Part shown: piece after piece, positions 1 to 64,000 of the stretch
Layout: each line of letters opens with the position of its first letter
Numbering within the stretch: position 1 is the first letter of the stretch
Assembly (NCBI GenBank): GCA_964571795.1
Contig: CAZNDK010000012.1
Span: 2,029 to 66,028, forward strand
Origin: an uncultured Gemmatimonadaceae bacterium
Lineage (GTDB): Bacteria > Gemmatimonadota > Gemmatimonadetes > Gemmatimonadales > GWC2-71-9
DNA: 64,000 nt
Direction: 5' to 3'
The notes under the pieces: model-generated
Database searches by the model: none
Told to the model about the DNA's origin: nothing
The model's input: only the letters and a program-made list of their open reading frames with translations
Made by a program: the position numbers and the translations under genes

Positions 1-677
1 AGTCGCTCCAGGAAAGCCTTCACTGCCCCGGGGTGGATCCCTTCCGGCACGGCGTCGAGCGCCAGGTTCACCGCATCCCGGAGCAGGCCCCAGGTGCCCA
101 CGGTGATCACGGCCGCGATGGCAAGGCTGACCGCCGGATCAACCCAAAGCCAGCCGGTCCGCTGCATGAGGACAGCCGCCACCACGACTCCCCCAGACAC
201 CGCGGCGTCGGCGGCCATGTGGGCAAAAGCGCCTCGGACGTTGAGATCCCGCTTCCGGCCTCGAAGGAACAACAGCGCGGTGCCAGCGTTCACCCCGATG
301 CCGATCAGCGCCACGATGATCACGACCCCGGAGGCGACGGGGGCCGGCCGCTGCAATCGGCCGATCGCCTCCCAGGCGATGGCCCCCACCGCAAGCAGTA
401 ACAGGATGGCATTCGCCAGGGCGGCCAGGATGGATGTCCGGCGCAGCCCGTAGGTGCGACGAGGGGAGGGGCGCCGGGCGCCCAGTGCGGCCGCCCCCCA
501 GGCCAGCAGGAGACCCAGGACGTCGCTCAAATTGTGCCCGGCGTCCGCCACCAGCGCGAGCGAATGGGCCCGAAGCCCGCACACCGTCTCCACCGCCACA
601 AAGGCCAGGTTGAGGGTCACCCCCACAGCGAAGGCGCGATTCAGGCTGACGGCCCCGTGTCCGTGATCGTGACCCAT
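1..677 (-). CDS. czcD: Cation diffusion facilitator (CDF) metal efflux transporter, CzcD/ZitB-like; the C-terminus lies beyond the left window edge
   Basis: Absent from the ORF track because there is no stop in the window. My minus-strand translation from ATG (675-677) reads MGHDHGHGAVSLNRAFAVGVTLNLAFVAVETVCGLRAHSLALVADAGHNLSDVLGLLLAW... and stays open to base 1 (...AVNLALDAVPEGIHPGAVKAFLERL). It has a His-rich N-terminus and the HSLALxADAGHxLSD TM2 metal-site motif typical of CDF transporters. GGAG lies about 9 nt upstream of the ATG. Confidence 0.85.
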   Translation of the reverse strand, partial: MGHDHGHGAVSLNRAFAVGVTLNLAFVAVETVCGLRAHSLALVADAGHNLSDVLGLLLAWGAAALGARRPSPRRTYGLRRTSILAALANAILLLLAVGAIAWEAIGRLQRPAPVASGVVIIVALIGIGVNAGTALLFLRGRKRDLNVRGAFAHMAADAAVSGGVVVAAVLMQRTGWLWVDPAVSLAIAAVITVGTWGLLRDAVNLALDAVPEGIHPGAVKAFLER

Positions 678-703
678 GATCCGAACTCCATTCCAGCGAC
701 GAA

Positions 704-1087
704 GTGGTGGTGGATGTTATACTTGTATTCATGATTGCCGTCTTCCGCCACCTGGCCCGTACCGCCTGCGCCCTGCTGATCGTGGCGGGTCTGGGGTTCT
801 CGATGGTGGAGACCGCCCTCTGCGACCTCCGGACGGGCCGAGGGCTGGTTCATGGTGCTGACGTCGGCACGACTCCGACGGCCAGTGCGTCCACCGATCC
901 ATCGACTCCGGCGGCACCCGTGGGCGGCACCGGGTATTGTAGCTGCATCCACACCTTTCCGGATCGCGCCGCAGGCGCCGAAAGCGTAACCGGGGTGGTC
1001 ACTTCGCTCCCCGATCCGGTCAGGCGACCTGCCCAATTTCCCATCAGCCGTACCGCTGCACCGCTCGTCCCGCCTCCCATAGCCTGA
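704..1087 (+). CDS. Small membrane-anchored or exported Cys-containing protein heading the czcCBA operon (unknown function; positionally like CzcI)
   Basis: ORF-track entry of 127 aa with clear G/C third-position bias in this frame. Features: N-terminal hydrophobic helix (ACALLIVAGLGF), a Cys just after it (ALCD), a Ser/Thr/Pro-rich linker, a GYCSCIH motif, and a Pro-rich tail (...APLVPPPIA). ATG 731 (MIAVFRHLAR...) is the more likely start. The architecture matches ORF 50852-51232. Confidence 0.55.
   Translation: MVVDVILVFMIAVFRHLARTACALLIVAGLGFSMVETALCDLRTGRGLVHGADVGTTPTASASTDPSTPAAPVGGTGYCSCIHTFPDRAAGAESVTGVVTSLPDPVRRPAQFPISRTAAPLVPPPIA
718..723 (+). promoter_or_regulatory. Candidate -10 box TATACT, 7 nt upstream of ATG 731 (leaderless-type arrangement for the small Cys protein / czcCBA unit)
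   Basis: Read directly: ggatgtTATACTtgtattcATGattgcc. There is no Shine-Dalgarno between the box and the ATG. This is the AT-richest patch of the czcD/czcC divergent region. No convincing -35. Confidence 0.3.
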
Positions 1088-1240
1088 TCCTCACCCGTCC
1101 CGCGTAGGGGCTGGTTGCGCCATTCCCACTTTGTGGGAGTCGGCCGCGCCTTTGCTCCCCATCGCCGGACGCTTGTCCCAAACTCGAAATTTGGGGCGGC
1201 CGAGCGATTCAGGTCGCCAGCGCAACCACACGAGAGTGCC

Positions 1241-2581
1241 ATGACCAAACAGCAGATGCGAATCCGGTTCGCCGCCGCGCTCATGATGTTCGGCCTGTGG
1301 TTCCCAGCCAGTCTGCCGGCGCAGGGAGGCCCGCCACGGGATTCTCTCACGGCGGCGCTCCTGAACCTGGTGTTTGACCGGCAGCCCGAGCTGGCGGCCC
1401 GCCGGGCCGCCGTGGCGATGGCAGAGGCACGATACCGAGCCGCGGGGCCAGTTGAAGCCCCGGCGGTCGGCTTCGAAATCGAGAACATTCCCGATGGGGT
1501 GAACCTGGCCGACGCCGGGCAGATCCGCCTGGTGGTGGAGCGCGAATTCCTGACCGGATCACGGCGCGCGGCGGACCGGGCCCTGGCGCAAGCCGCGTGG
1601 GATGCGGCCGCCGTGCGGCTCGAGCTTGCCGAGCGGAGCATCGGTGCCGTGCTGTCGGCCGATCTCGCAGTGTGGCTCGGCGGCCGGGAAGTCGCCGCCC
1701 GGCTCGCCGCGGAAGACACCCTCCTGCAGGATACCGAAGCCAGCCTTGAGGCCCGGTTCGCCGCCGGAGATGCTCGGTACGTCGATGTCCTCCGGATTCG
1801 AAGCGAACGGCTTCGGGCCCGGTCCGAGCGGGCCGATGCGCTCCTGGGCAGCCAGGAGGCCAGGCGGCAACTCGAGGGCTTGATCGCAGCCGGCGATTCC
1901 GGTGTGCCGGCCCTGCAGGCACTGCTCGAACGCTTCGTCGAACTCCCGCCAAGAATAACGGGCGAGGCACTTCCTCTCCCTCCCGACGTGGACAGCCTTG
2001 TCGCCGCGCTCGGCACACTTCGGCTCGGCGCTCTCGAGGTGGCAGGTGCTCGCGCGCGGGCCGACGAGGTGCGCGCGTCGCGCAGCGCCCGCCTGTTCGG
2101 CGCGATCGGCGTGCAACGCTACGGCGACACCACGGACGGATTCACCGTGGGCCCTTCCCTGCGCGCCGCCGTCACGCTCCCATTTGCCGTAGGCGGGTCG
2201 ACACGGGCCTTGAACCAGGCCGCGGCGCTCGGCGTCGTGGAGGCCCAACAACACCAGGCCGCCGCCACGAACCAACTTCGGACCGCCCTGCTCACCGCGC
2301 GAGACCGCTACGTCGTCGCCTTGGAGCGAATCCAGGTCTACGGGGATGCACTCCTGCTGGGCGCCCGCGAGGAACGCGAAGCGGCGGTCGCTGCCTATCG
2401 CTCGGGCCAGCTGTCACTGATCGAATTGTTGGACTTCGAGCGGGCACTCTCCCGGGTGGAGACCGGCCGAGTCCGTGCCGCCATCGATGCCCACGTCGCG
2501 TATGCCCACCTCATCCTCACGGCGGCAGGATTCACGCCGACGGGGGACGCCCTTTCTGCTACCGAGGCTGCCAATGACTGA
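1241..2581 (+). CDS. czcC: Outer membrane efflux protein, TolC/CzcC family (heavy-metal RND system)
   Basis: ORF 1115-2581, with the start moved to ATG 1241, which gives a signal peptide MTKQQMRIRFAAALMMFGLWFPASLPAQ. Two TolC-type repeat halves (…AVAMAEARYRAAG…, …LDFERALSRVETGRVRAAIDAHVAYAHL). The stop overlaps the next gene's start. Confidence 0.85.
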   Translation: MTKQQMRIRFAAALMMFGLWFPASLPAQGGPPRDSLTAALLNLVFDRQPELAARRAAVAMAEARYRAAGPVEAPAVGFEIENIPDGVNLADAGQIRLVVEREFLTGSRRAADRALAQAAWDAAAVRLELAERSIGAVLSADLAVWLGGREVAARLAAEDTLLQDTEASLEARFAAGDARYVDVLRIRSERLRARSERADALLGSQEARRQLEGLIAAGDSGVPALQALLERFVELPPRITGEALPLPPDVDSLVAALGTLRLGALEVAGARARADEVRASRSARLFGAIGVQRYGDTTDGFTVGPSLRAAVTLPFAVGGSTRALNQAAALGVVEAQQHQAAATNQLRTALLTARDRYVVALERIQVYGDALLLGAREEREAAVAAYRSGQLSLIELLDFERALSRVETGRVRAAIDAHVAYAHLILTAAGFTPTGDALSATEAAND

Positions 2582-3788
2582 CCTGGTTCTTCGCGTTCGG
2601 TGGCGCCGCACGCTCCTGCTCCTCGGCGTCGTGGCGCCGCTCCTGGCCTGTGGCGGTGCGGGCGCTCCGGATGCGTCGCTCCCGAGTCCACCAGACAGCG
2701 GCTCACCCACGGTGAAGCCAGCCACCACGCCGGATTCTGCACCTACCCGGGTCGTATTGACCGAGGCCGCGGCCACTGCGGCCGGTATCCGGACCGAGGC
2801 CGCAAGGCGGGCCGATGGCGCCTCCGATGGCATGCTGATCGATGCTCCGGGCCAGGTCGAGGCGGACCCGTCGCGCACGGCATTCGTCTCCCCGCGTGCC
2901 GCCGGCCGGCTCGAGCGACTCACCGCCGTCGTCGGCGACCGGGTGGCCGCGAACGAGGTGGTCGCCTGGGTCGTGAGCCCCGCATTCACCACCGCGCAGG
3001 CTGATTTTCAGCAGGCCACGCGACGGGCGCGGTTGCTCGCGAGCACCCCGGATTCCGCAGGCGCGCGGGCGCTTGAAAACGCCGCCGCGAGCCGGCTCCG
3101 GCTCCTGGGGCTGCGGGACGAAGAGTTGGCGCGTTTGGCGGGGGGAGGGGAGCCGTCGGCCTTGTTGCCGGTCACCACCCCGTTCGAGGGAAGCCTGGTG
3201 GAAGGGATGACGCTGGCCGGCGCTTCGGTCGAGTCGGGCACGCCGATCTTTCGGATCATCGACCTCCGGGAGTTGGACGTTGTTGCCGATGTCCCGGAGA
3301 GATTCCTCCCTGACCTGGAAGTGGGGCAAGTCGCCATCGTGTTGCTCGCGGCCTATCCGGACCTGCGGCTCCGAGGCCGGGTGGAGCGCATCCGGGATGA
3401 ACTGGACCCCACCACCCGGACGATTGAGGCCCTGGTGCACGTGTCGAACCGGAACCAGGCGCTTCGCCCGGGGATGTTCGCCAAGGTGCAGCTACAGGTG
3501 CAGGCGGGACCCGCCTCGCGAGCGGCGGCGGCGGAGGCCCCCCTGGTCATTCCCTCCACGGCGGTACTGACCGACGTGGATCAGCGGTATGTCTTCGTCG
3601 AGACGGCCCCCTACACCTACGACCGCCGCGTCATCGAGCTCGCAAGCAACGACGCCCGCTTCGGAGGCGTCGGGACCGGGGATGTCGTCGTCCATGGGGG
3701 GATTCGGCCGGGAGAGCGCGTGGTCGTCGACGGGGCATTCGCGCTCAAGTCCCAGTTGGCGAAAGCCAGCTTCGCCGAGGAGGAGTGA
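2574..3788 (+). CDS. czcB: Efflux RND periplasmic adaptor (membrane fusion protein), CzcB-like
   Basis: ORF 2475-3788. ATG 2574 overlaps the czcC stop. N-terminal TM/lipobox-like LLLGVVAPLLACGG. Lipoyl and beta-barrel MFP segments are present (ANEVVAWVVSPAF, GTPIFRIIDLRELDVVADVPE, RPGMFAKVQLQV). It sits directly upstream of the RND pump. Confidence 0.85.
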   Translation: MTDLVLRVRWRRTLLLLGVVAPLLACGGAGAPDASLPSPPDSGSPTVKPATTPDSAPTRVVLTEAAATAAGIRTEAARRADGASDGMLIDAPGQVEADPSRTAFVSPRAAGRLERLTAVVGDRVAANEVVAWVVSPAFTTAQADFQQATRRARLLASTPDSAGARALENAAASRLRLLGLRDEELARLAGGGEPSALLPVTTPFEGSLVEGMTLAGASVESGTPIFRIIDLRELDVVADVPERFLPDLEVGQVAIVLLAAYPDLRLRGRVERIRDELDPTTRTIEALVHVSNRNQALRPGMFAKVQLQVQAGPASRAAAAEAPLVIPSTAVLTDVDQRYVFVETAPYTYDRRVIELASNDARFGGVGTGDVVVHGGIRPGERVVVDGAFALKSQLAKASFAEEE

Positions 3789-3792
3789 CGGC

Positions 3793-6700
3793 ATGATCGA
3801 GCGCCTGATTGCCTGGGCCATTCGAAATGCCAGCGCAGTCTTCCTCGGAATACTGCTGCTGGTGGCCGGGGGGTCCTGGGCACTGCTCAATCTTCGGGTG
3901 GACGCCTTCCCCGACCTGACGGACGTCCAGGTCCAGGTGCTGGTCGACGCTCCAGGCCTTTCGCCCCTCGAGGTGGAGCGCCTGGTCGCGTTTCCGATCG
4001 AGGTCGCGCTGAACGGACTTCCGCGGGTCATCCAGGTGCGGTCTGTCAGCAAGTACGCCTTTGCGGGAATCACTGTCGTCTTCGAGGATGGCGTGGACCT
4101 GTACTTCGCCAGGACACTCGTGTCTGAGCGACTGCAGAGCGTGCGGGAGGGGCTTCCGCCCGGGGCGGAGGCATCACTCGGCCCACTCTCGGGGGCCACC
4201 AGCGAGATCTACCTCTACAGCATCGAGGGGGGTGGGCTCGACCAGACCCGCCTGCGGACGCTGCATGACCGGATCGTGCGACCACTCCTCCGGACCGTCC
4301 CGGGGGTCACGGAGATCAACACCTTCGGCGGCTTGGTGCGACAGGTCCAGATCGTGGTGAACCCGGAACGCCTGGTGAGTTACGGCCTCACCCTGCATGA
4401 CGTGGTGGAGGCGGTCCAGGCCAACAACAGCGTCGCCGCGGGTGGGTACCTGGAGGATGGCGATGAGCAGTACATCCTCCGCGGCCTGGGCCAGGCGACG
4501 GGGCTCGAGGACCTCCGGCACACGGTCATCCGCTCCAACGCACGCGGCGTCCCAGTGATGGTGAGCGACGTGGCGACGGTGAGCTTCGGGGCCCAAGTCC
4601 GCCAGGGCGCGGTATCCCGGGACGGACAGGGCGAAGTGGTGACGGGCATCGTCATGATGCTCAGGGGCGAGAACAGCCGTGAGGTGGTGCGACGGGTCGA
4701 GGCCCGGGTCAGGGAGATCAACGCGGCACTTCCGACAGGGGTCCGTGTCACGCCCTACTACGAGCAGTCCGACCTGGTCGAAGGCACGATTCACACCGTG
4801 CGGGGCAACCTGCTGGTCGGCGGATTCCTCGTGATCGCCATCTTGTTGCTTTTCCTGGGCAACGTCCGGGCGGCGGCCATCGTGGCGCTCACCATTCCCC
4901 TGTCACTCCTGTTCGCGGCGCTCGGCATGCGCTGGCTCGGGCTCTCGGCGAACCTGATGAGCCTCGGCGCCATCGATTTCGGCATGATCGTGGACGGCGC
5001 GGTGTTCATGGCCGAGCAGTTCGTTCGCCGGTTGCACGCGGACGAGGAGGAGGACCGCTTCCCCAAGACACGCGAGGCCTTCCTGGAGCGGCTGCGGACC
5101 CTCGCTTCCGAGGTCGGACGGCCCATCACCTTCGGCGTCCTCATCATCCTGCTGGTGTACGTACCGATCCTGAGCCTGGAGGGACTGGAAGGCCGCATGT
5201 TCCGCCCCATGGCGCTCACGGTGGCACTCGCCTTGTTCGGCAGCCTGGTGCTGGCCCTCACCTTCGTACCGGCGGCGGCCACCATTGTCTTCCGGCGCGG
5301 AGCGCCGGAGTCGAAAACGGCTCTCTGGCTGGCCGCCTGGTTGGATGCCCACTACACCCCCTGGCTTCGCCGCACGCTGTCAGCGCCCGTGCGCACGCTG
5401 GGCCTCGCCGCCGCGGTGTTTGTGGGGGCGCTCTTCCTCGTTCCGCGGCTGGGGACGGAGTTCCTGCCGGAACTGGACGAGGGATCCATTCTGGTCGAGA
5501 CCCGCCGGGATCCGAGCGTGTCGCTTACCACCTCCGTTGCCATGCAGGGGGAAATGGAACGGGTGCTCCGGGAGTTCCCTGAGGTGACCACGGTCGTGAG
5601 CCGCGTTGGACGCCCGGACATCGGCAGCGACCCGATGGGCCTCAGTCAGGCGGATGTCTTTGTGATGCTGAAGCCCAGGTCGGAGTGGCGCCGCGGTCTC
5701 ACGAAGGACAGCCTGGTCGCCGAGATGGAGGCCCGCCTCGAGGAGCGCGTGGCGGGGCTGTCGTACGGCTTCACCCAGCCGATCGCCATGCGACTCGACG
5801 AATTGATCAGCGGGGTCCGTGCCGACTTGGCGGTCAAGGTCTTCGGGGACGACCCGGAGACCAACCGCCGGATCGCGGAGGAGATCGGCGGCGTCGTCCG
5901 CGGGGTCCGAGGGGCCAGCCAGGTCCAGGTCGAAACCACCGAGGGCCAGGGCTACCTGAACGTGCGGATGAACCGGGACGCGCTGGCGCGCTTCGGCATT
6001 CCGGTGCAGGAGGTGCAGGAAGCCCTCGAAACGGCGGTAGGGGGGCGACCGGTCTCGCAGATCATCGAAGGGAGCTATGCGGTGGACGTCACCGTGCAGT
6101 ATCCCGCAGAGATGAAGGCATCCCCGGAGGCCATCGGCGCCATCACGATCCCGGGGCCTACCGGGGCGCGCATATCATTGTCCCAGCTGGCCGACATCCG
6201 GCTGCAGCCCGGGCCGGTTCAGGTACGCCGAGAACGCGCGCAACGGCTTGTGGTCGTCCAGGCGAATGTCACGGGACGGGATCTTGGTGGGTTTGTGGCG
6301 GATGTCCGGAAGGCCATCGAGGCACAGGTTCAGGTGCCGCCAGGGACGTTCCTCGCGTATGGCGGCCAGTTCGAGAACCAGAAGCGCGCCATGGCCAGGC
6401 TCACGGTGGTCGTCCCGATCGCAATCGCACTGATCGGCGTCCTGCTCTATGCCTCCCTCCGCTCCTGGACGCTCGCCGCCCTCGTGTTCGCCAACCTCCC
6501 GTTTGCCGCCGTCGGCGGCGTCGTGGCGCTGTGGATCCGGGGCTTGCACCTGAGCGTGTCAGCCTCGGTCGGATTCATCGCGCTATTCGGAGTTGCGGTG
6601 CTGAACGGGTTGGTCCTCCTCACCACGATCCAGCGGCACCGAGAGGAAGGGCTGGACGCCGGCGAGGCGGCGGAATTCGGCTCGCGGGAACGGTTGCGTC

Positions 6701-6894
6701 CGGTGCTGATGACGGCGCTTGTGGCGAGCATCGGATTCCTGCCCGTCGCGTTCTCCACCGGGACCGGGGCCGAGGTCCAGCGCCCGCTTGCCACGGTCGT
6801 GATCGGGGGGCTGGTGACCTCGACCGTCCTCACGCTGCTCGTCTTGCCGACGCTCTACGCGTGGTTGGGGAGGAGAACCGCCACCGAATCCTAG
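3793..6894 (+). CDS. czcA: Heavy-metal efflux RND permease, CzcA/CusA family
   Basis: ORF 3589-6894. The start at ATG 3793 (MIERLIAWAIRNASAVFLGILLL) gives 1033 aa with 12-TM RND topology. The TM4 motif DFGMIVDGAVFMAEQ (nt 4975-5019) resembles the divalent-cation HME-RND signature DFGxxxDGAxxxVEN. Confidence 0.95.
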   Translation: MIERLIAWAIRNASAVFLGILLLVAGGSWALLNLRVDAFPDLTDVQVQVLVDAPGLSPLEVERLVAFPIEVALNGLPRVIQVRSVSKYAFAGITVVFEDGVDLYFARTLVSERLQSVREGLPPGAEASLGPLSGATSEIYLYSIEGGGLDQTRLRTLHDRIVRPLLRTVPGVTEINTFGGLVRQVQIVVNPERLVSYGLTLHDVVEAVQANNSVAAGGYLEDGDEQYILRGLGQATGLEDLRHTVIRSNARGVPVMVSDVATVSFGAQVRQGAVSRDGQGEVVTGIVMMLRGENSREVVRRVEARVREINAALPTGVRVTPYYEQSDLVEGTIHTVRGNLLVGGFLVIAILLLFLGNVRAAAIVALTIPLSLLFAALGMRWLGLSANLMSLGAIDFGMIVDGAVFMAEQFVRRLHADEEEDRFPKTREAFLERLRTLASEVGRPITFGVLIILLVYVPILSLEGLEGRMFRPMALTVALALFGSLVLALTFVPAAATIVFRRGAPESKTALWLAAWLDAHYTPWLRRTLSAPVRTLGLAAAVFVGALFLVPRLGTEFLPELDEGSILVETRRDPSVSLTTSVAMQGEMERVLREFPEVTTVVSRVGRPDIGSDPMGLSQADVFVMLKPRSEWRRGLTKDSLVAEMEARLEERVAGLSYGFTQPIAMRLDELISGVRADLAVKVFGDDPETNRRIAEEIGGVVRGVRGASQVQVETTEGQGYLNVRMNRDALARFGIPVQEVQEALETAVGGRPVSQIIEGSYAVDVTVQYPAEMKASPEAIGAITIPGPTGARISLSQLADIRLQPGPVQVRRERAQRLVVVQANVTGRDLGGFVADVRKAIEAQVQVPPGTFLAYGGQFENQKRAMARLTVVVPIAIALIGVLLYASLRSWTLAALVFANLPFAAVGGVVALWIRGLHLSVSASVGFIALFGVAVLNGLVLLTTIQRHREEGLDAGEAAEFGSRERLRPVLMTALVASIGFLPVAFSTGTGAEVQRPLATVVIGGLVTSTVLTLLVLPTLYAWLGRRTATES

Positions 6895-6934
6895 AGCCGG
6901 CCTCGCAGCGATTCTCGCTCGAAATGGCCGGCTC
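6894..6934. terminator. GC-rich hairpin between convergent czcA and korB (candidate bidirectional terminator)
   Basis: gagccggcc (6894-6902) pairs perfectly with ggccggctc (6926-6934), giving a 9-bp stem. The 23-nt loop holds a smaller gcga/tcgc stem. No U-tract. Confidence 0.4.
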
Positions 6935-6950
6935 CCGGTCACGTTGGGGG

Positions 6951-7955
6951 CTACACCTTCCAGGTCTTCCCCTGCTTCAGGAGCGCCGCCACGTCCGTCG
7001 ACCCGGCCGAGGATTGCCCGTACACGGCGGTAGTGTAGTCCGGCACCGGTGCGCAGTACAGCACGCCGATGGCCACCGGGGCCGGCGGCTCCAGCGCGGC
7101 CAGCATGCCCGCCAGCACGCGGTTGGTCTCGTCGTGGACCAGGACCTCTTCCATCGACGCGCCGTTTTCGCCGACGGTCACCACCTCGAGCGTCAGCGCC
7201 GAGGCATCGAGCCGGAGGCCCTGCTTCCTGTCCTTCCCGAAGAGCATCGGCTTGCCGTGCTCGACATGCAGCTGGCGCTCGTCGGCCGCGGCGCGGTCGG
7301 TGAACTCGTCGAACACCCCGTCGTTGAACACCAGGCAGTTCTGGAACACCTCCACGAACGAGGCGCCCCGGTGGGCATGCGCCAGCTTGAGCGTATCCAC
7401 CAGGGGCCCCTGCTGGGTGTCGATGCCCCGGGCAACGAACCGCGCGCCCGCGCCGAGGGCGAAGGTGGCGGCGGAGAGCGGCCGCTCCAGTGACCCCAGC
7501 GGCGAGGTCGGGCTCTTGGTGCCCTGCCGCGACGTGGGTGAATACTGCCCCTTCGTGAGGCCGTAGATCTCGTTGTTGAACAGGATGATCTGCAGGTCCA
7601 CGTTGCGCCGCAGCACGTGCAGCATGTGATTGCCGCCGATGGACAGGCCGTCGCCGTCGCCGGTCATGACCCAGACGTCGAGGCCCGGATTGGCCAGCTT
7701 GACCCCGGTGGCCACCGCGGGGGCGCGGCCGTGCACCGTGTGGAACCCGTAGGTGGACACGTAGTAGGGGAAGCGCGACGAGCAGCCGATGCCGGACACG
7801 AAGACGGTGTTTTCCCGGCGCGCCCCGACGTCGGACAGCACCTTCTGCACCGCCTTCAGGATCGCGTAATCGCCGCATCCCGGACACCAGCGGACCTCCT
7901 GGTCCGAGGCGTAGTCCTTCGGCTGCAGCTTGACCGGCGCCGTGGTGGCGGTCAT
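6951..7955 (-). CDS. korB: 2-oxoacid:ferredoxin oxidoreductase, beta (TPP-binding) subunit
   Basis: C-terminal 334 aa of ORF-track entry 6951-9323, starting at ATG 7955 (MTATTAPVKLQPKDYASDQEVRWCPGCGDYAILKAV...GIGCSSRFPYY...MTGDGDGLSIGGNH...). CPGCGD and GDGD TPP motifs are present. 4-nt overlap with korA. Confidence 0.9.
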   Translation of the reverse strand: MTATTAPVKLQPKDYASDQEVRWCPGCGDYAILKAVQKVLSDVGARRENTVFVSGIGCSSRFPYYVSTYGFHTVHGRAPAVATGVKLANPGLDVWVMTGDGDGLSIGGNHMLHVLRRNVDLQIILFNNEIYGLTKGQYSPTSRQGTKSPTSPLGSLERPLSAATFALGAGARFVARGIDTQQGPLVDTLKLAHAHRGASFVEVFQNCLVFNDGVFDEFTDRAAADERQLHVEHGKPMLFGKDRKQGLRLDASALTLEVVTVGENGASMEEVLVHDETNRVLAGMLAALEPPAPVAIGVLYCAPVPDYTTAVYGQSSAGSTDVAALLKQGKTWKV

Positions 7956-9853
7956 GCGGCACCTCCCTTCCCGTTGCCCCGTGTGCGCTCGCGAATGGCG
8001 TCGAGCACGGTGGACACCTTGAACGGCTTCCCGTTGACCTGGCTGAACCGTTCCGCGGGCAGCAGGTAAGCTGCGCGCAGGAGCGTCACGAGCTGGCCGT
8101 TGTTCATTTCCGGCACCAGGATCCGGTCGAACCCCTTGAGGAGCTCGCCGAGGTTCCGCGGGAACGGCGCGATGTACCGCAGGTGGATGTGGGACACCCG
8201 GCGCCCTTCCGCGCGCGCCCGCTGCACCGCCATGTGGATCGGCCCGAACGTCGAGCCCCACCCCACGACCGCCAGTTCGCCGCGGGACTCGCCCTGCGAC
8301 ACCGCCTGCTCCGGAATGTCCGCTGCGATCCCGGCAATCTTGCCCGCGCGGGTCTCGGTCATCAGCGCGTGGTTGTCGGGGTCGTAGGAGATGTTGCCGG
8401 TCCCGTCCTTCCGCTCGATCCCGCCGATCCGGTGTTCCAGCCCCGGCGTGCCCGGCGCCACCCAGGGCCGCGCCAGGGTCTTCGGATCCCGGAGGTACGG
8501 CTGGAAACCGGTGGGGTCGGTGCGGAACTTGACCGGGAACGTCGGCAGCGTGGCGACATCCGGAATGCGCCACGGCTCGGCGGCGTTGGCCAGGTACCCG
8601 TCGGTCAGCAGGAACACCGGCGTCATGTACTTGGTGGCGAGCCGCACCGCCTCGATGGCCACCTCGAAGCAATCCGCCGGGGTGGCCGCCGCGAGCACCG
8701 GGAGCGGCGAATCGCCGTTGCGGCCCAGCACCGCCTGGAAGAGATCGGACTGTTCGGTCTTGGTTGGGAGCCCGGTGGAGGGCCCCGCGCGCTGCGAGTC
8801 GATGACGATGAGCGGCAGTTCGGTGGCGATGGCGAGGCCCAGGGCCTCGGTCTTGAGCGCGATGCCCGGCCCCGAGGAGGAGGTGACGCCCAGCGAGCCG
8901 GCGTAGGAGGCCCCGATGGCGGCGCAGACCGCTGCGATCTCGTCTTCGGCCTGGAAGGTCACCACGCCATAGGACCGGAGCGTCGTGAGGACCTGCAACA
9001 CCGGGGACGCCGGCGTGATGGGATACCCGGCAAACACCATCCGTTCGATGCCCGCCGCCTTGAGGCCGGCCACCAGCCCCCACGCCACCGCCTCCGTCCC
9101 GCTGATGGTGCGGTAGGTGCCGGGTTCCGCCGGGGCCGGCCCGATCGTGACCGGCCGCAGGTAGCCCGGCATCTCGGCGGTCTCTCCAAAAGCGTGGCCT
9201 GCGTTGAGCACCGCCACGTTGGCGGCGGCGATGGCGGGCTCGCCCTTGAACTTCTTCTCGAGCCAGTCGATGGTCGCCTGCCGTTCCCGGCCATACATCC
9301 AGAGCACGAGGCCGAGCGCCCACATGTTGCGCGACCTCGCGGTCTGCTTCGACGTCAGCCCCAGTCCCTCCACCGCCGCCTCGGTCAGCTTCCCGATGTC
9401 GAGCGGCAGCAGCTGGAACTCCGAAAGACTGCCGTCCTCGAGCGGGTTCTTGGCGTAGCCCGCCTTGAGGAGGTTTCGCTCGGTGAAGGCGCCCGTGTCG
9501 ACCACCAGGGTGCCACCCGGCCGCAGGTCCCTGATGTTCGTGGTGAGCGCGGCGGGGTTCATGGCCACCAGCATGTCGAGATCGTCGCCGGCGGTGGCCA
9601 CCTCGGCCGAACCGAAGTGAATCTGGAAGGCGGACACCCCGAACGTGGTGCCGACCGGGGCCCGGATCTCGGCGGGGAAGTCCGGGAAGGTGGCGAGGTC
9701 GCTGCCGGCCAGCGCCGTTTCCATGGTGAACCGGGAGCCGGTGATCTGCATGCCGTCACCGGAATCGCCTGCAAAACGGACGACGGCCCGCTCGCGCACC
9801 TCGGGGGTACCTGTCGCGGAAGCCGTGCCGGGAACGCTGGTCGTGGAGGACAT
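7952..9853 (-). CDS. korA: 2-oxoacid:ferredoxin oxidoreductase, fused alpha/gamma subunit
   Basis: ORF 7952-9901, with the start at ATG 9853 (MSSTTSVPG...) preceded by AAGGTGG. It has an N-terminal gamma-like domain (VRFAGDSGDGMQITG) followed by an alpha domain (ITPASPVLQ..., GLPTKTEQSDL). Confidence 0.9.
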   Translation of the reverse strand: MSSTTSVPGTASATGTPEVRERAVVRFAGDSGDGMQITGSRFTMETALAGSDLATFPDFPAEIRAPVGTTFGVSAFQIHFGSAEVATAGDDLDMLVAMNPAALTTNIRDLRPGGTLVVDTGAFTERNLLKAGYAKNPLEDGSLSEFQLLPLDIGKLTEAAVEGLGLTSKQTARSRNMWALGLVLWMYGRERQATIDWLEKKFKGEPAIAAANVAVLNAGHAFGETAEMPGYLRPVTIGPAPAEPGTYRTISGTEAVAWGLVAGLKAAGIERMVFAGYPITPASPVLQVLTTLRSYGVVTFQAEDEIAAVCAAIGASYAGSLGVTSSSGPGIALKTEALGLAIATELPLIVIDSQRAGPSTGLPTKTEQSDLFQAVLGRNGDSPLPVLAAATPADCFEVAIEAVRLATKYMTPVFLLTDGYLANAAEPWRIPDVATLPTFPVKFRTDPTGFQPYLRDPKTLARPWVAPGTPGLEHRIGGIERKDGTGNISYDPDNHALMTETRAGKIAGIAADIPEQAVSQGESRGELAVVGWGSTFGPIHMAVQRARAEGRRVSHIHLRYIAPFPRNLGELLKGFDRILVPEMNNGQLVTLLRAAYLLPAERFSQVNGKPFKVSTVLDAIRERTRGNGKGGAA

Positions 9854-9963
9854 CGGACCCACCTTGCGTGTGGGAAACCTGCGCGTCCGAATTGTATCCA
9901 CGGAGTGCCGTGCGGCGCCAGTTTGCCGCTTCCATTGGAGGACGGTTCTGGCGATTATTCCGC

Positions 9964-11061
9964 GTGCTCAGACTCGGTATTATCGGCCTTCCCAACGTCG
10001 GCAAGTCGACGCTATTCAACGCCCTGACGTCGGCGGGGGCGTTGGTGGCCAACTACCCCTTTGCCACGATCGAGCCCAACACCGGCGTCGTCCAGGTGCC
10101 GGACCCGAGGCTCGACGCCATCGCGGCGTTCGTCCGCCCGGAACGGGTGCTCCCCGCCACCGTCGAGTTTCTGGACATCGCGGGGCTCGTCAAGGGTGCC
10201 AGCCAGGGCGAGGGACTCGGCAACCAGTTCCTCGCCAACATCCGCGAAGTCGATGCCGTGGTGCACGTCGTCCGTTGCTTCGACAACGACGACATCCAGC
10301 ACGTGATGGGCAGCGTGGACCCGGTCCGCGACCGCGAGATCATCAACATCGAGCTCGGGCTCGCCGACCTCGCGTCGGTGGAAAAGCGGCTGGACAAGGC
10401 GGTGCGCACCGCCAAGTCGGGCGATGCGCAGGCCAAGGTCGAGGCCCGGCTCCTCGAGGCGTTGCGGAGCGCGCTGGCGGCCGGGCTGCCGGCCCGGTCG
10501 GTGGTCCCCGCGCCGGAGGAAGCGGCCGTATACCGCGGGTTCAACCTCCTGACCGCCAAGCCGGTGCTGTACGCCGCCAACGTCGGCGAGAGTGAAATCA
10601 CCACCGGGAACGCGCACGTGGCGGCGCTGCAGGCTGCGCTGGACAAGGACCAGGAGCCGGCGGAGATCGTCACCTTTTCGGCCCAGGTCGAGGCCGAGCT
10701 GGCGGAACTCGCGCCAGAAGACCGCGCCGAATTCCTCGAGTCGCTGGGGCTCACCGAATCGGGGCTCGACCGGCTGGCCCACGCCGCCTACCACCTGCTC
10801 GGACTGCAGAGCTACTTCACCGCCGGTGAGAAGGAAGTCCGCGCCTGGACCATCCACAAGGGCGATCGCGCCCCCCAGGCGGCCGGCGTCATCCACTCCG
10901 ATTTCGAGCACGGGTTCATCCGGGCGGAAACGGTGGCGTACGCCGAGTTCGTGCGGGTCGGGGGATGGAAGCCGGCCCGCGAACAGGGCCTGGCCCGGGC
11001 CGAGGGCAAGGAATACGTCGTGCAGGACGGCGACGTCATGTTGTTCCGATTCAACGTCTAG
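9964..11061 (+). CDS. ychF: Ribosome-binding / redox-regulated ATPase YchF
   Basis: ORF 9868-11061. GTG 9964 gives (M)LRLGIIGLPNVGKSTLFNALT, the canonical YchF N-terminus, for 365 aa. C-terminal TGS-like ...VVQDGDVMLFRFNV. Confidence 0.95.
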   Translation: MLRLGIIGLPNVGKSTLFNALTSAGALVANYPFATIEPNTGVVQVPDPRLDAIAAFVRPERVLPATVEFLDIAGLVKGASQGEGLGNQFLANIREVDAVVHVVRCFDNDDIQHVMGSVDPVRDREIINIELGLADLASVEKRLDKAVRTAKSGDAQAKVEARLLEALRSALAAGLPARSVVPAPEEAAVYRGFNLLTAKPVLYAANVGESEITTGNAHVAALQAALDKDQEPAEIVTFSAQVEAELAELAPEDRAEFLESLGLTESGLDRLAHAAYHLLGLQSYFTAGEKEVRAWTIHKGDRAPQAAGVIHSDFEHGFIRAETVAYAEFVRVGGWKPAREQGLARAEGKEYVVQDGDVMLFRFNV

Positions 11062-11073
11062 GAGAGCGCATAC

Positions 11074-11787
11074 ATGGCTAATCCCTTCGGTGCCGCCCAG
11101 GGGCGCACCAGCTTCGTCTCGGATGTCGAGAGCGCGCGCGTCGCCGCGTTCCTCCGGGGTGTCTATTGGTGGATGTTCGGCGGGCTCGGCGTCACCGCCC
11201 TGGTGGCGGTCGTGGTGGCGAGCTCGCCGGCGGCGGTGGCCACGCTGGTCCGCACGCCGCTCTTGTTCTTCGGCATCATCATCGCCGAGCTGATCCTGGT
11301 CGGATACATGTCGGTGCGGGTGGCCAAGATGTCTCCCTCCACCGCCGGCACGCTGTTCCTGGCCTACTCGGCACTCAACGGCGTCACCTTTTCCCTGATC
11401 CTGCTGGCCTACACCGGCGCCTCGGTGGCCAACGCCTTCTTCGTCACGGCGGGCATGTTCGGCGCCCTTGCCGTGTACGGCAGCGTCACCAAGCGCGACC
11501 TGAGCGGCATGGGTCGGTTCATGTTCATGGGGCTGGTGGGGCTGGTCATCGCGAGCGTGGTGAGCATCTTCTGGCGGAACGACGCGATGCAGTTCGTGAT
11601 GGGCGTGGTGGGGGTGCTGGTCTTCTCGGGGCTCACCGCCTACGACACCCAGCGGCTTCGGGCCATGGCGCTGCAACTGCAGGGTGAGCAGACCGGCTCC
11701 TACGCGGTGGTCGGCGCCCTGAGCCTCTACCTGAACTTCGTCAACCTCTTCCTGTCGTTGCTGCGCCTCTTCGGGCGCCGCGACTAG
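11074..11787 (+). CDS. Bax inhibitor-1/YccA family membrane protein
   Basis: 237 aa with 7 predicted TM segments. BI-1-type C-terminal region (...LTAYDTQRLRAMA...ALSLYLNFVNLFLSLLRLFG). AGGAGAG Shine-Dalgarno upstream. Confidence 0.85.
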   Translation: MANPFGAAQGRTSFVSDVESARVAAFLRGVYWWMFGGLGVTALVAVVVASSPAAVATLVRTPLLFFGIIIAELILVGYMSVRVAKMSPSTAGTLFLAYSALNGVTFSLILLAYTGASVANAFFVTAGMFGALAVYGSVTKRDLSGMGRFMFMGLVGLVIASVVSIFWRNDAMQFVMGVVGVLVFSGLTAYDTQRLRAMALQLQGEQTGSYAVVGALSLYLNFVNLFLSLLRLFGRRD

Positions 11788-11793
11788 GTCGTC

Positions 11794-12453
11794 CTACCGG
11801 GCGGGCGCGGCGGCCAGCAGGGTGCCGCGCCAGCTCTCGCTCAACGCCGGGCACGCCGCCAGCCGGGCGCTCTCCTCCCGCCGGTGGGCCCGCTCCGTCA
11901 TCACCTCCGTCGCCACCCGCACCGGCCACTGCGGAAAGGGCCGGTCTACGAGCGTGACCGGCATTCCCGCCTCGACCCACCCTTCCGTCAGGACCCTGAG
12001 GTACCAGCCGTACCGATGGTGCTCATGGACCAGCTTGACCATGTCCTTCCGATGAAACCGGCGGTTGAGCGTGGCGCAGGGCTGCCGTGGCTGCGACACC
12101 TCGACCCGTGCCTGGCCGATGGCGAACCGGTCGCCGATACAGACGTTCCGCTCGTCCGCGCCCTCGATGGTCAGGTTGTCGCCAAACCACCCCGGCCCCA
12201 CGTCGGCTCGCCCCAGCAGCTCCCGCCACGCCGGATAGTGGCCGAATCCGTACGCCAGGATCGCCTTGTCCACGCCGCCGTGCACGGTCCGGTCGGCCTG
12301 CATGTCGCCCGCCACCCCCTGACGGCCGGCCCAGACGGCGCCGGCCACCGGCTGCTTGGCGATGGCGCTGGTCCAGGGCCGGTCGAGCGAGTCTTCGGCG
12401 CCCTCTGTGCCGTAGGCCCGTGGGATGCCCACCTGAATGGATCGGAGGATCAT
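11794..12453 (-). CDS. MOSC domain-containing protein (YiiM-like)
   Basis: ORF 11794-12480, with the start moved to ATG 12453 (MILRSIQVG...). Motifs: HGGVDKAILAY..., GWFGDNLTIEG..., VEVSQPRQPCATLNRRF (MOSC Cys). Confidence 0.8.
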   Translation of the reverse strand: MILRSIQVGIPRAYGTEGAEDSLDRPWTSAIAKQPVAGAVWAGRQGVAGDMQADRTVHGGVDKAILAYGFGHYPAWRELLGRADVGPGWFGDNLTIEGADERNVCIGDRFAIGQARVEVSQPRQPCATLNRRFHRKDMVKLVHEHHRYGWYLRVLTEGWVEAGMPVTLVDRPFPQWPVRVATEVMTERAHRREESARLAACPALSESWRGTLLAAAPAR

Positions 12454-12458
12454 GCCGG

Positions 12459-12464
12459 AAGATA
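12459..12464 (-). promoter_or_regulatory. Candidate -10 box TATCTT (minus strand), 5 nt upstream of ATG 12453 (leaderless-type)
   Basis: Minus strand reads gcTATCTTccggcATG with no Shine-Dalgarno. The same hexamer and layout occur at arfB (44797-44802). Confidence 0.3.
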
Positions 12465-12471
12465 GCGACCT

Positions 12472-12500
12472 TTGACTCAAGTCCGCATCCCGGCTATACT
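12472..12500 (+). promoter_or_regulatory. Near-consensus sigma70-type promoter of the rpsF operon (TTGACT-17 nt-TATACT)
   Basis: TTGACT at 12472-12477, a 17-nt spacer, then TATACT at 12495-12500. The predicted TSS is near 12507, leaving a leader of about 60 nt before the AAGGAAGG Shine-Dalgarno and ATG 12568. Confidence 0.5.
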
Positions 12501-12567
12501 TCGCGGCTCACAAATCTCCTCCTCGGCCTCACACCAGGGCTGGGGCAACTGTCCAAAGGAAGGTGTC

Positions 12568-12909
12568 ATGACCCGTCAGTACGAAGCGGTCTATATCTTC
12601 GATTCTGCCCTCGAAGAGGCCGCAATCACCGAGCGCCTTGAGCGCTTCCACGCGCTGCTCGCCCGCCCTGAGGCCGAAGCGCCGCAGGTGTCCCACTGGG
12701 GCAAGCGGACGCTGGCCTACCCGATCAACCGCCACGAAACCGGCTACTACGTCATCGCCAAGCTCGAGACCTCGCCCGAGGCGCTCCCGGAATTTGAGCG
12801 CGCCGTGAAGCTCGAGGCAGGCGTGCTCCGGTTCCTGATCGTGGTCAGCGAAGGCGCCCAGCCGGTCCCCGCCACCGCCGACAAGGGCGATGGGGAGGAC
12901 GACGAATGA
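12568..12909 (+). CDS. rpsF: 30S ribosomal protein S6
   Basis: ORF 12472-12909. ATG 12568 gives MTRQYEAVYIFDSALEEAAITERLERFHALL...HWGKRTLAYPINRHETGYYV. Confidence 0.95.
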   Translation: MTRQYEAVYIFDSALEEAAITERLERFHALLARPEAEAPQVSHWGKRTLAYPINRHETGYYVIAKLETSPEALPEFERAVKLEAGVLRFLIVVSEGAQPVPATADKGDGEDDE

Positions 12910-13127
12910 GGCGCCCACAGAAGACCTGCTCGATCTGCGAATCGGGCGTGCGCGTGGTCGATTTCAAGGATGAGCGGACCCTGTCGCGGTTCCTCTCGGA
13001 GCGCGGCAAGATCCTGCCCAGCCGGCTTTCGGGCACCTGCGCCCGGCACCAGCGTCAGCTCAGCACCGCCATCAAGCGGGCGCGGGTGCTGGCGCTCCTG
13101 CCGTACCTGAAGGGCCACGGCGGCTGA
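12906..13127 (+). CDS. rpsR: 30S ribosomal protein S18
   Basis: 73 aa: ...CSICESGVRVVDFKDERTLSRFLSERGKILPSRLSGTCARHQRQLSTAIKRARVLALLPY. ATGA overlap with the rpsF stop. Confidence 0.95.
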   Translation: MRRPQKTCSICESGVRVVDFKDERTLSRFLSERGKILPSRLSGTCARHQRQLSTAIKRARVLALLPYLKGHGG

Positions 13128-13129
13128 GC

Positions 13130-14080
13130 GTGGCACAGGGGCGGCCCCCGGGGGGACAGGTGCTGTCCCTCAGGGCCCGCCTCGCGGTCGTGGGCTACGT
13201 GGCGATCACCTGGCCGATCATGACCGCATTTCTCTTCGGACCGCTCGCCCTGCTGATTGCGGGCAGCCGGCCGCAGGGACGGCGGGCCTGGTTCTGGTTG
13301 GGCGCACTCACGCTGTGGCTGGCCTTCTGGGCGGCCCAGCCGGGCACCATGCTGGAGGAGTTGGTCCGGGCGGCGGCGGTGCTCTCGGCGGGAGTCGGGG
13401 TGCTGATCCTGCTGCTCACGCCGGGATCGGTGTCGGCCCGGGCGCTCAGGGCCACGGCCGGCGTCGTGCTGGGCACGGCGGGCCTTGCCGCCATCGTGGG
13501 CATCCGGTGGCGCGACGTGGAGCTGGCCGTGGTGCAGCAGGGGGCGGCCGCCCAGCGCCTCGCGATGGAGCTGATGAATCGCGGGAAGACCGCCCCGGCG
13601 CCGGAAACCGTCGCCGCGCTCCAGGCCCTCGGCGAGGGGATGCGCCCGATGGCGCCGTTCTTCCCCGGTGTGGTGGCCCTGCTGATCTTTGCGGGGCTCT
13701 GCCTCGCCGCCATGGTCGCCCCGCGGATTACCGGGCTGGCCGTGATGCCGCTGCCGGGGCGCTTCGAGGAATTCCGGTTCAGCGACCAGCTGGTTTGGTC
13801 GGTCATTCTGGGCCTCGTGGGGCAGTTGTTCTTCGGGACCACCCCCGCGGCGGGCCCGGCCGCCAGCCTGCTGACGTTCGGTGTGGGGCTCTACATCCTC
13901 CGCGGTTCGGCGGTGCTGGCCGCGGCGCTTCAGTCGGCGCCCCGGGTGTTCATCGTGCTGCTGATGGTGGGTGCGCTGTTTCTCTTGCCGTTCGCCGTGG
14001 GAGGGCTCGCCCTCCTCGGCCTGGCTGATATCTGGCTCGACTTCCGGCGGCGCCTCGCGCCGCCGCCTTCCGGAGGGTAG
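13130..14080 (+). CDS. Polytopic membrane protein between rpsR and rplI (possibly DUF2232/YybS-like, judged by synteny only)
   Basis: 316-aa ORF with a GTG start 3 nt after the rpsR stop. It has about 8 hydrophobic helices and coding-like composition. I cannot confirm the family from sequence alone. Confidence 0.65.
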   Translation: MAQGRPPGGQVLSLRARLAVVGYVAITWPIMTAFLFGPLALLIAGSRPQGRRAWFWLGALTLWLAFWAAQPGTMLEELVRAAAVLSAGVGVLILLLTPGSVSARALRATAGVVLGTAGLAAIVGIRWRDVELAVVQQGAAAQRLAMELMNRGKTAPAPETVAALQALGEGMRPMAPFFPGVVALLIFAGLCLAAMVAPRITGLAVMPLPGRFEEFRFSDQLVWSVILGLVGQLFFGTTPAAGPAASLLTFGVGLYILRGSAVLAAALQSAPRVFIVLLMVGALFLLPFAVGGLALLGLADIWLDFRRRLAPPPSGG

Positions 14081-14085
14081 GACCG

Positions 14086-14532
14086 ATGATGGAAGTGATC
14101 CTGCGTGACGACATCAAGTCGCTCGGCAAGGCCGGCGAGCTGGTCCGGGTCAAGCCGGGCTACGCGCGCAATTACCTGCTGCCGCAGGGCCTCGCCTACG
14201 AGGCCACCGAGGGCAACAAGAAGCGCATCGTGGCCGAGACCAAGGCGCGCGCCGTCCGCCTCGCCGCCGAGAAGGACGCCGCCGTGGCGGCCGCCGCCGG
14301 CCTGTCCGCCGTCGCCCTCACCTTCGTGAAGAAGGCCGGGGAGGAGGGCAAGCTGTTCGGGTCCATCACGACCCAGGACATCGCCGAGGCGCTGGCGGCC
14401 CAGGGGCACACGGTGGACAAGCGCCGCGTGGAGCTGGGGCACCCGATCAAGACGCTGGGCGAGCACACCGTCATCGTCCGCCTCCATCCCGAGGTGCACG
14501 CCGACGTTCGCGTCACGGTCGCCGCGGAGTAG
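14086..14532 (+). CDS. rplI: 50S ribosomal protein L9
   Basis: MMEVILRDDIKSLGKAGELVRVKPGYARNYLLPQGLAYEAT... is the canonical L9 N-domain. 148 aa. Confidence 0.95.
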   Translation: MMEVILRDDIKSLGKAGELVRVKPGYARNYLLPQGLAYEATEGNKKRIVAETKARAVRLAAEKDAAVAAAAGLSAVALTFVKKAGEEGKLFGSITTQDIAEALAAQGHTVDKRRVELGHPIKTLGEHTVIVRLHPEVHADVRVTVAAE

Positions 14533-14545
14533 GGGCCGCCCCGCG

Positions 14546-16387
14546 ATGGGCGTCGGCATTGCCTACATGGACGGGCCGCGGCTCGCCCGTTCCCTCTTCG
14601 CCGCCTCGGACTGGGTGGCCGCCGGCCGCGAGGAGATCAATCGCATCAACGTGTTCCCCGTCCCCGACGGGGACACGGGCACCAATTTCAGCCTGACCCT
14701 CCGCTCCGTCGCCGACGCCCTCCGGGCGCTCGGCGACGCGCCGCTTCCGGTCACCGCCACCACCATGGCCCGGGCGGCCGTGCTCGGCGCCCGCGGCAAC
14801 TCCGGCATGATGCTGGCCCATTTCCTGATGGGCGTGGCGGAATCGCTGGGCGACAAGGAGTCCGCGACGCCGGCCCAGCTGGCGGCCGCCCTCACCGCCG
14901 GGGCCGACCGGCTCTACGGCGCCCTCGACGACCCGCGCGAAGGCACCATCCTCACGGTCGCCCGCGAGGCGGCCGCCGCCGCGGAACGCGCCGCGGCCAG
15001 CTCGCCGGACATCGCCGAGTTCATGCGCCGGATGTACGCGGAGGGGGAGGCCGCCCTGGCGCGCACCCCCGAGCTGATGGCGGTCCTCAAGGAGGCCGGC
15101 GTCGTGGACGCCGGCGGCATGGGCTTCATGCGGATGATCGAGGGGGTGGTCCGGTTCATCGACGGCGACCCGATCCTCGCCGCCGACCCGGGGTACACCG
15201 GGGAGTACATGATCCCCGCCGCCGAGATGCAGGTCGAGGCGGACCAGGACTACCAGTACTGCACCGAGGTGGTGGTCCGCGGCGAGCAGCTGCCGCCGGC
15301 GAACGAGGTCCGCGCGGCGCTCCGGGCGTTCGGCGGGTCGCTGGTGGTGGCCGTGATGAGCGACATCCTCCACGCGCATGTGCATACGAACACCCCGGAT
15401 GCCGTCTTTACTTGTGCGTCCCGGTGGGGGACGCTGGAGAAGACCAAGGCCGAGGACATGCGGGCCCAGCACCGGGGCCTGAAGCACGGAGTCCAGAAGC
15501 AGGTTGGCGTCGTCACCGACAGCGCGTCCGACCTTCCCGACGCGGTCCTCGACCGGCACGGGATCTCCCTCGTTCCACTCCAGGTCATCTTCGGCAACGA
15601 GACCCTGCGGGACCGGGTGGAGCTGAAGCCCGAAGAGTTCTATCGGCGGATGCGGTCCTCCGCGCAGCTCCCCTCCACCTCGCAGCCGACCGTGGCGGAC
15701 TTCGTCCGGGTGTTCCGGGAGGCCCGGCACGAGGCGGAACATGTGATCGCCGTCCTGGTGTCGTCGGGCCTTTCCGGCACCTTTCAATCAGGCGCCGCGG
15801 CCATCAAGGCGGGTGGGCTCACCAACGTCCGGCTGGTGGACAGCAAGTCGGCCTCGCTCGGCGGCGGCATGCTGGCCCTGCGGGCGGCGGAGCTGGCGGA
15901 GCAGGATTGGCCGGCCGAGGCGATCGCCAGGGAGCTCGAGAGGGTGCGCGACCAGTCCGGTGTGTTCCTGACGGTCGACAAGTTCGACAACCTGCTCCGC
16001 AGCGGGCGGGTGACCCGGGGCAAGGCCTGGATCGGCGGGCTGCTGGACGTGAAGCCGATCCTGTCGCTCGACGCCGCGGGACGGGTGGTGCCGGTGGACC
16101 GGGCGCGCGGCAAGGAGCAGCTGATTGGCAAGGTCCTGGCGCTGCTCGACGCCAAGCTGCAGCCCCGGCCTCAGCAGGTGCGGTTCGGCGTGGTGCACGC
16201 GGAGGCGCCGGAAGTGGCGGAACGGGTGCGGAATGCCCTGGTGGCCGCGTACCGCCCGCGGGACTGCTTCGTGTCGTTGGCCACGGGGGTGCTGGGCACC
16301 CACGTCGGGGAGGGCGCCTGGGCCATCTTCTACCAGGTGGAGGACGGCACGCCCCCCGCGCCGCCCAACCCCCGGAGCCCGGAGTGA
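14546..16387 (+). CDS. Dak2-domain (FakA/YloV-type) protein fused to a complete DegV (FakB-type) domain
   Basis: 613 aa. The N-terminus has the Dak2 motif NVFPVPDGDTGTN. The central part is a YloV/FakA-type segment (...DYQYCTEVVVRG...GGSLVVAVMSDILHAHVHTNTP...). From about aa 320 (nt 15503) there is a full DegV domain (VGVVTDSASDLP...LPSTSQPT...SSGLSGTFQSG...VDSKSASLGGG...LLRSGRV...LLDVKPIL...THVGEGAWAIF). Confidence 0.9.
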   Translation: MGVGIAYMDGPRLARSLFAASDWVAAGREEINRINVFPVPDGDTGTNFSLTLRSVADALRALGDAPLPVTATTMARAAVLGARGNSGMMLAHFLMGVAESLGDKESATPAQLAAALTAGADRLYGALDDPREGTILTVAREAAAAAERAAASSPDIAEFMRRMYAEGEAALARTPELMAVLKEAGVVDAGGMGFMRMIEGVVRFIDGDPILAADPGYTGEYMIPAAEMQVEADQDYQYCTEVVVRGEQLPPANEVRAALRAFGGSLVVAVMSDILHAHVHTNTPDAVFTCASRWGTLEKTKAEDMRAQHRGLKHGVQKQVGVVTDSASDLPDAVLDRHGISLVPLQVIFGNETLRDRVELKPEEFYRRMRSSAQLPSTSQPTVADFVRVFREARHEAEHVIAVLVSSGLSGTFQSGAAAIKAGGLTNVRLVDSKSASLGGGMLALRAAELAEQDWPAEAIARELERVRDQSGVFLTVDKFDNLLRSGRVTRGKAWIGGLLDVKPILSLDAAGRVVPVDRARGKEQLIGKVLALLDAKLQPRPQQVRFGVVHAEAPEVAERVRNALVAAYRPRDCFVSLATGVLGTHVGEGAWAIFYQVEDGTPPAPPNPRSPE

Positions 16388-16740
16388 CCCGGGGACCATC
16401 GCTTCCCCCGTCGCTCCGGACCGCCATCCAGGCGGCCGACGACCTGAAGGCGCGCGAATTAGTCGTACTCGACTTGCGGGGCCTGAATGATGCAGCGGAT
16501 TTCTTCGTGGTGGGGTCGGGAACGTCGGATGCGCATGTCCGCGGCATCGCGCACGCGGTCCTCGACGCGCTGGCCCGGCAGGGACAGCACCCGCACCACG
16601 TCGAGGGGCTGCCCTCCGGGCGATGGGTCCTGCTCGACTTCGTGGATTTCGTGGTGCACCTCTTCCACCCGGAGGCGCGGGCGTTCTACCAGCTCGAGCG
16701 GCTCTGGGACGATGCCCCGGCGCTCACCCCGCACCCGTAA
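16384..16740 (+). CDS. rsfS: Ribosome silencing factor RsfS
   Basis: The last 118 codons of ORF-track entry 15412-16740. The upstream part of that ORF is an out-of-frame overlap of the previous gene. GTG 16384 overlaps the preceding stop (GAGTGA). Motifs: ELVVLDLRGLNDAADFFVVGSGTSDAHVRGIA...WVLLDFVDFVVHLFHPEARAFYQLERLW. Confidence 0.85.
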   Translation: MTRGPSLPPSLRTAIQAADDLKARELVVLDLRGLNDAADFFVVGSGTSDAHVRGIAHAVLDALARQGQHPHHVEGLPSGRWVLLDFVDFVVHLFHPEARAFYQLERLWDDAPALTPHP

Positions 16741-16756
16741 CCTGCTCCGGACCCTC

Positions 16757-19700
16757 ATGACCCTGCGGTCCCTCTGCCTGCTTGCCCTCGTCTCGGCCGT
16801 GCCCACGGCCGCGTCGGCGCAGTATTTCGGCCAGAACCGGGTCATGTACACTACGTTCGACTTCGAGATCATCCACACCAAGCACTTCGACATCTACTTC
16901 TACCCGCGCGAGCGGGAGGCGTCGCTCGATGCGGCCCGGATGGCCGAGCGCTCGTACGGCCGGTTGTCCACGCTGCTGAACCACCAGTTCATCGAGCGGA
17001 AGCCGATCATCCTGTACGCCTCGCACTCCGACTTCCAGCAGACCAACGCGCTGGGCGGCGACATCAGCGAGGCGACGGGCGGTGTCACCGACTTCATGAA
17101 GCACCGCGCCATCATGCCGTTCACCGGGGCGTACAAGGACTTCGACCACGTCCTGATGCACGAAATGGTGCACCAGTTCCAGTATGACACCTGGTCGCAC
17201 GGCAAGGCGGGCTCCGGCGTCGCCACCATCATCCAGGTGAACCCGCCGCTCTGGTTCGCCGAGGGCATGGCGGAGTACCTGTCGCTCGGGGAAATCACGC
17301 CCGAGACGGCCATGTGGCTGCGCGACGCCGTCCTGCAGGGGAAGCTGCCCACCATCCAGCAGCTCACCTACGACCCCTACATCTTCCCCTATCGCTTCGG
17401 GCATGCGCTGTGGGCCTATATCGGCATGCGCTGGGGCGACGAGGCAGTCGGCGCCATCCTGTCCGCCACCCTCGGGGGCGGGGGCGTCGAGGGCGCCTTC
17501 CAGCGGGTGCTCGGCATCACCCTGGCGCAGCTCTCCGTCCAATGGCGCGACTGGGTCCAGACGACCTACCTCCCCGACGTGGCGGCCCGGCAGCTGGCGT
17601 CGGCGGTCGGCAAGCCGCTCCTGACCAAGGACGTCTCCGGCGGCACGCTGCACGTGGCGCCGGCGCTCTCGCCGGACGGCAAGCACATCGCCTACCTGAG
17701 CGAGCGGAACTTCTTCTTCATCGACTTTTACCTGGCCGATGGTGAGACCGGCAAGGTCATCAAGCGGCTCGCCAAGTCGGTGTTCGACGCGAACTACGAG
17801 ACCTTCCGCTACCTGAGCTCGAGCGCGTCGTGGTCGCCGGACAGCAAGTACCTGGTGTTCGCCGCCAAGGCCAAGGATTACGACAACATCGTGGTGTTCG
17901 ACCCGCGGCGGAGCAAGGCCGTGCGGCGCATTCACGTGAACCTGAACGGCATCACGTCGCCGGTGTTCAGCCCCGACGGCAAGCAGCTGGCGTTCAGCGG
18001 GCAGAACGGCGGCATTTCGGACCTGTTCGTGGTCAACGTCGACGGGTCGGGCCTCCGGCAGCTCACCAACGACAAGTACGCCCAGCTGATGCCCGCATGG
18101 TCGCCGGACGGGCACACAATCGCCTACGTGACCGACGAGGGGCCGGAAACGAACTTCACCGACCTGGCGTTCGGCAACCTGCGCGTGGCGCTGTTCGACG
18201 TCGACGTCGGGAAGCGGGAACTCCTGCCCCACATGGAATCGGGGCGGAACATCAGCCCGCAGTGGGCCCCCGACGGCAAGTCCTTCGCCTTCGTGTCCGA
18301 CCGGACCGGCATCGCCAACATCTACCTGTACGAGCTGGGCGGTGACATCTACCAGATCACCAACCTGTTCACCGGCGCCCAGTCCGCCACGCCGCTCTCC
18401 CCTGCCCTGAGCTGGGCGCGTGACGCCGACCGCCTCGCGTTCGTGTACTTCGAGAACCAGAACAACGACGTCTACACCATCCAGAACCCGCGCGCGCTGA
18501 TGCGCGAGCCCTGGCAGCCCCCCGACTCGGCGGCGGATGCGGCCCTGCTGGCGGCCAGTGCAGAGGCTGCCGCCGCACCGCCCGGTGATGTCCGACCGAC
18601 CCCGCAGGCCCCGGCCGCCGTGGCGGCCGCGCCGCCGCCGGCGCCCCGGCCCGATTCCGCTGCGGCCAATCCGGTGCCCGGTGTGCCGCAGGTGAAGGAG
18701 GGCGGCTCGATCTACCGCACGCCGACCGGCTTCCGTGCCGCGGCGCAAGCTCCGGTGGTGACCGACACCGCCGGCCGCCGCCTGGGCGAGGTGACGGTGG
18801 TCGGCCTGCTCGATTCGGCGTCGCTCTTCCTGCCGGACACGAACAGCTTCACCATCGGGCCGTACAAGCGGAAGTTCACGCCCGAAACGACGGCCCGCCC
18901 CTCCGTGGGCTATACCCGAGACAACTTCGGGAACGGGATCTACGGCGGCGGCGCCATCCAGTTCGGCGACATGCTCGGCGACGAGCAGCTGATCTTCGCG
19001 GGATACATCAACGGGTCACTGAACCAGGGCGACTTCCTCGCGGCCTACGCCAACCTGGGGCACCGGATCAACTGGGCCTTCGGGTTCCAGCAGACACCGA
19101 CCTACTTCGTGCTTCAGCCGGTCGTGATCGCCGGGTCGCCCACGCCCGCCGAGAATCGGTATGTGACCAGCACGCGGCTGATCACCGCACGCAACATTTT
19201 CGGGCGCGCCTATTACAACATCAACCGCTTCCAGCGCCTGGAAATGGGATTGTCCCTCGGGCAGTGGGACGACGCCATCCTGAGCTACGTGGAGACCTAC
19301 GACCGCGTGACTGGCCAGCCGACGGCCGACCCGTTCTCCGAGACGTTCTACTCCGACGGCCAGCGCGCCATGACCCCCTCCGTGGCCCTGGTGTACGACG
19401 CCACCTTCATGGGATGGATCGGCCCGCTGTTCGGCACCCGCTACCGGCTGGAAATCGCGCAGACGATGGGCGACTGGAACGTCTCGCAACTGCTGGCCGA
19501 CTACCGGAAGTACATCCCCCTCAAGGGGCCCATCATCCTCGCCGCGCGGGCGCTCTACGCGGGCCGGCGGGGCCCCGACGCCGGGCAGGTCACGTACTTC
19601 CTGGGCAGCACCGACCTGGTGCGCGGCCGGACCTCCGGCTCCTATTACAAGTACGAGTGCACCACCACCAGCGGCGGCATCAACTCCATCACCGGCTGCC

Positions 19701-20050
19701 GCGCGCTGGACCAGATGGTCGGCACCGAGATCGCGGTCGGCAACCTCGAGCTTCGCTTCCCCGTGGTGAATTCCTACCTCGGCATCGGCCCGCAGGGGCT
19801 GCCGTACGTGGACGGCGTCGCGTGGATCGACTACGGCGTGGCGTGGAACAGCTACAACACGGTCGCGTTCAAGGTGGACCCCAACGCTTCCCCGGCCAAG
19901 CAGCTGGAAACGCGGGTCCCAGTCACGACCATTGGATTCGGGCTCCGGATGAACCTCTTCGGCTACCTCATCCTGCGCGGCGACTTCTCGTACCCGCAGG
20001 GCCGCGGCATTCCGCCGTACTGGACCATCAGCATCGGGCCGCCGTTCTGA
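16757..20050 (+). CDS. Outer-membrane multidomain protein: MA-type HExxH peptidase-like domain + PD40/TolB-like beta-propeller + Pro/Ala linker + Omp85/BamA-like beta-barrel
   Basis: ORF 16487-20050. ATG 16757 gives the signal peptide MTLRSLCLLALVSAVPTAASAQ. HEMVH lies at nt 17159-17173. There are at least 5 PD40 repeats (SPDGKHIAYLS, WSPDSKYLVF, FSPDGKQLAF, WSPDGHTIAY, WAPDGKSFAF) and a P/A-rich linker at about nt 18510-18700. The C-terminus carries Omp85 motifs (GNLELRFPV, GVAWIDYGVAW, GFGLRMNLFGYLILRGDFSYP) and ends ...ISIGPPF. Confidence 0.9.
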   Translation: MTLRSLCLLALVSAVPTAASAQYFGQNRVMYTTFDFEIIHTKHFDIYFYPREREASLDAARMAERSYGRLSTLLNHQFIERKPIILYASHSDFQQTNALGGDISEATGGVTDFMKHRAIMPFTGAYKDFDHVLMHEMVHQFQYDTWSHGKAGSGVATIIQVNPPLWFAEGMAEYLSLGEITPETAMWLRDAVLQGKLPTIQQLTYDPYIFPYRFGHALWAYIGMRWGDEAVGAILSATLGGGGVEGAFQRVLGITLAQLSVQWRDWVQTTYLPDVAARQLASAVGKPLLTKDVSGGTLHVAPALSPDGKHIAYLSERNFFFIDFYLADGETGKVIKRLAKSVFDANYETFRYLSSSASWSPDSKYLVFAAKAKDYDNIVVFDPRRSKAVRRIHVNLNGITSPVFSPDGKQLAFSGQNGGISDLFVVNVDGSGLRQLTNDKYAQLMPAWSPDGHTIAYVTDEGPETNFTDLAFGNLRVALFDVDVGKRELLPHMESGRNISPQWAPDGKSFAFVSDRTGIANIYLYELGGDIYQITNLFTGAQSATPLSPALSWARDADRLAFVYFENQNNDVYTIQNPRALMREPWQPPDSAADAALLAASAEAAAAPPGDVRPTPQAPAAVAAAPPPAPRPDSAAANPVPGVPQVKEGGSIYRTPTGFRAAAQAPVVTDTAGRRLGEVTVVGLLDSASLFLPDTNSFTIGPYKRKFTPETTARPSVGYTRDNFGNGIYGGGAIQFGDMLGDEQLIFAGYINGSLNQGDFLAAYANLGHRINWAFGFQQTPTYFVLQPVVIAGSPTPAENRYVTSTRLITARNIFGRAYYNINRFQRLEMGLSLGQWDDAILSYVETYDRVTGQPTADPFSETFYSDGQRAMTPSVALVYDATFMGWIGPLFGTRYRLEIAQTMGDWNVSQLLADYRKYIPLKGPIILAARALYAGRRGPDAGQVTYFLGSTDLVRGRTSGSYYKYECTTTSGGINSITGCRALDQMVGTEIAVGNLELRFPVVNSYLGIGPQGLPYVDGVAWIDYGVAWNSYNTVAFKVDPNASPAKQLETRVPVTTIGFGLRMNLFGYLILRGDFSYPQGRGIPPYWTISIGPPF

Positions 20051-20103
20051 TTCCCGCCTGACCCGGGGCTCCTCACGCTCTGGCCCCTGCCCCGCCAAAC
20101 GCC

Positions 20104-20109
20104 TATTTT
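20104..20109 (+). promoter_or_regulatory. Candidate -10 box TATTTT, 6 nt upstream of GTG 20116 (leaderless-type)
   Basis: gccTATTTTtcgccgGTGctc with no Shine-Dalgarno. It is the only AT-rich patch in the 65-nt intergenic region. Confidence 0.3.
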
Positions 20110-20115
20110 TCGCCG

Positions 20116-21519
20116 GTGCTCCCCCGATATCTGAACGGCCTGGCCGCGCTTGCGGCCGGCCTCATGGCCTGTCAAGGAACCTCCGGCCCAGGCGCCGGTG
20201 CGCTTCCGCCCGCTTCCCAGGCCGTGCCCAGCACCAGCCTCCTCCGCCTGCCCCGCGCCGGTGGCGCGCCGAAGCTCTACGCCGGAGCCGACCTGGAGGA
20301 CCTCGGCTGGAGAGCCCGCGCGCGGACTCCGGCCATGCAGATGGTCGTGGGGTTCGACCTCGACCAGGGACTCGCGTATGCGGTGGATTCTGCCGGTGGC
20401 CTCCAGGCGCTGGACGTCACCACCGGCACCGCACGGGTGCTGGCTCCCGGGGTGCAGGGCGTGGTGCTCGGCCCGGAAGGAACGCTCTGGGTAGTGGACG
20501 ACAAGGAAGGGGTGGTGCGCATCCGCCACCGCTTCGCGGAGCGGCTCGCCGCCACGCTTCCCAGCCGGCCGATTGCACTCTACGGCACCGGCGACCGTCA
20601 GCTGCTCGCCATCGAGCCCGGCGACACCGCGCGCGCCGTCCTGCTGGCCGGCGCCCAGCCGGGCATCACCGCCGACCTGCCCACCGCCGTCACCGCCGCC
20701 TCGCCCTGGGGCGACTTGCTGGCAGTCGCGGCGCCGACCGGTGTTTACCTTTGGGCTCCGCGCGGCGCGGCGCCGATGCGCCGGGTGCGCGTGAGCGGGA
20801 CGCCCCGCGCGGTCCGGTTCTCCGCCTCCGGCCACCGGATCTACGTCGGGCGCGAATCCGAGGACCTCGCCGTCATCGAGCGCTACGGCGGCGAGCGACT
20901 GGACGACATTTCCATTCCGGGCGCCGCAGCCGGGCTCCGGGTGGCCCCGTACGGCGGGTGGCTCCTGGCCCGCCCCGCCGAGGGGGACACGCTCTGGATC
21001 GTGAACCTGGCCACCGGCAAGTACGCCGGCGCCGTGATCGCCCCATGGGGACCGGACCTGCCCACCGTCCTCGGCGATGCGACGCTCCTCGTCCGGCGCG
21101 GACGCGATGTGGTGGCGCTCGCCCTTGGCGAGGCCGGGTTTCCCGAGACGGGACGGCTGAAGGGGGCCGCCGGCGACCTCTTCCTCCCGATGCCCTGGCT
21201 CCCGGCGGGCAACCGACCCGAGCCAGTCGTGGCGCAGGTCGACACCGCGAGAGGCGCACCGGCGGACAGCGCTGAGGCGCTCGCTGCGCCGGTGGTGAGT
21301 GGTGCCGCGATGTACCTGCAGGTGAGCCGGTCGCAGAACCCGGCGTGGGCCCAGGCGCTGGCCGAAGAGATCCGGGGCGAGGGCTATCCGGCCCTGGTGC
21401 TCGATCCGGCACCCGGCGAGGAAGCGTACCGTGTGGTGGTGGGTCCCTACCCCTCTCGCGAGGCAGCCGAGTCGGCTGGTCGCCAGCTGGGCCGTCCGTC
21501 CTTCATCTACCAACCCTAG
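20116..21519 (+). CDS. SPOR domain-containing lipoprotein
   Basis: 467 aa with a lipobox (AAGLMAC). C-terminal SPOR domain (AMYLQVSRSQNPAWAQALAEEIRGEGYPALVLDPAPGEEAYRVVVGPYPSREAAESAGRQL). Confidence 0.8.
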   Translation: MLPRYLNGLAALAAGLMACQGTSGPGAGALPPASQAVPSTSLLRLPRAGGAPKLYAGADLEDLGWRARARTPAMQMVVGFDLDQGLAYAVDSAGGLQALDVTTGTARVLAPGVQGVVLGPEGTLWVVDDKEGVVRIRHRFAERLAATLPSRPIALYGTGDRQLLAIEPGDTARAVLLAGAQPGITADLPTAVTAASPWGDLLAVAAPTGVYLWAPRGAAPMRRVRVSGTPRAVRFSASGHRIYVGRESEDLAVIERYGGERLDDISIPGAAAGLRVAPYGGWLLARPAEGDTLWIVNLATGKYAGAVIAPWGPDLPTVLGDATLLVRRGRDVVALALGEAGFPETGRLKGAAGDLFLPMPWLPAGNRPEPVVAQVDTARGAPADSAEALAAPVVSGAAMYLQVSRSQNPAWAQALAEEIRGEGYPALVLDPAPGEEAYRVVVGPYPSREAAESAGRQLGRPSFIYQP

Positions 21520-21539
21520 CCGGACCAGGAACTCCCCCC

Positions 21540-24500
21540 ATGAAGCTCTCCAAGCTCGAGCTGTCCGGCTTCAAGTCGTTCGCGGACACCGTGACCCTCA
21601 CCTTCGAAGAAGGCGTGACGGCCATCGTGGGCCCGAACGGGTGCGGAAAGTCGAACGTGAGCGACGCCGTGCGGTGGGTGCTCGGGGAGCAGTCGGCCCG
21701 GCTCCTCCGCGGCGGCAAGATGGAGGACGTGATCTTCCAGGGGGCGGCGGGGCGCCGGCCGGTCAATGTGACGGAGGTTTCCCTCTACCTCGACAACTCC
21801 GACGGCACGTTGCCGATCGCCTTCCAGGAAGTGCAGATCACCCGCCGGCTCTCCCGCTCCGGCCACAGCGAGTACCTGCTGAACCGCGCCCCGGTCCGGC
21901 TGCGCGACATCCAGGACCTGCTCCGCGGTACCGGCCTCGGCGGCGACGCGGGGGTGGTGATCGAGGCGAAGATGATCGACCTCCTCCTCTCGGACCGGGC
22001 CGACGAGCGCCGGTCGCTCTTCGAGGAAGCGGCGGGCATCGGGCTCTACCGCGACCGGAAGCACAGCACCGAACGGCGCCTGGAGGAAACGGCGCTCGAC
22101 CTGCAGCGGGTGGAAGACCTCGTGGCCGAGGTTCAGTCGCAACTGCGGAGCCTGGCCCGCCAGCGGGGGCGCGCGGAGCGGCACGTGAAGCTCATGGAGG
22201 AGAAGTTCGCGGTGCAGCTCACCCTGGCGCGAAAGCACCTCGACCGGCTCAGCACCGAGGTGCAGGACAAGGAGGCCCGCTACGCCGAGCTGGCGGAGGC
22301 CCTGCCCCAGCGCCGGACGGCGCTGGCCACGGTCGAGCTCGAGCGCGAGGAGGCTGCCCGCCACCGGGCCGCGGCCGAAGCGGCGCGCACCGATATTGCC
22401 CGCCGGCTCGGCGAGGTGCGGGTGAGCCTGGGCCGCCTGGAGGGCGACCTCAATCTCGCCACCGAGCGCCTGGCCAATGCCGGCAGCCGGCGGGTCCGGG
22501 CGCTCGAGGAACGGGGCCTCATGGAGCAACGCGCCCAGCAGGCGCTCCGTGAGCGGGACATCGCCCTGCAGGAGCGCGACGCCGCGCAGGCGGACTACGA
22601 CCGGATCCAGGGCGAGCTGCAGGGACGCGCCAGCGTCGAGGACGCCGTGCGCAACCGGCTCGCCGAGCAGCGAGGCCAGGTGCGCCAAATGGAGGAGTCG
22701 CTGCAGCGCCAGGCAGAAACCCTCCGCTCGCTTGAGGGCGAACGGGCCGCGCTGGAGACCGACCTGGCGGCACTTCGCGACCGGGCCGTCCAGGCGGCCG
22801 CCCTGCGAGACGGGCTCCGCCAGGAGCTCGACGCGGCCACCCGCCGCCGGGACGCGTTGGCGTCCGAGGCTGCGCGCCTGGTCGACGCCAACCGCGAGGC
22901 CGCCGCCGACGCCGAGCGCGCGCGCCACCTGCTGGCCGAGACCCGCGAGCACGAGGCATTGGCTCGCGCCGACCGGAGGCGGGCGGAGGAAGCCGTGGCC
23001 CAGCTCTCGGCCCGGCACGAGGCCCTCGCCGAACTGGAGCGCGACCGCGTAGGGCTGGCCCCCGGCGCCGCCGCCCTCCTGTCCGCGCGTGACCGTTTCG
23101 GCGACGCGGTGCTCGGACCGCTCAGCGACTTCCTGCGCACAGGCGCGGAGGACGCCGAACTCGCCGAGAAGCTCCTCGGAGAATGGGTGCACGCCGTCCT
23201 GGTCCGCGACGACGCCGCGGTGCGCGCCATCCAGCAGTGGCATGCCGAGGCCGAACCCGGCGCCATTGTACTGCTCTCGGCCGAGCGCGGCCCCGCCCGT
23301 GACGGCGGCGCTCACCCCCTGGAGCATGCGCTTCGGGTGGAGAACTCCGCCGCCGCCCGGTGGGTGCGCGCCCTCCTGGGCGGTTCGGAGGTGCTCGATC
23401 CGTCGGGCCGCGCGCTCCGCCGGAGCAACGGCGCGGTGCTGCTCTCCGGCGTCGGCACCCCCTCGGGCCCGCTCCGGCGGCGGGCCGAACTCGAGTCGCT
23501 GGGCGAGGACCTCGCCACGGCGCGCGCCACGCTCGCCGCCGCGGCCGCCGCGGTCGACACGACCGTGGCCCGGCTCGGCGAGCTCGAACGCGGGCTCGCC
23601 GCCGCCACCGAGCGGGCCGACCGCGCGCGCGAGGCCGAACGCACCGGCGTCGCCGCGCGCGACGACGCCGAACGGCTCGTGTCAACGCGCAGTCGCGAGC
23701 TGCAGGAGTCCGACACCCAGGTGGCGCGCGTCACCGAGCGGCTGTCGGCCTCCGAGTCCCGGCTCCGCGAGGTCGACGGCGCCCTCACCGAGGGAGAACT
23801 CACCAAGGTGCGGGTCGACGAGGCGCTCGGCGTGGGCCGCCGGCTCCTCGCCGAACTGGAAACGGAGCAGGAGTCCGCCCGCGAGGCCCGGGTGCACTGG
23901 CAGGTGCAGCTCGCGCACGTCGAGGCGCGGCTCCTCGGCGCCGGCGAGCGGCTCACCCGCGCGGAACAGATCGGGCAGGAAGCGACGGGGTCCGCGGCCG
24001 CACTCGCCGGCGAGCTCACGCAGCTTGAGGGCGACACCGCCGAACTCGAGGCGCAGCGCGTCACCTGGATCGAGGAGCGCGCCGAGCGCCGGATTACCCT
24101 GCTCGAGCTCGAGGCCGCGGCGGCCGACGCCGAAGAGGCGCTCTCGCTCGCAGACGAGGCCCTCGGCGCCTCCGAGCGCCGCCTCCACGACGACCGCGAG
24201 GGACTCGGCCGTTCGACCGAGGAGCACCACCGGCTGCAACTGGATCTCTCGGAGGCGGGCGCCGAACGACGCCGGATCGTGGAGCGCGTGGAAACCGAGT
24301 GGAAACGCCCCATCGACCAGCTGTTCGACGGCGCCCCTTTCCTCGACCTCGACCTCGAGACCCTCGAGCTCGAGTCCGCCCGCGTCCTCGCGGCCCTGGA
24401 GAGCATCGGCGTCGTGAACCCGCTCGCGGTGGAGGAGTACGCCGAGGAGAGCAAGCGCCTGGAGTTCCTGTCCGCCCAGCGCGACGACCTCGTGGCCGCG

Positions 24501-25010
24501 CGGCAGTCGCTCCAGCAGGCCATCCGCGAAATCGACGGCACCGCCCAGGCCATGTTCCTCGAGACCTTCACGGCGGTGCGCGCCAACTTCCTGACCGTCT
24601 TCCAGACGCTCTTCGGCGGCGGCGAGTGCGACCTCCGGCTGTCGATCGAGGGCGATCCCCTCGAGAGCGAAATCGAGATCCACGCCGCGCCCCGCGGCAA
24701 GCGGACCCAGCGCATCCACCTGCTCTCCAGCGGCGAGCGGACGCTGGTGGCGGTGTCGCTGCTGTTCAGCATCTACCTGACCAAGCCCAGCCCCTTCTGC
24801 CTCATGGACGAGGTGGACGCGCCGCTCGACGACTCGAACGTCGGCCGGTTCACCCGGCTGCTCGATGAGTTCAAGCACAGCAGCCAGTTCCTGGTCATCA
24901 CCCACAACCCGCGCACCATGCAGGCGGCGGACGCGGTCTACGGGGTCACGATGCAGGAGCCCGGGGTGTCCACCATCGTGGGCGTGCGGCTGGGCGAGCC
25001 GGTCCTCTGA
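21540..25010 (+). CDS. smc: Chromosome segregation protein SMC
   Basis: ORF 21345-25010. ATG 21540 gives MKLSKLELSGFKSFADTVTLTFEEGVTAIVGPNGCGKSNVSDAVRWVLGEQS (Walker A). It has long coiled coils and a hinge. C-terminal motifs: LSSGERTLVAV, Walker B FCLMDEVDAPLD, and FLVITHNPRTM. Confidence 0.95.
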   Translation: MKLSKLELSGFKSFADTVTLTFEEGVTAIVGPNGCGKSNVSDAVRWVLGEQSARLLRGGKMEDVIFQGAAGRRPVNVTEVSLYLDNSDGTLPIAFQEVQITRRLSRSGHSEYLLNRAPVRLRDIQDLLRGTGLGGDAGVVIEAKMIDLLLSDRADERRSLFEEAAGIGLYRDRKHSTERRLEETALDLQRVEDLVAEVQSQLRSLARQRGRAERHVKLMEEKFAVQLTLARKHLDRLSTEVQDKEARYAELAEALPQRRTALATVELEREEAARHRAAAEAARTDIARRLGEVRVSLGRLEGDLNLATERLANAGSRRVRALEERGLMEQRAQQALRERDIALQERDAAQADYDRIQGELQGRASVEDAVRNRLAEQRGQVRQMEESLQRQAETLRSLEGERAALETDLAALRDRAVQAAALRDGLRQELDAATRRRDALASEAARLVDANREAAADAERARHLLAETREHEALARADRRRAEEAVAQLSARHEALAELERDRVGLAPGAAALLSARDRFGDAVLGPLSDFLRTGAEDAELAEKLLGEWVHAVLVRDDAAVRAIQQWHAEAEPGAIVLLSAERGPARDGGAHPLEHALRVENSAAARWVRALLGGSEVLDPSGRALRRSNGAVLLSGVGTPSGPLRRRAELESLGEDLATARATLAAAAAAVDTTVARLGELERGLAAATERADRAREAERTGVAARDDAERLVSTRSRELQESDTQVARVTERLSASESRLREVDGALTEGELTKVRVDEALGVGRRLLAELETEQESAREARVHWQVQLAHVEARLLGAGERLTRAEQIGQEATGSAAALAGELTQLEGDTAELEAQRVTWIEERAERRITLLELEAAAADAEEALSLADEALGASERRLHDDREGLGRSTEEHHRLQLDLSEAGAERRRIVERVETEWKRPIDQLFDGAPFLDLDLETLELESARVLAALESIGVVNPLAVEEYAEESKRLEFLSAQRDDLVAARQSLQQAIREIDGTAQAMFLETFTAVRANFLTVFQTLFGGGECDLRLSIEGDPLESEIEIHAAPRGKRTQRIHLLSSGERTLVAVSLLFSIYLTKPSPFCLMDEVDAPLDDSNVGRFTRLLDEFKHSSQFLVITHNPRTMQAADAVYGVTMQEPGVSTIVGVRLGEPVL

Positions 25011-25060
25011 CGGGAGCGAATTCGGTTGGGCCGGGGTAGTATTCTGGTGGGAGGCAACGC

Positions 25061-26101
25061 ATGCTCGTCGTAATGCGCCATGACGCCCGGGCGGAGGACA
25101 TCCGGGCCGTCATCGAGGCCATCGAGAATATGGGGTTCCAGGCGCATCCGATGCCGGGCCGGCACCGGAGCACCGTGGGCGTGGTCGGCAACGACGGCCG
25201 CGTGGACGGGTCGCGCCTGCTCGGGCTGGATGGCGTGCAGGAAGTCATCCACGTCACCCAGCCCTACAAGCGGGTGTCGCGGGAGTGGCAGGCCGATTCC
25301 ACCGTCATCCGCCTTCCTGGCGGGCTGACCATCGGCGGCGAGGACGTGCAGGTCATGGCCGGCCCCTGCTCCGTGGAGGGGGAGGCCCAGCTCCTCCAGG
25401 CCGCGCACGCAGTCAAGGACGCGGGCGCCACGATCCTGCGCGCCGGTGCCTTCAAGCCCCGCAGCTCCCCCTACTCGTTCCAGGGACTCGGCCGGAAGGG
25501 GCTGGAGCTCCTGGCCAAGGCCCGGCGGGAAACCGGCCTCCTGATCGTGACCGAGGCCGTGGACCCCGAGGGCGTCGACTACGTGGCCGAGGTGGCCGAC
25601 ATCATCCAGATCGGCGCCCGCAACATGCAGAACTATTCCCTGCTCCGCCGGGCCGGGAAGGCGGGCAAGCCGGTGCTCATCAAGCGGGGCATCGCCGCCA
25701 CCATCCAGGAGCTGCTGCTCGCCGCCGAGTACGTCCTGGCGGAGGGGAACCCCGACGTGATCCTCTGTGAGCGCGGCATCCGCAGCTACGACACCCAGAC
25801 CCGCAACCTGTTCGACGTGAGCGCCATCCCGATCGTGCACTCGCTGTCGCACTTGCCCATCGTGGCGGACCCGAGCCACGGCACCGGGCGCCGCGACATG
25901 GTGCCCTCCATGGCCCGCGCGGCCGTGGCCGCGGGCGCCGACGGCCTCCTGATCGAGGTGCACCCGAATCCCGACCAGGCGCTGTCCGACGGGGCCCAGA
26001 GCCTCCGGCCCGAGCAGTTCGACCGCACCATGACCGAGCTCCGGCTCATTGCCGAGGCCATCGGGCGCCGGATCGCCGAACCGGTCGGGGCGCGCACGTG
26101 A
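25061..26101 (+). CDS. aroF: 3-deoxy-7-phosphoheptulonate (DAHP) synthase, type I-beta, with an N-terminal ferredoxin-like regulatory domain
   Basis: [33 protein letters not shown]... (regulatory domain), then the KDO8PS/DAHPS-type barrel ([53 protein letters not shown]). GGGAGG Shine-Dalgarno. Confidence 0.93.
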
Positions 26102-26757
26102 TTCGACGGGCGCACGCCCTCGTCGCGCTGGTCCTGCCGCTCCTCGCCTCACCCCTCCGCGCCCAGACGACCTCCGCCGCCACGATCATCCAGCGCACCG
26201 CCGAAACCTATCGGCAGCTCACCTCGTTGACCGCGGCCTTCGAGCAGGTGGTGAGCAGCGAGATGATCGGAACGTACAAGAGCCGGGGCACCCTCGCGCA
26301 GGCGGGGGCGTCCCGGCTCTCGATGCGGTTTGCCGACCCGCCGGGGGAGGCCATCGTCATCGACGGCACCTCCATCTGGGTCTACACCCCCAGCACGGCG
26401 CCGGGACAGGTGCTGCGGATGCCGATCGCCCGCGCGTCAGGCTATGGGGTCAACCTGCTCGCGTGGCTGCTCGACCGCCCCGCCGAGCGCTACAAGGTGA
26501 CGCTCGTCCGGCAGGACGAGGTCGGCGGCACGCCGGTCGATGTGCTCCAGATGACGCCGGTCGTCGAGGGCCTTCCCTTCACCTCCGCCACCCTCTGGCT
26601 GGCCCGGAGCGATGCCTTGCCCAGGCGGGTCGAGGTGACCGAACGGTCCGGGAACCACCGCACCCTGACGCTCTCACAGCTCCGCACCAACGCCCCCCTG
26701 CCGCCCGGCACCTTCGCCTTCACGACCCCGAAGGGCGTGAAGGTCATCGATCAGTAG
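26098..26757 (+). CDS. lolA: LolA-like outer-membrane lipoprotein carrier protein
   Basis: 219 aa with signal peptide ...LLASPLRAQ. LolA-family pattern (...[15 protein letters not shown]...[16 protein letters not shown]...[13 protein letters not shown]...[13 protein letters not shown]). Confidence 0.7.
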
Positions 26758-27601
26758 CCGCACCCTCCAGTAGGCGACGCACCTCGGCCGCCGGCCCCTC
26801 CGCGAGTCCGGCCGTGCGCGCCAGCGCCAGCGCCTCGAGCCCCAGGGCCGCGTACACCAGCCGGTCGCCGGGGGCGAGGGCTGCCAGGTGGGCGGCCACG
26901 GTGCCCGCGTCGCCCCGACGGATGGCGCCGGTCAGCGCGGCGGCGGCCGGCATGCGGTCGAGGTTGTCCGCGGCACCGTGCAGGAGCGGCAGGTACAGCC
27001 GGGCGGCCGTATCCGGCGGAACGCCCGCCTGCTCCGCCAGCCGCACCGCCATGCCCATCAACGCCACAGTGTAATTGGCGACGAGCGTGGCCCCGGCGTG
27101 GTAGGCGGGCTTGGCTCGGGCGGGAATCCGCACCGGGGTCATCCCGAGCAGCGCGGCCAACCGGGTGCCCGCGGCCAGGGCGGGCTCGTCCCCCTCGATG
27201 CCGGCAAAGGCCCCGCGGAGCCGCTCTCCCGCGGTCAGGGGATCGGCGACCGTCTGCAGCGGGTGGAACGAGCCGAGTGCCGCCCCGGTGGGTGCCAATG
27301 CGCCCAGGGCATCCCGACCCAGCAGGCCAGAGAGGTGAAGCACGGCCTGCTCCGGCCCGACGCCACCCTCGGCGCGGACCCGCTCCGCGACCACGCCAAT
27401 CGCGGCGTCCGGGGTGGCGATGAGCGCGACGTCGGCGCCGCGACAGGCCGCGCCCCAGTCCCTGTCCCGGACCACCAGCGGAGCCGGCACCGGCTTCGGC
27501 GCGCGCCCCAGCAGGGTCACGGTGGACCCGGAACGCGAAAGGGCCAGGGCAATGCCCTGGCCCATCCGGCCGGCGCCGATGACGGCGACCCGGAGCGTCA
27601 C
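26744..27601 (-). CDS. Rossmann-like / DUF2520 domain protein
   Basis: 285 aa, GTG start. VAVIGAGRMGQGIALAL dinucleotide fold, then a DUF2520-type C-terminal half (...KPAYHAGATLVANY...LTGAIRRGD). Confidence 0.8.
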   Translation of the reverse strand: MTLRVAVIGAGRMGQGIALALSRSGSTVTLLGRAPKPVPAPLVVRDRDWGAACRGADVALIATPDAAIGVVAERVRAEGGVGPEQAVLHLSGLLGRDALGALAPTGAALGSFHPLQTVADPLTAGERLRGAFAGIEGDEPALAAGTRLAALLGMTPVRIPARAKPAYHAGATLVANYTVALMGMAVRLAEQAGVPPDTAARLYLPLLHGAADNLDRMPAAAALTGAIRRGDAGTVAAHLAALAPGDRLVYAALGLEALALARTAGLAEGPAAEVRRLLEGAATDR

Positions 27602-27605
27602 CCGA

Positions 27606-29252
27606 CTATTGCCTGGTTGGCGCTGGCTGACTGGCCGCCGCGAGGGAAAGCAGCGCTTGCGGCGTGGAGGCCTTGCCCAGGAGGCTCAGCGCGGTCTGGA
27701 CCTGGGGATCGTCCGCCGCGCGCCGGCGGAACTCCGCGGTCCGCCCGAAGAGGTACCGCGAGACGATGTAGCCCAACTGCTCGTTGACCAGGGCCGTGGC
27801 GCCGTCGAAGGTGGCCTGGCTCAGCCCAGTGACTCCCTTGGCCTGGAGGCGCTTGTACACCTCCGCCCGCATGGCTGGCGTCACGGAGAAGTTGGGCGAC
27901 TTGATGGTGCCCGCGTTCTTCAGCTCGAGCGCGTAGGTCGTCATGACATCCATGTAGGCCTGCGCATTGGTGCCGAGTGCCTTGCCGAACTCCCGCTCGG
28001 CGGTGGTGAGCGTGTCCTGCCGCACGATCACGTCCGGCACGATGCCGCCGCCGCCCAATACGATGCGTCCGTCGTCGGTCTTGAACTCGGGCAGCTTGAC
28101 CGAGTCGCCCTTGGCGCGGAGCACGGAGTCGGGCACGATGCCGCCGTTCTCCGCCGCCAGCATCGCCTGGAGGATCTGGTCCCGCTCGTCCGAGGCGTCG
28201 CGCTGGATGGTGCGCCCGCTGGGCGTGTACCACCGCGCAGTCGTCATCTTGAGCGCGGTGTTCTGGTCGATTCGGAAGACCGACTGGACGAGCCCCTTGC
28301 CGAAGGTCGGGACGCCGACCACCAGGGCCCGGTCGTGATCCTGCAGCGCCCCCGCGATGATCTCGGCGGCGCTGGCGGAGAAGGCGTCGACCAGGACCAC
28401 GATCGGCATGCCGGGCCAGGCCTGCGGCTTGGCGTCGGCGTATTGCTCCGAGGAGCCGGGCGCGCGGCCCCGGGTGGACACCACTTCCTGCCCCGGATCG
28501 AGGAACAGGTCGGACACATCGACCCCTTCGTCCAGCAGTCCGCCCGGATTGCCGCGCAGGTCGAGGATGAGCGAGGTGGCGCCGGCGGTGCGGAGGCTGT
28601 CGATGGCCGTCCGCATTTCCGCGGTCGAGGCCTGGCTCACGGTGGTGAGCGCGATGTAGCCGGTGTGCGGCGCCAGGAGAGTCGGCGAGGCCACCGACCG
28701 GTTGTGGATCTGGGCCCGGGTGAGCTTGAACTCGATCGGGGCGGGCACGCCGACCCGCCGGACGGTCAGCACCACCGCGCTGCCTGCCGGGCCGCGCAGG
28801 GTGTTCACGGCCTGGTCGGACTTCCACCCCTCGGTGGTCTTCCCGTCGATGGCGGTGATCTGGTCGCCGGTCTGGATGCCGGCGCGCTCGGCCGGGGTGT
28901 CAGGCAGGGGAGCCACCACCGTGATCCAGCCGTCGCGCACGTCGATCTGGATGCCGAGGCCGCCGTAGTTGCCGGTGGTGGTCTCGGTGAGCGCCTTGTA
29001 GTTGTCGCCCTGCAGGAGCACGGTGTAGGGATCGTGGAGCTCGTTCAGCATCCCGTCGGTCGCCTTCTGGTACAGGGCGGACTCGCCGACGCTGTCCACG
29101 TAATACGCCTGCACCCGCGCGAGCACGTCGTCGAACAGGCGGGCGCTCTTGTACACGCCGCCGTCGTTGTCCACGCCCCGCTGCAGCAGCCATCCGCCCG
29201 AGAAGAACGAAATGCAGGCCACCGCGAAAATCAGCCCCCACCGCTGCTTCAT
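27606..29252 (-). CDS. S41 family C-terminal processing peptidase (Ctp/Prc-like)
   Basis: ORF 27606-29264. ATG 29252 forms an ATGA overlap with the tmk stop. One N-terminal TM segment. PDZ domain (GGLGIQIDVRDGWITVVAPLPDTPAERAGIQTGDQITAIDG). S41 catalytic region (LILDLRGNPGGLL..., VVLVDAFSASAAEIIAGALQD, GKGLVQ). Confidence 0.9.
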   Translation of the reverse strand: MKQRWGLIFAVACISFFSGGWLLQRGVDNDGGVYKSARLFDDVLARVQAYYVDSVGESALYQKATDGMLNELHDPYTVLLQGDNYKALTETTTGNYGGLGIQIDVRDGWITVVAPLPDTPAERAGIQTGDQITAIDGKTTEGWKSDQAVNTLRGPAGSAVVLTVRRVGVPAPIEFKLTRAQIHNRSVASPTLLAPHTGYIALTTVSQASTAEMRTAIDSLRTAGATSLILDLRGNPGGLLDEGVDVSDLFLDPGQEVVSTRGRAPGSSEQYADAKPQAWPGMPIVVLVDAFSASAAEIIAGALQDHDRALVVGVPTFGKGLVQSVFRIDQNTALKMTTARWYTPSGRTIQRDASDERDQILQAMLAAENGGIVPDSVLRAKGDSVKLPEFKTDDGRIVLGGGGIVPDVIVRQDTLTTAEREFGKALGTNAQAYMDVMTTYALELKNAGTIKSPNFSVTPAMRAEVYKRLQAKGVTGLSQATFDGATALVNEQLGYIVSRYLFGRTAEFRRRAADDPQVQTALSLLGKASTPQALLSLAAASQPAPTRQ

Positions 29253-29884
29253 GACTGCCTCCAAAGGTCAGGCCGCCGATCCCGCACGGCGGTCCAGGCG
29301 GCCTCGAGCAACCGCTCGGCCGGCCAGGTCCCATCCAAGTGTACAATGCCCGGCCCCGTCACCGCCACATAGGCCCGGCAGATCCGTTCGTGAAACGCTC
29401 CCGATTCGCGGTCCAGCCGGTCCAGCGCCTTGCCGGCCGCTTCCTGCCGCCCCCGCCCGACCCCGGGCGGAAGGTCCAGCACAAGGGTGATGTCCGGCCG
29501 GAGCCCGCCAGTCGCAGCGTCGTTCCCCGCGGCCACCAGCCCCCGGTCGAGACCCCGGCCCACGACCTGGTACACCTCGGTGGACAGGGTGAAGCGGTCG
29601 GCCAGCACCACACGCCCCGCATCGAGCGCCGGGCGGATGACGTGGGCGGTGAGGTCGGCCCGCGCGGCCAGGAAGAGGAAGAGTTCCGCCACCGGGGCCA
29701 CCGCGTGGTCGGCTTCGAGCAACGCCTGGCGGACCGATTCGGCCACCGAGGTGCCGCCGGGCTCGCGAACCGACACCGGTTCCTGGCCCGCCGCCGCCAT
29801 CCTGGCCGCCAGGCCGCGGACCAGGGAGGACTTGCCGGAGCCTTCCGGCCCCTCGACGACGACGAACAGTCCCGGCGCGGGCAT
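29249..29884 (-). CDS. tmk: dTMP (thymidylate) kinase
   Basis: LFVVVEGPEGSGKSS P-loop, REPGGT, and the DRF motif (LADRFTLST). Confidence 0.9.
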   Translation of the reverse strand: MPAPGLFVVVEGPEGSGKSSLVRGLAARMAAAGQEPVSVREPGGTSVAESVRQALLEADHAVAPVAELFLFLAARADLTAHVIRPALDAGRVVLADRFTLSTEVYQVVGRGLDRGLVAAGNDAATGGLRPDITLVLDLPPGVGRGRQEAAGKALDRLDRESGAFHERICRAYVAVTGPGIVHLDGTWPAERLLEAAWTAVRDRRPDLWRQS

Positions 29885-30234
29885 CAGAGGGTGATGATGC
29901 TGCTCGTGGCGCCCTGCTCCATCCCCTCGCTGATTTCCTGGTTCACCTTGGTCATCAGCTTCTCGAAGTTGGCGCGGGCCACGGCGTAGGCCTGGCCGGT
30001 GGCGCTCACCTCAAGTTCCCGCACGGCGGTTTCGTAGGCGGTGGTCGTCTCCGCGTCCGGCATCTGCCCGGCGGACATCATCTGGTCCACCTTGGTGGCA
30101 AGCTGCTGGATGGCGTCCAGCTTGGCCACCGTCGGGGCGTCCTCGCGGAGCGCCTGCTCCGTGCGGCGCAGGGTCTTGTACTCGTTCGACTGCCCGATCA
30201 TGCGGCCGAGGTCTCGCGCCTTCTCCCAGATCAC
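29884..30234 (-). CDS. YlbF/YmcA-family (UPF0342) regulatory protein-like
   Basis: 116-aa helical protein: MIWEKARDLGRMIGQSNEYKTLRRTEQALREDAPTVAKLDAIQQL...FEKLMTKVNQEISEG. The family call rests on my pattern recognition only. TGATG overlap with tmk. Confidence 0.6.
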   Translation of the reverse strand: MIWEKARDLGRMIGQSNEYKTLRRTEQALREDAPTVAKLDAIQQLATKVDQMMSAGQMPDAETTTAYETAVRELEVSATGQAYAVARANFEKLMTKVNQEISEGMEQGATSSIITL

Positions 30235-31088
30235 GACGTCTCACTCCTCCGCGCGAGCACAAAGCGCGCGCGGTCGTAGAGGTCTCGGTACACGACCGGT
30301 TCCGTCCATCCGGATTCGGCCGCGAGGCGGGCCACGGCGGCCGCCCGTTCACAGTCCACTTCGAGGGCGATCCATCCGCCCGGCTTCACTACATCCAATC
30401 CGTCCACCAGCAGGCGGCGGGTGGCGTCGAGCCCGTCGGCGCCGCTCTCGAGGGCCATCGCCGGCTCCCACGCCCGCACCGCCGGGTCGAGCGATTCGTA
30501 TTCCGCCCGCGTCAGGTAAGGTGGATTGGCCACCAAGACGTCGAGCCGCTCGCCTGCGAGGGGGGCCGTCAAGTCGCCCAGGCGCCACTCTACAGCGAGC
30601 CCGGTGCGCGCGCCGTTCTCGCGCGCCTGCGCCAGCGCCGCCTCCGACGCGTCCACCGCAATCACTCTTGAGTAGCGGCCTTCCTGGGCCAGCGCCAGCG
30701 CGATGCAGCCGCTCCCGGTGCAAACGTCGGCCACGACACCGGTCGGCATTCGCTTCAGGACGAGTTCGACCAGCCCCTCGGTTTCGGGCCGGGGAATCAG
30801 CGCGCGTCGGTCGGCCGCCAGCGCGAGGCGCCGGAACCCCGCCGTCCCGACGACGTGCGCCAGCGGCTCCCCCGCCGACCGTCGCCCCACCAGGGCGACG
30901 AGGCGCGCCTCCTCGGACGACGGCAGCGCGCGGTCCAGCCGGAGCCTGGCCTGGCCCGGCTCGAGGCCCCACGCCGCCTCGGCGAGCCGCGCGGCCTCGC
31001 GTCGCGGTTCCGGCAGGCCCGCTGCGCGGAGCCGCTCCGCCGCCGCGTCGAGCGCGGACGCGAAGGTCGGCGGCGCCTCAGCCACCAC
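30231..31088 (-). CDS. prmC: Peptide chain release factor N5-glutamine methyltransferase
   Basis: ORF 30231-31118. The start is uncertain (GTG 31088/31085 overlaps the prfA stop). SAM motif DVCTGSGCIALALA and catalytic NPPY (VLVANPPYL). Confidence 0.88.
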   Translation of the reverse strand: MVAEAPPTFASALDAAAERLRAAGLPEPRREAARLAEAAWGLEPGQARLRLDRALPSSEEARLVALVGRRSAGEPLAHVVGTAGFRRLALAADRRALIPRPETEGLVELVLKRMPTGVVADVCTGSGCIALALAQEGRYSRVIAVDASEAALAQARENGARTGLAVEWRLGDLTAPLAGERLDVLVANPPYLTRAEYESLDPAVRAWEPAMALESGADGLDATRRLLVDGLDVVKPGGWIALEVDCERAAAVARLAAESGWTEPVVYRDLYDRARFVLARRSETS

Positions 31089-32142
31089 TCGCCGCCTCCT
31101 CCTGCCTGCTGGCCACACGCAGTGCCTCGACGAGTTCCTCGATCCTCCCGTCCATGATGTCGGACAGGTTGTGGAATGACAGGTTGATCCGGTGGTCGGT
31201 CACCCGGCTCTGCGGGAAGTTGTAGGTCCGGATCTTCGCCGAGCGGTCGCCGGTACCGACCATCGCCTTCCGCTCCCGCGCCCGCGCCGACTCCTGCTCG
31301 GCGATCATCCGGTCGAGCAGGCGGGCGCGGAGCACCTCCATCGCCTTGAGCTTGTTCTGCAGCTGGGACTTCTGGTCCTGCTGGCTCACCACGAGGCCGG
31401 TCGGGAGGTGCGTGATCCGGACGGCGCTGTCGGTGGTGTTGACGCTCTGGCCGCCCGGCCCCGAGGAGCGGAAGACGTCGATCTTGAGGTGGTTCTGCTC
31501 GATCTTGACGTCCACCTCTTCCGCTTCCGGCAGGACGGCGACCGTGGCGGCCGAGGTATGGATCCGCCCCTGCGTTTCGGTGGCGGGCACCCGCTGCACG
31601 CGGTGGACGCCGGACTCACGGCGCAGCTTGCCGAAGGCGTCCTGGCCCCGGACCGCGAAGATCACTTCGCGGAGCCCGCCGAGCGAGGCATCGCTTTCGG
31701 AGATCAGCTCGACCCGGAGTCCCTGGCGCTCGCAGAACCGCGTGTACATGCGGTAGAGGTCGGCGGCAAAGAGCGCCGCCTCGTCGCCGCCGGTGCCGGC
31801 GCGAATTTCCACGATGGCGTCGCGGTCGTCGAGCGGGTCGCGCGGGAGGAGCAGGTCGTGCAGCTCGGCCCTCGTGGCGTCCACCTCGGCGGGGAGGCGC
31901 TCCAGATCGGACCGCGCCAATGCCACAAGCTCGGGATCGGCCTCCTGGGCCATCTCCCGAGCCTGAGCGAGATCATCTTCGAGCCGCCGGAGCCGTTCTG
32001 CCGTGCGCACGATCGGCACCAGCCGGGCGTGCTCTCGTCCGAGGGTAGTCAGGCGCTTCGAGTCACGGGCGGTGGCGGGATCGGACAGTTCCCGGGACAC
32101 CTCCTCCGCCCGGGCCAAGGCCTGGCGGAGGCGTGCCTCCAT
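31078..32142 (-). CDS. prfA: Peptide chain release factor 1
   Basis: 354 aa with the PAT tripeptide anticodon (RVQRVPATE) and the GGQ motif (SSGPGGQSVNTTDSAVRITHLPTG). Confidence 0.97.
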   Translation of the reverse strand: MEARLRQALARAEEVSRELSDPATARDSKRLTTLGREHARLVPIVRTAERLRRLEDDLAQAREMAQEADPELVALARSDLERLPAEVDATRAELHDLLLPRDPLDDRDAIVEIRAGTGGDEAALFAADLYRMYTRFCERQGLRVELISESDASLGGLREVIFAVRGQDAFGKLRRESGVHRVQRVPATETQGRIHTSAATVAVLPEAEEVDVKIEQNHLKIDVFRSSGPGGQSVNTTDSAVRITHLPTGLVVSQQDQKSQLQNKLKAMEVLRARLLDRMIAEQESARARERKAMVGTGDRSAKIRTYNFPQSRVTDHRINLSFHNLSDIMDGRIEELVEALRVASRQEEAASGG

Positions 32143-32145
32143 GCC

Positions 32146-32364
32146 CTACTCCTTGGGGGCGTCGGTGCCTGCCTGGTACCGGCGGCGGAACCGATCCACC
32201 CGGCCTGCGGTGTCCATGAGGCGCTGCTTGCCGGTATAGTACGGATGGCACTTCGCGCACACTTCGACGTGGATCGACTTGGCGGTCGAGCGGGTCTCGA
32301 AGGAATTGCCGCAGGCGCAAATGGCCGTCAGCTTCTGGTAAACGGGATGGGTGTCGGCCTTCAT
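32146..32364 (-). CDS. rpmE: 50S ribosomal protein L31 (Cys-containing Zn-ribbon type)
   Basis: ORF 32146-32442. ATG 32364 gives [47 protein letters not shown]. 72 aa. Confidence 0.95.
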
Positions 32365-32480
32365 GGCGTGCTCCTGGGCGCTGCTGTGTGGTCGCCGAGG
32401 CCCCGAGTGGGCCAGGGTTCGCAAGCCGATAAAGATAAACAAGTTACGCGATGAATGGAAGGGGACGCCCCGCTGCTTGA

Positions 32481-32509
32481 TTGACTACGCCGGTGCGCCT
32501 AAGTAATGT
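32481..32509 (+). promoter_or_regulatory. Sigma70-type promoter candidate for the Crp-family regulator (TTGACT-17 nt-TAATGT)
   Basis: TTGACT at 32481-32486, a 17-nt spacer, then TAATGT at 32504-32509. GAGG lies 6 nt before GTG 32539. Confidence 0.45.
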
Positions 32510-32538
32510 CCCCACACTCACTTCCGGACTGAGGCCAG

Positions 32539-33216
32539 GTGCCAAGCTCCCCGCTCGAAATCCTCCGCTCCGTCCCGATCCTCTCGGGCGTGCCCGAGAG
32601 CGACCTGGCGGCACTCGCGTATGCGTGCCGGGATCGATCGTTCCCGGCCGGCCAGGTCATCCTGCGCCAGGACGCCCCCGGCGACTCGCTCTATGTCCTG
32701 ATCGACGGCCAGGTGAAGGTCGTGCTGATCGGAGAGGACGGCCGGGAGGTCATCCTCAGCGTGCTGGGCGCCGGCGCGGTGTTCGGCGAGATGTCCCTTC
32801 TCGATGACGCACCACGTTCGGCCCACGTCATCGCGATGACCCCGTGCAACGCGCTCACGTTGCACCGCGCCGCGTTCCACGAGCGGCTTCGCGCCTCGCC
32901 CGACCTCTGCATGGCCATGCTGGCCGCGCTCTCCAGCCGGCTCCGGCGCGCCGACGAGCGCATCCGCGCGCTGAGCCTGCTCGACGTCAACGGGCGCGTG
33001 GCGCACCTGCTGCTGCAGCAGGCCGCGGACGCCGGCAGCGACAGCTTCCCCCGGCGCCTGACCCACCAGACCATGGCCGAGCTGATCGGCGCCAGCCGGG
33101 AGACGGTGTCGCGCACGCTTCGCCACCTGACCGATCGCGGGGTCATCGCCATCGCGCGGCGACAGGTCGTCATCCTCGATCGCGCCGCGCTGGAGGCGGC
33201 CGTCAAGCCCACGTGA
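32539..33216 (+). CDS. Crp/Fnr family transcriptional regulator
   Basis: 225 aa with a cNMP-binding domain (…GDSLYVLIDGQVKV…GAVFGEMSLLD…RSA) and a C-terminal HTH (THQTMAELIGASRETVSRTLRHL). No N-terminal Fnr-type Cys cluster. Confidence 0.9.
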   Translation: MPSSPLEILRSVPILSGVPESDLAALAYACRDRSFPAGQVILRQDAPGDSLYVLIDGQVKVVLIGEDGREVILSVLGAGAVFGEMSLLDDAPRSAHVIAMTPCNALTLHRAAFHERLRASPDLCMAMLAALSSRLRRADERIRALSLLDVNGRVAHLLLQQAADAGSDSFPRRLTHQTMAELIGASRETVSRTLRHLTDRGVIAIARRQVVILDRAALEAAVKPT

Positions 33217-33298
33217 CCCGCGTCACGGCGCGGACGCCTCCAATCCGCCCCATTGTCGTACGGTCCGCACGGCACGGAACTGGCCCCGAATCCCGGAC

Positions 33299-34155
<857 letters not shown>

Positions 34156-34159
<4 letters not shown>

Positions 34160-34869
34160 TGCGATCCCTTACGAGGAGTGCCCTGATGATCCGATCGGCC
34201 TGGCTGACCCTCGCCTGTGGTGTCCTCGCGGGCGCGCCGCCGGTGCTGGCCCAGGCGGACCGCCCTGGGGTGGTGGTCCTGATGTTCGAGAACGGGGGGT
34301 CCTACGGGCTCGATTCCCTCGACTTTTCGGGTCTTGGCCGCGGCATCCCCGCGGCCCTCAGCGCCGATTTGTCCCGCAACGCCGCCCTCCGTGTGCTCGA
34401 CCGCGCCCAGGCCCAGGGCATCATCGACCGGGAGGGGCTGAGCCGCGGCGGGCGCGTCGACGCGGCCACCGCAGCCCGTGTGGGCAAGCAGGTCGGTGCG
34501 GGCTATGTGGTGTCGGGGACGTTCGTGGACTACTACGGCCGGGTGCGCATCGACGCGCGGCTCATCGACACCGGGAGCGGCGCCATCCTCGAGGTGGTCT
34601 CGACCGGGCAGCGGGCGCGCGCCGAACTGCCCCAGATGATCGCCGACATCTCGGCGCAGCTGATGTCGGGAAAGCGGCTCCCCGCCCTGCCGGCTGGCGC
34701 GGTCCCGACGAGCCAGATCAGCTCGGACGCGCTCGTCCTGTTCGGGCGCGCGGTGCTGGCACAGGACCAGGGAGACAAGGCCGCGGCCACGGATTATTAC
34801 CAGCGCGCCCTGAAGCTCGCGCCGAACTTCACGGCGGCGAAGGAAGGCCTTCGGTCGGTCCAGTCGTAG
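34156..34869 (+). CDS. Exported CsgG/LpoB-like domain protein with a C-terminal TPR-like helix pair
   Basis: 237 aa with a signal peptide. Motifs: VVVLMFENGG...GIPAALSADLSRNAALRVLDRAQ...IIDREGLS...VGKQVGAGYVVSGTF...RIDARLIDTGSGAIL. Tail: AAATDYYQRALKLAPNF. Confidence 0.65.
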
Positions 34870-36094
34870 CGGGCGCGGCGCGGAGCGCCCCCAGCGCCAT
34901 GCCGAGATTGGCCGGCACGAAGAACGCCAGCACGACGCCGTTCACCTGGATCGGTCCGGGAATGAACTTCAGCACGACCCCTGCCACCGACAGCAGGGCA
35001 ATCGTGACCGAGAGCGCCCGCACCCCCGCGGGCGCCGCCCCACCCCGCCGGGCCCATCCCGCCATCAAGCCGAACACCGCAAGCCCCAGCACGCTGGCCT
35101 GGAGCATGTTTTCGTTTCGGTAGGCCACCACGTGGTCGGTGAAGGCCCAGAGATAGACCATGACGAAGCCTGCCAGCCCCGACAAGAGGCTCCACAGGCT
35201 CCCGAACACCACGAACGGCGCCCGCCCCTTCCCCGCACCGCTCCGTCCCCCGGCCCACGCCAGAACGCCCCCCAGCAACACGCCACACACCAGGAACCAG
35301 CGCAGGAGCGAGGCCGCGCTCCGGGTCGCGCCGAAGGCCGGGTTCCGGGCCGGGACCATCGAGCTGGCCGACACCACCGGCAGCGGCGCGCCGCCGGCGC
35401 CGGGCACGGTGATCGGCGCGAGGTGCGCGGCGAACGCCATGGGAATGAACGACTCTTCCCAAGCGGTGAGCGGCTCGTCAGTGGCCGGGCCGAGCAGCAG
35501 CATCAGGCCGAAGTAGAGCGCCGGGTCGCCGGCGGTGAGTTTCGCCGTCTCGGAGCGATAGGTGGAGTGGGTGGGAATGTGCCCGAGCTCGCGCTCCAGC
35601 GTCCCGCCGAGCGCCAGGTTGAGGGCGTCGCGCACGCGCGTCGAGCAGTTGTCGCGATAGTAGTCGTACCGGTAGTTCCGCTGGTCGGGCTCCACGTTGC
35701 GGGCCAGGTGGTCCGCCACCCGGCGCGCCTGCTCGGGCGTGAACGCCAGCTCCTGCACCTCGATGGACCGCCCGGTCCGTTCATAGAACTCCAGGGTGCG
35801 CCCCGCGTCCCAGGCGTCGACCGCGTACAGCATGCGCCCCTGGATGAAGTTCCAGAGGAAGTTTTCCTGGTTCCAGTCGAAGATGCCGAAATTGTAGGCG
35901 AGGTCGGTGCCGTGGGCGGGGTCCGTCACCCGGATCATGTTGTGGCCGAACCGTTCCCAATAGATCGGGCCCGGGCCGACGGTGATGAGGGCGATTCGCG
36001 GGGCGCCGGAATCCGCCTGGGCGGAAGCCGGTGCGGTGGTCGGCAGCGCACCCAGCAGGGTCAGCGCGACAGCGGCCCGAAGGCCCAGCGTCAC
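34829..36094 (-). CDS. DUF4105 (Lnb N-terminal periplasmic domain) protein with a C-terminal multi-TM region
   Basis: ORF 34829-36430. GTG 36094 overlaps the upstream stop (GTGA) and gives the signal sequence VTLGLRAAVALTLLGALPTTAPASAQ. DUF4105 pattern: ITVGPGPIYWERFGHNMIRV...AYNFGIFDW...YYRDNCSTRVRDALN. Four or five hydrophobic helices follow. Confidence 0.8.
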   Translation of the reverse strand: MTLGLRAAVALTLLGALPTTAPASAQADSGAPRIALITVGPGPIYWERFGHNMIRVTDPAHGTDLAYNFGIFDWNQENFLWNFIQGRMLYAVDAWDAGRTLEFYERTGRSIEVQELAFTPEQARRVADHLARNVEPDQRNYRYDYYRDNCSTRVRDALNLALGGTLERELGHIPTHSTYRSETAKLTAGDPALYFGLMLLLGPATDEPLTAWEESFIPMAFAAHLAPITVPGAGGAPLPVVSASSMVPARNPAFGATRSAASLLRWFLVCGVLLGGVLAWAGGRSGAGKGRAPFVVFGSLWSLLSGLAGFVMVYLWAFTDHVVAYRNENMLQASVLGLAVFGLMAGWARRGGAAPAGVRALSVTIALLSVAGVVLKFIPGPIQVNGVVLAFFVPANLGMALGALRAAPATTGPTEGLPSPP

Positions 36095-37101
36095 AGCTGG
36101 ACGTCGCGGCCGTCGTCGGCCGACTTGTAGATGGCGTCGATGACGCGGTGGAGGGCGATGTGCTCGTCGAGGCTGGGCGCCTTGGCTTCCCCGCGGATGG
36201 CCGCGAGGAAGTGGGCCCACTCGGCGCGGTAGGACGCGGTAAAGCTGTTTTCGCGGGATACGGACCCGGTGGGCGCCACGTCCACCGGGGTGCCGTGCAT
36301 TTCCTTCCACACCTTCAACGGGCTGATGCTGGCCGTGCCCTTGCTGCCGCGGAGGCCCACGCCGAAGCGTTCCCCCTCCCCCAGGTGATGCCAGGTTACG
36401 TCCACGAAGATGCAGGCGCCGTTTTCGCACACCACGAACGCGCTGCCGGCGTGCTCGATGGCCTTTTCGCGGCCGGCGCGGTCCAGGGTGGCGCTGACCC
36501 GCACCGGCTTCGGGTTGCCGGCCAGCCAGAGCCCGAGGTCGAGGATGGACAGGCCGAGGTCGAGCATCGCGCCGCCGCCGGCGAGGTCGCGCTTCAGGCG
36601 CCAGCCGAGCATGGACCGGCTGGGCCGGAACACGTGCCAGCTGCCCCGGACGCTCTCGACCTCGCCGAGCTCACCGGTCTGGACGAAGCTGCGCACGATC
36701 TGCACGTCGGCGCGGTAGCGGTGGTTCATCCCGACCATCACCACCCGGTCGCGCTTCTCGGCGGCGCGGACGACCCGCAGGGCCCCGGCGGTGTTGAGGG
36801 CCAGCGGCTTTTCCACCAGGACATGGAGGCCCGCCCGGAGCGCGGCGAGGACGTGCCCCTCGTGCAGGTGATTGGGGGTGCAGATGACGACGGCGTCCAG
36901 CTGGGAGTTGCCGACCAGCTCCTCGATGTCGTCGTAGGCGTCCTTGACCTGGAAGCGGTCGGCCAGCGCGCGCGCCTTGGGGAAGTCCGAGTCGACGACG
37001 CCCGCCACCTCGACCCCCTTGAGCTTCCGAAGGACGGGCAGGTGCGCCACCTGGGTGATGGCCCCGGCGCCGACGACGCCCACGCGCAGTGTCTCGCTCA
37101 T
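36091..37101 (-). CDS. Gfo/Idh/MocA family oxidoreductase
   Basis: LRVGVVGAGAITQVAHLPVL Rossmann motif; ...VVICTPNHLHEGHVLAALRAGLHVLVEKP. GGGGAG Shine-Dalgarno. Confidence 0.9.
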   Translation of the reverse strand: MSETLRVGVVGAGAITQVAHLPVLRKLKGVEVAGVVDSDFPKARALADRFQVKDAYDDIEELVGNSQLDAVVICTPNHLHEGHVLAALRAGLHVLVEKPLALNTAGALRVVRAAEKRDRVVMVGMNHRYRADVQIVRSFVQTGELGEVESVRGSWHVFRPSRSMLGWRLKRDLAGGGAMLDLGLSILDLGLWLAGNPKPVRVSATLDRAGREKAIEHAGSAFVVCENGACIFVDVTWHHLGEGERFGVGLRGSKGTASISPLKVWKEMHGTPVDVAPTGSVSRENSFTASYRAEWAHFLAAIRGEAKAPSLDEHIALHRVIDAIYKSADDGRDVQL

Positions 37102-37123
37102 CGCTCGCTCCCCGATTGGCGGG

Positions 37124-38479
37124 TCAGTTCAGGCGCTCGATTCTGGTCGAAGGATAATACGCCACGAGGATCTGCTCGTACCCCTGCCCCTCGCGTGCCC
37201 GGCCCACGGCGCCCCACTGGCAGAACCCGACGCCGTGGCCGGCGCCGCGGCCGTCGATGGCGAGCCAGCTCACCCGCGCCCCGTCGGCGCGCTCGTCGAT
37301 GTCGAACGCCGTGCTGCGCAGGATCTCGCCGCTAGACAGGAGGAACGCCCGGCGCACCGCCTGGCCGGCGACCGTCACCCGCTGTCCGCGAAGCCGGAAC
37401 TCCACCGCGTCCACCCGGCCCGACGGTGTGCGCTTCGTGACCTTGACGGCCTCGACGTCGTTCATCGCGGCGGGGCTCACCTGGGCGAGCCCGGGCAGGG
37501 TGCGCCTGAGCATCGCCTCGAGACTGTCGCCGCTGTATTCCTCCCGCCAGCGAAACCGGGGCGAGAACCGGCAGTAGGCCAGCCCATCGGCGTCGACGTC
37601 CGACACGGACTTGAGGTACGGATCGCCCGCCAGCTGGAAGACCGCCACGCCCGACTCGGTGCGCCCCCCGCAGGTGGAGTAGAAGAACGCGTCGATCGGC
37701 CTGCCCTGCCAGGTGATGACCTGCGCCCGCGTGCCGCGCACCGCCTCCCAGCTCATCGCCGTTTCGCTGCCGACGCCGCCGTACACCTGGTCGGCCACCG
37801 TGCCGTACAGGTCGAAGCCCAGGGCGCGGCGCTTGCCCAGGTTCTTCACCGCGTAGGTGCGCGAAATGACGGCCTGGGCGTACACCGCCTGCGCCTCGAT
37901 CGATTCCCGCCTTCCCATCTCGGCGGACAGCACCCCCGCCAGGTAGGACTCGATCCCGAGCCGGTTGACGGCAGTGAGCCCCGACGGCCCGGCGATGATC
38001 GTGACCTCGCCACGGTAGTCGCGCCCGTCGATCCGGACGAACTGCCCGGGATGAAGCGGGGTGACGACGACGGCGTCCACCCGGCCGCCGTTGAGTCCGG
38101 CTGGCCCAAGCAGCGACATCTGTGCCCCGGCCGGCCGAAGGTGCCACGAGGAGCCCTCGATCACGTCCTGCAGCCGCGCACCGGCGGGGTCGGTGATGAC
38201 CAGGGGATCGGCGCCGCCGATGGTGATTTCGGCCGACCCCACGAGGATGCCGATCCGCACGTCCATCGTGCTCACCACCGTGTCGGGCGGCATCGGCGCG
38301 TTGGGCGGGCCCCCGGGGCCGGAGTCCACGACCGGCAGCGGCGGCGCGGCCTGCGCGACCGGGCTCTCCGGCGCCTGAGCAGGCGCCGGTGCGGTCTCGG
38401 GCTGGCTCGGGTTGCAGGACGCGACGGCGACGGCCGCGGCCGCCGCGACCATCAGCACGGAGCTGAGGCGCGGCATCAC
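37124..38479 (-). CDS. SpoIID/LytB domain-containing protein
   Basis: 451 aa with a signal/lipobox (AVAVASC). SpoIID core: YLAGVLSAEMG...EAQAVYAQAVISRTYA...QVYGG...FFYSTCGGRTES...CQWGA. Confidence 0.85.
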   Translation of the reverse strand: MMPRLSSVLMVAAAAAVAVASCNPSQPETAPAPAQAPESPVAQAAPPLPVVDSGPGGPPNAPMPPDTVVSTMDVRIGILVGSAEITIGGADPLVITDPAGARLQDVIEGSSWHLRPAGAQMSLLGPAGLNGGRVDAVVVTPLHPGQFVRIDGRDYRGEVTIIAGPSGLTAVNRLGIESYLAGVLSAEMGRRESIEAQAVYAQAVISRTYAVKNLGKRRALGFDLYGTVADQVYGGVGSETAMSWEAVRGTRAQVITWQGRPIDAFFYSTCGGRTESGVAVFQLAGDPYLKSVSDVDADGLAYCRFSPRFRWREEYSGDSLEAMLRRTLPGLAQVSPAAMNDVEAVKVTKRTPSGRVDAVEFRLRGQRVTVAGQAVRRAFLLSSGEILRSTAFDIDERADGARVSWLAIDGRGAGHGVGFCQWGAVGRAREGQGYEQILVAYYPSTRIERLN

Positions 38480-38982
38480 CCGCGGTAATTCCCGAAGCGA
38501 AGCTCGATCCCGAAATCCTCGCTCTTCAGGAATGCCATCACGGCCTGCAGCTCGTCGCGCGAGGGGCTGGACACCCGGATTTCGTCGCCCTGGATGCTCG
38601 CGGTGACCTTCTTGAAGCCCTTGTTGTCCTTGATGGCCTTCGTGATCCGTTTGGCGACGTCGCCCGCGATGGCCTGGGTGAGCGTGACGGTGCAGCGCAC
38701 CGAGGTGCCGGTGGCCGCCTCGAAGTCGCTGGTCGTCATGTTCTTGATGGGCACGCCGCGCTTGATGAGGCGGCCCTGCAGCACGTCGAGCAGGCTCTTC
38801 ATGCGGAACTCGTCGTCGGCGTGCAGGCGGATTTCCGCCTTGGCGCGGTCGAACTCGACCGTGCAGTGCGTGCCCTTGAAGTCGTAGCGCTGCTGGATTT
38901 CCTTGAGCGCCTGGTTGACGGCGTTGTCGACCTCCTGCAGGTCGGCGCCGGTGGAGATGTCGAAGGAGGAGTTAGTCGCCAT
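38476..38982 (-). CDS. yajQ: YajQ family (UPF0234) nucleotide / cyclic-di-GMP-binding protein
   Basis: SSFDISTGADLQEVDNAVNQALKEIQQRYDFKG... is the canonical YajQ N-terminus. 168 aa. Confidence 0.9.
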   Translation of the reverse strand: MATNSSFDISTGADLQEVDNAVNQALKEIQQRYDFKGTHCTVEFDRAKAEIRLHADDEFRMKSLLDVLQGRLIKRGVPIKNMTTSDFEAATGTSVRCTVTLTQAIAGDVAKRITKAIKDNKGFKKVTASIQGDEIRVSSPSRDELQAVMAFLKSEDFGIELRFGNYRG

Positions 38983-39029
38983 GTGGGGAGGGGGAAAGAG
39001 AACAGAGGACTGAGGACTGAGGCAGCGCC

Positions 39030-39899
39030 TTAGGAGAGGAAGCTCTCCAGCGAGCGGGCCCGGCTCACGTGACGGAGGCGGCTCAGCGCCTTTTCCTTGA
39101 TCTGGCGGACCCGCTCCCGGGTGATGCCGAGCAGCGTCCCAATTTCCTCGAGGGTCATCGGCTCCGGCCCGTCGAGGCCGAAGTAGAGGCGCAGGATCTT
39201 GGCCTCCCGCTCCTTGAGCGTCGAGAGCACCTCCTCGATGCCCTCCGTGAGCGCGTGCTCGAAGGTCTCGCTGTCGGGGCCGGCGTTCTGGGTGTCGGGG
39301 AGGTAATCAAGCAGGCGGTTGTCTTCGCCGGGCGTCATCGGTGCATCCAGCGAGAGGTGCCCCTGGCTGATGGAGAGGGTCTTCTGGACCTCCTCCATCG
39401 AGATGTCCATCCCCTCGGCGATTTCCGCGGGCGTGGGCTCCCGGCCCAGCTCCTGGAGGAGCATTGAGCTCTTCTTGCCGATGCGGTGGAGCGTGCCGGC
39501 ACGGTTGAGGGGCACCCGCACGATCCGGCTCTGCTCCGCCAGGGCCTGCAGGATGGCCTGCCGGATCCACCAGACGGCGTACGAGATGAACTTGATGCCT
39601 TTCGTCTCGTCGAACTTGTGCGCCGCCCGGATGAGGCCGAGGTTGCCCTCGTTGATCAGGTCGGCGAGGCTGACGCCCTGGTTCTGGTATTTCTTGGCCA
39701 CCGACACGACGAACCGCAGGTTGCTGCGCACCAGCTTGTCGAGCGACTCGGCGTCGCCCTTCCGGATGCCCTGCGCGAGGGTGACCTCCTCCGACTGCGG
39801 GATCAGCGGGTAGCGGCTGATCTCGCGGAGGTACTGGTCGAGCGACCCCTCGTCGGAGGTGGGACCTCGTCGGGTGGATCCGACTTGCAGTGGGCGCAT
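39030..39899 (-). CDS. rpoD: RNA polymerase sigma-70 family factor, RpoD/SigA-like, short form lacking region 1.1
   Basis: 289 aa. Region 1.2 (LDQYLREISRYPLI), region 2 (RFVVSVAKKYQNQGVSLADLINEGNLGLIRAAHKFD...KFISYAVWWIRQAI), region 3, and region 4 (ILRLYFGL...TLEEIG...ITRERVRQIKEKAL). GAGGTT Shine-Dalgarno. Confidence 0.9.
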   Translation of the reverse strand: MRPLQVGSTRRGPTSDEGSLDQYLREISRYPLIPQSEEVTLAQGIRKGDAESLDKLVRSNLRFVVSVAKKYQNQGVSLADLINEGNLGLIRAAHKFDETKGIKFISYAVWWIRQAILQALAEQSRIVRVPLNRAGTLHRIGKKSSMLLQELGREPTPAEIAEGMDISMEEVQKTLSISQGHLSLDAPMTPGEDNRLLDYLPDTQNAGPDSETFEHALTEGIEEVLSTLKEREAKILRLYFGLDGPEPMTLEEIGTLLGITRERVRQIKEKALSRLRHVSRARSLESFLS

Positions 39900-39972
39900 G
39901 CGCGGAAACCTCGGGTGGGCCGGCGACTACTCCGGAACCTTAGCGGCCGCCTGCCAGCGGCGCAACCGGCGG

Positions 39973-41466
39973 TCAGTCATCGTAGTTGTCGATCTGCGCA
40001 CGCTGGAGGCTCCCGCTGTAATCCACGTAGCCCACCTTGGTCTCGGAGTAGAACTCGAAGACCTCCCACCCGCCCTCGCGGTGCCCGTTGCCGGTCTGCT
40101 TCACGCCGCCGAAGGGGAGATGCGCCTCCGCGCCGATGGTCGGGGCGTTGACGTAGGTGATGCCGTTGTCCAGTTCCTGCAGGGCGCGGAATGCGAGGTT
40201 CACGTCCTGGGTGTACAACGAGCTGGAGAGGCCGTACTTCACGCCATTGTTGACCCGCACCGCCTCGTCGAAGCTCCGCACCTTGATGACGCTGAGCACC
40301 GGGCCGAAGATCTCCTCCTGCGCCAGCCGCATGGACGGCGTCACCCCGGCAAAGATTGTGGGCCGGAAGAAGAACCCGTGGCCTAGCCGCTCGCCGCCCG
40401 GCTTCTTCCCGCCGGTGAGGAGTTCGGCGCCCTCCTCCTGCCCGATGGCCACGTAGGACTCCACCTTCTGCCGGGACCGCTCGTGGATCAGCGGACCGAC
40501 GTCGTTGCCCGCCTGTCGGCCATCGCCGAGCCGGAGCGCTTCCGCCGCGTCCACCAGCTTCCGGAGGAAGCGGTCGTGGATCTTCTGGTGGAGGATCAGG
40601 CGGCTGGTGGCGGTGCAGCGCTGCCCTGTGGTGCCGAACGCGCCCCACAGCACGCCGTCGAGCGCCAGGTCGAGGTCCGCGTCGTCCATGACGATCTGGG
40701 CGTTCTTGCCCCCCATTTCCAGCGACAGCCGCTTGTGCATTCGGCCGCACGTTTCGCCAATGAACGATCCGGTGGCCGTGGAGCCGGTAAAGGAGACGAC
40801 CGGCACCTCGGGATGTTCCACCAGTGCCTTGCCGGCCGACGCCCCGCGGCCGTGCACCAGCTGGATGACCTCCGGAGGGAGGCCGGCCTCGAGCAGGAGC
40901 TCGACGAGGCGGTGCGTGGTGTGGGGCACGTCTTCCGACGGCTTGATGATCACCGCGTTCCCGCAGAGGAGCGCCGGGAACATCTTCCAGGTCGGGATGG
41001 CGAGCGGGAAGTTGAACGGGGTGATGAGCCCGGCCACCCCGATCGGGCGGCGGAAGCTCATGGCCCACTTGGCCCGAAGCTCGGAGGGCACCGTGTGCCC
41101 GAAGAGCCGGCGCCCCTCGGTGGCCGCGTAGTACGCGGTGTCGATGCCCTCCTGCACGTCGCCGCGCGTCTCGGCGAGCACCTTGCCCATCTCGCGCGTC
41201 ATGCCGTCGGCCAGCTCCTCCTTGTGCCGCACCAGCAGGTCGCCCAGCCGGCGGAGGACGTCGCCGCGTGCGGGCGCCGGCGTGCGGCGCCAGAGCTCGA
41301 ATCCGCGCTTGGCGGACCGGACCGCCGCCTGCACGTCGGCGCCGCCCGAATCGGGGAAGCGGCCGATCAGGTCGCGGGTGTCGGCGGGGTTGCGGTTCTC
41401 GAACCAGGTTCCGGTGGTCGGCGCCACCCAGGATCCGGCGATGAAGTTCTTGAAGGTCTTTGCCAT
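39973..41466 (-). CDS. Aldehyde dehydrogenase family protein (NAD(P)+)
   Basis: 497 aa: KNFIAGSWV...NPA..., GSTATG, catalytic ELGGKN-type (LEMGGKNA) and GQRCTA Cys motif, and the EEIFGPV motif. Confidence 0.92.
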   Translation of the reverse strand: MAKTFKNFIAGSWVAPTTGTWFENRNPADTRDLIGRFPDSGGADVQAAVRSAKRGFELWRRTPAPARGDVLRRLGDLLVRHKEELADGMTREMGKVLAETRGDVQEGIDTAYYAATEGRRLFGHTVPSELRAKWAMSFRRPIGVAGLITPFNFPLAIPTWKMFPALLCGNAVIIKPSEDVPHTTHRLVELLLEAGLPPEVIQLVHGRGASAGKALVEHPEVPVVSFTGSTATGSFIGETCGRMHKRLSLEMGGKNAQIVMDDADLDLALDGVLWGAFGTTGQRCTATSRLILHQKIHDRFLRKLVDAAEALRLGDGRQAGNDVGPLIHERSRQKVESYVAIGQEEGAELLTGGKKPGGERLGHGFFFRPTIFAGVTPSMRLAQEEIFGPVLSVIKVRSFDEAVRVNNGVKYGLSSSLYTQDVNLAFRALQELDNGITYVNAPTIGAEAHLPFGGVKQTGNGHREGGWEVFEFYSETKVGYVDYSGSLQRAQIDNYDD

Positions 41467-41502
41467 CGGGCTTTCAGGGGTCGGTGTGAATGGAAGGGGG
41501 TG

Positions 41503-41936
41503 CTACTCGCACAACCAGGGGAGGACGGTGGCGGTGTACCCGAACCGGGGCAGCAGCACCGTGGCGACCAGCGCGAGCCCGCCGAGGAAGACGCCGAGGC
41601 CGACGAGGTGTGCCCAGCCCTGCCGGCGGCTCCAGCTGACGATCATGGTCCAGGCCCCCGCCACGGCCACCGTGGCGGCGGAGCCCAGATAGAGGACGAG
41701 CCCGAGCCCGCACCGGTGCGCGTAGGGCCACTGCAGGACGGCCACGGCGACCAGGATGCCGAGCGCGGCGCGAACCCAGGTAGTGATGGTGGTCCGCCGG
41801 GAGAGCGAGCGGCCCGGCGCCGCGGCGGGCGCCCCCCCGCCCCGTTGCGCGGGCACGGAGGCCGGCGCGCCGCCGCCCTTCGCCATGACCTTGTCGATGG
41901 CGGCGAGTTCCTTGTCCCAGTCCCTGGGCTGGTCGC

Positions 41937-41940
<4 letters not shown>
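41503..41940 (-). CDS. Small membrane protein (3 predicted TM segments), unknown function
   Basis: 145-aa ORF. Its start overlaps the regulator's stop (ATGA-type 4-nt overlap). It has a Gly/Ala/Pro-rich cytoplasmic head followed by three hydrophobic helices. Confidence 0.6.
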
Positions 41941-43315
<1,375 letters not shown>

Positions 43316-43319
<4 letters not shown>

Positions 43320-43966
43320 GGCTGTCGGCCCGAAGGATACAATGTCACGCCGTCCGGATGCACCCGCACGCCGCCGATGCCCTCGGGCACCTCGATGGTC
43401 AGGACGCTGTCGCGCTGGTCGCCGGCCACGAGGCCGACGATGCGGGGCACCACTTCGCGGGGGAACTCGAAGTCCCGCACCTGGAACGCGTCCACCTGCC
43501 ACGTGGCGCGGCCGGGAGCCAGGATCCGGACGGGGCCCGCTGCGCGAATCGGTTCGCGCTCGTCGAAGGCGCCGGCCAGGGGGCCGAGCACCTCGCGGGG
43601 CAGCCCCTCCGTCCGGATGCGCCCCGCCACGCTGATGCGGTCGGTGCCCAGGGTCACCTGCAGCGAGTCGAGTTCGTTCCGCACCCGGCTGTCCAATCCG
43701 GCGCCGATGAGGGACGCCATCTCCGCGGCCGTGAGCACCACGGAGTCGGCGCGCCACCCGTTCAGGCTGTCGATCTTGTTCGTGGCACTCTGGAGTGATT
43801 CCTCGCCGGGACGCCCGGTCGCGCCGACCGCATCCGCGGAGGGGCGGTCGGTCAACCGGCGCCAGTACCCGGCGATCCGCTCGCGCTCGGTCCACCCGAA
43901 ATAGACGACGGCCGCAAGGAGGAGGAGCGACAGCAATCGGCCAGGGAGCGCCAGACACCCCCGCAT
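43316..43966 (-). CDS. Membrane-anchored hypothetical protein
   Basis: 216 aa. It has an N-terminal TM segment ([15 protein letters not shown]) and a soluble domain of ordinary composition. It is translationally coupled to the genes on both sides (it abuts the larE-like stop and overlaps the regulator start by 4 nt). I recognise no family. Confidence 0.65.
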
Positions 43967-44779
43967 TCAGTCGCCTCCCTGGCCGGCGGCGAGGGGGAGC
44001 AGACCGCCCCGCCGATAGCCGCGGGGGTCCAGCACGGCTTCATCGAAGCCGAGCGCGAGGAGCCCGGCGGACACGGCGCCCCACCGCGCCTCGACCAACG
44101 GACGCTCCGAGGGAAGCACTTCCACGCTGGCCCGGCCACCCAAATGGCGGACCCGCACGTCACCCTGCACCCCGCACTCCCGGACGAGCACCTCCGCCTG
44201 CTCCACCTGGCGCAAGCGCTCCGGGGTGACGGACAGGCCATACTGGATGCGGCTCGAGAGGCACGGCGCGGCGGGAGCATCCCAGGTCGGCAGGCCCAGC
44301 TGGCGGGCTGCCTCGCGCACGTCCGCCTTCGACCAGCCGAGTTCCACGAAGGGCGAGTGCACCCGCCGGGCCGTTCCCGCCTCGGCGCCGGGCCGGTGCT
44401 CCCGGAGGTCGTCGGCATTGGTCCCGTCGAGCAGCACGTCAAATCCCCGTTCGGCGGCCACCGCCCCGAGCACCCGCCAGAGTTCCGATTTGCAGAAGTA
44501 ACACCGATTGAGGGGATTGGCGGTGTAGGCGGGGTCGGCGAGTTCGTGGGTGTCCACCTCGAGGAGCGGCACGGCAAATCGGGCCGCGAGCTCGAGGGCG
44601 GTGCGCCACTGCACTTCCGGGTAGGAGGCGCTCCGGCCGATCACGGCCAGGAAGCGGGACGGCCCCAGGCGCCTGGCGCCGACGACCGCGAGCACTGCCG
44701 AATCCACCCCGCCGGAGTAGCCCAGCACCGCGCTCGGGAACGAACCCAGGTGCGCGTCCAATTGGTCGATGGTCGCCAT
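43967..44779 (-). CDS. larE: PP-loop ATP-utilising sulfur transferase, LarE family (three-Cys type)
   Basis: 270 aa. PP-loop [10 protein letters not shown]. Other motifs: NRCYFCK, RPG, APCLSSR, and [14 protein letters not shown]. It aligns by eye with Lactobacillus LarE architecture. Confidence 0.8.
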
Positions 44780-44785
44780 CGGAGA

Positions 44786-44791
44786 AAACTA
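44786..44791 (-). promoter_or_regulatory. Weak candidate -10 box TAGTTT (minus strand), 6 nt upstream of larE ATG 44779
   Basis: Minus strand reads cacTAGTTTtctccgATG with no Shine-Dalgarno. The intergenic region is only 29 nt. Confidence 0.2.
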
Positions 44792-44796
44792 GTGGA

Positions 44797-44802
44797 TATC
44801 TT
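44797..44802 (+). promoter_or_regulatory. Candidate -10 box TATCTT, 6 nt upstream of arfB ATG 44809 (leaderless-type)
   Basis: ggaTATCTTttcggcATGcc with no Shine-Dalgarno. Confidence 0.3.
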
Positions 44803-44808
44803 TTCGGC

Positions 44809-45216
44809 ATGCCTGCACCGATTCCGCTCCACGAGCTGACCTTTCGCGCCACCCGGGCGGGCGGACCCGGCGGGCAGCACGTGAACACCTCGTCCACGCG
44901 GGTCGAGCTCTGGTGGCACGCCGCGGGGTCGCCGAGCCTGACGGAGGCGGAGCGCGCGCGGCTGGTTCACGTGCTGGGCCATCGGCTGGATAGCGACGGG
45001 TGGCTCCGGCTGGTGTCCGCGGCCACCCGGAGCCAGTTGCAGAACCGCGAGGCGGTCATCGAACGGCTCCAGCGACTGGTGGCCGAGGCGCTGGTGCCGC
45101 CCAAGCGCCGGCGGAAGACGAAGCCCCCGCGGGCCGCCGCCGAGCGACGACTTCAGGAAAAGAAGCGGCGCTCCGCCACCAAGGCGAAGCGCCGCACCCC
45201 TCCGCGCGACGACTGA
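44809..45216 (+). CDS. arfB: Alternative ribosome-rescue factor ArfB (RF-like peptidyl-tRNA hydrolase)
   Basis: 135 aa with the GGQ motif (RAGGPGGQHVNTSSTRVEL) and a basic C-terminal tail (PPKRRRKTKPPRAAAERRLQEKKRRSATKAKRR). Confidence 0.9.
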   Translation: MPAPIPLHELTFRATRAGGPGGQHVNTSSTRVELWWHAAGSPSLTEAERARLVHVLGHRLDSDGWLRLVSAATRSQLQNREAVIERLQRLVAEALVPPKRRRKTKPPRAAAERRLQEKKRRSATKAKRRTPPRDD

Positions 45217-45231
45217 CCGTCGCGCCGGCGG

Positions 45232-48039
45232 CTAGGGCTGCGCCGGCGGCGCCTTCCCCTTCGCAAAATCACCGGCGGTGATGACCGTCATCTTGGCCGG
45301 ATCCACGAACGCCCGGAATCCGGCGCTCACCTGGGCCGGGGTCAGCGCGCCGATGGCGTTCTCGAGCTTGGCGTCCCACGCCATGGTCCGCCCTAGGAAG
45401 AGGCGGTCGGTCAACTGGCCCGCCAGCTGGCCGTCGTCGGCCCGGGCGAGCTGCAGTTGCTGCAGGTACCCGGCCTTCCCCTTGGTCACTTCCTCCGTGG
45501 TGAAGCCCCCTGCCACCGCCTTCTCGGTCACCTCGTGGAAGGCCGTGACCACCTTTTCGGTGTTCTGGGGCGCCGAGATCGCGTAGACCAGCAGCTGCCC
45601 CGCCTGGTCCTCCGAGCTCACGTCGAGCGCACTCCCCGCGCCGTAGCTCAGCCCTTCCTCCTGGCGCATGCGGACGATCAGCCGGGAGTCGAAGGCGGAG
45701 CCGCCGTAGATGTAGTCGCCGATGGCGAGGGCCGGGTAGCCGGGATCGTCCTCGCTGAGGCGGAGGTTGGTGCCCGCGAGGAGGATGGCGTTCTCCTTGT
45801 CGGGCGTTTCGATCTGTTCGGTCACGGCAGGCCGGTCGCCGTAGAGCTCGGGAATCCTGGCGTACGCCGCCGGGCTCTTCCAGCTCCCGAACACCTCGGT
45901 TACCACCGCAGATACTTCTCCCGGGTCGAAGTCGCCGACCACCGCCACCTCGCCGGCGCCCACGCCATAGAACTCGACCCAGAAGCGCTTCGCGGCGTCC
46001 ACCGTCACCGCCTTGGTGTTGGCGATCCGCTCCTCGATGGTGCTCACGTAGCGCGGGTGGCCGGCCGGGTAGGCCTGCGTGGCCCGCGCGAGGGCGGTCT
46101 GCGCCAGCGCGATCGGGTCGGTCAGCTGGGTCTCCAGCCCGGCCAGCCGCTCGCGCTGCAGCGTCACGAACTCCGACGAATCGAAGCTCGGCTGCCGCAG
46201 GATTTCCCCGACCAGGCGAAGCACCGCGGGCAGGTTGGCGCGGACCGTCGTGATGGACACGGTGGCGCCTTCCGCGGTGCCGCGTACGCCGACCTGCGCC
46301 TTCAACCGATCGAATTCATCCTTGATCTGCTGGCGGGTGTGGACCGTAGTGCCGCGCACCAGCATCGAGCCGGCGAGCGAGGCTGTGGTCGCCTTGCCCA
46401 TGAGGGCGGGCTCGGTGCCAAAATGCAGGCGGATGGTCGCGTTGACCGTCTGCCCCCGTGTGGCCTTGGGCAGGAGAGCCACCTTCATGCCGCTCGGCAA
46501 GGTGCTCCGGGCCGTCCGGGCGTCAATGTTGGCCGGAGTCGGGTCGAACGCCTCACCGGCCGTCATGGTGGTGTCGCCCTTGTAGTCCTTCACCAGGGCG
46601 GCGATGTCGGGCACGGGCGGAATCGTCGCGCGGTCCGGCTTGTCGGTCGGCAGGAACACGCCGAGCGTTCGGTTGCTCGGCTTGAGGTACGCCGCGGCGA
46701 CGCGCTGGACATCCGCCGGCGTCACTGCGCGGACCCGGTCGCGGTTGATGAAGATGAGCCGCCAGTCGCCGCGCGAGGCCCATTCGCTGAGCGCCACGCC
46801 CACCGCGTCGGTCTGCGTGAGACTCAGCTCGATGTTCTTGAGGATGGTCTGCTTGGCGCGGGCCACCTCCTCGTCGGTTGGCGGGCGAACCGTGGCCGAG
46901 TCGAGCGTGGCCAGGAAGGCCGCCTGCGCCGTGGCGAGGGTGTCCTCGCGGCGGAGCTGCGCGCCGGCGATCAGCAGGCTCGGCTGGTACAACTGGTAGG
47001 CGTAGGACCAGACGGACGCGGCCCGCTTGGTCTCGACCATCGCCTGGTAGAGCCGGCCGCTAGGCGCCGACCCCAGCACCTGGGTCAGGACCAGGATGGG
47101 GGCGAAATCGGCGTCGGAACCGGCGGGCACGTGATACCCGGCCAGCAGGACCTGCTGGTCGCCGACTCGACGGAGGGTGACGCTGCGCTCCCCGTCCTGT
47201 ACCGGTTCCACGGTGTATGTCGGCCAGATGCGGTTGGCGCCGTCACGGTTCGGGCGGGGGATCGGCCCGAAGAGCTGTTCGATCCGCTTGAGGACCGTGG
47301 CCTCGTCGAACTTGCCCGCCACGACCAGCACGGCGTTATCCGGCTGGTAGTATTTCCGGTAGAACCCCTGCAGCCGTTCGATCGGCACGTTCTCGATGTC
47401 CGACCGGGCCCCGATGGTGGAGTGCCCGTAATTGTGCCAGAGGTAGGCGGTGGAGAAGACCCGCTCCTCCAGGATGGACTGCGGCTCGTTTTCCCCGAGC
47501 TCGAATTCGTTCCGGACCACCGTCATCTCGGACTTGAGGTCCGCGGCGGCGATGTACGAGTTGACCATGCGGTCGGCTTCGAGCCGGAGCGCCCAGTCGA
47601 CGTTGTCCGCGGTGGCCGGCACCGATTCGAAGTAGTTGGTGCGGTCATACCAGGTGGTCCCGTTGAACTGCGCGCCGTGCGCGGTCATTTCCTCGCCGAT
47701 CTTCGGGTGCCCGGTGGAGCCCTTGAAGAGGAGGTGCTCGAGCAGGTGCGCCATCCCGGTCTCGCCGTAGCTCTCGTGCCGGGACCCCACGAGGTACGTG
47801 ATGTTGACGGTGGCCACCGGCTTGGTCTGGTCGGGGAGGAGGAGGACTTGCAGCCCGTTGGGCAGCCGGTACTCGGTGATTCCCTCGACGGTCGTAACCT
47901 TGACCGCCTGGGGCGCCTTCGGCGCCACCCGAGGGGGCCGGGCCGGCTTCGCGACGGGCTGCTGGGCCGCCATCGGAACGGCCAGGATCGTGAGCAGGTG
48001 GACGGTCAGGGCAATTCGGGTCCAGCGACGCGGGCGCAT
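45232..48039 (-). CDS. M16 (pitrilysin/insulinase) family zinc peptidase, double-length form
   Basis: ORF 45232-48114. ATG 48039 is preceded by GGAG and gives the signal peptide MRPRRWTRIALTVHLLTILAVPMAAQ. HxxEH motif (GMAHLLEHLLFKG). About 935 aa, equivalent to two M16 active/inactive domain pairs. Confidence 0.9.
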   Translation of the reverse strand: MRPRRWTRIALTVHLLTILAVPMAAQQPVAKPARPPRVAPKAPQAVKVTTVEGITEYRLPNGLQVLLLPDQTKPVATVNITYLVGSRHESYGETGMAHLLEHLLFKGSTGHPKIGEEMTAHGAQFNGTTWYDRTNYFESVPATADNVDWALRLEADRMVNSYIAAADLKSEMTVVRNEFELGENEPQSILEERVFSTAYLWHNYGHSTIGARSDIENVPIERLQGFYRKYYQPDNAVLVVAGKFDEATVLKRIEQLFGPIPRPNRDGANRIWPTYTVEPVQDGERSVTLRRVGDQQVLLAGYHVPAGSDADFAPILVLTQVLGSAPSGRLYQAMVETKRAASVWSYAYQLYQPSLLIAGAQLRREDTLATAQAAFLATLDSATVRPPTDEEVARAKQTILKNIELSLTQTDAVGVALSEWASRGDWRLIFINRDRVRAVTPADVQRVAAAYLKPSNRTLGVFLPTDKPDRATIPPVPDIAALVKDYKGDTTMTAGEAFDPTPANIDARTARSTLPSGMKVALLPKATRGQTVNATIRLHFGTEPALMGKATTASLAGSMLVRGTTVHTRQQIKDEFDRLKAQVGVRGTAEGATVSITTVRANLPAVLRLVGEILRQPSFDSSEFVTLQRERLAGLETQLTDPIALAQTALARATQAYPAGHPRYVSTIEERIANTKAVTVDAAKRFWVEFYGVGAGEVAVVGDFDPGEVSAVVTEVFGSWKSPAAYARIPELYGDRPAVTEQIETPDKENAILLAGTNLRLSEDDPGYPALAIGDYIYGGSAFDSRLIVRMRQEEGLSYGAGSALDVSSEDQAGQLLVYAISAPQNTEKVVTAFHEVTEKAVAGGFTTEEVTKGKAGYLQQLQLARADDGQLAGQLTDRLFLGRTMAWDAKLENAIGALTPAQVSAGFRAFVDPAKMTVITAGDFAKGKAPPAQP

Positions 48040-48070
48040 GATCGAACTCCAGAAGGTCGTTGCACGGCAC

Positions 48071-48107
48071 GGCGGCAATCCCGGGAATAGAATCCGGGAC
48101 TGCCGCC
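48071..48107 (-). terminator. Strong GC-rich hairpin downstream of the TonB-receptor/lipoprotein unit
   Basis: ggcggcaatcccgg (48071-48084) pairs with ccgggactgccgcc (48094-48107), a 14-bp stem with a 9-nt loop. The single A/C mismatch on the plus strand becomes a G-U pair in minus-strand RNA. No U-tract. Confidence 0.4.
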
Positions 48108-48129
48108 GATGCAAACTGGATGGAAGCGG

Positions 48130-48576
48130 CTACGGAACGGCGACGGTCACCGGGAAGGGCCCGAAACTCAGGTCATCGGCCGCGGCTTCATGCCCCCAGC
48201 CGACGAGCACGGTCCCCGTCCCCGCTCCGGCCTGGGCCGTGACATCGAACGCGAAGTGGTTGTCGACCAGCATGACCGGAGCGCCCAGGGCGCCCGGGGT
48301 GAAGTTGAGCGCCGCGTAGTGGTCCAGCTCGGTGCCGAGGATCTCGTCGCCGTCATCGTGGTAGAACCGGACCTCGACGCGGGTCACCGTACCGGCCTCG
48401 AGGAGGAGGTCGGCGCTCACGTCCACGTCGTTGACGAACAGCTTGGCGGACGCCGGCGTGTGGTCGTGCGGCGCGGCAGCCTCGTCCTCGCCGCAGCCGG
48501 AGAGCGCGACGGTGGCAAGGAGGGCGGACGGCGCCAGGATGCGAGTCAGCAGGCGAGTGGCAACACGAACGGGCAT
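48130..48576 (-). CDS. His/Asp-rich lipoprotein downstream of the TonB-dependent receptor (unknown function)
   Basis: 148 aa with a lipobox (VALSGC). The mature part is rich in His/Asp/Glu clusters (APHDHTP, FYHDDGDE, LDHY, DNHF, GWGHE) with a beta-rich pattern. It lies 38 nt after the receptor gene. Confidence 0.7.
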   Translation of the reverse strand: MPVRVATRLLTRILAPSALLATVALSGCGEDEAAAPHDHTPASAKLFVNDVDVSADLLLEAGTVTRVEVRFYHDDGDEILGTELDHYAALNFTPGALGAPVMLVDNHFAFDVTAQAGAGTGTVLVGWGHEAAADDLSFGPFPVTVAVP

Positions 48577-48614
48577 GGGTCGAACTCCAGGATGAGGATG
48601 GTGAGTCGAGACAG

Positions 48615-50699
48615 TCAGTTAGGATGGAGAAAGCGCACCGACACCAGCAGGCTGCGTGGCGCGCCGGGATTGATGTAGCCGGAGGCGCGGATCTCCGGAT
48701 AGGTCGTGTCGAACACGTTCAGCAGGTCTACGTCGAGGCTGGTAAGCGGGCTCACCGCGAAGGAGCCGCCGAGGTCCACGACGGCGTACGGCTGGGTGGT
48801 GACCCCCTGCTCGCCGATCGGCGTGTAGGGGCCGGTGAACCGGGCCAGCGCGTACACCGACATGTTGTCCCGGGGAATGAACTCGGCGCCGATCCGCCCG
48901 AAATACTGGGAAACCCCCGGCACCGCGTCGCCGGGCTGGAGCGGCTCGTCGTGGAAGCTCGGCCGCGGGGGCCGGATCGTGCCCAAGTCAAACGATACGT
49001 TCACCGGCTCGGCGATCCCGGTCACCTCGGCGTCGTTGAGCGTCCCGCTGGCCTGCAGCGTGAGGCGGCTGCCGACCTGCAGGGCCGCCGTGACCGACAC
49101 CCCGCGGCGCCGCGTCGTGCCGGCCGCCTCGATGTCGAGGGTCACCGGATTTTTGATCCGCTCGTTGGCGGTGTTGAACTGGAAGAAGGACAGCCCCACC
49201 TGGAGCGGGCCGCTGTTGTACTCGGCGCCGACTTCCCCCGCCCAGGCGGTCACCAGCGGCCGGCTGGGGTCCGCAATGACGCCGATCGGCCCGCGGAACC
49301 CGTGCGCCAGCGAGGCGAGCACACGGAACTTGTCCGACACCAGGTAACTGGCGCCAATCTTCGGGCTCACTGCCGGGTCGGTGGCCTCCTGCCAGTCGGG
49401 GAGCGAGTCCAGCGTGTTCAGGCTGTGGTAGTCGACGAGGTCGCCCCGGAGCCCAAGGTCGTAGAGAAACCGGGTCCCGAGCATCCCACGCCAGCGGACG
49501 AACATGCCGAGCGCCTGGTAACGCCCCTCGTTCCCCTGCGCGGCGGCTTCGGCCACCCGCTCGTCGGTTTCGTCGAGCGTGTAGGTCGTCCAGTCGGCGC
49601 GCCCGCCGATCCCGACGCTGAACTCACCGTCGTCGGTGGCGTGGTTGACCTGCGCCTGCAACCCGAGCGCCTCACGATCATCCCGTTCGGCGGTCTGGCC
49701 CAACACACCGTCTTCGGGCAGCGTCAGGAACACCGTGGACTTCCCGAGTTGCCCCCAGAGCTGGGTCTCGAGGCTGGTTCGGCCCGACAACGGCACGCCG
49801 TACCGGAGCGTCCCGATGTAGCGCTGGGCGTCGCCGCCGTCCGTTGTGTCTGCGGCCGCGGTGAGGTTGCCGTCGTTGTAGTCCTCCACCGACACGTAAC
49901 CGGGGGAGTTCCACGTCGAGCCATACGCGTAGAAGCCGCCCTCGATCCGTCCCTTGCCGACGGCGCGCCAGCCGCGGAGCACGCCGTTCCCCAGCCAGTA
50001 GTCGGCGTTCTCACGCCAGCCCTGCTCCCGCTGACCCGAGAGCGACACTAGCGCGCCTGATTGCTCGTGCCGGTACCCGGTCGTGACCCATCCGCGAACG
50101 TCGCCGAAGGTGGTCGCGCCGAGCGAACCTGCCGCGGCCGCGGCGTCGGCCGAGGTATAGACCTCCACCACGCCTCCGAGGGAGAAGTCCCCGTACAGCA
50201 CGCTGGCCGGCCCGTGGATGACCCGCGTCGTGCTGATGACACCGGGAGAGATGATGCTCCAGTCGGCGTACCCTTCGACGTGGCCGTGGATCGGAAGGTT
50301 GATCGCCACGCCGTCGAGTACCAGCAACACATCGGACGAATGGTCAGACGTGAAGCCGCCGATGACGACGTTGGACGCGAAACCCGGCCCCTGCCCCTGC
50401 TGGTGCACTTCGATCCCCGCCGACCGGCCGATCAAGTCGTACGCGTTGGCAGCCGGCGCCCGCTGCACGGCTTCGGTGCTGACCTCAACCGTGGCGACCG
50501 GCGGCGCCACGGCCTTCTCCCGCTGCCCCGTCACCGTCACCGGCGCAAGCACCGTCACAGGCGTGCTGTCGGGACGGGCGGGAGTTGCCTGCGCCGAAGC
50601 CGAACGCGCTGCCACCGACAGGGCACACGCGCACAGCCAGAACGCCAGGAACAGGCGCCCGGAGACTTGGATGCAACGGGTGTGGCAGGCAACGGCCAT
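48615..50699 (-). CDS. TonB-dependent outer-membrane receptor
   Basis: 694 aa with a signal peptide ending SASAQ. Plug domain: ...APVTVTGQRE...DLIGRSAGIEV...VLLVLDGVAINLP...ISTTRVIHGPASVLYGDFSLGGVVEVYT. A long beta-barrel follows. The exact start is uncertain. Confidence 0.9.
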   Translation of the reverse strand: MAVACHTRCIQVSGRLFLAFWLCACALSVAARSASAQATPARPDSTPVTVLAPVTVTGQREKAVAPPVATVEVSTEAVQRAPAANAYDLIGRSAGIEVHQQGQGPGFASNVVIGGFTSDHSSDVLLVLDGVAINLPIHGHVEGYADWSIISPGVISTTRVIHGPASVLYGDFSLGGVVEVYTSADAAAAAGSLGATTFGDVRGWVTTGYRHEQSGALVSLSGQREQGWRENADYWLGNGVLRGWRAVGKGRIEGGFYAYGSTWNSPGYVSVEDYNDGNLTAAADTTDGGDAQRYIGTLRYGVPLSGRTSLETQLWGQLGKSTVFLTLPEDGVLGQTAERDDREALGLQAQVNHATDDGEFSVGIGGRADWTTYTLDETDERVAEAAAQGNEGRYQALGMFVRWRGMLGTRFLYDLGLRGDLVDYHSLNTLDSLPDWQEATDPAVSPKIGASYLVSDKFRVLASLAHGFRGPIGVIADPSRPLVTAWAGEVGAEYNSGPLQVGLSFFQFNTANERIKNPVTLDIEAAGTTRRRGVSVTAALQVGSRLTLQASGTLNDAEVTGIAEPVNVSFDLGTIRPPRPSFHDEPLQPGDAVPGVSQYFGRIGAEFIPRDNMSVYALARFTGPYTPIGEQGVTTQPYAVVDLGGSFAVSPLTSLDVDLLNVFDTTYPEIRASGYINPGAPRSLLVSVRFLHPN

Positions 50700-50851
50700 C
50701 CTTCGAACAGCTCCATGCCGAGAACCAGCGCCGCGCCCGGGGGCGCGCGCGGGTCAACGACGGAAAAGACAGGCGGTTCCCGGCCAAGCCGGGGCACGCG
50801 GTGCGGTCAGTTGGGTCGGTGTCGAGAATCCCGGGCGCGGACGCGCCGGGG

Positions 50852-51232
50852 TCAGGCGATGCGGGCGGGTGGGGCCGTGGCGAAGGGGCGGGAGTGCTCA
50901 GGGGCGGAATCGGACGCGACGCCAGCGGTGGAGACGATTGCTGAGCGGGTGGCGGGCGTCACGACGGCGACGGGAATCGACGCGGGTTGCGTCAGGGAGG
51001 CCGGCGCGGAAACGGCGCAGGTGCCGAGGCAGCGGCACTCGGTGGGCGCCCGCTCGTGTTGCGACGAGGAGTGATGCCCCGCGTGCGCGTGCGAATCGGG
51101 CGCGTCGGAAGCCGACGCCGCCGCGAGGGACTGGGGGCAGGCGTGCAGGATGGCGGGCGCAGCCATGACGAGGCCGAACCAGAGCCCCAGCAAGCCCGCC
51201 AGCGTCCGTGACCACATCCCCATGGTGCGCAT
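50852..51232 (-). CDS. Small membrane-anchored or exported His/Cys-rich protein upstream of the TonB-dependent receptor (paralog-like to ORF 704-1087)
   Basis: ORF 50852-51241 has a TTG start; in-frame ATGs lie at 51232, 51223 and 51217. Features: an N-terminal helix (LAGLLGLWFGLVMAAPAIL), HAC, a His-rich stretch (DSHAHAGHHSSSQHE), a CRCLGTC motif, and a Pro-rich tail (...ATAPPARIA). Confidence 0.55.
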   Translation of the reverse strand: MRTMGMWSRTLAGLLGLWFGLVMAAPAILHACPQSLAAASASDAPDSHAHAGHHSSSQHERAPTECRCLGTCAVSAPASLTQPASIPVAVVTPATRSAIVSTAGVASDSAPEHSRPFATAPPARIA

Positions 51233-51268
51233 GCCGACCAATGTACTCGGAATCGGCGGGGCCGTCCA

Positions 51269-52846
51269 TTACCCGGGCGCGGGGACGGCCGCGCCTTGGG
51301 CCGGCCCCGCCTCCGGAGCCCGCCGCCGGTCGAGCGTGCGGTACTGTATGGCCTCGCCCACGTGCGCCACGCCGATCTCGGCCGCGCCGTCCAGGTCGGC
51401 GATGGTGCGGGAAATCTTGAGGACCCGATGGTAGGCGCGCGCGGACAGCCCGAGCCGCGCGACGGCCTGGCGCAACAGGACCTCGACCGGCTCGGTCAGG
51501 CGGCAGAATCGGCGGATTTCACGGGCGGTCATGTGCGCGTTGGCGTGCAGGCCGGCCATGCCGACAAAGCGCTCGCGCTGGCGCCGCCGTGCCCGCTCGA
51601 CCCGCTCCCGCACTGTGGCGCTCGACTCCTCCGGCGCCTGCGAGGCGAGGTCGCGATAGGCCACGGCGGGCACCTCGAGGTGGATGTCGATACGGTCGAG
51701 CAGCGGCCCGGAGAGCCGGGAGAGGTAGCGTTCCACGTGCATCGGTGTGCAGTGGCAGCGGTGGGTCGGGTCGCCGAGGTACCCGCAGGGGCAGGGATTC
51801 ATGGCGGCGGCCAGCATGAAGCGCGCGGGGTAGCTGAGGGTGATGGCGGCGCGACTCAGGGTGACTGCACCATCCTCCAGTGGCTGCCGAAGTACCTCCA
51901 GCACGTTGGTCCGGAATTCGGGTAGTTCGTCGAGGAAGAGCACGCCGCCGTGCGCGAGGCTCACCTCGCCGGGACGTGGCGTGGAGCCACCCCCGATGAG
52001 CCCTGCATCGCTGATGGTGTGGTGTGGTGCCCGGAAGGGGCGGACCGTGCACAGCGACTGGCCCGGGGCCAGCATCCCGGCCACGCTGTGCACCTTGGTG
52101 GTTTCCAGCGCCTCGTCGAGCGCCATGCCAGGGAGGATGGAGGGGAGCCGGCGGGCGAGCATTGTCTTCCCCGCCCCGGGCGGACCGACGAGCAGGATGT
52201 TGTGCGCCCCGGCGGCGGCCACTTCCAGGGCTCGCTTCGCCCCGGCCTGCGCCCGCACGTCGCCAAAATCCACGACGTCCGCCGCCCGCTCGGCCATCAG
52301 CGCCCGCACGTCCACGCTGGTGGAGGCGAGCATCGGGCCCGCTCCGAAGTGCGCGCAAACCTCCGCCAGCGTGCGGGCGCCGCGCACCTCGATCCCCTCG
52401 ACGACCGCGGCCTCCGGAAGGTTCGCCTCGGGCAGCACGACGCCCCTGAGGCCTGCCTTCCGTGCGGCGAGGGTCATCGAGAGGGCGCCGCGCACCGGGC
52501 GGAGATCACCTTCGAGCCCCACCTCTCCCACCACGAGCTGCTCGGGGAGGCCCGCCGCATCGAGTTGCTCGCTCGCGGCCAGGATGCCGAGCGCAATCGG
52601 GAGGTCGAAGCCTGAGCCGTCCTTCCGCACGTCGGCCGGGGCCAGGTTGACCGTGATGCGCTTGAGTGGAAAGACGTACCCTGCGTTGACGAGCGCCGCA
52701 GTGACCCGCTCCCGGCCCTCCTTGACCGCGCCGTGGGGCAGGCCCACCGTGGCGACCGAGGGGAGGCCATTCGTGATGTCCACCTCGACCTCGACCAGGT
52801 AGGCGTCGATGCCGAGGACGGCGGCGGAACGGATTCGGGCAAGCAT
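51269..52846 (-). CDS. comM: YifB/ComM family Mg-chelatase-like AAA+ ATPase
   Basis: ORF 51269-52930. ATG 52846 is preceded by GGAGGTG and gives MLARIRSAAVLGIDAYLVEVEVDI... It has a Lon-S5-like N-domain, Walker A GPPGAGKTMLARR, VLFLDELPEF, and a C-terminal ...HRVLKISRTIADLDG. Confidence 0.93.
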   Translation of the reverse strand: MLARIRSAAVLGIDAYLVEVEVDITNGLPSVATVGLPHGAVKEGRERVTAALVNAGYVFPLKRITVNLAPADVRKDGSGFDLPIALGILAASEQLDAAGLPEQLVVGEVGLEGDLRPVRGALSMTLAARKAGLRGVVLPEANLPEAAVVEGIEVRGARTLAEVCAHFGAGPMLASTSVDVRALMAERAADVVDFGDVRAQAGAKRALEVAAAGAHNILLVGPPGAGKTMLARRLPSILPGMALDEALETTKVHSVAGMLAPGQSLCTVRPFRAPHHTISDAGLIGGGSTPRPGEVSLAHGGVLFLDELPEFRTNVLEVLRQPLEDGAVTLSRAAITLSYPARFMLAAAMNPCPCGYLGDPTHRCHCTPMHVERYLSRLSGPLLDRIDIHLEVPAVAYRDLASQAPEESSATVRERVERARRRQRERFVGMAGLHANAHMTAREIRRFCRLTEPVEVLLRQAVARLGLSARAYHRVLKISRTIADLDGAAEIGVAHVGEAIQYRTLDRRRAPEAGPAQGAAVPAPG

Positions 52847-52896
52847 GAGGGCGGCACCTCCGTGAAGAGCTCCACGGTAGCGCCGCCCCGTTCCGC

Positions 52897-52923
52897 CTCC
52901 CCCGTCAATCGACCGTGGGGGAG
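52897..52923 (-). terminator. Hairpin downstream of the DUF2911 array (weak terminator candidate)
   Basis: ctccccc (52897-52903) pairs with gggggag (52917-52923), a 7-bp stem with a 13-nt loop that could extend through G-U pairs. No U-tract. Confidence 0.3.
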
Positions 52924-52942
52924 TACACAATCCCGCGATGCG

Positions 52943-53869
52943 CTAGGGCACTCGAGTCCCCACGGCCTGCACCTGGTCATTCCTCCCACGAATGACGAAC
53001 CCGGTGGCCCGCCCGTCCGTCACGTCGAATTCCGTGGCCAGGCCTGGCTGCGCGTCGAAGATGCCGTATTCCTCGACGAACCCCGGGTAAAAGGCATCCG
53101 AGCCGATCGAGATCAGCAACGCGTGGTACGGCGAGTCCGAGTCTCCCGGCACCTCCCAGTCCATCTTGAGCGTGTCCGGAGTGTAGGAGACTCTCCACGT
53201 TTCGAGAGGCGGTTCGGAGTCCGGTTTTGCGGCCGTGGAATCCGGCAGCCAGCGGAGGGAGTATGTCCCGACGTACCGGCCGGCCAGCTCGGGGGCAAGC
53301 GTCAGCGGATGCGACGGTGTGACGGCAACCCGCAGCACGACCGCCCGTCCTGCCCAGGCCATCCGGAGCGCCGTCCCAGTCATGCTCACCTCGGTGAACG
53401 ACCAGGTGAGCAGCTCGGGGCCGCTCACCGAGTCGGGGGTGACCGCGAATCGTATCTGGGCGCTGTCGGGCTTCGGGTGCGCGGTGTGGAACTGCTTCGC
53501 CTTGGGATCGAGGATGACGGTCCAGTCCGTCGGCTGGACCTCCATCCAGACGGAATACTTGCCCTTCGGAAGCGGATGCCCGTTGATGGACACGTCCTTG
53601 TCCACCTCCAGCGTCGTGGCCCAGTTGGCGCCCGGCGTCCAGACCTCGCCCCAGGTGACCACCTTGCCGTAGACCGGCACGCGCGCCCGGCTGTTCGGCC
53701 GGCTGTACTCCACGGTCAGCGTGGTGCCATCAACCGTTTGGGCGACGATCGCGTGCTCGCTCGCGCGCACCTGGGCGCGGGCGCCGGCGGGAACGGCCAT
53801 CAGGGTGGCGACGACGATGGGCAACCAGCTGGCGTTGGGCATCCGTACTCCGGCAAATCGAGACATCAC
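52943..53869 (-). CDS. DUF2911 domain protein, copy 1 (plus a shared C-terminal module)
   Basis: 308 aa. The start is GTG 53869 or ATG 53866, either one overlapping the copy-2 stop. Signal peptide ...AGARAQ. Motifs: VRASEHAIVAQTVDGTTLTVEYSRP...VWTPGANWATTLEVDKDVSINGHPLPKGKYSVWMEV. Tail: ...EFDVTDGRATGFVIRG. Confidence 0.85.
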   Translation of the reverse strand: MMSRFAGVRMPNASWLPIVVATLMAVPAGARAQVRASEHAIVAQTVDGTTLTVEYSRPNSRARVPVYGKVVTWGEVWTPGANWATTLEVDKDVSINGHPLPKGKYSVWMEVQPTDWTVILDPKAKQFHTAHPKPDSAQIRFAVTPDSVSGPELLTWSFTEVSMTGTALRMAWAGRAVVLRVAVTPSHPLTLAPELAGRYVGTYSLRWLPDSTAAKPDSEPPLETWRVSYTPDTLKMDWEVPGDSDSPYHALLISIGSDAFYPGFVEEYGIFDAQPGLATEFDVTDGRATGFVIRGRNDQVQAVGTRVP

Positions 53870-54801
53870 TTCGTGCGGGTGCCCTTCCCAATCACTTCGT
53901 CATTCTCCGCCCGGACCTCGAAGCCGGTCGCCCGGCCGTCCTTCACCGTGAACTCGATGACCAGCTCGTTCGTGACGTCGAAGAGCTTCCCGTCGAGCAT
54001 GGCGCCCGGGTTGAACCAGTTGTCGCCGATCTTGATGAGCACCAGGTGCTGCCACTCCGGGAAGGGGGGCGGCACCCATTCGGTCAGCAGCATGCCGTTG
54101 GAGTACGTGACCGTCCACACCGAGGATTTCGCGAAGGCCGAGTCCGGCTGCTCCTCGGTCGTGTCGCGCGACACCCAGGCGTATTGGTAGGTGCCGGTGT
54201 AGCGCCCCGCGATGTCCGCCGGCACGGTGAGCGGATGCGACGGCGGCACCGTGACCTTGAGCGACACCGACCGGCCCGCCCAGGCCATCCGCATCGTGGT
54301 GCCCGTGGCCGACACCTCCGGGAACGACCAGGTAAGGACGTCCGGCCCGGTCCCCGCCTCCGGCGTCACGGCGAACCGCACCTGCGTGCTGTCGGGCTTG
54401 GGGTGCGCCACGTGGAAGAGGCGCGACTTCGGGTCGAAGATGACGGTCCAATCCTTCTCCTGGACCTCCATCCAGACCGAGTACTTCCCCTTCTTGAGCG
54501 GGTGGCCGTTGACGGTGATGTCCTTGTCCACCTCGAGCGTGGTGGCCCAGTTGGCGCCCGGGGTCCACACCTCGCCCAGCTCGATGACGGTCTTCGGAGC
54601 CTTGCCGGAGGCCGGCGGCGCCTTCGGCCAGATTGCCATGCGGCCGCGCACCTGCGGCCGGCTGTATTCGATGGTGAGCGTGGTGCCGTCAACGGTCTGC
54701 GCGATCACGGCGTGCTCGCTGGCGCGGATTTGCGCGCGAAGGGTTGCAGGCAGGGCAAGGCAGGCGGCGGTCAGCAGCGCAAACGCGCGGGCGCGTGTCA
54801 T
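53866..54801 (-). CDS. DUF2911 domain protein, copy 2
   Basis: ORF 53866-54876. ATG 54801 gives MTRARAFALLTAACLALPATLRAQ. The motifs match copy 1, with an extra MAIWPKAPPASGKAPKTVIEL insertion. Tail: ...EFTVKDGRATGFEVRA. Confidence 0.85.
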   Translation of the reverse strand: MTRARAFALLTAACLALPATLRAQIRASEHAVIAQTVDGTTLTIEYSRPQVRGRMAIWPKAPPASGKAPKTVIELGEVWTPGANWATTLEVDKDITVNGHPLKKGKYSVWMEVQEKDWTVIFDPKSRLFHVAHPKPDSTQVRFAVTPEAGTGPDVLTWSFPEVSATGTTMRMAWAGRSVSLKVTVPPSHPLTVPADIAGRYTGTYQYAWVSRDTTEEQPDSAFAKSSVWTVTYSNGMLLTEWVPPPFPEWQHLVLIKIGDNWFNPGAMLDGKLFDVTNELVIEFTVKDGRATGFEVRAENDEVIGKGTRTK

Positions 54802-54850
54802 CGGGACTCCCAGGAAATGCGTGAACATCGGTCCAGGCCGCGGCGATGCG

Positions 54851-55750
54851 CTACGGGATCCGGCTCCCGCGGCCAACCACCCTGTCTCCAGGCCCCCGGA
54901 TTTCGAATCCGGTCGCCCGCCCGTCCGCGAGCGCGAACTCGAAGACGAGGTCGGTCACTTCGTCGAAGATCGCGCCGTCCACTAGGGCCGCGGGGCGGAA
55001 CCAGGTGTCGGCGAGCGGGAGGAAGAGGAGGTGCTTCCACACGTCGAACGGTGGACGAGCCCACTCGCCAAGCATCCGGCCGTTCGCGTAGGACAGCACC
55101 AGCCCCGGCGTATCGCCGGCGGTCGGCGCGGGTGCCGGAGCCGCGGCGGCCGTCGGGCCGAAGATGATCGCGTAGTTGCCGGTGTACCTCCCCGCGACAT
55201 CTTCGGGAACGGGAGGCGGGGGTACCACCGGCACCATGATACGGAGCGTCACCGACTTGCCTGCCCACGCCATGCGCAGGCTGCAGCCCGCCGACGTGAC
55301 CTCGGTGAAGGACCAGGTCAGCAGGTCGGGCCCGCTGAGGTCCTCCGGTGTCACCGCAAACCGCACCTGGGCGCTGTCGGGTTTCGGGGGGTTGGTGTGG
55401 AAGGCCTTCACCTTCGTGTCGAGAATGACCGTCCATTCCGTCGGCTGCACTTCCATCCACACCGAATAGGTGCCCTTCGGGAGCGCGCGGCCGTTCACCA
55501 CCACGTCCTTGTCGACCTCGAGCGTGGTGGCCCAGTTGGCCCCCGGCGTCCAGACCTTGCCCCACGGAATGACCGCCCCGAACACCGGGGACCGCCCGCG
55601 CGCCTGCGGCCGGCCGTAGTCCACGGTGATTCGCGTTCCGTTCACCACCTGGTACACGCCGGCGCGCTCGCTGGCGCGGACCTGCGCGGCCAGGGGGGAG
55701 GCGGCCCCGAGGGCGATCACGGTGAGGCAGCACAGACGAGAGAGAGGCAT
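54851..55750 (-). CDS. DUF2911 domain protein, copy 3
   Basis: The last 299 aa of ORF 54851-56167. ATG 55750 gives MPLSRLCCLTVIALGAASPLAAQ. Same motifs as the other copies. Tail: ...EFALADGRATGFEIRG. Confidence 0.85.
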   Translation of the reverse strand: MPLSRLCCLTVIALGAASPLAAQVRASERAGVYQVVNGTRITVDYGRPQARGRSPVFGAVIPWGKVWTPGANWATTLEVDKDVVVNGRALPKGTYSVWMEVQPTEWTVILDTKVKAFHTNPPKPDSAQVRFAVTPEDLSGPDLLTWSFTEVTSAGCSLRMAWAGKSVTLRIMVPVVPPPPVPEDVAGRYTGNYAIIFGPTAAAAPAPAPTAGDTPGLVLSYANGRMLGEWARPPFDVWKHLLFLPLADTWFRPAALVDGAIFDEVTDLVFEFALADGRATGFEIRGPGDRVVGRGSRIP

Positions 55751-55778
55751 GAAGGCTCCGTTCAGCGGTTGACCGCGG

Positions 55779-56186
55779 TCACCCGTATCGGGCGTCGATG
55801 GCGGCCCGGATTTCGTCGAGGGTCTTCCCCTGGCCGTGGAGTCGGGCCGCCAGGCGACCCTCGCCCTGGCAGATTTCGCACATCCGGGCCATGCCGGCGT
55901 TCTCGTAGCACGACAACAGGGAGTAGAAGCCGGGGAGGTCGGCGCAGCCGCACTGGCAGCGGATGCCGTCGACGATCTGCGGCACTTGCCGCACCGCCTG
56001 GAAGGCCGATGCGCAGGCCGGAAAGTCCACCAGCGCGGAGTCGGGAAGCACGTTGGCGGCCGTGATGCCGGGGCGAGGCGTGGGATGCCCCGGGCCCCGC
56101 CGGGCGGCGCCCCACAATGGCTGCGCCGTGGCCGCGCCCACCGCGGCCGTACCGCAGCAGGCCGCAATGAATTGACGCCGGGACAT
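55779..56186 (-). CDS. Cys-rich protein with a twin-arginine (Tat) signal, PCYCGC-motif-like
   Basis: The last 135 aa of ORF 55779-57080; the rest of that ORF is antisense to the kinase. ATG 56186 gives MSRRQFIAACCGTAAVGAATA (an SRRxFI Tat motif). The mature region has 7 Cys: FPAC, IRCQCGC, LLSC, MCEIC. It ends LDEIRAAIDARYG. Confidence 0.75.
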   Translation of the reverse strand: MSRRQFIAACCGTAAVGAATAQPLWGAARRGPGHPTPRPGITAANVLPDSALVDFPACASAFQAVRQVPQIVDGIRCQCGCADLPGFYSLLSCYENAGMARMCEICQGEGRLAARLHGQGKTLDEIRAAIDARYG

Positions 56187-56260
56187 GCCGCTCGGGTGCC
56201 TCAGGCGACCTCCAACGAGAATGACTCGGGAATCTTTGGAAGATATGGGGCGCGGGCTCG

Positions 56261-59200
56261 TCACGCGAGTTCCACCACCACGACGGTGCCCCGCCCCTCC
56301 CGGCTCTCGACGCCGACCGTTCCGCCCCACCCCTCCACCAGGCGACGCACGATCGCGAGTCCCAACCCCGACCCGCTGGTCGTCGTGGAAAAGCGCGGCT
56401 CGAAGATCCGGGGCAGCAGCTCCTCCGGAATGCCGCGTCCGTCGTCCCGCACCTCGAGCCGCCGCGGCGCAACGCGCACGATGATCCGCCCGGCGCCCGC
56501 CTGGCGGGCGTTTTCGAGCAGGTTGACCAGCACTTCGCGAATCTCGTCGGGGCGCGCCCGTCCCCAGGCCTCGCCGTCCGTCTCGAGCACCACCTCCGTC
56601 CCCTCCCCCGCCAGCCGATAGAGCTGGACCACCTCGGTGGCCACGGGCCCGAGCTGCATGCGGTCGGGCGCGATGCCCGGACCCGCGGGCGCGCCGAACC
56701 GGCTGAAGGCGCGCGCGATGGTGTCGAGCCGCTCGATTTCCGCCAGGATCCGATCCGAGGTCTCCTCGAGCGCCGGCCCCAGCGCGTCGGGCCGCTCGCG
56801 GTGCACTCGGCGCAGGTGCTGGATGCCGAGTCGCATCGGGGTGAGCGGGTTCTTGATCTCGTGCGCCACCTGCCTCGCCATCTCGCCCCACGCCAGCACC
56901 CGCTCGGCGCGTGACAGTTCGGTGATGTCGTTGAGGGCGAGCACCGCCCCGCCGATGTCGTCGCTGAGCGGGGCCAGGGCCACCGCAAGCCGGTGCGTGC
57001 CGTCCTCGAGCTCGGCCTGGCTGAGCGCGGCGTCGGGCCGCGCGAGAAAGGCCGTGACCGCCTCCGCCAGCGTGGGCCACTCCCCATGGAGGGCCGCCCG
57101 GAAGTCGGTGCCGACGGCCAGCGGCTTCCCGAGGAGTTCCTCCGCCCGGGGATTGGCGACGAGGACGGTTCCGTCGGGCCCGATGCCGACGACCCCGGTC
57201 GAGACGGTGGACAGCACCGCCGCGGTCGTGCGGCGCGATTCCTCAAGCGCCACGCGGCTCTGCCGAATGTCGTCGGCCATGCGGCCGAAGGCGGCGACCA
57301 CCGGCTCGAACTCCGGCGGCGGGGTGCCGCTCTGTTCCGGCAGCGGCGCGCCCCGCCCGAGGGCAAGCGCCGAGCGCCGAAGGTCCGCCACCGGCCGGGC
57401 AAGCGCCTCTGCGACCTGCCTCGCGGCCACCAGCGCACCCGCGAGGCCGAGCAGCGTGGCCAGGAGCAGCAACCACCCGAGGTCGGCCTGGCTCGCCGCC
57501 AGCCGAAGCGCGTCCGAGCCGCGCGGGGCGGCAAGCACGACCATCTGCCCGGGATCGCCGGGACGCTCCACACGGTACCCGATCCGTCCACCCCGCCCCA
57601 GCAACGGCTCCGGCGCGGCCGATTCGACCTCTCCCCCGAACGCCAGCGAACGGAAGGCCGCCGGATCCTGTAGCGGGGCGAGCACGCCGAGGTCGGCCAG
57701 CACCGAGTCGGTCGCGGCCACCCGCGAGCCCCCGTGGTACAGCGCGAGCTCCGCGCGGTAGCGCGCCCCAAGCTCGTCGAGGCCGGTCGTGGCGGGCCCC
57801 TGGCCCTCGGCGGCGGCGCCCCGGGCCGCAACCACATCGCGTAAGACCTGCGTGATCGCTTCGTCGCGCTGCTGCTCCGCTTCCCGGTCGAGCCGGGAGA
57901 GTTCCCAGAAGGCGAATCCCACCGCCGGGATCAGGAAGAACCCGGCCAGCGCGATCGCGACCCTGACCCGGAATGACCTGCCGAGGCGCCGCCAGCCCGG
58001 CATGGCGAGCGGCATGCCGGCGATCGCCTCGGCGAGGAGCCAGATGAGGGCGAGCGCCGCCGCGTCCAGCGCCACGACGAGCGCGCCCCGGACGAGGAGC
58101 GGGAATGGCCCGCGGAGATCCACCTCCGCGTGGGTGAGGCGCACTCCGTCCACCGATTGCACCGCACGCTCTCCGTGGATGACCCACCCCTCGCGCCGCC
58201 AGCGCAGCCGGCGCGTATCGGGCTCCAGTCCCGGCGTCGGCGGCGAGAGCGTCATCCGGTAGGGCGCACCGTCGAGCGCGGCAGGATTGAGCAACGCGCC
58301 GAGCCGGTCGGGCACCAGCAGCCGGGTCTTCGGCCCGAGCGCCACCGTGAGGAGGTCGCCTGTCGCGAGGCGGACCGCCAGCAGCTGGTACACCCCCGGC
58401 ACGCCCGGCACCGTGAACACCCGTTGCGAGTCGGCGGGGCCGAGCGCGAGCGCCGCACGGTTGAGTTCCGAATCCGGCAGGGTGAGCGAGTCCAGGCCCA
58501 GGGCCGCGCGTGCGGTACCGTCCGGCCGCGAGAGGGCGAGCCTCGCTGGATAAGCCTCGAGCCCGGCGCGGGCCTGGAACCATCGCGCGTAGAGCTGTGA
58601 CGCGTCCGCCGGCGGCGGCCCGAGCCGGAGCTTCGTCCCGGCCCGGTCGAGCAGCGGGATGACGACCGGGTCGACCAGGATCCCCTGCCGCATTGCGTCC
58701 TGCTGGGCCATCTCCAGCCGGCTCTCGACGGTGGCGCCCCACGTGAGGAGCGCCGCCGCGCTGCCGGCCACGGCCGCGATCCCGCCGATCGCCGCACCCC
58801 GGTTGGCGGGGCGCGCCACCAGCAGCAACCCCGGAAGCCAGAGATAGCTGTACCACCAGTCCCACCCGTTGCCCGGGTGCCAGGCGTAGAGTCCCGCCCC
58901 GGCCGCCACGAAGGTGAGCGCCACACCCAGCCATACCGACGTGGACCGGCCATGGGCGGCCGGTGCGCCCCGGAAGAGGGCCGCCGCGATGACGGCGGGG
59001 GCCATGGCGGCCATCGCCAGCGTGAGTTGCCAGCCGAGCCAGAGCCCGAGGGTCACTCCGGCGGGAGGGGGCGTGATGCCGCGGGCCAGGTACCGAAGCA
59101 CGACTGGCGCGCCCAGGAGCAGCAGGATTCCGAGCGGCAGCGAGAACCACCGGCGGCGCGGCGGCCGGTTCCACAGCGCCACGGCCAGGAGCGTCGCGAG

Positions 59201-60244
59201 GAATGCGAGGGCGGCGAGCGCGCCCGCCGAGCGGCTCAATGGCCCCAGGGCGGGGCGGAAGAAGGCGATCGGCGAAAAGAACAGGTCGAACCCGAGCGCC
59301 TCCCCCACCGGCGCGCGTGCCAGCGCGGCCACGCCGAGCGCGAGCACCCCGTAGCGCGCGAGGGCGCTGCGTGCGGCCAGCCCCATGAGCACGACCGCGA
59401 GGGCGAGGAGCCAGCCGACCGCCCGGGTGCCCCGAGCCAACGTTGCGGCGGTGGCGTCGCCCAGCGCGGGGGGCACCGGCTCCACGCTGAACAGGAGCCG
59501 GGGGCCCGCCGTGGTCGGCTCGGTGTAGTCGAATACATCGGGAAGGTCGGGCGCGGTCCCCGCGGGGTAGACCCGGAGGCCGACTCCGGTGCGGGCACGG
59601 AAGTTCTCGGTGACGGATTGCACCCGTTCCGGGACGGCGGGCGATGCCCACACGACGACCGTGCCCACGGCGCGGCGTCCGTCGGGCGCATCGCGGGCCA
59701 CTTCGAGCACGAGATAGAAGGGATTGTCGACGGTGGAGACCGGGCGGCCGTCGCCCCGGGGTGGCAGGCGGTGCGAGCCGGCCCACGCCTGGACGCGGCC
59801 TCCCTCACCCAGCAGCGCCACGCCGGCCTCGATGGGCGCGCCGGCCACCGCCCGTTCCAGCGCGGCGAAGGCGGCTTCCGGGTCGGCCGGGGCGGCGCTG
59901 GCCACGTCGGCGAGGCGGCTGGCCAGCAGGAAGGCGGCGTGGAGGTCGCCGGCCAGGCGATCGGTGGCACGCTGCACCCGTGCAGCCTGGATGGCCGGCC
60001 AGTGACGCTCCACCTGGTCAAGCCGCCAGGCGGTGACGAGCGGCGCGAGCGCCAGCATCGCCAGCGTGAGGCCCACCGCGCGCGGTCGCCATCCGCCCCA
60101 TGGCCGCAGGCCCGGGACGGCGACCAGCGCGCCCACGCAACCGACCACGATCCACCCCGTCGCGGGCGCGCGCAGCCACTCCCCGGCAGCGAGGACCGTC
60201 AGGGCGGCTCCGGGGAGCCACCAGCGGAGCGAGGAGCGGTTCAC
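56261..60244 (-). CDS. Large polytopic sensor histidine kinase (NtrY-like transmitter)
   Basis: 1327 aa, GTG start. Order of parts: N-terminal TM segments, a periplasmic segment, a block of about 8 TM helices, a second extracytoplasmic segment, TM, HAMP, PAS, the H-box HEIKNPLTPM (His codon 56861-56863), then HATPase motifs (LVNLLENARQAG, RDDGRGIPEE, SGSGLGLAIVRR). Confidence 0.9.
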   Translation of the reverse strand: MNRSSLRWWLPGAALTVLAAGEWLRAPATGWIVVGCVGALVAVPGLRPWGGWRPRAVGLTLAMLALAPLVTAWRLDQVERHWPAIQAARVQRATDRLAGDLHAAFLLASRLADVASAAPADPEAAFAALERAVAGAPIEAGVALLGEGGRVQAWAGSHRLPPRGDGRPVSTVDNPFYLVLEVARDAPDGRRAVGTVVVWASPAVPERVQSVTENFRARTGVGLRVYPAGTAPDLPDVFDYTEPTTAGPRLLFSVEPVPPALGDATAATLARGTRAVGWLLALAVVLMGLAARSALARYGVLALGVAALARAPVGEALGFDLFFSPIAFFRPALGPLSRSAGALAALAFLATLLAVALWNRPPRRRWFSLPLGILLLLGAPVVLRYLARGITPPPAGVTLGLWLGWQLTLAMAAMAPAVIAAALFRGAPAAHGRSTSVWLGVALTFVAAGAGLYAWHPGNGWDWWYSYLWLPGLLLVARPANRGAAIGGIAAVAGSAAALLTWGATVESRLEMAQQDAMRQGILVDPVVIPLLDRAGTKLRLGPPPADASQLYARWFQARAGLEAYPARLALSRPDGTARAALGLDSLTLPDSELNRAALALGPADSQRVFTVPGVPGVYQLLAVRLATGDLLTVALGPKTRLLVPDRLGALLNPAALDGAPYRMTLSPPTPGLEPDTRRLRWRREGWVIHGERAVQSVDGVRLTHAEVDLRGPFPLLVRGALVVALDAAALALIWLLAEAIAGMPLAMPGWRRLGRSFRVRVAIALAGFFLIPAVGFAFWELSRLDREAEQQRDEAITQVLRDVVAARGAAAEGQGPATTGLDELGARYRAELALYHGGSRVAATDSVLADLGVLAPLQDPAAFRSLAFGGEVESAAPEPLLGRGGRIGYRVERPGDPGQMVVLAAPRGSDALRLAASQADLGWLLLLATLLGLAGALVAARQVAEALARPVADLRRSALALGRGAPLPEQSGTPPPEFEPVVAAFGRMADDIRQSRVALEESRRTTAAVLSTVSTGVVGIGPDGTVLVANPRAEELLGKPLAVGTDFRAALHGEWPTLAEAVTAFLARPDAALSQAELEDGTHRLAVALAPLSDDIGGAVLALNDITELSRAERVLAWGEMARQVAHEIKNPLTPMRLGIQHLRRVHRERPDALGPALEETSDRILAEIERLDTIARAFSRFGAPAGPGIAPDRMQLGPVATEVVQLYRLAGEGTEVVLETDGEAWGRARPDEIREVLVNLLENARQAGAGRIIVRVAPRRLEVRDDGRGIPEELLPRIFEPRFSTTTSGSGLGLAIVRRLVEGWGGTVGVESREGRGTVVVVELA

Positions 60245-60246
60245 CC

Positions 60247-60259
60247 GCGTATTATACGC
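60247..60259. promoter_or_regulatory. Perfect 13-bp palindrome gcgtatTatacgc supplying overlapping -10 boxes to both divergent genes
   Basis: It fills most of the 18-nt gap between GTG 60244 (kinase, minus) and ATG 60263 (creatininase-family, plus). The plus strand has TATTAT (60250-60255), 7 nt before the ATG. The minus strand has TATAAT (60256-60251), 6 nt before the GTG. There is no room for a Shine-Dalgarno on either side. Confidence 0.4.
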
Positions 60260-60262
60260 ATA

Positions 60263-60916
60263 ATGAGTCCGACCACGCCCTGGCGGCTGAAGGAGTTACC
60301 CCCGGAGGAGGTGGCGCGCTGCCTGGCCCGCCGGCCAGCGCTCATCGTCCCCGTGGGGTCCACCGAGCAGCACGGCGCGCATCTTCCCCTGGGCATCGAT
60401 ACCATCCTGGTGGAGCGGCTCGCCGACGATCTCTCCGCCCGCTTCGGCGTGCTGCGCGCGCCGGCGGTGGAATACGGCGCCAACCGCGATCCGCACCGGC
60501 CGCGGCCCGGCAGCGCGCCGCTCGGCCGGAAGACGCTTCACCGGCTGATGAACGAGCTGATCGAGGCGTGGGAGGTCGGCAGCGGCGTGCGGGAGTTCGT
60601 ACTGGTCACCGCCGAGGGCCACGAAGCGCACCAGGAGGCGCTGAGCACGCTGCTCGTCAAGCACGCGCGGGTGCAGGTCGTGGACATCTTCTCGATCGAC
60701 TTCGGCGACCTGCTCGAGGCGCCCGGGATGCCAGCGCACGGCGGGGAGCTCGACACCTCCCTGCTGCTGCACCTCGCGCCGTCGCTGGTGCGGGTCGAAC
60801 TCGCCCGGGATACCGCCATCGCGCGGCCGTCCCTCGCCACCGCCGAAAAGGGGGCGCGATTGTACCAGTACATCCTGGACCGCATCGCGGTCCGCTGCCT
60901 GAACCCGGAGTCCTGA
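60263..60916 (+). CDS. Creatininase (creatinine amidohydrolase) family protein
   Basis: The last 217 aa of ORF 58877-60916. ATG 60263 gives MSPTTPWRLKELPPEEVARCLARRPALIVPVGSTEQHGAHLPLGIDT (family signature GSxEQHGxHLPL) and ...HGGELDTS. Confidence 0.88.
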   Translation: MSPTTPWRLKELPPEEVARCLARRPALIVPVGSTEQHGAHLPLGIDTILVERLADDLSARFGVLRAPAVEYGANRDPHRPRPGSAPLGRKTLHRLMNELIEAWEVGSGVREFVLVTAEGHEAHQEALSTLLVKHARVQVVDIFSIDFGDLLEAPGMPAHGGELDTSLLLHLAPSLVRVELARDTAIARPSLATAEKGARLYQYILDRIAVRCLNPES

Positions 60917-61551
60917 TGCGCACGTCGCTCACGCTCCTCCTGGCGTCGCTCTGCGCCGCCCCGCTCGCTGCCCAGCAGGGCGACCGGGGCGTCTTCGACA
61001 TACAGCGCGGCGAAACACCGCTTGGCCGCGAGGAGTTCTCGGTGCAGGCGGGCGCCGGCGGCGGCACCAGCGGGTCGACCATCGCCTCGCTGGCCCGGTA
61101 TCCCGGCAGCCGCCCGACGGTGCAGATCCAGGCGGTCCTGGAGCGCAACGCCACCGGGGCGGTGACGGCGCTGCAGTTCGACACCCGGCAGGCAAGCGGG
61201 TTGAGCAAGGTCTACGGCGCGGCGCTGCAGGACAACCTGACCATCCGCCAGACGACGCCGGCCGCGGAATCGGTGCGCGAGTACCCGCGCGCCACCGGCA
61301 TCGTGATCCTGGACGACAGCGTCTTCGCGCTCTACCAGGTGGTGGTCGAGAAGTCGACAACGGCGGGAGCGCGGCTTCCGGTGCTCTTTCCGCGGACGGG
61401 CCGGCGGGGACAACTCACGGCCACCCGCTCGGCGCCGACCACGGTCGAAATCACCGGCGTCGTGAGCGGCACGTTGACCTTGGACGCGGGGGGCCGGCTC
61501 ATGCAGGTGCTCCTCTCGGACGGTGTTTCCGCCATCAGGCAGGCGCGCTAA
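60916..61551 (+). CDS. Exported hypothetical protein
   Basis: The last 211 aa of ORF 60100-61551. ATG 60916 overlaps the preceding TGA. Signal peptide MRTSLTLLLASLCAAPLAAQ. Beta-rich, ordinary composition. I recognise no family. Confidence 0.7.
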   Translation: MRTSLTLLLASLCAAPLAAQQGDRGVFDIQRGETPLGREEFSVQAGAGGGTSGSTIASLARYPGSRPTVQIQAVLERNATGAVTALQFDTRQASGLSKVYGAALQDNLTIRQTTPAAESVREYPRATGIVILDDSVFALYQVVVEKSTTAGARLPVLFPRTGRRGQLTATRSAPTTVEITGVVSGTLTLDAGGRLMQVLLSDGVSAIRQAR

Positions 61552-61623
61552 AGGTCGCGTTCTCTCCGCAAGTCGTTGCCGCGTAACAGTTTTCCCGCCG
61601 TTCGTCCCAAGCTGAAACTTGCG

Positions 61624-61647
61624 GCGGGCCCCCTCCGTAAGGCCCGC
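61624..61647 (+). terminator. Hairpin after the exported hypothetical gene (weak terminator candidate)
   Basis: gcgggcc (61624-61630) pairs with ggcccgc (61641-61647), a 7-bp stem with a 10-nt loop. No U-tract. Confidence 0.25.
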
Positions 61648-61687
61648 ACGCTTCACTAATACCGCTCGAAAACACTGGGGAACTTTC

Positions 61688-63259
61688 ATGACGCACTGGA
61701 CGCGGTTGCTCGCGCTTGGCCTGTTCGTTCCGACCCTGGCCCTGGCCCAGCAGCCCAAGTCATTGGCGCCGACGGCGACACTGGAGTCCGCCCCGGTCGT
61801 CGGCCTCTCGCTCTCGGACGCGATCAGCACGGCGCTGGCCAAGAATCCCGACTACCAGCAGTGGCTGAACAACGAGGGGCCGTCGAACATGGCGGTCAAG
61901 AGCGCCGTGGCCTCGTTCATCCCGAGCGCCAGCGTCTCGGGCGGGTTCAACTACACCGGGTCCGGGTCCTCGAACTTCGGCGGGACCAACGTCATCAAGA
62001 CTTCCGCCTCCATCGGCTCCAGCTACGCGCTGGACCTGTCCTGGGGGCTCGACAGCCGCATCCTGACGGCCCCGGGGCAGACCAAGGCGAACCACCGCGC
62101 CACCCAGCAGCAGATCGACGCGGCGAACGTGCAGCTGCGATCGCTGGTTCTGGTGCAGTACCTCAACGTGCTGCAGACCAACGCGCGGATCGACGTCGTG
62201 ACCCAGCAGACCAAGCGCAACCAGGTCTTCCTCGACCTGGCCCGGGCCCGCTACCAGGTGGGCCAGGCGACCATGCTCGACGTCCGCCAGGCCGAGGTCA
62301 CGCTGGGCCAGTCCAACGTGGACCTGCTCGTGGCCAAGCAGCAGAACGCCGACGCCCGGCTCGAGCTCTACCGGCTGATGGGCGTCTCGGCGCCGGCCGC
62401 GCTGGAAGAGGTCGTGCTCACCGATTCGTTCCCGGTGGTGGCCCCCGCGTACAAGTTGGACAGCCTGCTCGCGCTGGCCGCCGAGGTCAATCCGAACCTG
62501 CTGGCCGCCGCCGCGGCGTCGGAGGCAAGCGGCTACGAAGTGACCGCGGTCAAGGGCGAGTACTTCCCCTCCCTGACGGCGGGCGCCCGGTGGAGCGGCT
62601 ACACCCAGCAGTACACCGACGAGAACTCGCTCATCAACCAGGCCTACTCGAGCGCGTCGGCCTCGGCGGCCAACTGCGCCTTCCAGAACGACATCATCCG
62701 GGGGCTCACCTACGGACCGGGCGGGATGCCCGGCTACCCGAACGGCGGCATCATCCCCGACTGCAATACGTACGCGGGGCTCAACCCGGCGGGCACGGCG
62801 CTCGACCCGGCGGTCTCGCAGCAGATCGTCTCCGCCAACGACGTCTTCCCGTTCGACTTCACGACGACGCCGTTCCAGCTCTTCGCCGGCCTCTCGCTCC
62901 CGATCTTCAACGGCCTGCAGCGCGAGACCCGCGTGTCCGAGGCCAAGGCCCGCCGTGACGACGCGACCGAGCAGCTGCGTGCGCAGTCGTTGCTGGTCCG
63001 CACCCAGGTGACCAGCCGCTACCTGGCCATCAGCGCCACGTACGAGGCGATCGGCGTGGCCGAGGCCAACCGGGTGGCGGCGGCCGACCAGCTGCGCCTG
63101 GCGCAGGACCGCTACCGGCTGGGCAACGGCACCGCGCTCGAACTCTCGGACTCCGAGGGCGCGGTGCAGCGGGCCGAGGGCACCTACGTCGATGCCGTGT
63201 TCGCGTATCACAAGGCCGTGGCCGCGCTGGAAGAGGCGGTCGGGCGTCCCCTTCGTTAA
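61688..63259 (+). CDS. tolC: TolC family outer-membrane efflux protein
   Basis: ORF 61619-63259. ATG 61688 gives the signal peptide MTHWTRLLALGLFVPTLALAQ. Two TolC repeats: LSLSDAISTALAKNPDYQQ... and ...LELSDSEGAVQRAEGTYVDAVFAYHKAVAALEEAVG. Confidence 0.88.
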   Translation: MTHWTRLLALGLFVPTLALAQQPKSLAPTATLESAPVVGLSLSDAISTALAKNPDYQQWLNNEGPSNMAVKSAVASFIPSASVSGGFNYTGSGSSNFGGTNVIKTSASIGSSYALDLSWGLDSRILTAPGQTKANHRATQQQIDAANVQLRSLVLVQYLNVLQTNARIDVVTQQTKRNQVFLDLARARYQVGQATMLDVRQAEVTLGQSNVDLLVAKQQNADARLELYRLMGVSAPAALEEVVLTDSFPVVAPAYKLDSLLALAAEVNPNLLAAAAASEASGYEVTAVKGEYFPSLTAGARWSGYTQQYTDENSLINQAYSSASASAANCAFQNDIIRGLTYGPGGMPGYPNGGIIPDCNTYAGLNPAGTALDPAVSQQIVSANDVFPFDFTTTPFQLFAGLSLPIFNGLQRETRVSEAKARRDDATEQLRAQSLLVRTQVTSRYLAISATYEAIGVAEANRVAAADQLRLAQDRYRLGNGTALELSDSEGAVQRAEGTYVDAVFAYHKAVAALEEAVGRPLR

Positions 63260-63273
63260 TCCCGAGGATGCAC

Positions 63274-64000
63274 ATGTCACGTCGCACCAAGTTCGGACTC
63301 TTCGCCGCCATCGTCATCGTCGTGGCCGGCGGCCTCTTCCTGGCGGCGGCGAACCGCGACAAGTCGGCCACCGAGGTCCGGCTGGACACGGTCAAGCCCC
63401 AGGATCTCGTGGCCTCGGTCACGGCCAGCGGCCGGATCGAGCCGCAGACGAAGGTGGACATCAGCGCGGACATCACCGGCCGCATCACGCAGATCGCCGT
63501 CAAGGAGGGCGACTGGGTCAAGAAGGGGCAGTTCCTGCTCCAGATCGATCCGGCGCAGTACGAGGCGGCGGTGGCGCGGATGACCGCCCTGCTCTCGGCC
63601 TCCACGGCGTCGCAGGTGCAGGCCACCGCCAACTATGAACAGGCGGAGCGCACCGTCCGGCGCGCCAAGGACCTCAGCACGTCGAGCCCGAACCTGATCT
63701 CGACCGAGGCGGTCGAGCAGGCCCAGACGGCGTTCGAGGTGGCCAAGGCCAACCTGAACGCGGCCAACGCCCAGATGGCGCAGAACCGCGCCTCGCTGCA
63801 GGACGCCCAGGACCAGCTGGCCAAGACCCGGCTGATTTCCCCGATCGACGGCCGGGTCACGAGGCTCAACGTCGAGGTCGGCGAAGTCGCGGTTCCCGGC
63901 ACCTTTTCCAAGGAGACGGCGCTCCTCATGACCGTCGCCGACCTGTCGGTCATCCTGGCCAAGGTCCAGGTGGACGAGACCGACGTGGTGCGGCTGGCCA
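63274..64000 (+). CDS. Efflux periplasmic adaptor (HlyD/MacA-like), 3' end beyond the right window edge
   Basis: Not in the ORF track because there is no stop in the window. My translation from ATG 63274 (GAGGA upstream) reads MSRRTKFGLFAAIVIVVAGGLFLAAANRDKSATEVRLDTVKPQDLVASVTASGRIEPQTKVDISADITGRITQIAVKEGDWVKKGQFLLQIDPAQYEAAV..., followed by a coiled-coil hairpin and ...LISPIDGRVTRLNVEVGE. Confidence 0.85.
   Translation, partial: MSRRTKFGLFAAIVIVVAGGLFLAAANRDKSATEVRLDTVKPQDLVASVTASGRIEPQTKVDISADITGRITQIAVKEGDWVKKGQFLLQIDPAQYEAAVARMTALLSASTASQVQATANYEQAERTVRRAKDLSTSSPNLISTEAVEQAQTAFEVAKANLNAANAQMAQNRASLQDAQDQLAKTRLISPIDGRVTRLNVEVGEVAVPGTFSKETALLMTVADLSVILAKVQVDETDVVRLA

Follow-up and report, generated by a model that had tools for sequence, protein, structure and literature searches.

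The window, a stretch of 64,000 nucleotides of DNA from an uncultured Gemmatimonadaceae bacterium, contains a run of five minus-strand genes that encode, in the order of transcription, a giant polytopic histidine kinase, a small Cys-rich protein and three DUF2911 proteins, referred to below as alpha, beta and gamma (Table 1). These open reading frames had been proposed in a first-pass annotation, and all five were confirmed, together with the gaps of 74, 28 and 49 nt between successive genes and the predicted Sec or Tat export signals of the four non-kinase proteins. The overlap described there between the last two genes depends on the start codon of gamma, which is ambiguous. Both the GTG at 53869 and the ATG at 53866 create a TGATG-type overlap with the beta gene, whereas the ATG at 53842, the start chosen in public gene calls and preceded by a GGAG Shine-Dalgarno sequence, leaves a 23-nt gap instead.

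Table 1. Genes and intergenic elements of the locus, in window coordinates
Feature	Coordinates	Strand	Basis or description
NtrC-type response regulator (REC, sigma-54 AAA+, HTH_8)	41937..43319	-	Pfam match
NAD-synthase-like gene	43967..44779	-	PF02540 match
comM/yifB (Mg-chelatase-like AAA+)	51269..52846	-	Pfam match
Hairpin 2, ~18 bp	52848..52889	-	stronger than hairpin 1, follows hairpin 1
Hairpin 1	52897..52923	-	7-bp outer stem; no T-run
DUF2911 gamma (third position)	52943..53869	-	PF11138, E 6e-34, 117.4 bits
DUF2911 beta (second position)	53866..54801	-	PF11138, E 5.5e-31, 107.8 bits
DUF2911 alpha (first position)	54851..55750	-	PF11138, E 7e-36, 123.6 bits
Cys-rich protein, 135 aa, Tat signal (predicted)	55779..56186	-	family scans, alignment, AlphaFold2 model
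TATCTT block, candidate -10	56240..56245	-	alignment of the spacer between the kinase and Cys-rich genes
Giant polytopic histidine kinase, 1327 aa	56261..60244	-	Pfam and NCBIfam matches
Palindrome GCGTATAATACGC	60247..60259		18-nt gap between two divergent start codons; read from sequence
Creatininase-family gene, divergent from kinase	60263..60916	+	PF02633, E 1.7e-37

The kinase is composed of a sensor region of ~980 aa followed by HAMP-like, PAS, HisKA and HATPase_c segments. Its HisKA (PF00512, 30.1 bits) carries the conserved His and its HATPase_c (PF02518, 88.6 bits) the N and G boxes, which identifies it as a two-component sensor histidine kinase; across 11 kinase orthologues, neither H1128 nor the residues of the N and G boxes vary. 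A hydropathy scan points to ~11 membrane segments, with large loops at three places (76-268, 502-719 and 781-921). No Pfam family matched the ~980-aa sensor, which occurs in a limited protein family; of its 584 representative relatives, those in the top 150 that are full-length are colinear. Orthologues of the whole kinase, ~1210-1390 aa long, are spread over the Gemmatimonadota.

Several neighbours of the kinase recur with it. A divergent creatininase-family homologue lies less than 500 nt away in 23 of 31 orthologous loci, and comM is found downstream in 17 loci, at a distance that varies from 40 nt to ~8 kb. The NAD-synthase-like gene comes after comM in L055, L030 and L002, and orthologues of the NtrC-type regulator, with 60-66% identity, are located downstream of kinase-comM in L055, L042, L041 and L030. 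The first-pass annotation had cited this regulator merely as the nearest one. It is not adjacent to the kinase, but since its synteny with the kinase is kept in distant lineages, it is the likely cognate partner, in which case the kinase would signal to a sigma-54 activator. The kinase was also compared with NtrY/AtoS equivalogs and rejected as one: the AtoS model scored 163 bits against a cut-off of 646 and covered the C-terminal 340 residues only, and the presumed cognate NtrC-family regulator is ~13 kb off in the window and 4-9 kb off in other lineages.

The five genes had been considered as a single functional set, in which the large sensor of the kinase monitors an envelope or metal/redox condition and the four exported proteins act as its effectors. 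Conserved adjacency, the check attached to this model, failed. Of the 46 loci with a kinase orthologue, each from a different species of Gemmatimonadota, 39 extend at least 1.5 kb downstream, and in these the Cys-rich and DUF2911 genes follow the kinase at a single species-level locus (1/39). Reciprocally, the kinase is upstream of the Cys-rich gene in 12 of 57 metagenomic loci. Elsewhere, the kinase-comM interval holds other, unrelated genes. The adjacency is kept in the clade of the window, namely in these 12 metagenomic loci and in L001, L081, L095 and L096, the kinases of this clade being at least ~66% identical.

On the other hand, the proposal that the four exported proteins belong together was borne out. 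In 72 of the 73 metagenomic loci that hold a Cys-rich gene, a DUF2911 gene starts no more than 130 nt downstream of it (median gap 45 nt), and in the remaining one it stands directly upstream, so that adjacent DUF2911 and Cys-rich genes form a pair whatever their neighbourhood, with one to three DUF2911 copies per locus. When distant loci were anchored on DUF2911, the Cys-rich gene was directly upstream in three of four; the partnership is not obligatory, since in the fourth, L180, a DUF2911 gene of this type has no Cys-rich gene beside it. At least three neighbourhoods of the pair, unrelated to one another, recur: that of the kinase and comM, one with peptidases on one flank and Ppx-PhoU-Pst on the opposite flank, and one with a Ser/Thr kinase and a GMC oxidoreductase. 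Further settings include FG-GAP proteins, DUF5916 with an M28 peptidase, and AhpC with an MFS transporter. No third gene common to all these neighbourhoods was found, nor any metal-related gene that recurs beside the pair.

The best explanation of these data, which we hold with good confidence, is that the run consists of two independent units placed side by side, a kinase backbone and a pair of exported proteins. The first unit would comprise, in order, the divergent creatininase-family gene, the giant NtrY/AtoS-type histidine kinase, comM, the NAD-synthase-like gene and the NtrC-type response regulator. The second would be a self-contained periplasmic pair, in which a Tat-exported Cys-rich protein resembling PCYCGC/CYCXC precedes one to three Sec-exported DUF2911 proteins. 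The kinase is Gemmatimonadota-wide and the pair adjoins it solely in the narrow lineage of the window, where it occupies the variable kinase-comM interval. What is new at this locus is, rather than a sensor-effector operon, a previously unreported pairing of two DUF genes, which was not found in the literature searched.

That the same pair appears in several unrelated neighbourhoods, and that the contents of the kinase-comM interval vary between genomes, could also mean that it is mobile-element cargo or a recent horizontal insertion whose position beside the kinase is meaningless. This seems very improbable. Inspection of the ORFs and a DNA repeat comparison revealed no transposase, integrase, tRNA or flanking repeat at the locus, the G+C content is uniform across the region (69-75%), the DUF2911 paralogues are old and their arrangement is stable across the clade, and ordinary genome rearrangement is enough to account for the relocation.

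The intergenic sequences bear on whether, within this lineage, the two units are expressed as one. When five loci with the kinase-Cys-rich gene order were aligned, TATCTT or TATGTT was the sole conserved element of the spacer, and TAnnTT-like elements also occur upstream of the Cys-rich gene in other neighbourhoods. Judging from this conservation, the TATCTT block probably marks a separate promoter for the pair. A sigma-54-like site was sought upstream of the pair and not found. A lineage-restricted operon, with the four exported proteins as the regulated output of the kinase or as accessory periplasmic sensing partners, would agree with the co-directional genes, their short gaps, the lack of any canonical terminator between the five genes in a terminator scan, and the adjacency retained in the clade. 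We nevertheless consider it improbable: the linkage is missing in 38 of 39 kinase loci and 45 of 57 Cys-rich loci, the conserved TATCTT suggests an internal promoter, no promoter of the sigma-54 type, on which an activator such as the likely partner regulator would act, lies upstream of the pair, and the 1.3-kaa kinase architecture is unchanged with or without the pair. In the clade of the window, transcriptional read-through from the kinase and lineage-specific co-regulation may nonetheless occur.

At the other end of the kinase gene, the first-pass annotation had placed a palindromic promoter-like element, and the palindrome is indeed present. L001 and L081 have the identical sequence, which more distant loci lack, and within it TATAAT lies at positions -12 to -7 relative to the GTG of the kinase and TATTAT at -13 to -8 relative to the creatininase ATG. 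It looks like two back-to-back -10 elements of two leaderless or near-leaderless transcripts. A two-hexamer promoter scan called no sigma-70 site. Similarly, the hairpin assigned to the end of the run (hairpin 1) exists, and the RNA fold of the spacer that holds it reaches -55.5 kcal/mol (z = -4.4), but it has no T-run and was not called by the terminator scan. Furthermore, comM is on the same strand 96 nt past the run, so the end of the run at this hairpin is not obvious. Hairpin 2 is kept in the window, L001, L081 and L095; the Shine-Dalgarno sequence of comM, GGAGG, is enclosed in it, immediately 5' of the comM ATG.

All three DUF2911 proteins belong to this family, with scores above the gathering score of 27 bits and coverage of profile positions 1-145. 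At the DNA level, the trio is a tandem repeat with a period of 926-985 nt and an identity of 63-77%. Alpha is composed of a predicted Sec signal, the DUF2911 beta-domain and a C-terminal beta-domain of ~120 aa, and its AlphaFold2 model is confident (pLDDT 88.4) and all-beta, with two domains. A Foldseek comparison of the DUF2911 model with solved structures gave nothing significant (best E 0.04). The C-terminal domain of beta weakly matches DUF3471 (E 0.075), and by two independent approaches this domain is weakly DUF3471-barrel-like. The residues invariant in the alignment are rich in Arg and Trp and include one His, with no conserved Cys or Met. The three copies of the window share 50-57% identity and sort into three groups of orthologues: alpha clusters with the copies in first position in L081 and L095, beta with the single copy of L001 and the second copy of L081, and gamma with the second copy of L095. 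By this sequence clustering, the three copies are old paralogue lines, different ones of which have been lost in relatives.

The Cys-rich protein is predicted to be a Tat export substrate: its signal, with the motif SRRQFI, scores 19.1 bits against the TIGR01409 cut-off of 16.7, and the twin Arg is nearly invariant across 58 homologues. The alignment of these homologues reveals six conserved Cys (CxCGC, C93 and CxxC) and one invariant His. Foldseek returned three matches in all for its confident AlphaFold2 model (pLDDT 87.9), none of them significant (best E 3.1), and profile searches of PDB sequences with the Cys-rich and DUF2911 proteins were empty. Against PF13798 (PCYCGC), the protein, with its motif RCQCGC, reaches 22.6 bits for a gathering score of 25, and at a lenient E <= 10 all 58 homologues match this family (best E 5e-8). 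It is not an equivalog of NF041379 (CYCXC), since it scores 68.6 bits against a cut-off of 90 (E 3.6e-19, profile positions 13-89 of 90); on these profile matches it is a subfamily related to the CYCXC family (seleno)protein 'OS_HP4'. The statement that the four non-kinase genes lack an assignment is correct for the function of their families, but the Cys-rich protein now has a place near PCYCGC/CYCXC.

A more distant likeness concerns CcmH. Aligned by hhalign with E. coli CcmH, the Cys-rich protein gave a probability of 85-86% and a score of 36.2, compared with a maximum of 15.9 over 120 shuffles of CcmH, this similarity being confident for 23-24 residues only. At a relaxed alignment threshold, its CxxCQ aligns with the CcmH redox motif CPKCQ, and the CcmH structure 2hl7 is among the three Foldseek matches (TM 0.51 normalised to the target). 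Part of this signal is generic, since a designed protein matches the GK[ST]xxEI helix motif too. The protein does not qualify as a member of CcmH/NrfF/CycL: the Pfam model PF03918 had no hit among the Cys-rich proteins even at E <= 10, phmmer from the Cys-rich protein did not retrieve CcmH, and the neighbourhoods of the pair that were examined contained no ccm genes. What remains is the local hhalign likeness and the CxxCQ motif, and this suggests a periplasmic thiol-redox or metal role for the Cys-rich protein, beside ligand-binding beta-proteins.

Between these two roles, a mainly metal-binding one is possible but rather doubtful. The Cys-rich protein would then be a metallochaperone, a metal store or a small Fe-S/Zn protein exported in the folded state, with DUF2911 receiving or delivering the metal, by analogy with Sco and the PCuAC beta-sandwich chaperone. 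Tat export is typical for proteins that take up a cofactor before export, and the route predicted here fits such an acquisition, as the metallothionein-like CxCxC, the three further Cys and the invariant His fit metal binding. In Bacillales, moreover, the gene for a PCYCGC lipoprotein adjoins that for an Fe3+-binding protein (PMC13068155). DUF2911, however, is poor in metal ligands, and the neighbourhoods of the pair lack a recurrent metal gene. Selenocysteine in a UxxC motif is usually a mark of redox catalysis. The CYCXC family is listed with selenoprotein members that carry precisely this motif (PMC13188914), which also argues against a mainly metal-binding function.

Returning to the two-unit reading, the following working model can be drawn for the pair. 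Expressed from its own promoter at the TATCTT block, the Cys-rich protein would fold in the cytoplasm, where CxCGC...C might take up a metal or a cluster, and would then leave by Tat. In the periplasm, its CcmH-like CxxC would act as a redox-active dithiol, the two-domain DUF2911 beta-proteins would bind the ligand or substrate on which it acts, and extra paralogues would broaden the range of ligands. We tentatively suggest that the pair constitutes an undescribed periplasmic system widespread in Gemmatimonadota, in which a CcmH-like dithiol or metallo-protein serves a small, diversifying family of two-domain beta-proteins without a relative among solved folds and both jointly handle an envelope ligand, for example an oxyanion, a glycan or a cofactor, while the 980-aa sensor of the kinase might be a lineage-specific input module wired through comM to the sigma-54 activator.

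Among known systems, the kinase is closest to NtrY/NtrX and AtoS/AtoC. It has the same order of HAMP-like, PAS, HisKA (with a HEIKNPL H-box) and HATPase_c segments, AtoS is its best NCBIfam match, its homologues are labelled NtrY in public annotation, and its likely partner is likewise a sigma-54 activator of the NtrC family. Unlike NtrY/AtoS-type kinases, it has a predicted sensor of ~980 aa with ~11 membrane segments and three periplasmic loops, and the partner regulator is separated from it, beyond comM and the NAD-synthase-like gene.

With CcmH/NrfF/CycL, the Cys-rich protein shares the CxxCQ motif followed by a ...L..GK(S/T)..EI.....ARYG helix and, in its model, a small helical periplasmic domain. 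It differs from CcmH in having 13 fewer residues between CxxC and the last helix, an extra CxCGC...C insertion and predicted Tat export. Its partner also differs from those of CcmH systems: DUF2911 is not an apocytochrome-like client, since it has neither a CXXCH motif nor a conserved Cys. The resemblance to PCYCGC (PF13798) and CYCXC (NF041379) extends to the same CxCGC, the downstream Cys, the CxxC and the C-terminal helix, but the motif is RCQCGC instead of PCYCGC, a Tat signal replaces the lipobox and the gene is coupled to a DUF2911 gene. Finally, the N-terminal ~145 residues of the DUF2911 proteins match PF11138 end to end, and these proteins are predicted to be exported, as is a Sphingobacterium member of the family found in a secretome (PMC4666044). 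To this common scheme the proteins of the window add a weakly DUF3471-like C-terminal beta-domain of ~120 aa, and genes of their type are arrayed as one to three copies behind a Cys-rich Tat protein.

All five minus-strand open reading frames of the run are present where the first-pass annotation had placed them, and its spacings of 74, 28 and 49 nt are correct, but the last junction varies with the start codon chosen. The kinase (1327 aa) carries HisKA and HATPase_c in Pfam, and the three proteins of about 300 aa match DUF2911 at E-values of 5e-31 to 7e-36; at the DNA level, the DUF2911 gene trio is a diverged tandem repeat. For the 135-aa Cys-rich protein, Pfam gave a PCYCGC match below threshold, and NCBIfam a Tat signal above the model cut-off together with the CYCXC (seleno)protein model at 68.6 bits vs a cut-off of 90. 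The window sequence is identical to contig JBGANJ010000002.1 of GCA_044222375.1, and its closest relatives carry the label Gemmatimonadales. No Shine-Dalgarno stands close to the ATG annotated for the Cys-rich gene; a GGAGG lies 22 nt upstream, and an in-frame CTG, 4 nt past this GGAGG, would lengthen the protein by six residues, LRHPSG. Since this extension resembles VTHGSG, the N-terminus of the homologue at L001, a locus in another genome where the same GGAGG precedes a GTG start codon, the gene may in truth begin upstream of its annotated ATG.

The kinase had been taken for an envelope sensor and the four exported proteins for its effector set. A kinase-anchored survey, with one genome per species and the flanks searched with the proteins of the window, gave 46 kinase loci with both sensor and transmitter regions, 39 of them with at least 1.5 kb downstream. 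A Cys-rich gene and DUF2911 stand beside the kinase in one of these 39 loci, L001, whose kinase is 74% identical to that of the window and whose DUF2911 is in single copy; in other genomes, the kinase-comM interval is occupied by unrelated genes. From the side of the Cys-rich gene, a kinase was found upstream in 12 of the 57 metagenomic loci with sufficient upstream DNA. With adjacency this rare, the reading as sensor and effectors finds no support outside a narrow clade. The part of it that groups the four exported proteins as a set is strongly supported. When metagenomes were scanned with the Cys-rich protein as anchor, 80 loci at 54-78% identity were obtained, and DUF2911 adjoins the Cys-rich gene in every one of the 73 loci with at least 250 nt downstream, to which the count was limited. 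Its start lies -13 to +127 nt past the Cys-rich stop codon in 72 of them (median 45 nt), and in the remaining one DUF2911 is immediately upstream.

Contexts of homologues, taken from the gene-position index, likewise place DUF2911 after the Cys-rich gene in neighbourhoods unrelated to each other. Clustering of the flanking ORFs revealed three recurrent settings of the pair, namely kinase and comM, peptidase M24/M14 with Ppx-PhoU-Pst, and a Ser/Thr kinase with a GMC oxidoreductase, and found no third conserved partner gene common to all three. A mobile element as the cause of this distribution was rejected, since neither recombinases nor flanking repeats were seen. DUF2911 occurs in one copy in 26 loci, in two in 10 and in three in 1, so that the pair combines one common Cys-rich component with a variable number of beta-protein partners. 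The three copies of the window fall into three orthologous groups in a neighbour-joining tree built without bootstrap. Since the copies of relatives that have just one or two fall into these groups as well, the tree implies old duplications and, after them, differential loss. Collectively, the finding is one of a conserved DUF-DUF gene pair which, as it happens, occupies a slot of variable content within a conserved signalling backbone. A tempting reading by guilt-by-association is thereby corrected: genes adjoining the kinase in this window are not to be annotated as a kinase regulon, and PF11138 and PF13798/NF041379, both families without an assigned function, gain a concrete hypothesis as partners in a nearly invariant gene pair.

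Gene order in the pair is not entirely constant, since DUF2911 copies flank the Cys-rich gene on both sides in L097, DUF2911 lies only upstream in L158 despite 6 kb of downstream DNA, and an upstream copy is found in L139, where downstream DNA is just 213 nt. At L180, a DUF2911 gene that shares the two-domain type (44% identical) stands with no Cys-rich gene closer than 4 kb; its neighbours are an acetyltransferase and a LytTR two-component system. In L086, L097, L098 and about 13 metagenomic loci, the pair lies downstream of M24/M14 peptidases and tail-to-tail with a Ppx-PhoU-PstB-PstA-PstC-PstS cluster. This recurrence may reflect a functional oxyanion link or synteny within one clade.

Features of the window and of two homologous loci, with coordinates
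Feature	Location	Coordinates	Strand	Remarks
comM to NtrC-type regulator	window	41937-52846		backbone segment
M16 peptidase	window	45232-48114		second insertion
TonB-dependent receptor	window	48615-50699		second insertion
Small ORF, 129 aa	window	50852-51241	-	hydrophobic N-terminus, His-rich HAHAGHHSS, Cys residues
Second hairpin, ~18 bp	window	52848-52889		directly upstream of comM; encloses its GGAGG Shine-Dalgarno
Start region of Cys-rich gene	window	56187-56215		CTG at about 56204
Kinase-creatininase start codons	window	60242-60265		GTG at 60244, ATG at 60263
TolC-like outer-membrane efflux protein (PF02321)	window	61619-63259	+	beyond creatininase gene
DUF2911, Cys-rich gene, DUF2911	L097	5092-7288		
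Two-domain DUF2911 gene	L180	4001-4879		

The kinase itself is predicted to have about 11 hydrophobic segments and three large loops, and its sensor alone has no Pfam match. A search of 1.84 billion proteins gave 584 representative relatives of the sensor, and the full-length ones among the best 150 listed are 1.2-1.4 kaa long and colinear with the query; the sensor is lineage-restricted and stable in architecture. A divergent creatininase-family gene is conserved in 23 of 31 kinase loci, and comM follows the kinase at 40 nt to about 8 kb. Past comM come an NAD-synthase-like gene and an orthologue of the NtrC-type regulator (60-66% identical to that of the window), a synteny shared by Longimicrobiales loci and Gemmatimonas phototrophica; the conserved order runs on past the regulator to an aldehyde dehydrogenase, as in L055. 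The window keeps the backbone order but for two insertions: the Cys-rich gene and three DUF2911 genes separate kinase from comM, and comM is set apart from the NAD-synthase-like gene by a small ORF, a TonB-dependent receptor and an M16 peptidase. The small ORF, which has no Pfam match and adjoins the receptor gene on its upstream side, may be metal-related. A TolC-like gene lies near the window's cluster, and OEP and RND efflux genes flank the cluster on both sides at the homologous locus L081. A backbone of giant kinase, comM, NAD-synthase-like gene and NtrC-type regulator is thus identified in a poorly studied phylum, and the regulator is nominated as cognate partner of the apparently orphan kinase.

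The hairpin at which the first-pass annotation had let the run end and the palindrome, promoter-like in its reading, at which it had let the run begin both exist, but neither fits a simple promoter or terminator consensus, and a sigma-70 and terminator scan found nothing at these sites; Rfam gave no match over 50-62 kb of the window. The start codons of the kinase and the creatininase gene are separated by 18 nt, and one palindrome, identical in two relatives, holds -10-like hexamers, TATAAT or TATTAT, 6-7 nt before each of them. Such an arrangement is compatible with two leaderless divergent transcripts. At L009, a further homologous locus, TGTAAT precedes the GTG at the same spacing. Two hairpins form in the predicted fold of the spacer ahead of comM (z = -4.4). 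Conservation of the second, a strong one, covers the window, L001, L081 and L095 but does not reach distant loci; it may serve translational control, or act as a terminator that lacks a U-tract. Between kinase and Cys-rich gene, TATCTT or TATGTT is the sole conserved block in five related loci, and TAnnTT-like elements precede the Cys-rich gene in other neighbourhoods too; a motif scan of 11 loci found no sigma-54-like site upstream of it.

The Cys-rich family conserves a twin-arginine motif, HPxPRPGIT, CxCGC, one further Cys and CxxCQG. Since a selenoprotein review lists the CYCXC family in UxxC form (PMC13188914), this form points to a redox-active site in the family. AlphaFold2 modelled the Cys-rich protein as helical (pLDDT 87.9, above 89 from residue 40) and DUF2911 confidently as two beta-domains (pLDDT 88.4). 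Neither model matched the PDB at E <= 0.001 in Foldseek, and PDB sequence searches with single proteins and profiles gave no solved relatives; fHbp/TbpB-like and galectin-like Foldseek matches had TM < 0.25 and were discarded. The DUF2911 C-terminal domains gave one weak DUF3471 match and nothing else in Pfam, and are weakly DUF3471-like. The conserved DUF2911 residues are Arg, Trp, Asn, Thr and Glu, and for lack of any conserved Cys a role as thiol-redox client of the Cys-rich protein was rejected; judged from this conservation, ligand binding is more likely. The literature searched on DUF2911 and PCYCGC/CYCXC yielded passing mentions only and no functional study. In a tentative working model, possible rather than probable, a Tat-exported dithiol or metallo-protein would work alongside ligand-binding beta-proteins. 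Since the models of both proteins are confident, co-expression, pull-down, and redox or metal assays should be straightforward.

As for known systems, the Cys-rich protein shows some likeness to CcmH. Pfam at lenient settings found no CcmH among 58 homologues of the Cys-rich protein, and the periplasmic domain of CcmH (2hl7) is the compact, non-significant Foldseek match of the model. Profile comparison gave E. coli CcmH a probability of 85-86% over the C-terminal helix, with a score of 36.2 against 15.9 for the best of 120 shuffles, and at a relaxed alignment threshold the CcmH redox motif aligns with CxxCQ of the Cys-rich protein, with a 13-residue gap.

Follow-up and report, generated by a model that had tools for sequence, protein, structure and literature searches.

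The three consecutive genes described here, judged by their sequences, are old tandem paralogues kept by purifying selection, and their locus shows an uncharacterised family that has genuinely expanded in this lineage by ordinary tandem duplication, specialisation and differential loss, not a new type of system. The best explanation of our findings is probably that old, selectively kept and specialised DUF2911/DUF3471-like paralogues of a Gemmatimonadota-specific branch are held here in a cassette with a CYCXC gene. Within the window (the whole 64,000-nucleotide stretch of DNA that was analysed), copy C is the first gene of the array (54851-55750, minus strand; 299 aa, starting MPLSRL), followed by copy B (53866-54801, minus strand; 311 aa, starting MTRARAF) and copy A (52943-53869, minus strand; 308 aa counted from a GTG). 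The open reading frame listing thus bears out the three consecutive genes of about 300 aa that a sequence-only reading had placed here, all intact and in the same direction. Upstream lie the gene of a CYCXC/PCYCGC-like Tat-signal protein of 135 aa with seven cysteines (55779-56186, minus strand) and that of a membrane sensor histidine kinase of 1327 aa with HisKA and HATPase_c matches (56261-60244, minus strand). Downstream of copy A, a YifB/ComM-type Mg-chelatase-like AAA+ protein (51269-52930, minus strand; PF01078 at 311 bits, also PF13541 and PF13335) is encoded at the other edge of this slot of varying copy number and is syntenic across the genus. The genes are tightly spaced: 74 nt separate the kinase from CYCXC, 28 nt CYCXC from C and 49 nt C from B, and the GTG start of copy A overlaps the stop of copy B as GTGA (a 4-nt overlap; an alternative ATG of copy A stands at 53842). 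No promoter-like or terminator-like sites were detected between the cluster genes. The open reading frames of the window also include a TonB-dependent receptor near the array.

The three proteins have a common architecture: a signal peptide-like N-terminus, then DUF2911, then another beta domain, roughly 120 aa long. In copy C, for example, the DUF2911 domain spans about 55223-55687 and the DUF3471-like C-terminal barrel about 54854-55222 (minus strand). As had been read from the letters, each copy has a hydrophobic stretch at its N-terminal end, with a best Kyte-Doolittle mean of 2.4-2.6 over 10 aa, and AQ(V/I)RASE comes next; QxRASE is invariant at the predicted mature N-terminus of the window's subfamily. 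In the predicted model the N-terminal helix has lower confidence (block pLDDT 65-71), and a conserved lipobox cysteine is absent from copies A, B and C. The DUF2911 assignment of the earlier reading also held: PF11138 scored 117.4 bits in A (profile positions 1-143), 107.8 in B (1-145) and 123.6 in C (3-145), all three far beyond the gathering score of 27 bits. Each match takes in the bulk of the 145 profile positions, and the N-terminal 145-155 aa correspond to the whole profile. A profile search at genome level returned the same three matches. By contrast with canonical PF11138 proteins, the subfamily has its own WTPGANWA signature, the QxRASE motif, pairing with CYCXC and a near restriction to Gemmatimonadota. 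A canonical copy of the same genome (contig C41, 355 aa) shares the motifs S..A.V.Q, Y.RP, VW..GAN..T and G.Y with the window proteins but combines DUF2911 with TPR repeats, whereas the window subfamily combines it with a beta-barrel. In the literature searched, DUF2911 is named once in passing, by a secretome study, in line with the earlier statement that no function has been assigned.

The second module, ending DGRATGF..R, aligns across all three copies, as had been claimed, and its proposed resemblance to lipocalin-like tails gained support. DUF3471 forms lipocalin-like tails on hydrolases of the beta-lactamase family. Its profile, PF11954, was matched by 11 of 24 family members over positions ~6-89 of 103, and no other family was matched. 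Since all these scores lie below the gathering score of 29.3 bits (best relative 24.4 bits, E 3.9e-5; window copy B 14.2 bits, E 0.06), the module is treated as a remote, sub-threshold relative of DUF3471 and not as a member; the two have the pattern A.RY.G.Y ... L ... F ... F.F ... dG.atgf in common. Copy C had no DUF3471 match in the Pfam profile search. Structure prediction with AlphaFold2, which the earlier reading had suggested, gave a full-length model of copy C with pLDDT 91 and two all-beta domains and an N-domain model of pLDDT 93. The top PDB match of the full-length model was D-aminopeptidase 1ei5 (E 1.1e-3, probability 0.97), with Pab87 (2qmi, probability 0.44) also among the matches; TM-scores were low (0.14-0.23). 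Both are beta-lactamase-family enzymes carrying C-terminal DUF3471-type lipocalin-like barrels. The barrel of the known hydrolases trails a serine-hydrolase domain, whereas that of the array proteins trails DUF2911. An hhalign comparison of the C-domain family with eight DUF3471 domains of the same genus returned a probability of 2.9%, but with a mean column identity of 87% the template alignment was too uniform for a fair test of kinship.

One alternative is that DUF2911 is itself catalytic, with the barrel as a substrate-gating or oligomerisation accessory as in D-aminopeptidase and Pab87, and with the paralogues as isoenzymes of different substrate ranges. The DUF3471-like barrel does stand C-terminal to the main domain, the same place as in those hydrolases, certain polar residues (S, E, H, N, R and Q) are invariant in the subfamily, and 9 of 79 loci have a divergent upstream gene for a beta-lactamase-family hydrolase without such a tail. 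Against this reading, the canonical C41 copy does not keep the invariant His and Glu (in an alignment made by eye), a nucleophile motif is not recognisable, and no enzyme was matched by fold or by sequence. With the N-domain model alone, Foldseek found no significant match in the PDB (best E 0.14, TM ~0.2) or in a viral library (best E 0.01, TM 0.19); PDB sequence searches with the full protein and with profiles of each domain gave no significant match, and no NCBIfam model was matched by the three array proteins. We therefore regard a catalytic DUF2911 as rather unlikely.

The most constant feature of the surroundings is the CYCXC gene. It is the next gene upstream of DUF2911, in the same orientation, at 68 of 79 Gemmatimonadota loci, down to ~37% DUF2911 identity, a count inflated by shared ancestry within one phylum; in one genome of this survey, an unannotated upstream gene was identified as CYCXC by direct reading of the sequence. 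The neighbour is absent in the other 11 loci. CYCXC is single-copy in this genome and occurs once per genome in the genus, each time at the array. Among the close Gemmatimonadota relatives covered by the homologue listing, all 17 homologues of at least 56% identity adjoin an array (the own genome, 15 of the same genus, and G018); more distant ones, of the same order and a sister family, adjoin Ser/Thr kinases, Omp85 and DUF4390. This near-constant adjacency makes the pair a candidate functional unit. The protein carries IRCQCGC and CEIC motifs and a Tat signal (TIGR01409, 19.1 bits, cut-off 16.7; residues 2-24, MSRRQFIAACCG...); the homologue at L026 has SRRSFV. It scores significantly but below the cut-off with NF041379 (68.6 bits against 90) and PF13798 (22.6 against 25), and close homologues carry precomputed PF13798 matches. 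It thus resembles the CYCXC family (seleno)protein / OS_HP4 (NF041379; PF13798 PCYCGC) in its CxCxC and CxxC motifs and similar size, but it is all-cysteine with no in-frame TGA, is Tat-exported, falls below the equivalog cut-off and, unlike the known family, is coupled specifically to DUF2911 genes. The family is among the predicted selenoprotein families and includes UxxC members (PMC13188914). The literature searched contained nothing functional on CYCXC and no link between CYCXC and DUF2911.

Shared ancestry also underlies the view that the adjacency is inherited gene order with no functional link, the array then being no more than an envelope protein of a generic kind that has expanded in this lineage. 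The 79 loci all belong to a single phylum, and besides the 11 loci mentioned, a fourth family member of this genome, on contig C73, has no CYCXC neighbour. Against this, the pair endures while its surroundings change: the kinase and yifB accompany it in near relatives only. The kinase has a syntenic counterpart at 12 loci of the same genus and at L030/L031 and L052; in the upstream flanks surveyed at more distant loci, none was found. The order, strand and short gap of CYCXC and DUF2911 are nevertheless preserved down to ~37-45% protein identity, and in loci L076 and L102 a second DUF2911 gene stands on the other side of CYCXC. Mere inheritance of gene order consequently seems an improbable account of the pair. 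Less probable still is a cassette for a periplasmic metal (e.g. copper) or metalloid, with CYCXC as its binder or reductant and the DUF2911 proteins as its carriers. The CxCxC and CxxC motifs together with the Tat signal, the predicted UxxC selenoproteins of the family (PMC13188914) and the TonB-dependent receptor close by would all suit such a role. The DUF2911 family consensus, however, has no conserved Cys, no Met/His-rich motif and a single invariant His. A copper or metal context also found no support in the neighbourhoods: across the 79 loci no metal-handling gene is a recurrent neighbour, and the genes beside the distant CYCXC homologues are not metal genes.

The three copies have diverged for a long time, and unevenly. 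Pairwise protein identity is 50-57%. Residues identical in all three occupy 87 of 151 columns in the N module (58%) and 29 of 112 in the C module (26%); the greater divergence of the C-terminal modules, and the high conservation of the N-terminal ones, had been seen correctly by eye, while the estimate of two thirds identical N-terminal positions was too high. Synonymous divergence between paralogues (dS 0.7-1.2, saturated) is equally high in both modules. A 20-mer that had been picked out as conserved DNA was confirmed: it is exact at 53616 and 54542 and has one mismatch at 55527 (three matches, against none in 100 shuffles). It encodes the invariant PGANWAT motif and, given a dS of 0.7-1.0 in the N module, reflects protein constraint and GC3 bias and not recent duplication or gene conversion. 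Gene conversion as the reason for the better-conserved N module was ruled out by the high dS of both modules and by trees that group sequences by type and not by genome. The A-type and C-type orthologues form clades with supports of 100/99 and 100/100 that span at least 12 independently assembled genomes. In 16 orthologue comparisons, omega was 0.06-0.29 in the N module and 0.10-0.45 in the C module, below 1 in each type; the dN/dS analysis per module that had been proposed earlier thus gave no sign of relaxed selection. Between A and C, the N module has 5 fixed differences among 79 and the C module 8 among 25 (Fisher p = 0.002, with related sequences and alignment columns counted as independent). 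Together with the orthologue clades, these values favour specialisation over recent neutral duplication, as the sequence-only reading had argued. The barrel of copy A is distinct and conserved (PYHA, DAFYPGF and FVIR.KDD.VQAVG in the A-clade consensus). In copy B an insertion is present as described, with a net length of 11 aa instead of about 20: the loop APPASGKAPKT (54589-54621), found only here and in the closest relative, G011. The 20-mers common at the DNA level and a frameshifted A-type copy in relative G014 might suggest that the copies arose by recent neutral duplication, reflect an assembly artefact or are in decay. Such a reading is contradicted by the protein identity, the dS, the orthologue clades, the omega values well under 1 and the three intact frames, and is very improbable.

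We propose a tentative function for these specialised paralogues. Because they have no enzyme-like features, and given an insignificant fold resemblance to barrel binders (best E 0.14, TM ~0.2), they may work in the envelope as non-enzymatic binders or carriers, with a shared job for the DUF2911 domain, barrel-specific partners and putative co-transcription. The common job could be a contact with CYCXC as a redox or metal protein, and the diverged C-terminal barrels would then provide a different ligand or partner for each paralogue. The short gaps, and the promoter and terminator search that detected no such site between the genes, would fit putative co-transcription from the kinase or the CYCXC gene onward. 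Also tentative is a wider scheme, an undescribed two-part periplasmic system of Gemmatimonadota that consists of CYCXC and triplicated two-barrel binders, possibly under the upstream sensor kinase. In such a system the redox-active cysteine protein would act on or with the binders, and the diversified barrels would cover three ligands or partners. If true, it would offer a first way into the function of both the DUF2911 and the CYCXC families. DUF2911 and CYCXC/PCYCGC are both widespread exported families without an assigned function, and a Gemmatimonadota gene pair, an unrecognised lipocalin-like second domain and up to three selected paralogues that differ mainly in that domain offer a concrete entry to the role of either.

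The copy-number survey across relatives, also proposed earlier, found one to three copies in a single syntenic slot, in the order kinase, CYCXC, the copies and yifB. The A, B and C sequences of the genus form one clade (31 rows, SH-aLRT 99) in the family tree of 103 rows; the B type is an unresolved basal grade within it, and relatives with a single copy carry a B-like gene. The ancestral state was a single B-like gene, placed straight after a Tat-exported, cysteine-rich CYCXC-like gene. Two duplications in the lineage leading to the genus put type C beside CYCXC, followed by B and A, and differential loss afterwards accounts for the one to three copies among relatives, with the types differing chiefly by conserved, type-specific changes of the C-terminal barrel. 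Frameshifts in orthologous arrays had been named beforehand as a sign against specialisation; one was found, in the A-type copy of G014, and the three frames of the array are intact. The G014 frameshift may be either decay or an error of the metagenome-assembled genome. The CYCXC pairing, the variation between one and three copies and the frameshifted relative are observations on which the sequence-only reading was silent.

From the ORF listing, the array consists of three co-directional minus-strand genes transcribed in the order C, B, A: copy C (54851-55750, 299 aa from MPLSRL), copy B (53866-54801, 311 aa from MTRARAF) and copy A (52943-53869, 308 aa from a GTG). Copies C and B are 49 nt apart, and B and A overlap by 4 nt (GTGA); the alternative ATG start of copy A at 53842 would leave a B-A gap of 23 nt. 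In each protein, a hydrophobic N-terminal segment is followed by AQ(V/I)RASE, forming a probable export signal. The sequence-only reading had recognized the N-terminal (N) module as DUF2911, and Pfam bears this out: PF11138/DUF2911 is matched by all three at 108-124 bits (cut-off 27), with the whole profile covered. No NCBIfam model was found for any of them, and public databases already list the proteins, labelled either hypothetical or DUF2911 domain-containing. Of additional note, the QxRASE after the predicted signal-peptide cleavage site (window 55687-55670) is nearly invariant across the subfamily, N-terminal Gln included; in the N-domain model, pLDDT falls under 50 for the first four of these residues.

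The three proteins are 50-57% identical in pairwise comparison. Columns identical in all three make up 58% of the N module and 26% of the C-terminal (C) module, so that the strong conservation of the N module seen by eye stands, at a figure below the two thirds then estimated, as does the greater divergence of the C module. A 20-mer common to 53616 and 54542, and with one mismatch to 55527, had also been picked out; these three matches compare with none in 100 shuffles, and the 20-mer codes for the invariant PGANWAT motif. The insertion described in copy B exists, but measures 11 residues net instead of about 20, and is present only in the window genome and its nearest relative. The window paralogues have a saturated dS of similar size in the N and C modules (0.7-1.2); their dN runs from 0.21 to 0.28 in the former and from 0.52 to 0.71 in the latter. 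Since dS is similar while dN is higher in the C module, the divergence of the latter is at the protein level; gene conversion homogenizing the N module was rejected on the same similarity of dS. Between orthologues (16 pairs, Nei-Gojobori), N modules gave an omega of 0.06-0.29 and C modules one of 0.10-0.45. Among columns at least 90% conserved inside both the A clade and the C clade, fixed differences numbered 5 of 79 in the N module and 8 of 25 in the C module (Fisher p = 0.002, indicative only, as sequences and columns are non-independent). The C modules of type A have conserved motifs of their own (PYHA, DAFYPGF and FVIR.KDD.VQAVG). The level of identity, the saturated dS, the orthologue clades and an omega of 0.06-0.45 over both modules favor specialization over recent neutral duplication, as had been suggested, and fit A, B and C being specialized paralogues kept by selection.

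The C module gave no above-threshold Pfam match. When 24 family members were scanned separately, 11 matched DUF3471, roughly from position 6 to position 89 of the 103-position profile, and essentially no other family was matched; the best score was 24.4 bits (E 3.9e-5), below the cut-off of 29.3. Copy B reaches 14.2 bits, also below this cut-off, and copy C has no match. Our AlphaFold2 model of copy C, built from a 72-sequence alignment, is confident (pLDDT 91, pTM 0.77) and consists of two all-beta domains. Its top PDB match is D-aminopeptidase 1ei5 (E 1.1e-3, prob 0.97), and Pab87 (2qmi) is also among the fold matches, at low TM-scores (0.14-0.23); both are beta-lactamase-fold enzymes bearing C-terminal lipocalin-like barrels. 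Taking these together with the sub-threshold DUF3471 matches, a remote relationship to DUF3471 is supported for the C module: the earlier likening to the lipocalin-like tails of serine hydrolases holds to that extent, and not as formal membership, all scores being below 29.3. The relation was not recovered by hhalign against a DUF3471 alignment from the same genus, which was narrow. When the DUF2911 domain was modelled alone, with very high confidence (pLDDT 93, pTM 0.88), neither the PDB (best E 0.14, TM ~0.2) nor the viral models offered a significant match, and a profile search of PDB sequences gave none either.

A small minus-strand gene (55779-56186, 135 aa) lies 28 nt upstream of copy C. 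Its product has a twin-arginine signal (TIGR01409, 19.1 bits; cut-off 16.7) and seven cysteines, with CxCxC and CxxC among the motifs, and scores 68.6 bits against the NF041379 CYCXC (seleno)protein model (cut-off 90) and 22.6 bits against PF13798 (cut-off 25). Our scan of species-representative genomes yielded 401 DUF2911-protein relatives, and the best 79 loci were examined; these are labelled Gemmatimonadota save for one Acidimicrobiia-labelled contig and one that is unclassified. In this sampling, confined to Gemmatimonadota for the CYCXC link, 68 of the 79 loci have a CYCXC homologue as the next gene upstream, in the same orientation. One distant pairing was verified by translation. A single DUF2911 copy is present in 59 loci, a pair in 16 and a triplet in 4, the last including one locus with a frameshifted copy. 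Same-genus genomes with a match carry a single CYCXC gene apiece, located at the array in every case; the 63%-complete G010 is the sole genome of the genus set with no match. Linkage to the kinase and yifB genes is limited to near relatives, and no other flanking gene is conserved across the 79 loci. Because the pair persists while its flanks vary, the conserved unit comprises the CYCXC gene and at least one DUF2911 gene. Remoter CYCXC homologues (41-49% identity, a sister family) are not adjacent to DUF2911; they adjoin Ser/Thr kinases, Omp85 and DUF4390. A search between the cluster genes revealed no promoter-like or terminator-like sites, which is compatible with co-transcription without proving it. 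In two Gemmatimonadales loci (L076 and L102), the cysteine-rich gene lies between two DUF2911 genes rather than ahead of them. In 9 of the 79 loci (L068, L078, L080, L085, L091, L095, L097, L103 and L108), the pair has upstream of it, in divergent orientation, a serine hydrolase of the beta-lactamase family that lacks a DUF3471 tail. Its orthologue in the window genome (C41:22517-23734, 57% identity) is 3.3 kb from a canonical DUF2911+TPR gene, which may be coincidence.

We hold the evolutionary and architectural account of the array with high confidence. For the biochemical role, we offer a tentative scheme that we regard as somewhat less probable than its alternatives taken together: A, B and C may act as envelope binding or carrier proteins, in which the conserved DUF2911 domain would do a common job, perhaps that of contacting the Tat-exported CYCXC partner, and the choice of ligand or partner would rest with the C-terminal barrels. 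In predicted selenoprotein members of the CYCXC family, CxxC is replaced by UxxC (PMC13188914), which points to redox chemistry. Three rival readings each have some support: an enzymatic DUF2911 domain with the C-terminal barrel as a gate, a metal-handling CYCXC-DUF2911 system, and adjacency to CYCXC without a functional link. A copper association, partly checked, found no backing in this order. Tandem duplication followed by specialization is commonplace. The literature searched gave no description of the DUF3471-like second domain in this DUF2911 branch, of the conserved CYCXC-DUF2911 pairing, or of a copy number varying from 1 to 3 with types that are orthologous among relatives.

The window belongs to a 2.87-Mb Gemmatimonadota MAG with five DUF2911 matches: the array's three, the canonical DUF2911+TPR protein (C41:18198-19262) and a fourth WTPGANWA-subfamily member (C73:3-520, minus strand), of which only the N-terminal part is assembled, at a contig edge. 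The last has no CYCXC gene upstream. Twelve same-genus loci share the order sensor kinase, CYCXC, DUF2911 gene(s), yifB, and the survey of relatives showed one, two or three DUF2911 genes in this one slot. The maximum-likelihood tree gives clades for type A (support 100/99) and type C (100/100), with type B rows as an unresolved basal grade; in a 103-row family tree, the genus rows of all three types form one clade (SH-aLRT 99), and the tandem pairs of other lineages (L051/L053/L064, L083/L090 and L076/L102) stem from separate duplications. Single copies in relatives are mostly B-like, and the combinations seen are C+B+A, C+A, C+B, B+A and B alone. The simplest history would be a single B-like ancestral gene duplicated twice before the genus diversified, with later differential loss among relatives. 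The A-type copy of one relative, G014 (L007:7778-8705), is frameshifted once, in the linker joining two otherwise conserved halves, either early decay or sequencing error, which a MAG does not distinguish. In G005, G006 and G008 (L008, L009 and L010), the A-type copy and yifB stand about 3 kb apart. The L008 gap (2737-5625) contains an opposite-strand 963-aa open frame read, without a family-library scan, as a MacB/FtsX-type permease; a permease gene is probably inserted here in three of the twelve loci, so that the slot also takes unrelated insertions. Another relative, G012, has three segments, each 11 kb or longer and mutually 95-97% identical (L018, L019 and L020, on contigs C6, C16 and C2), with a divergent DUF2911 gene of two-domain type in each that shares 42% identity with copy B, which suggests co-binned strains or a large repeat.
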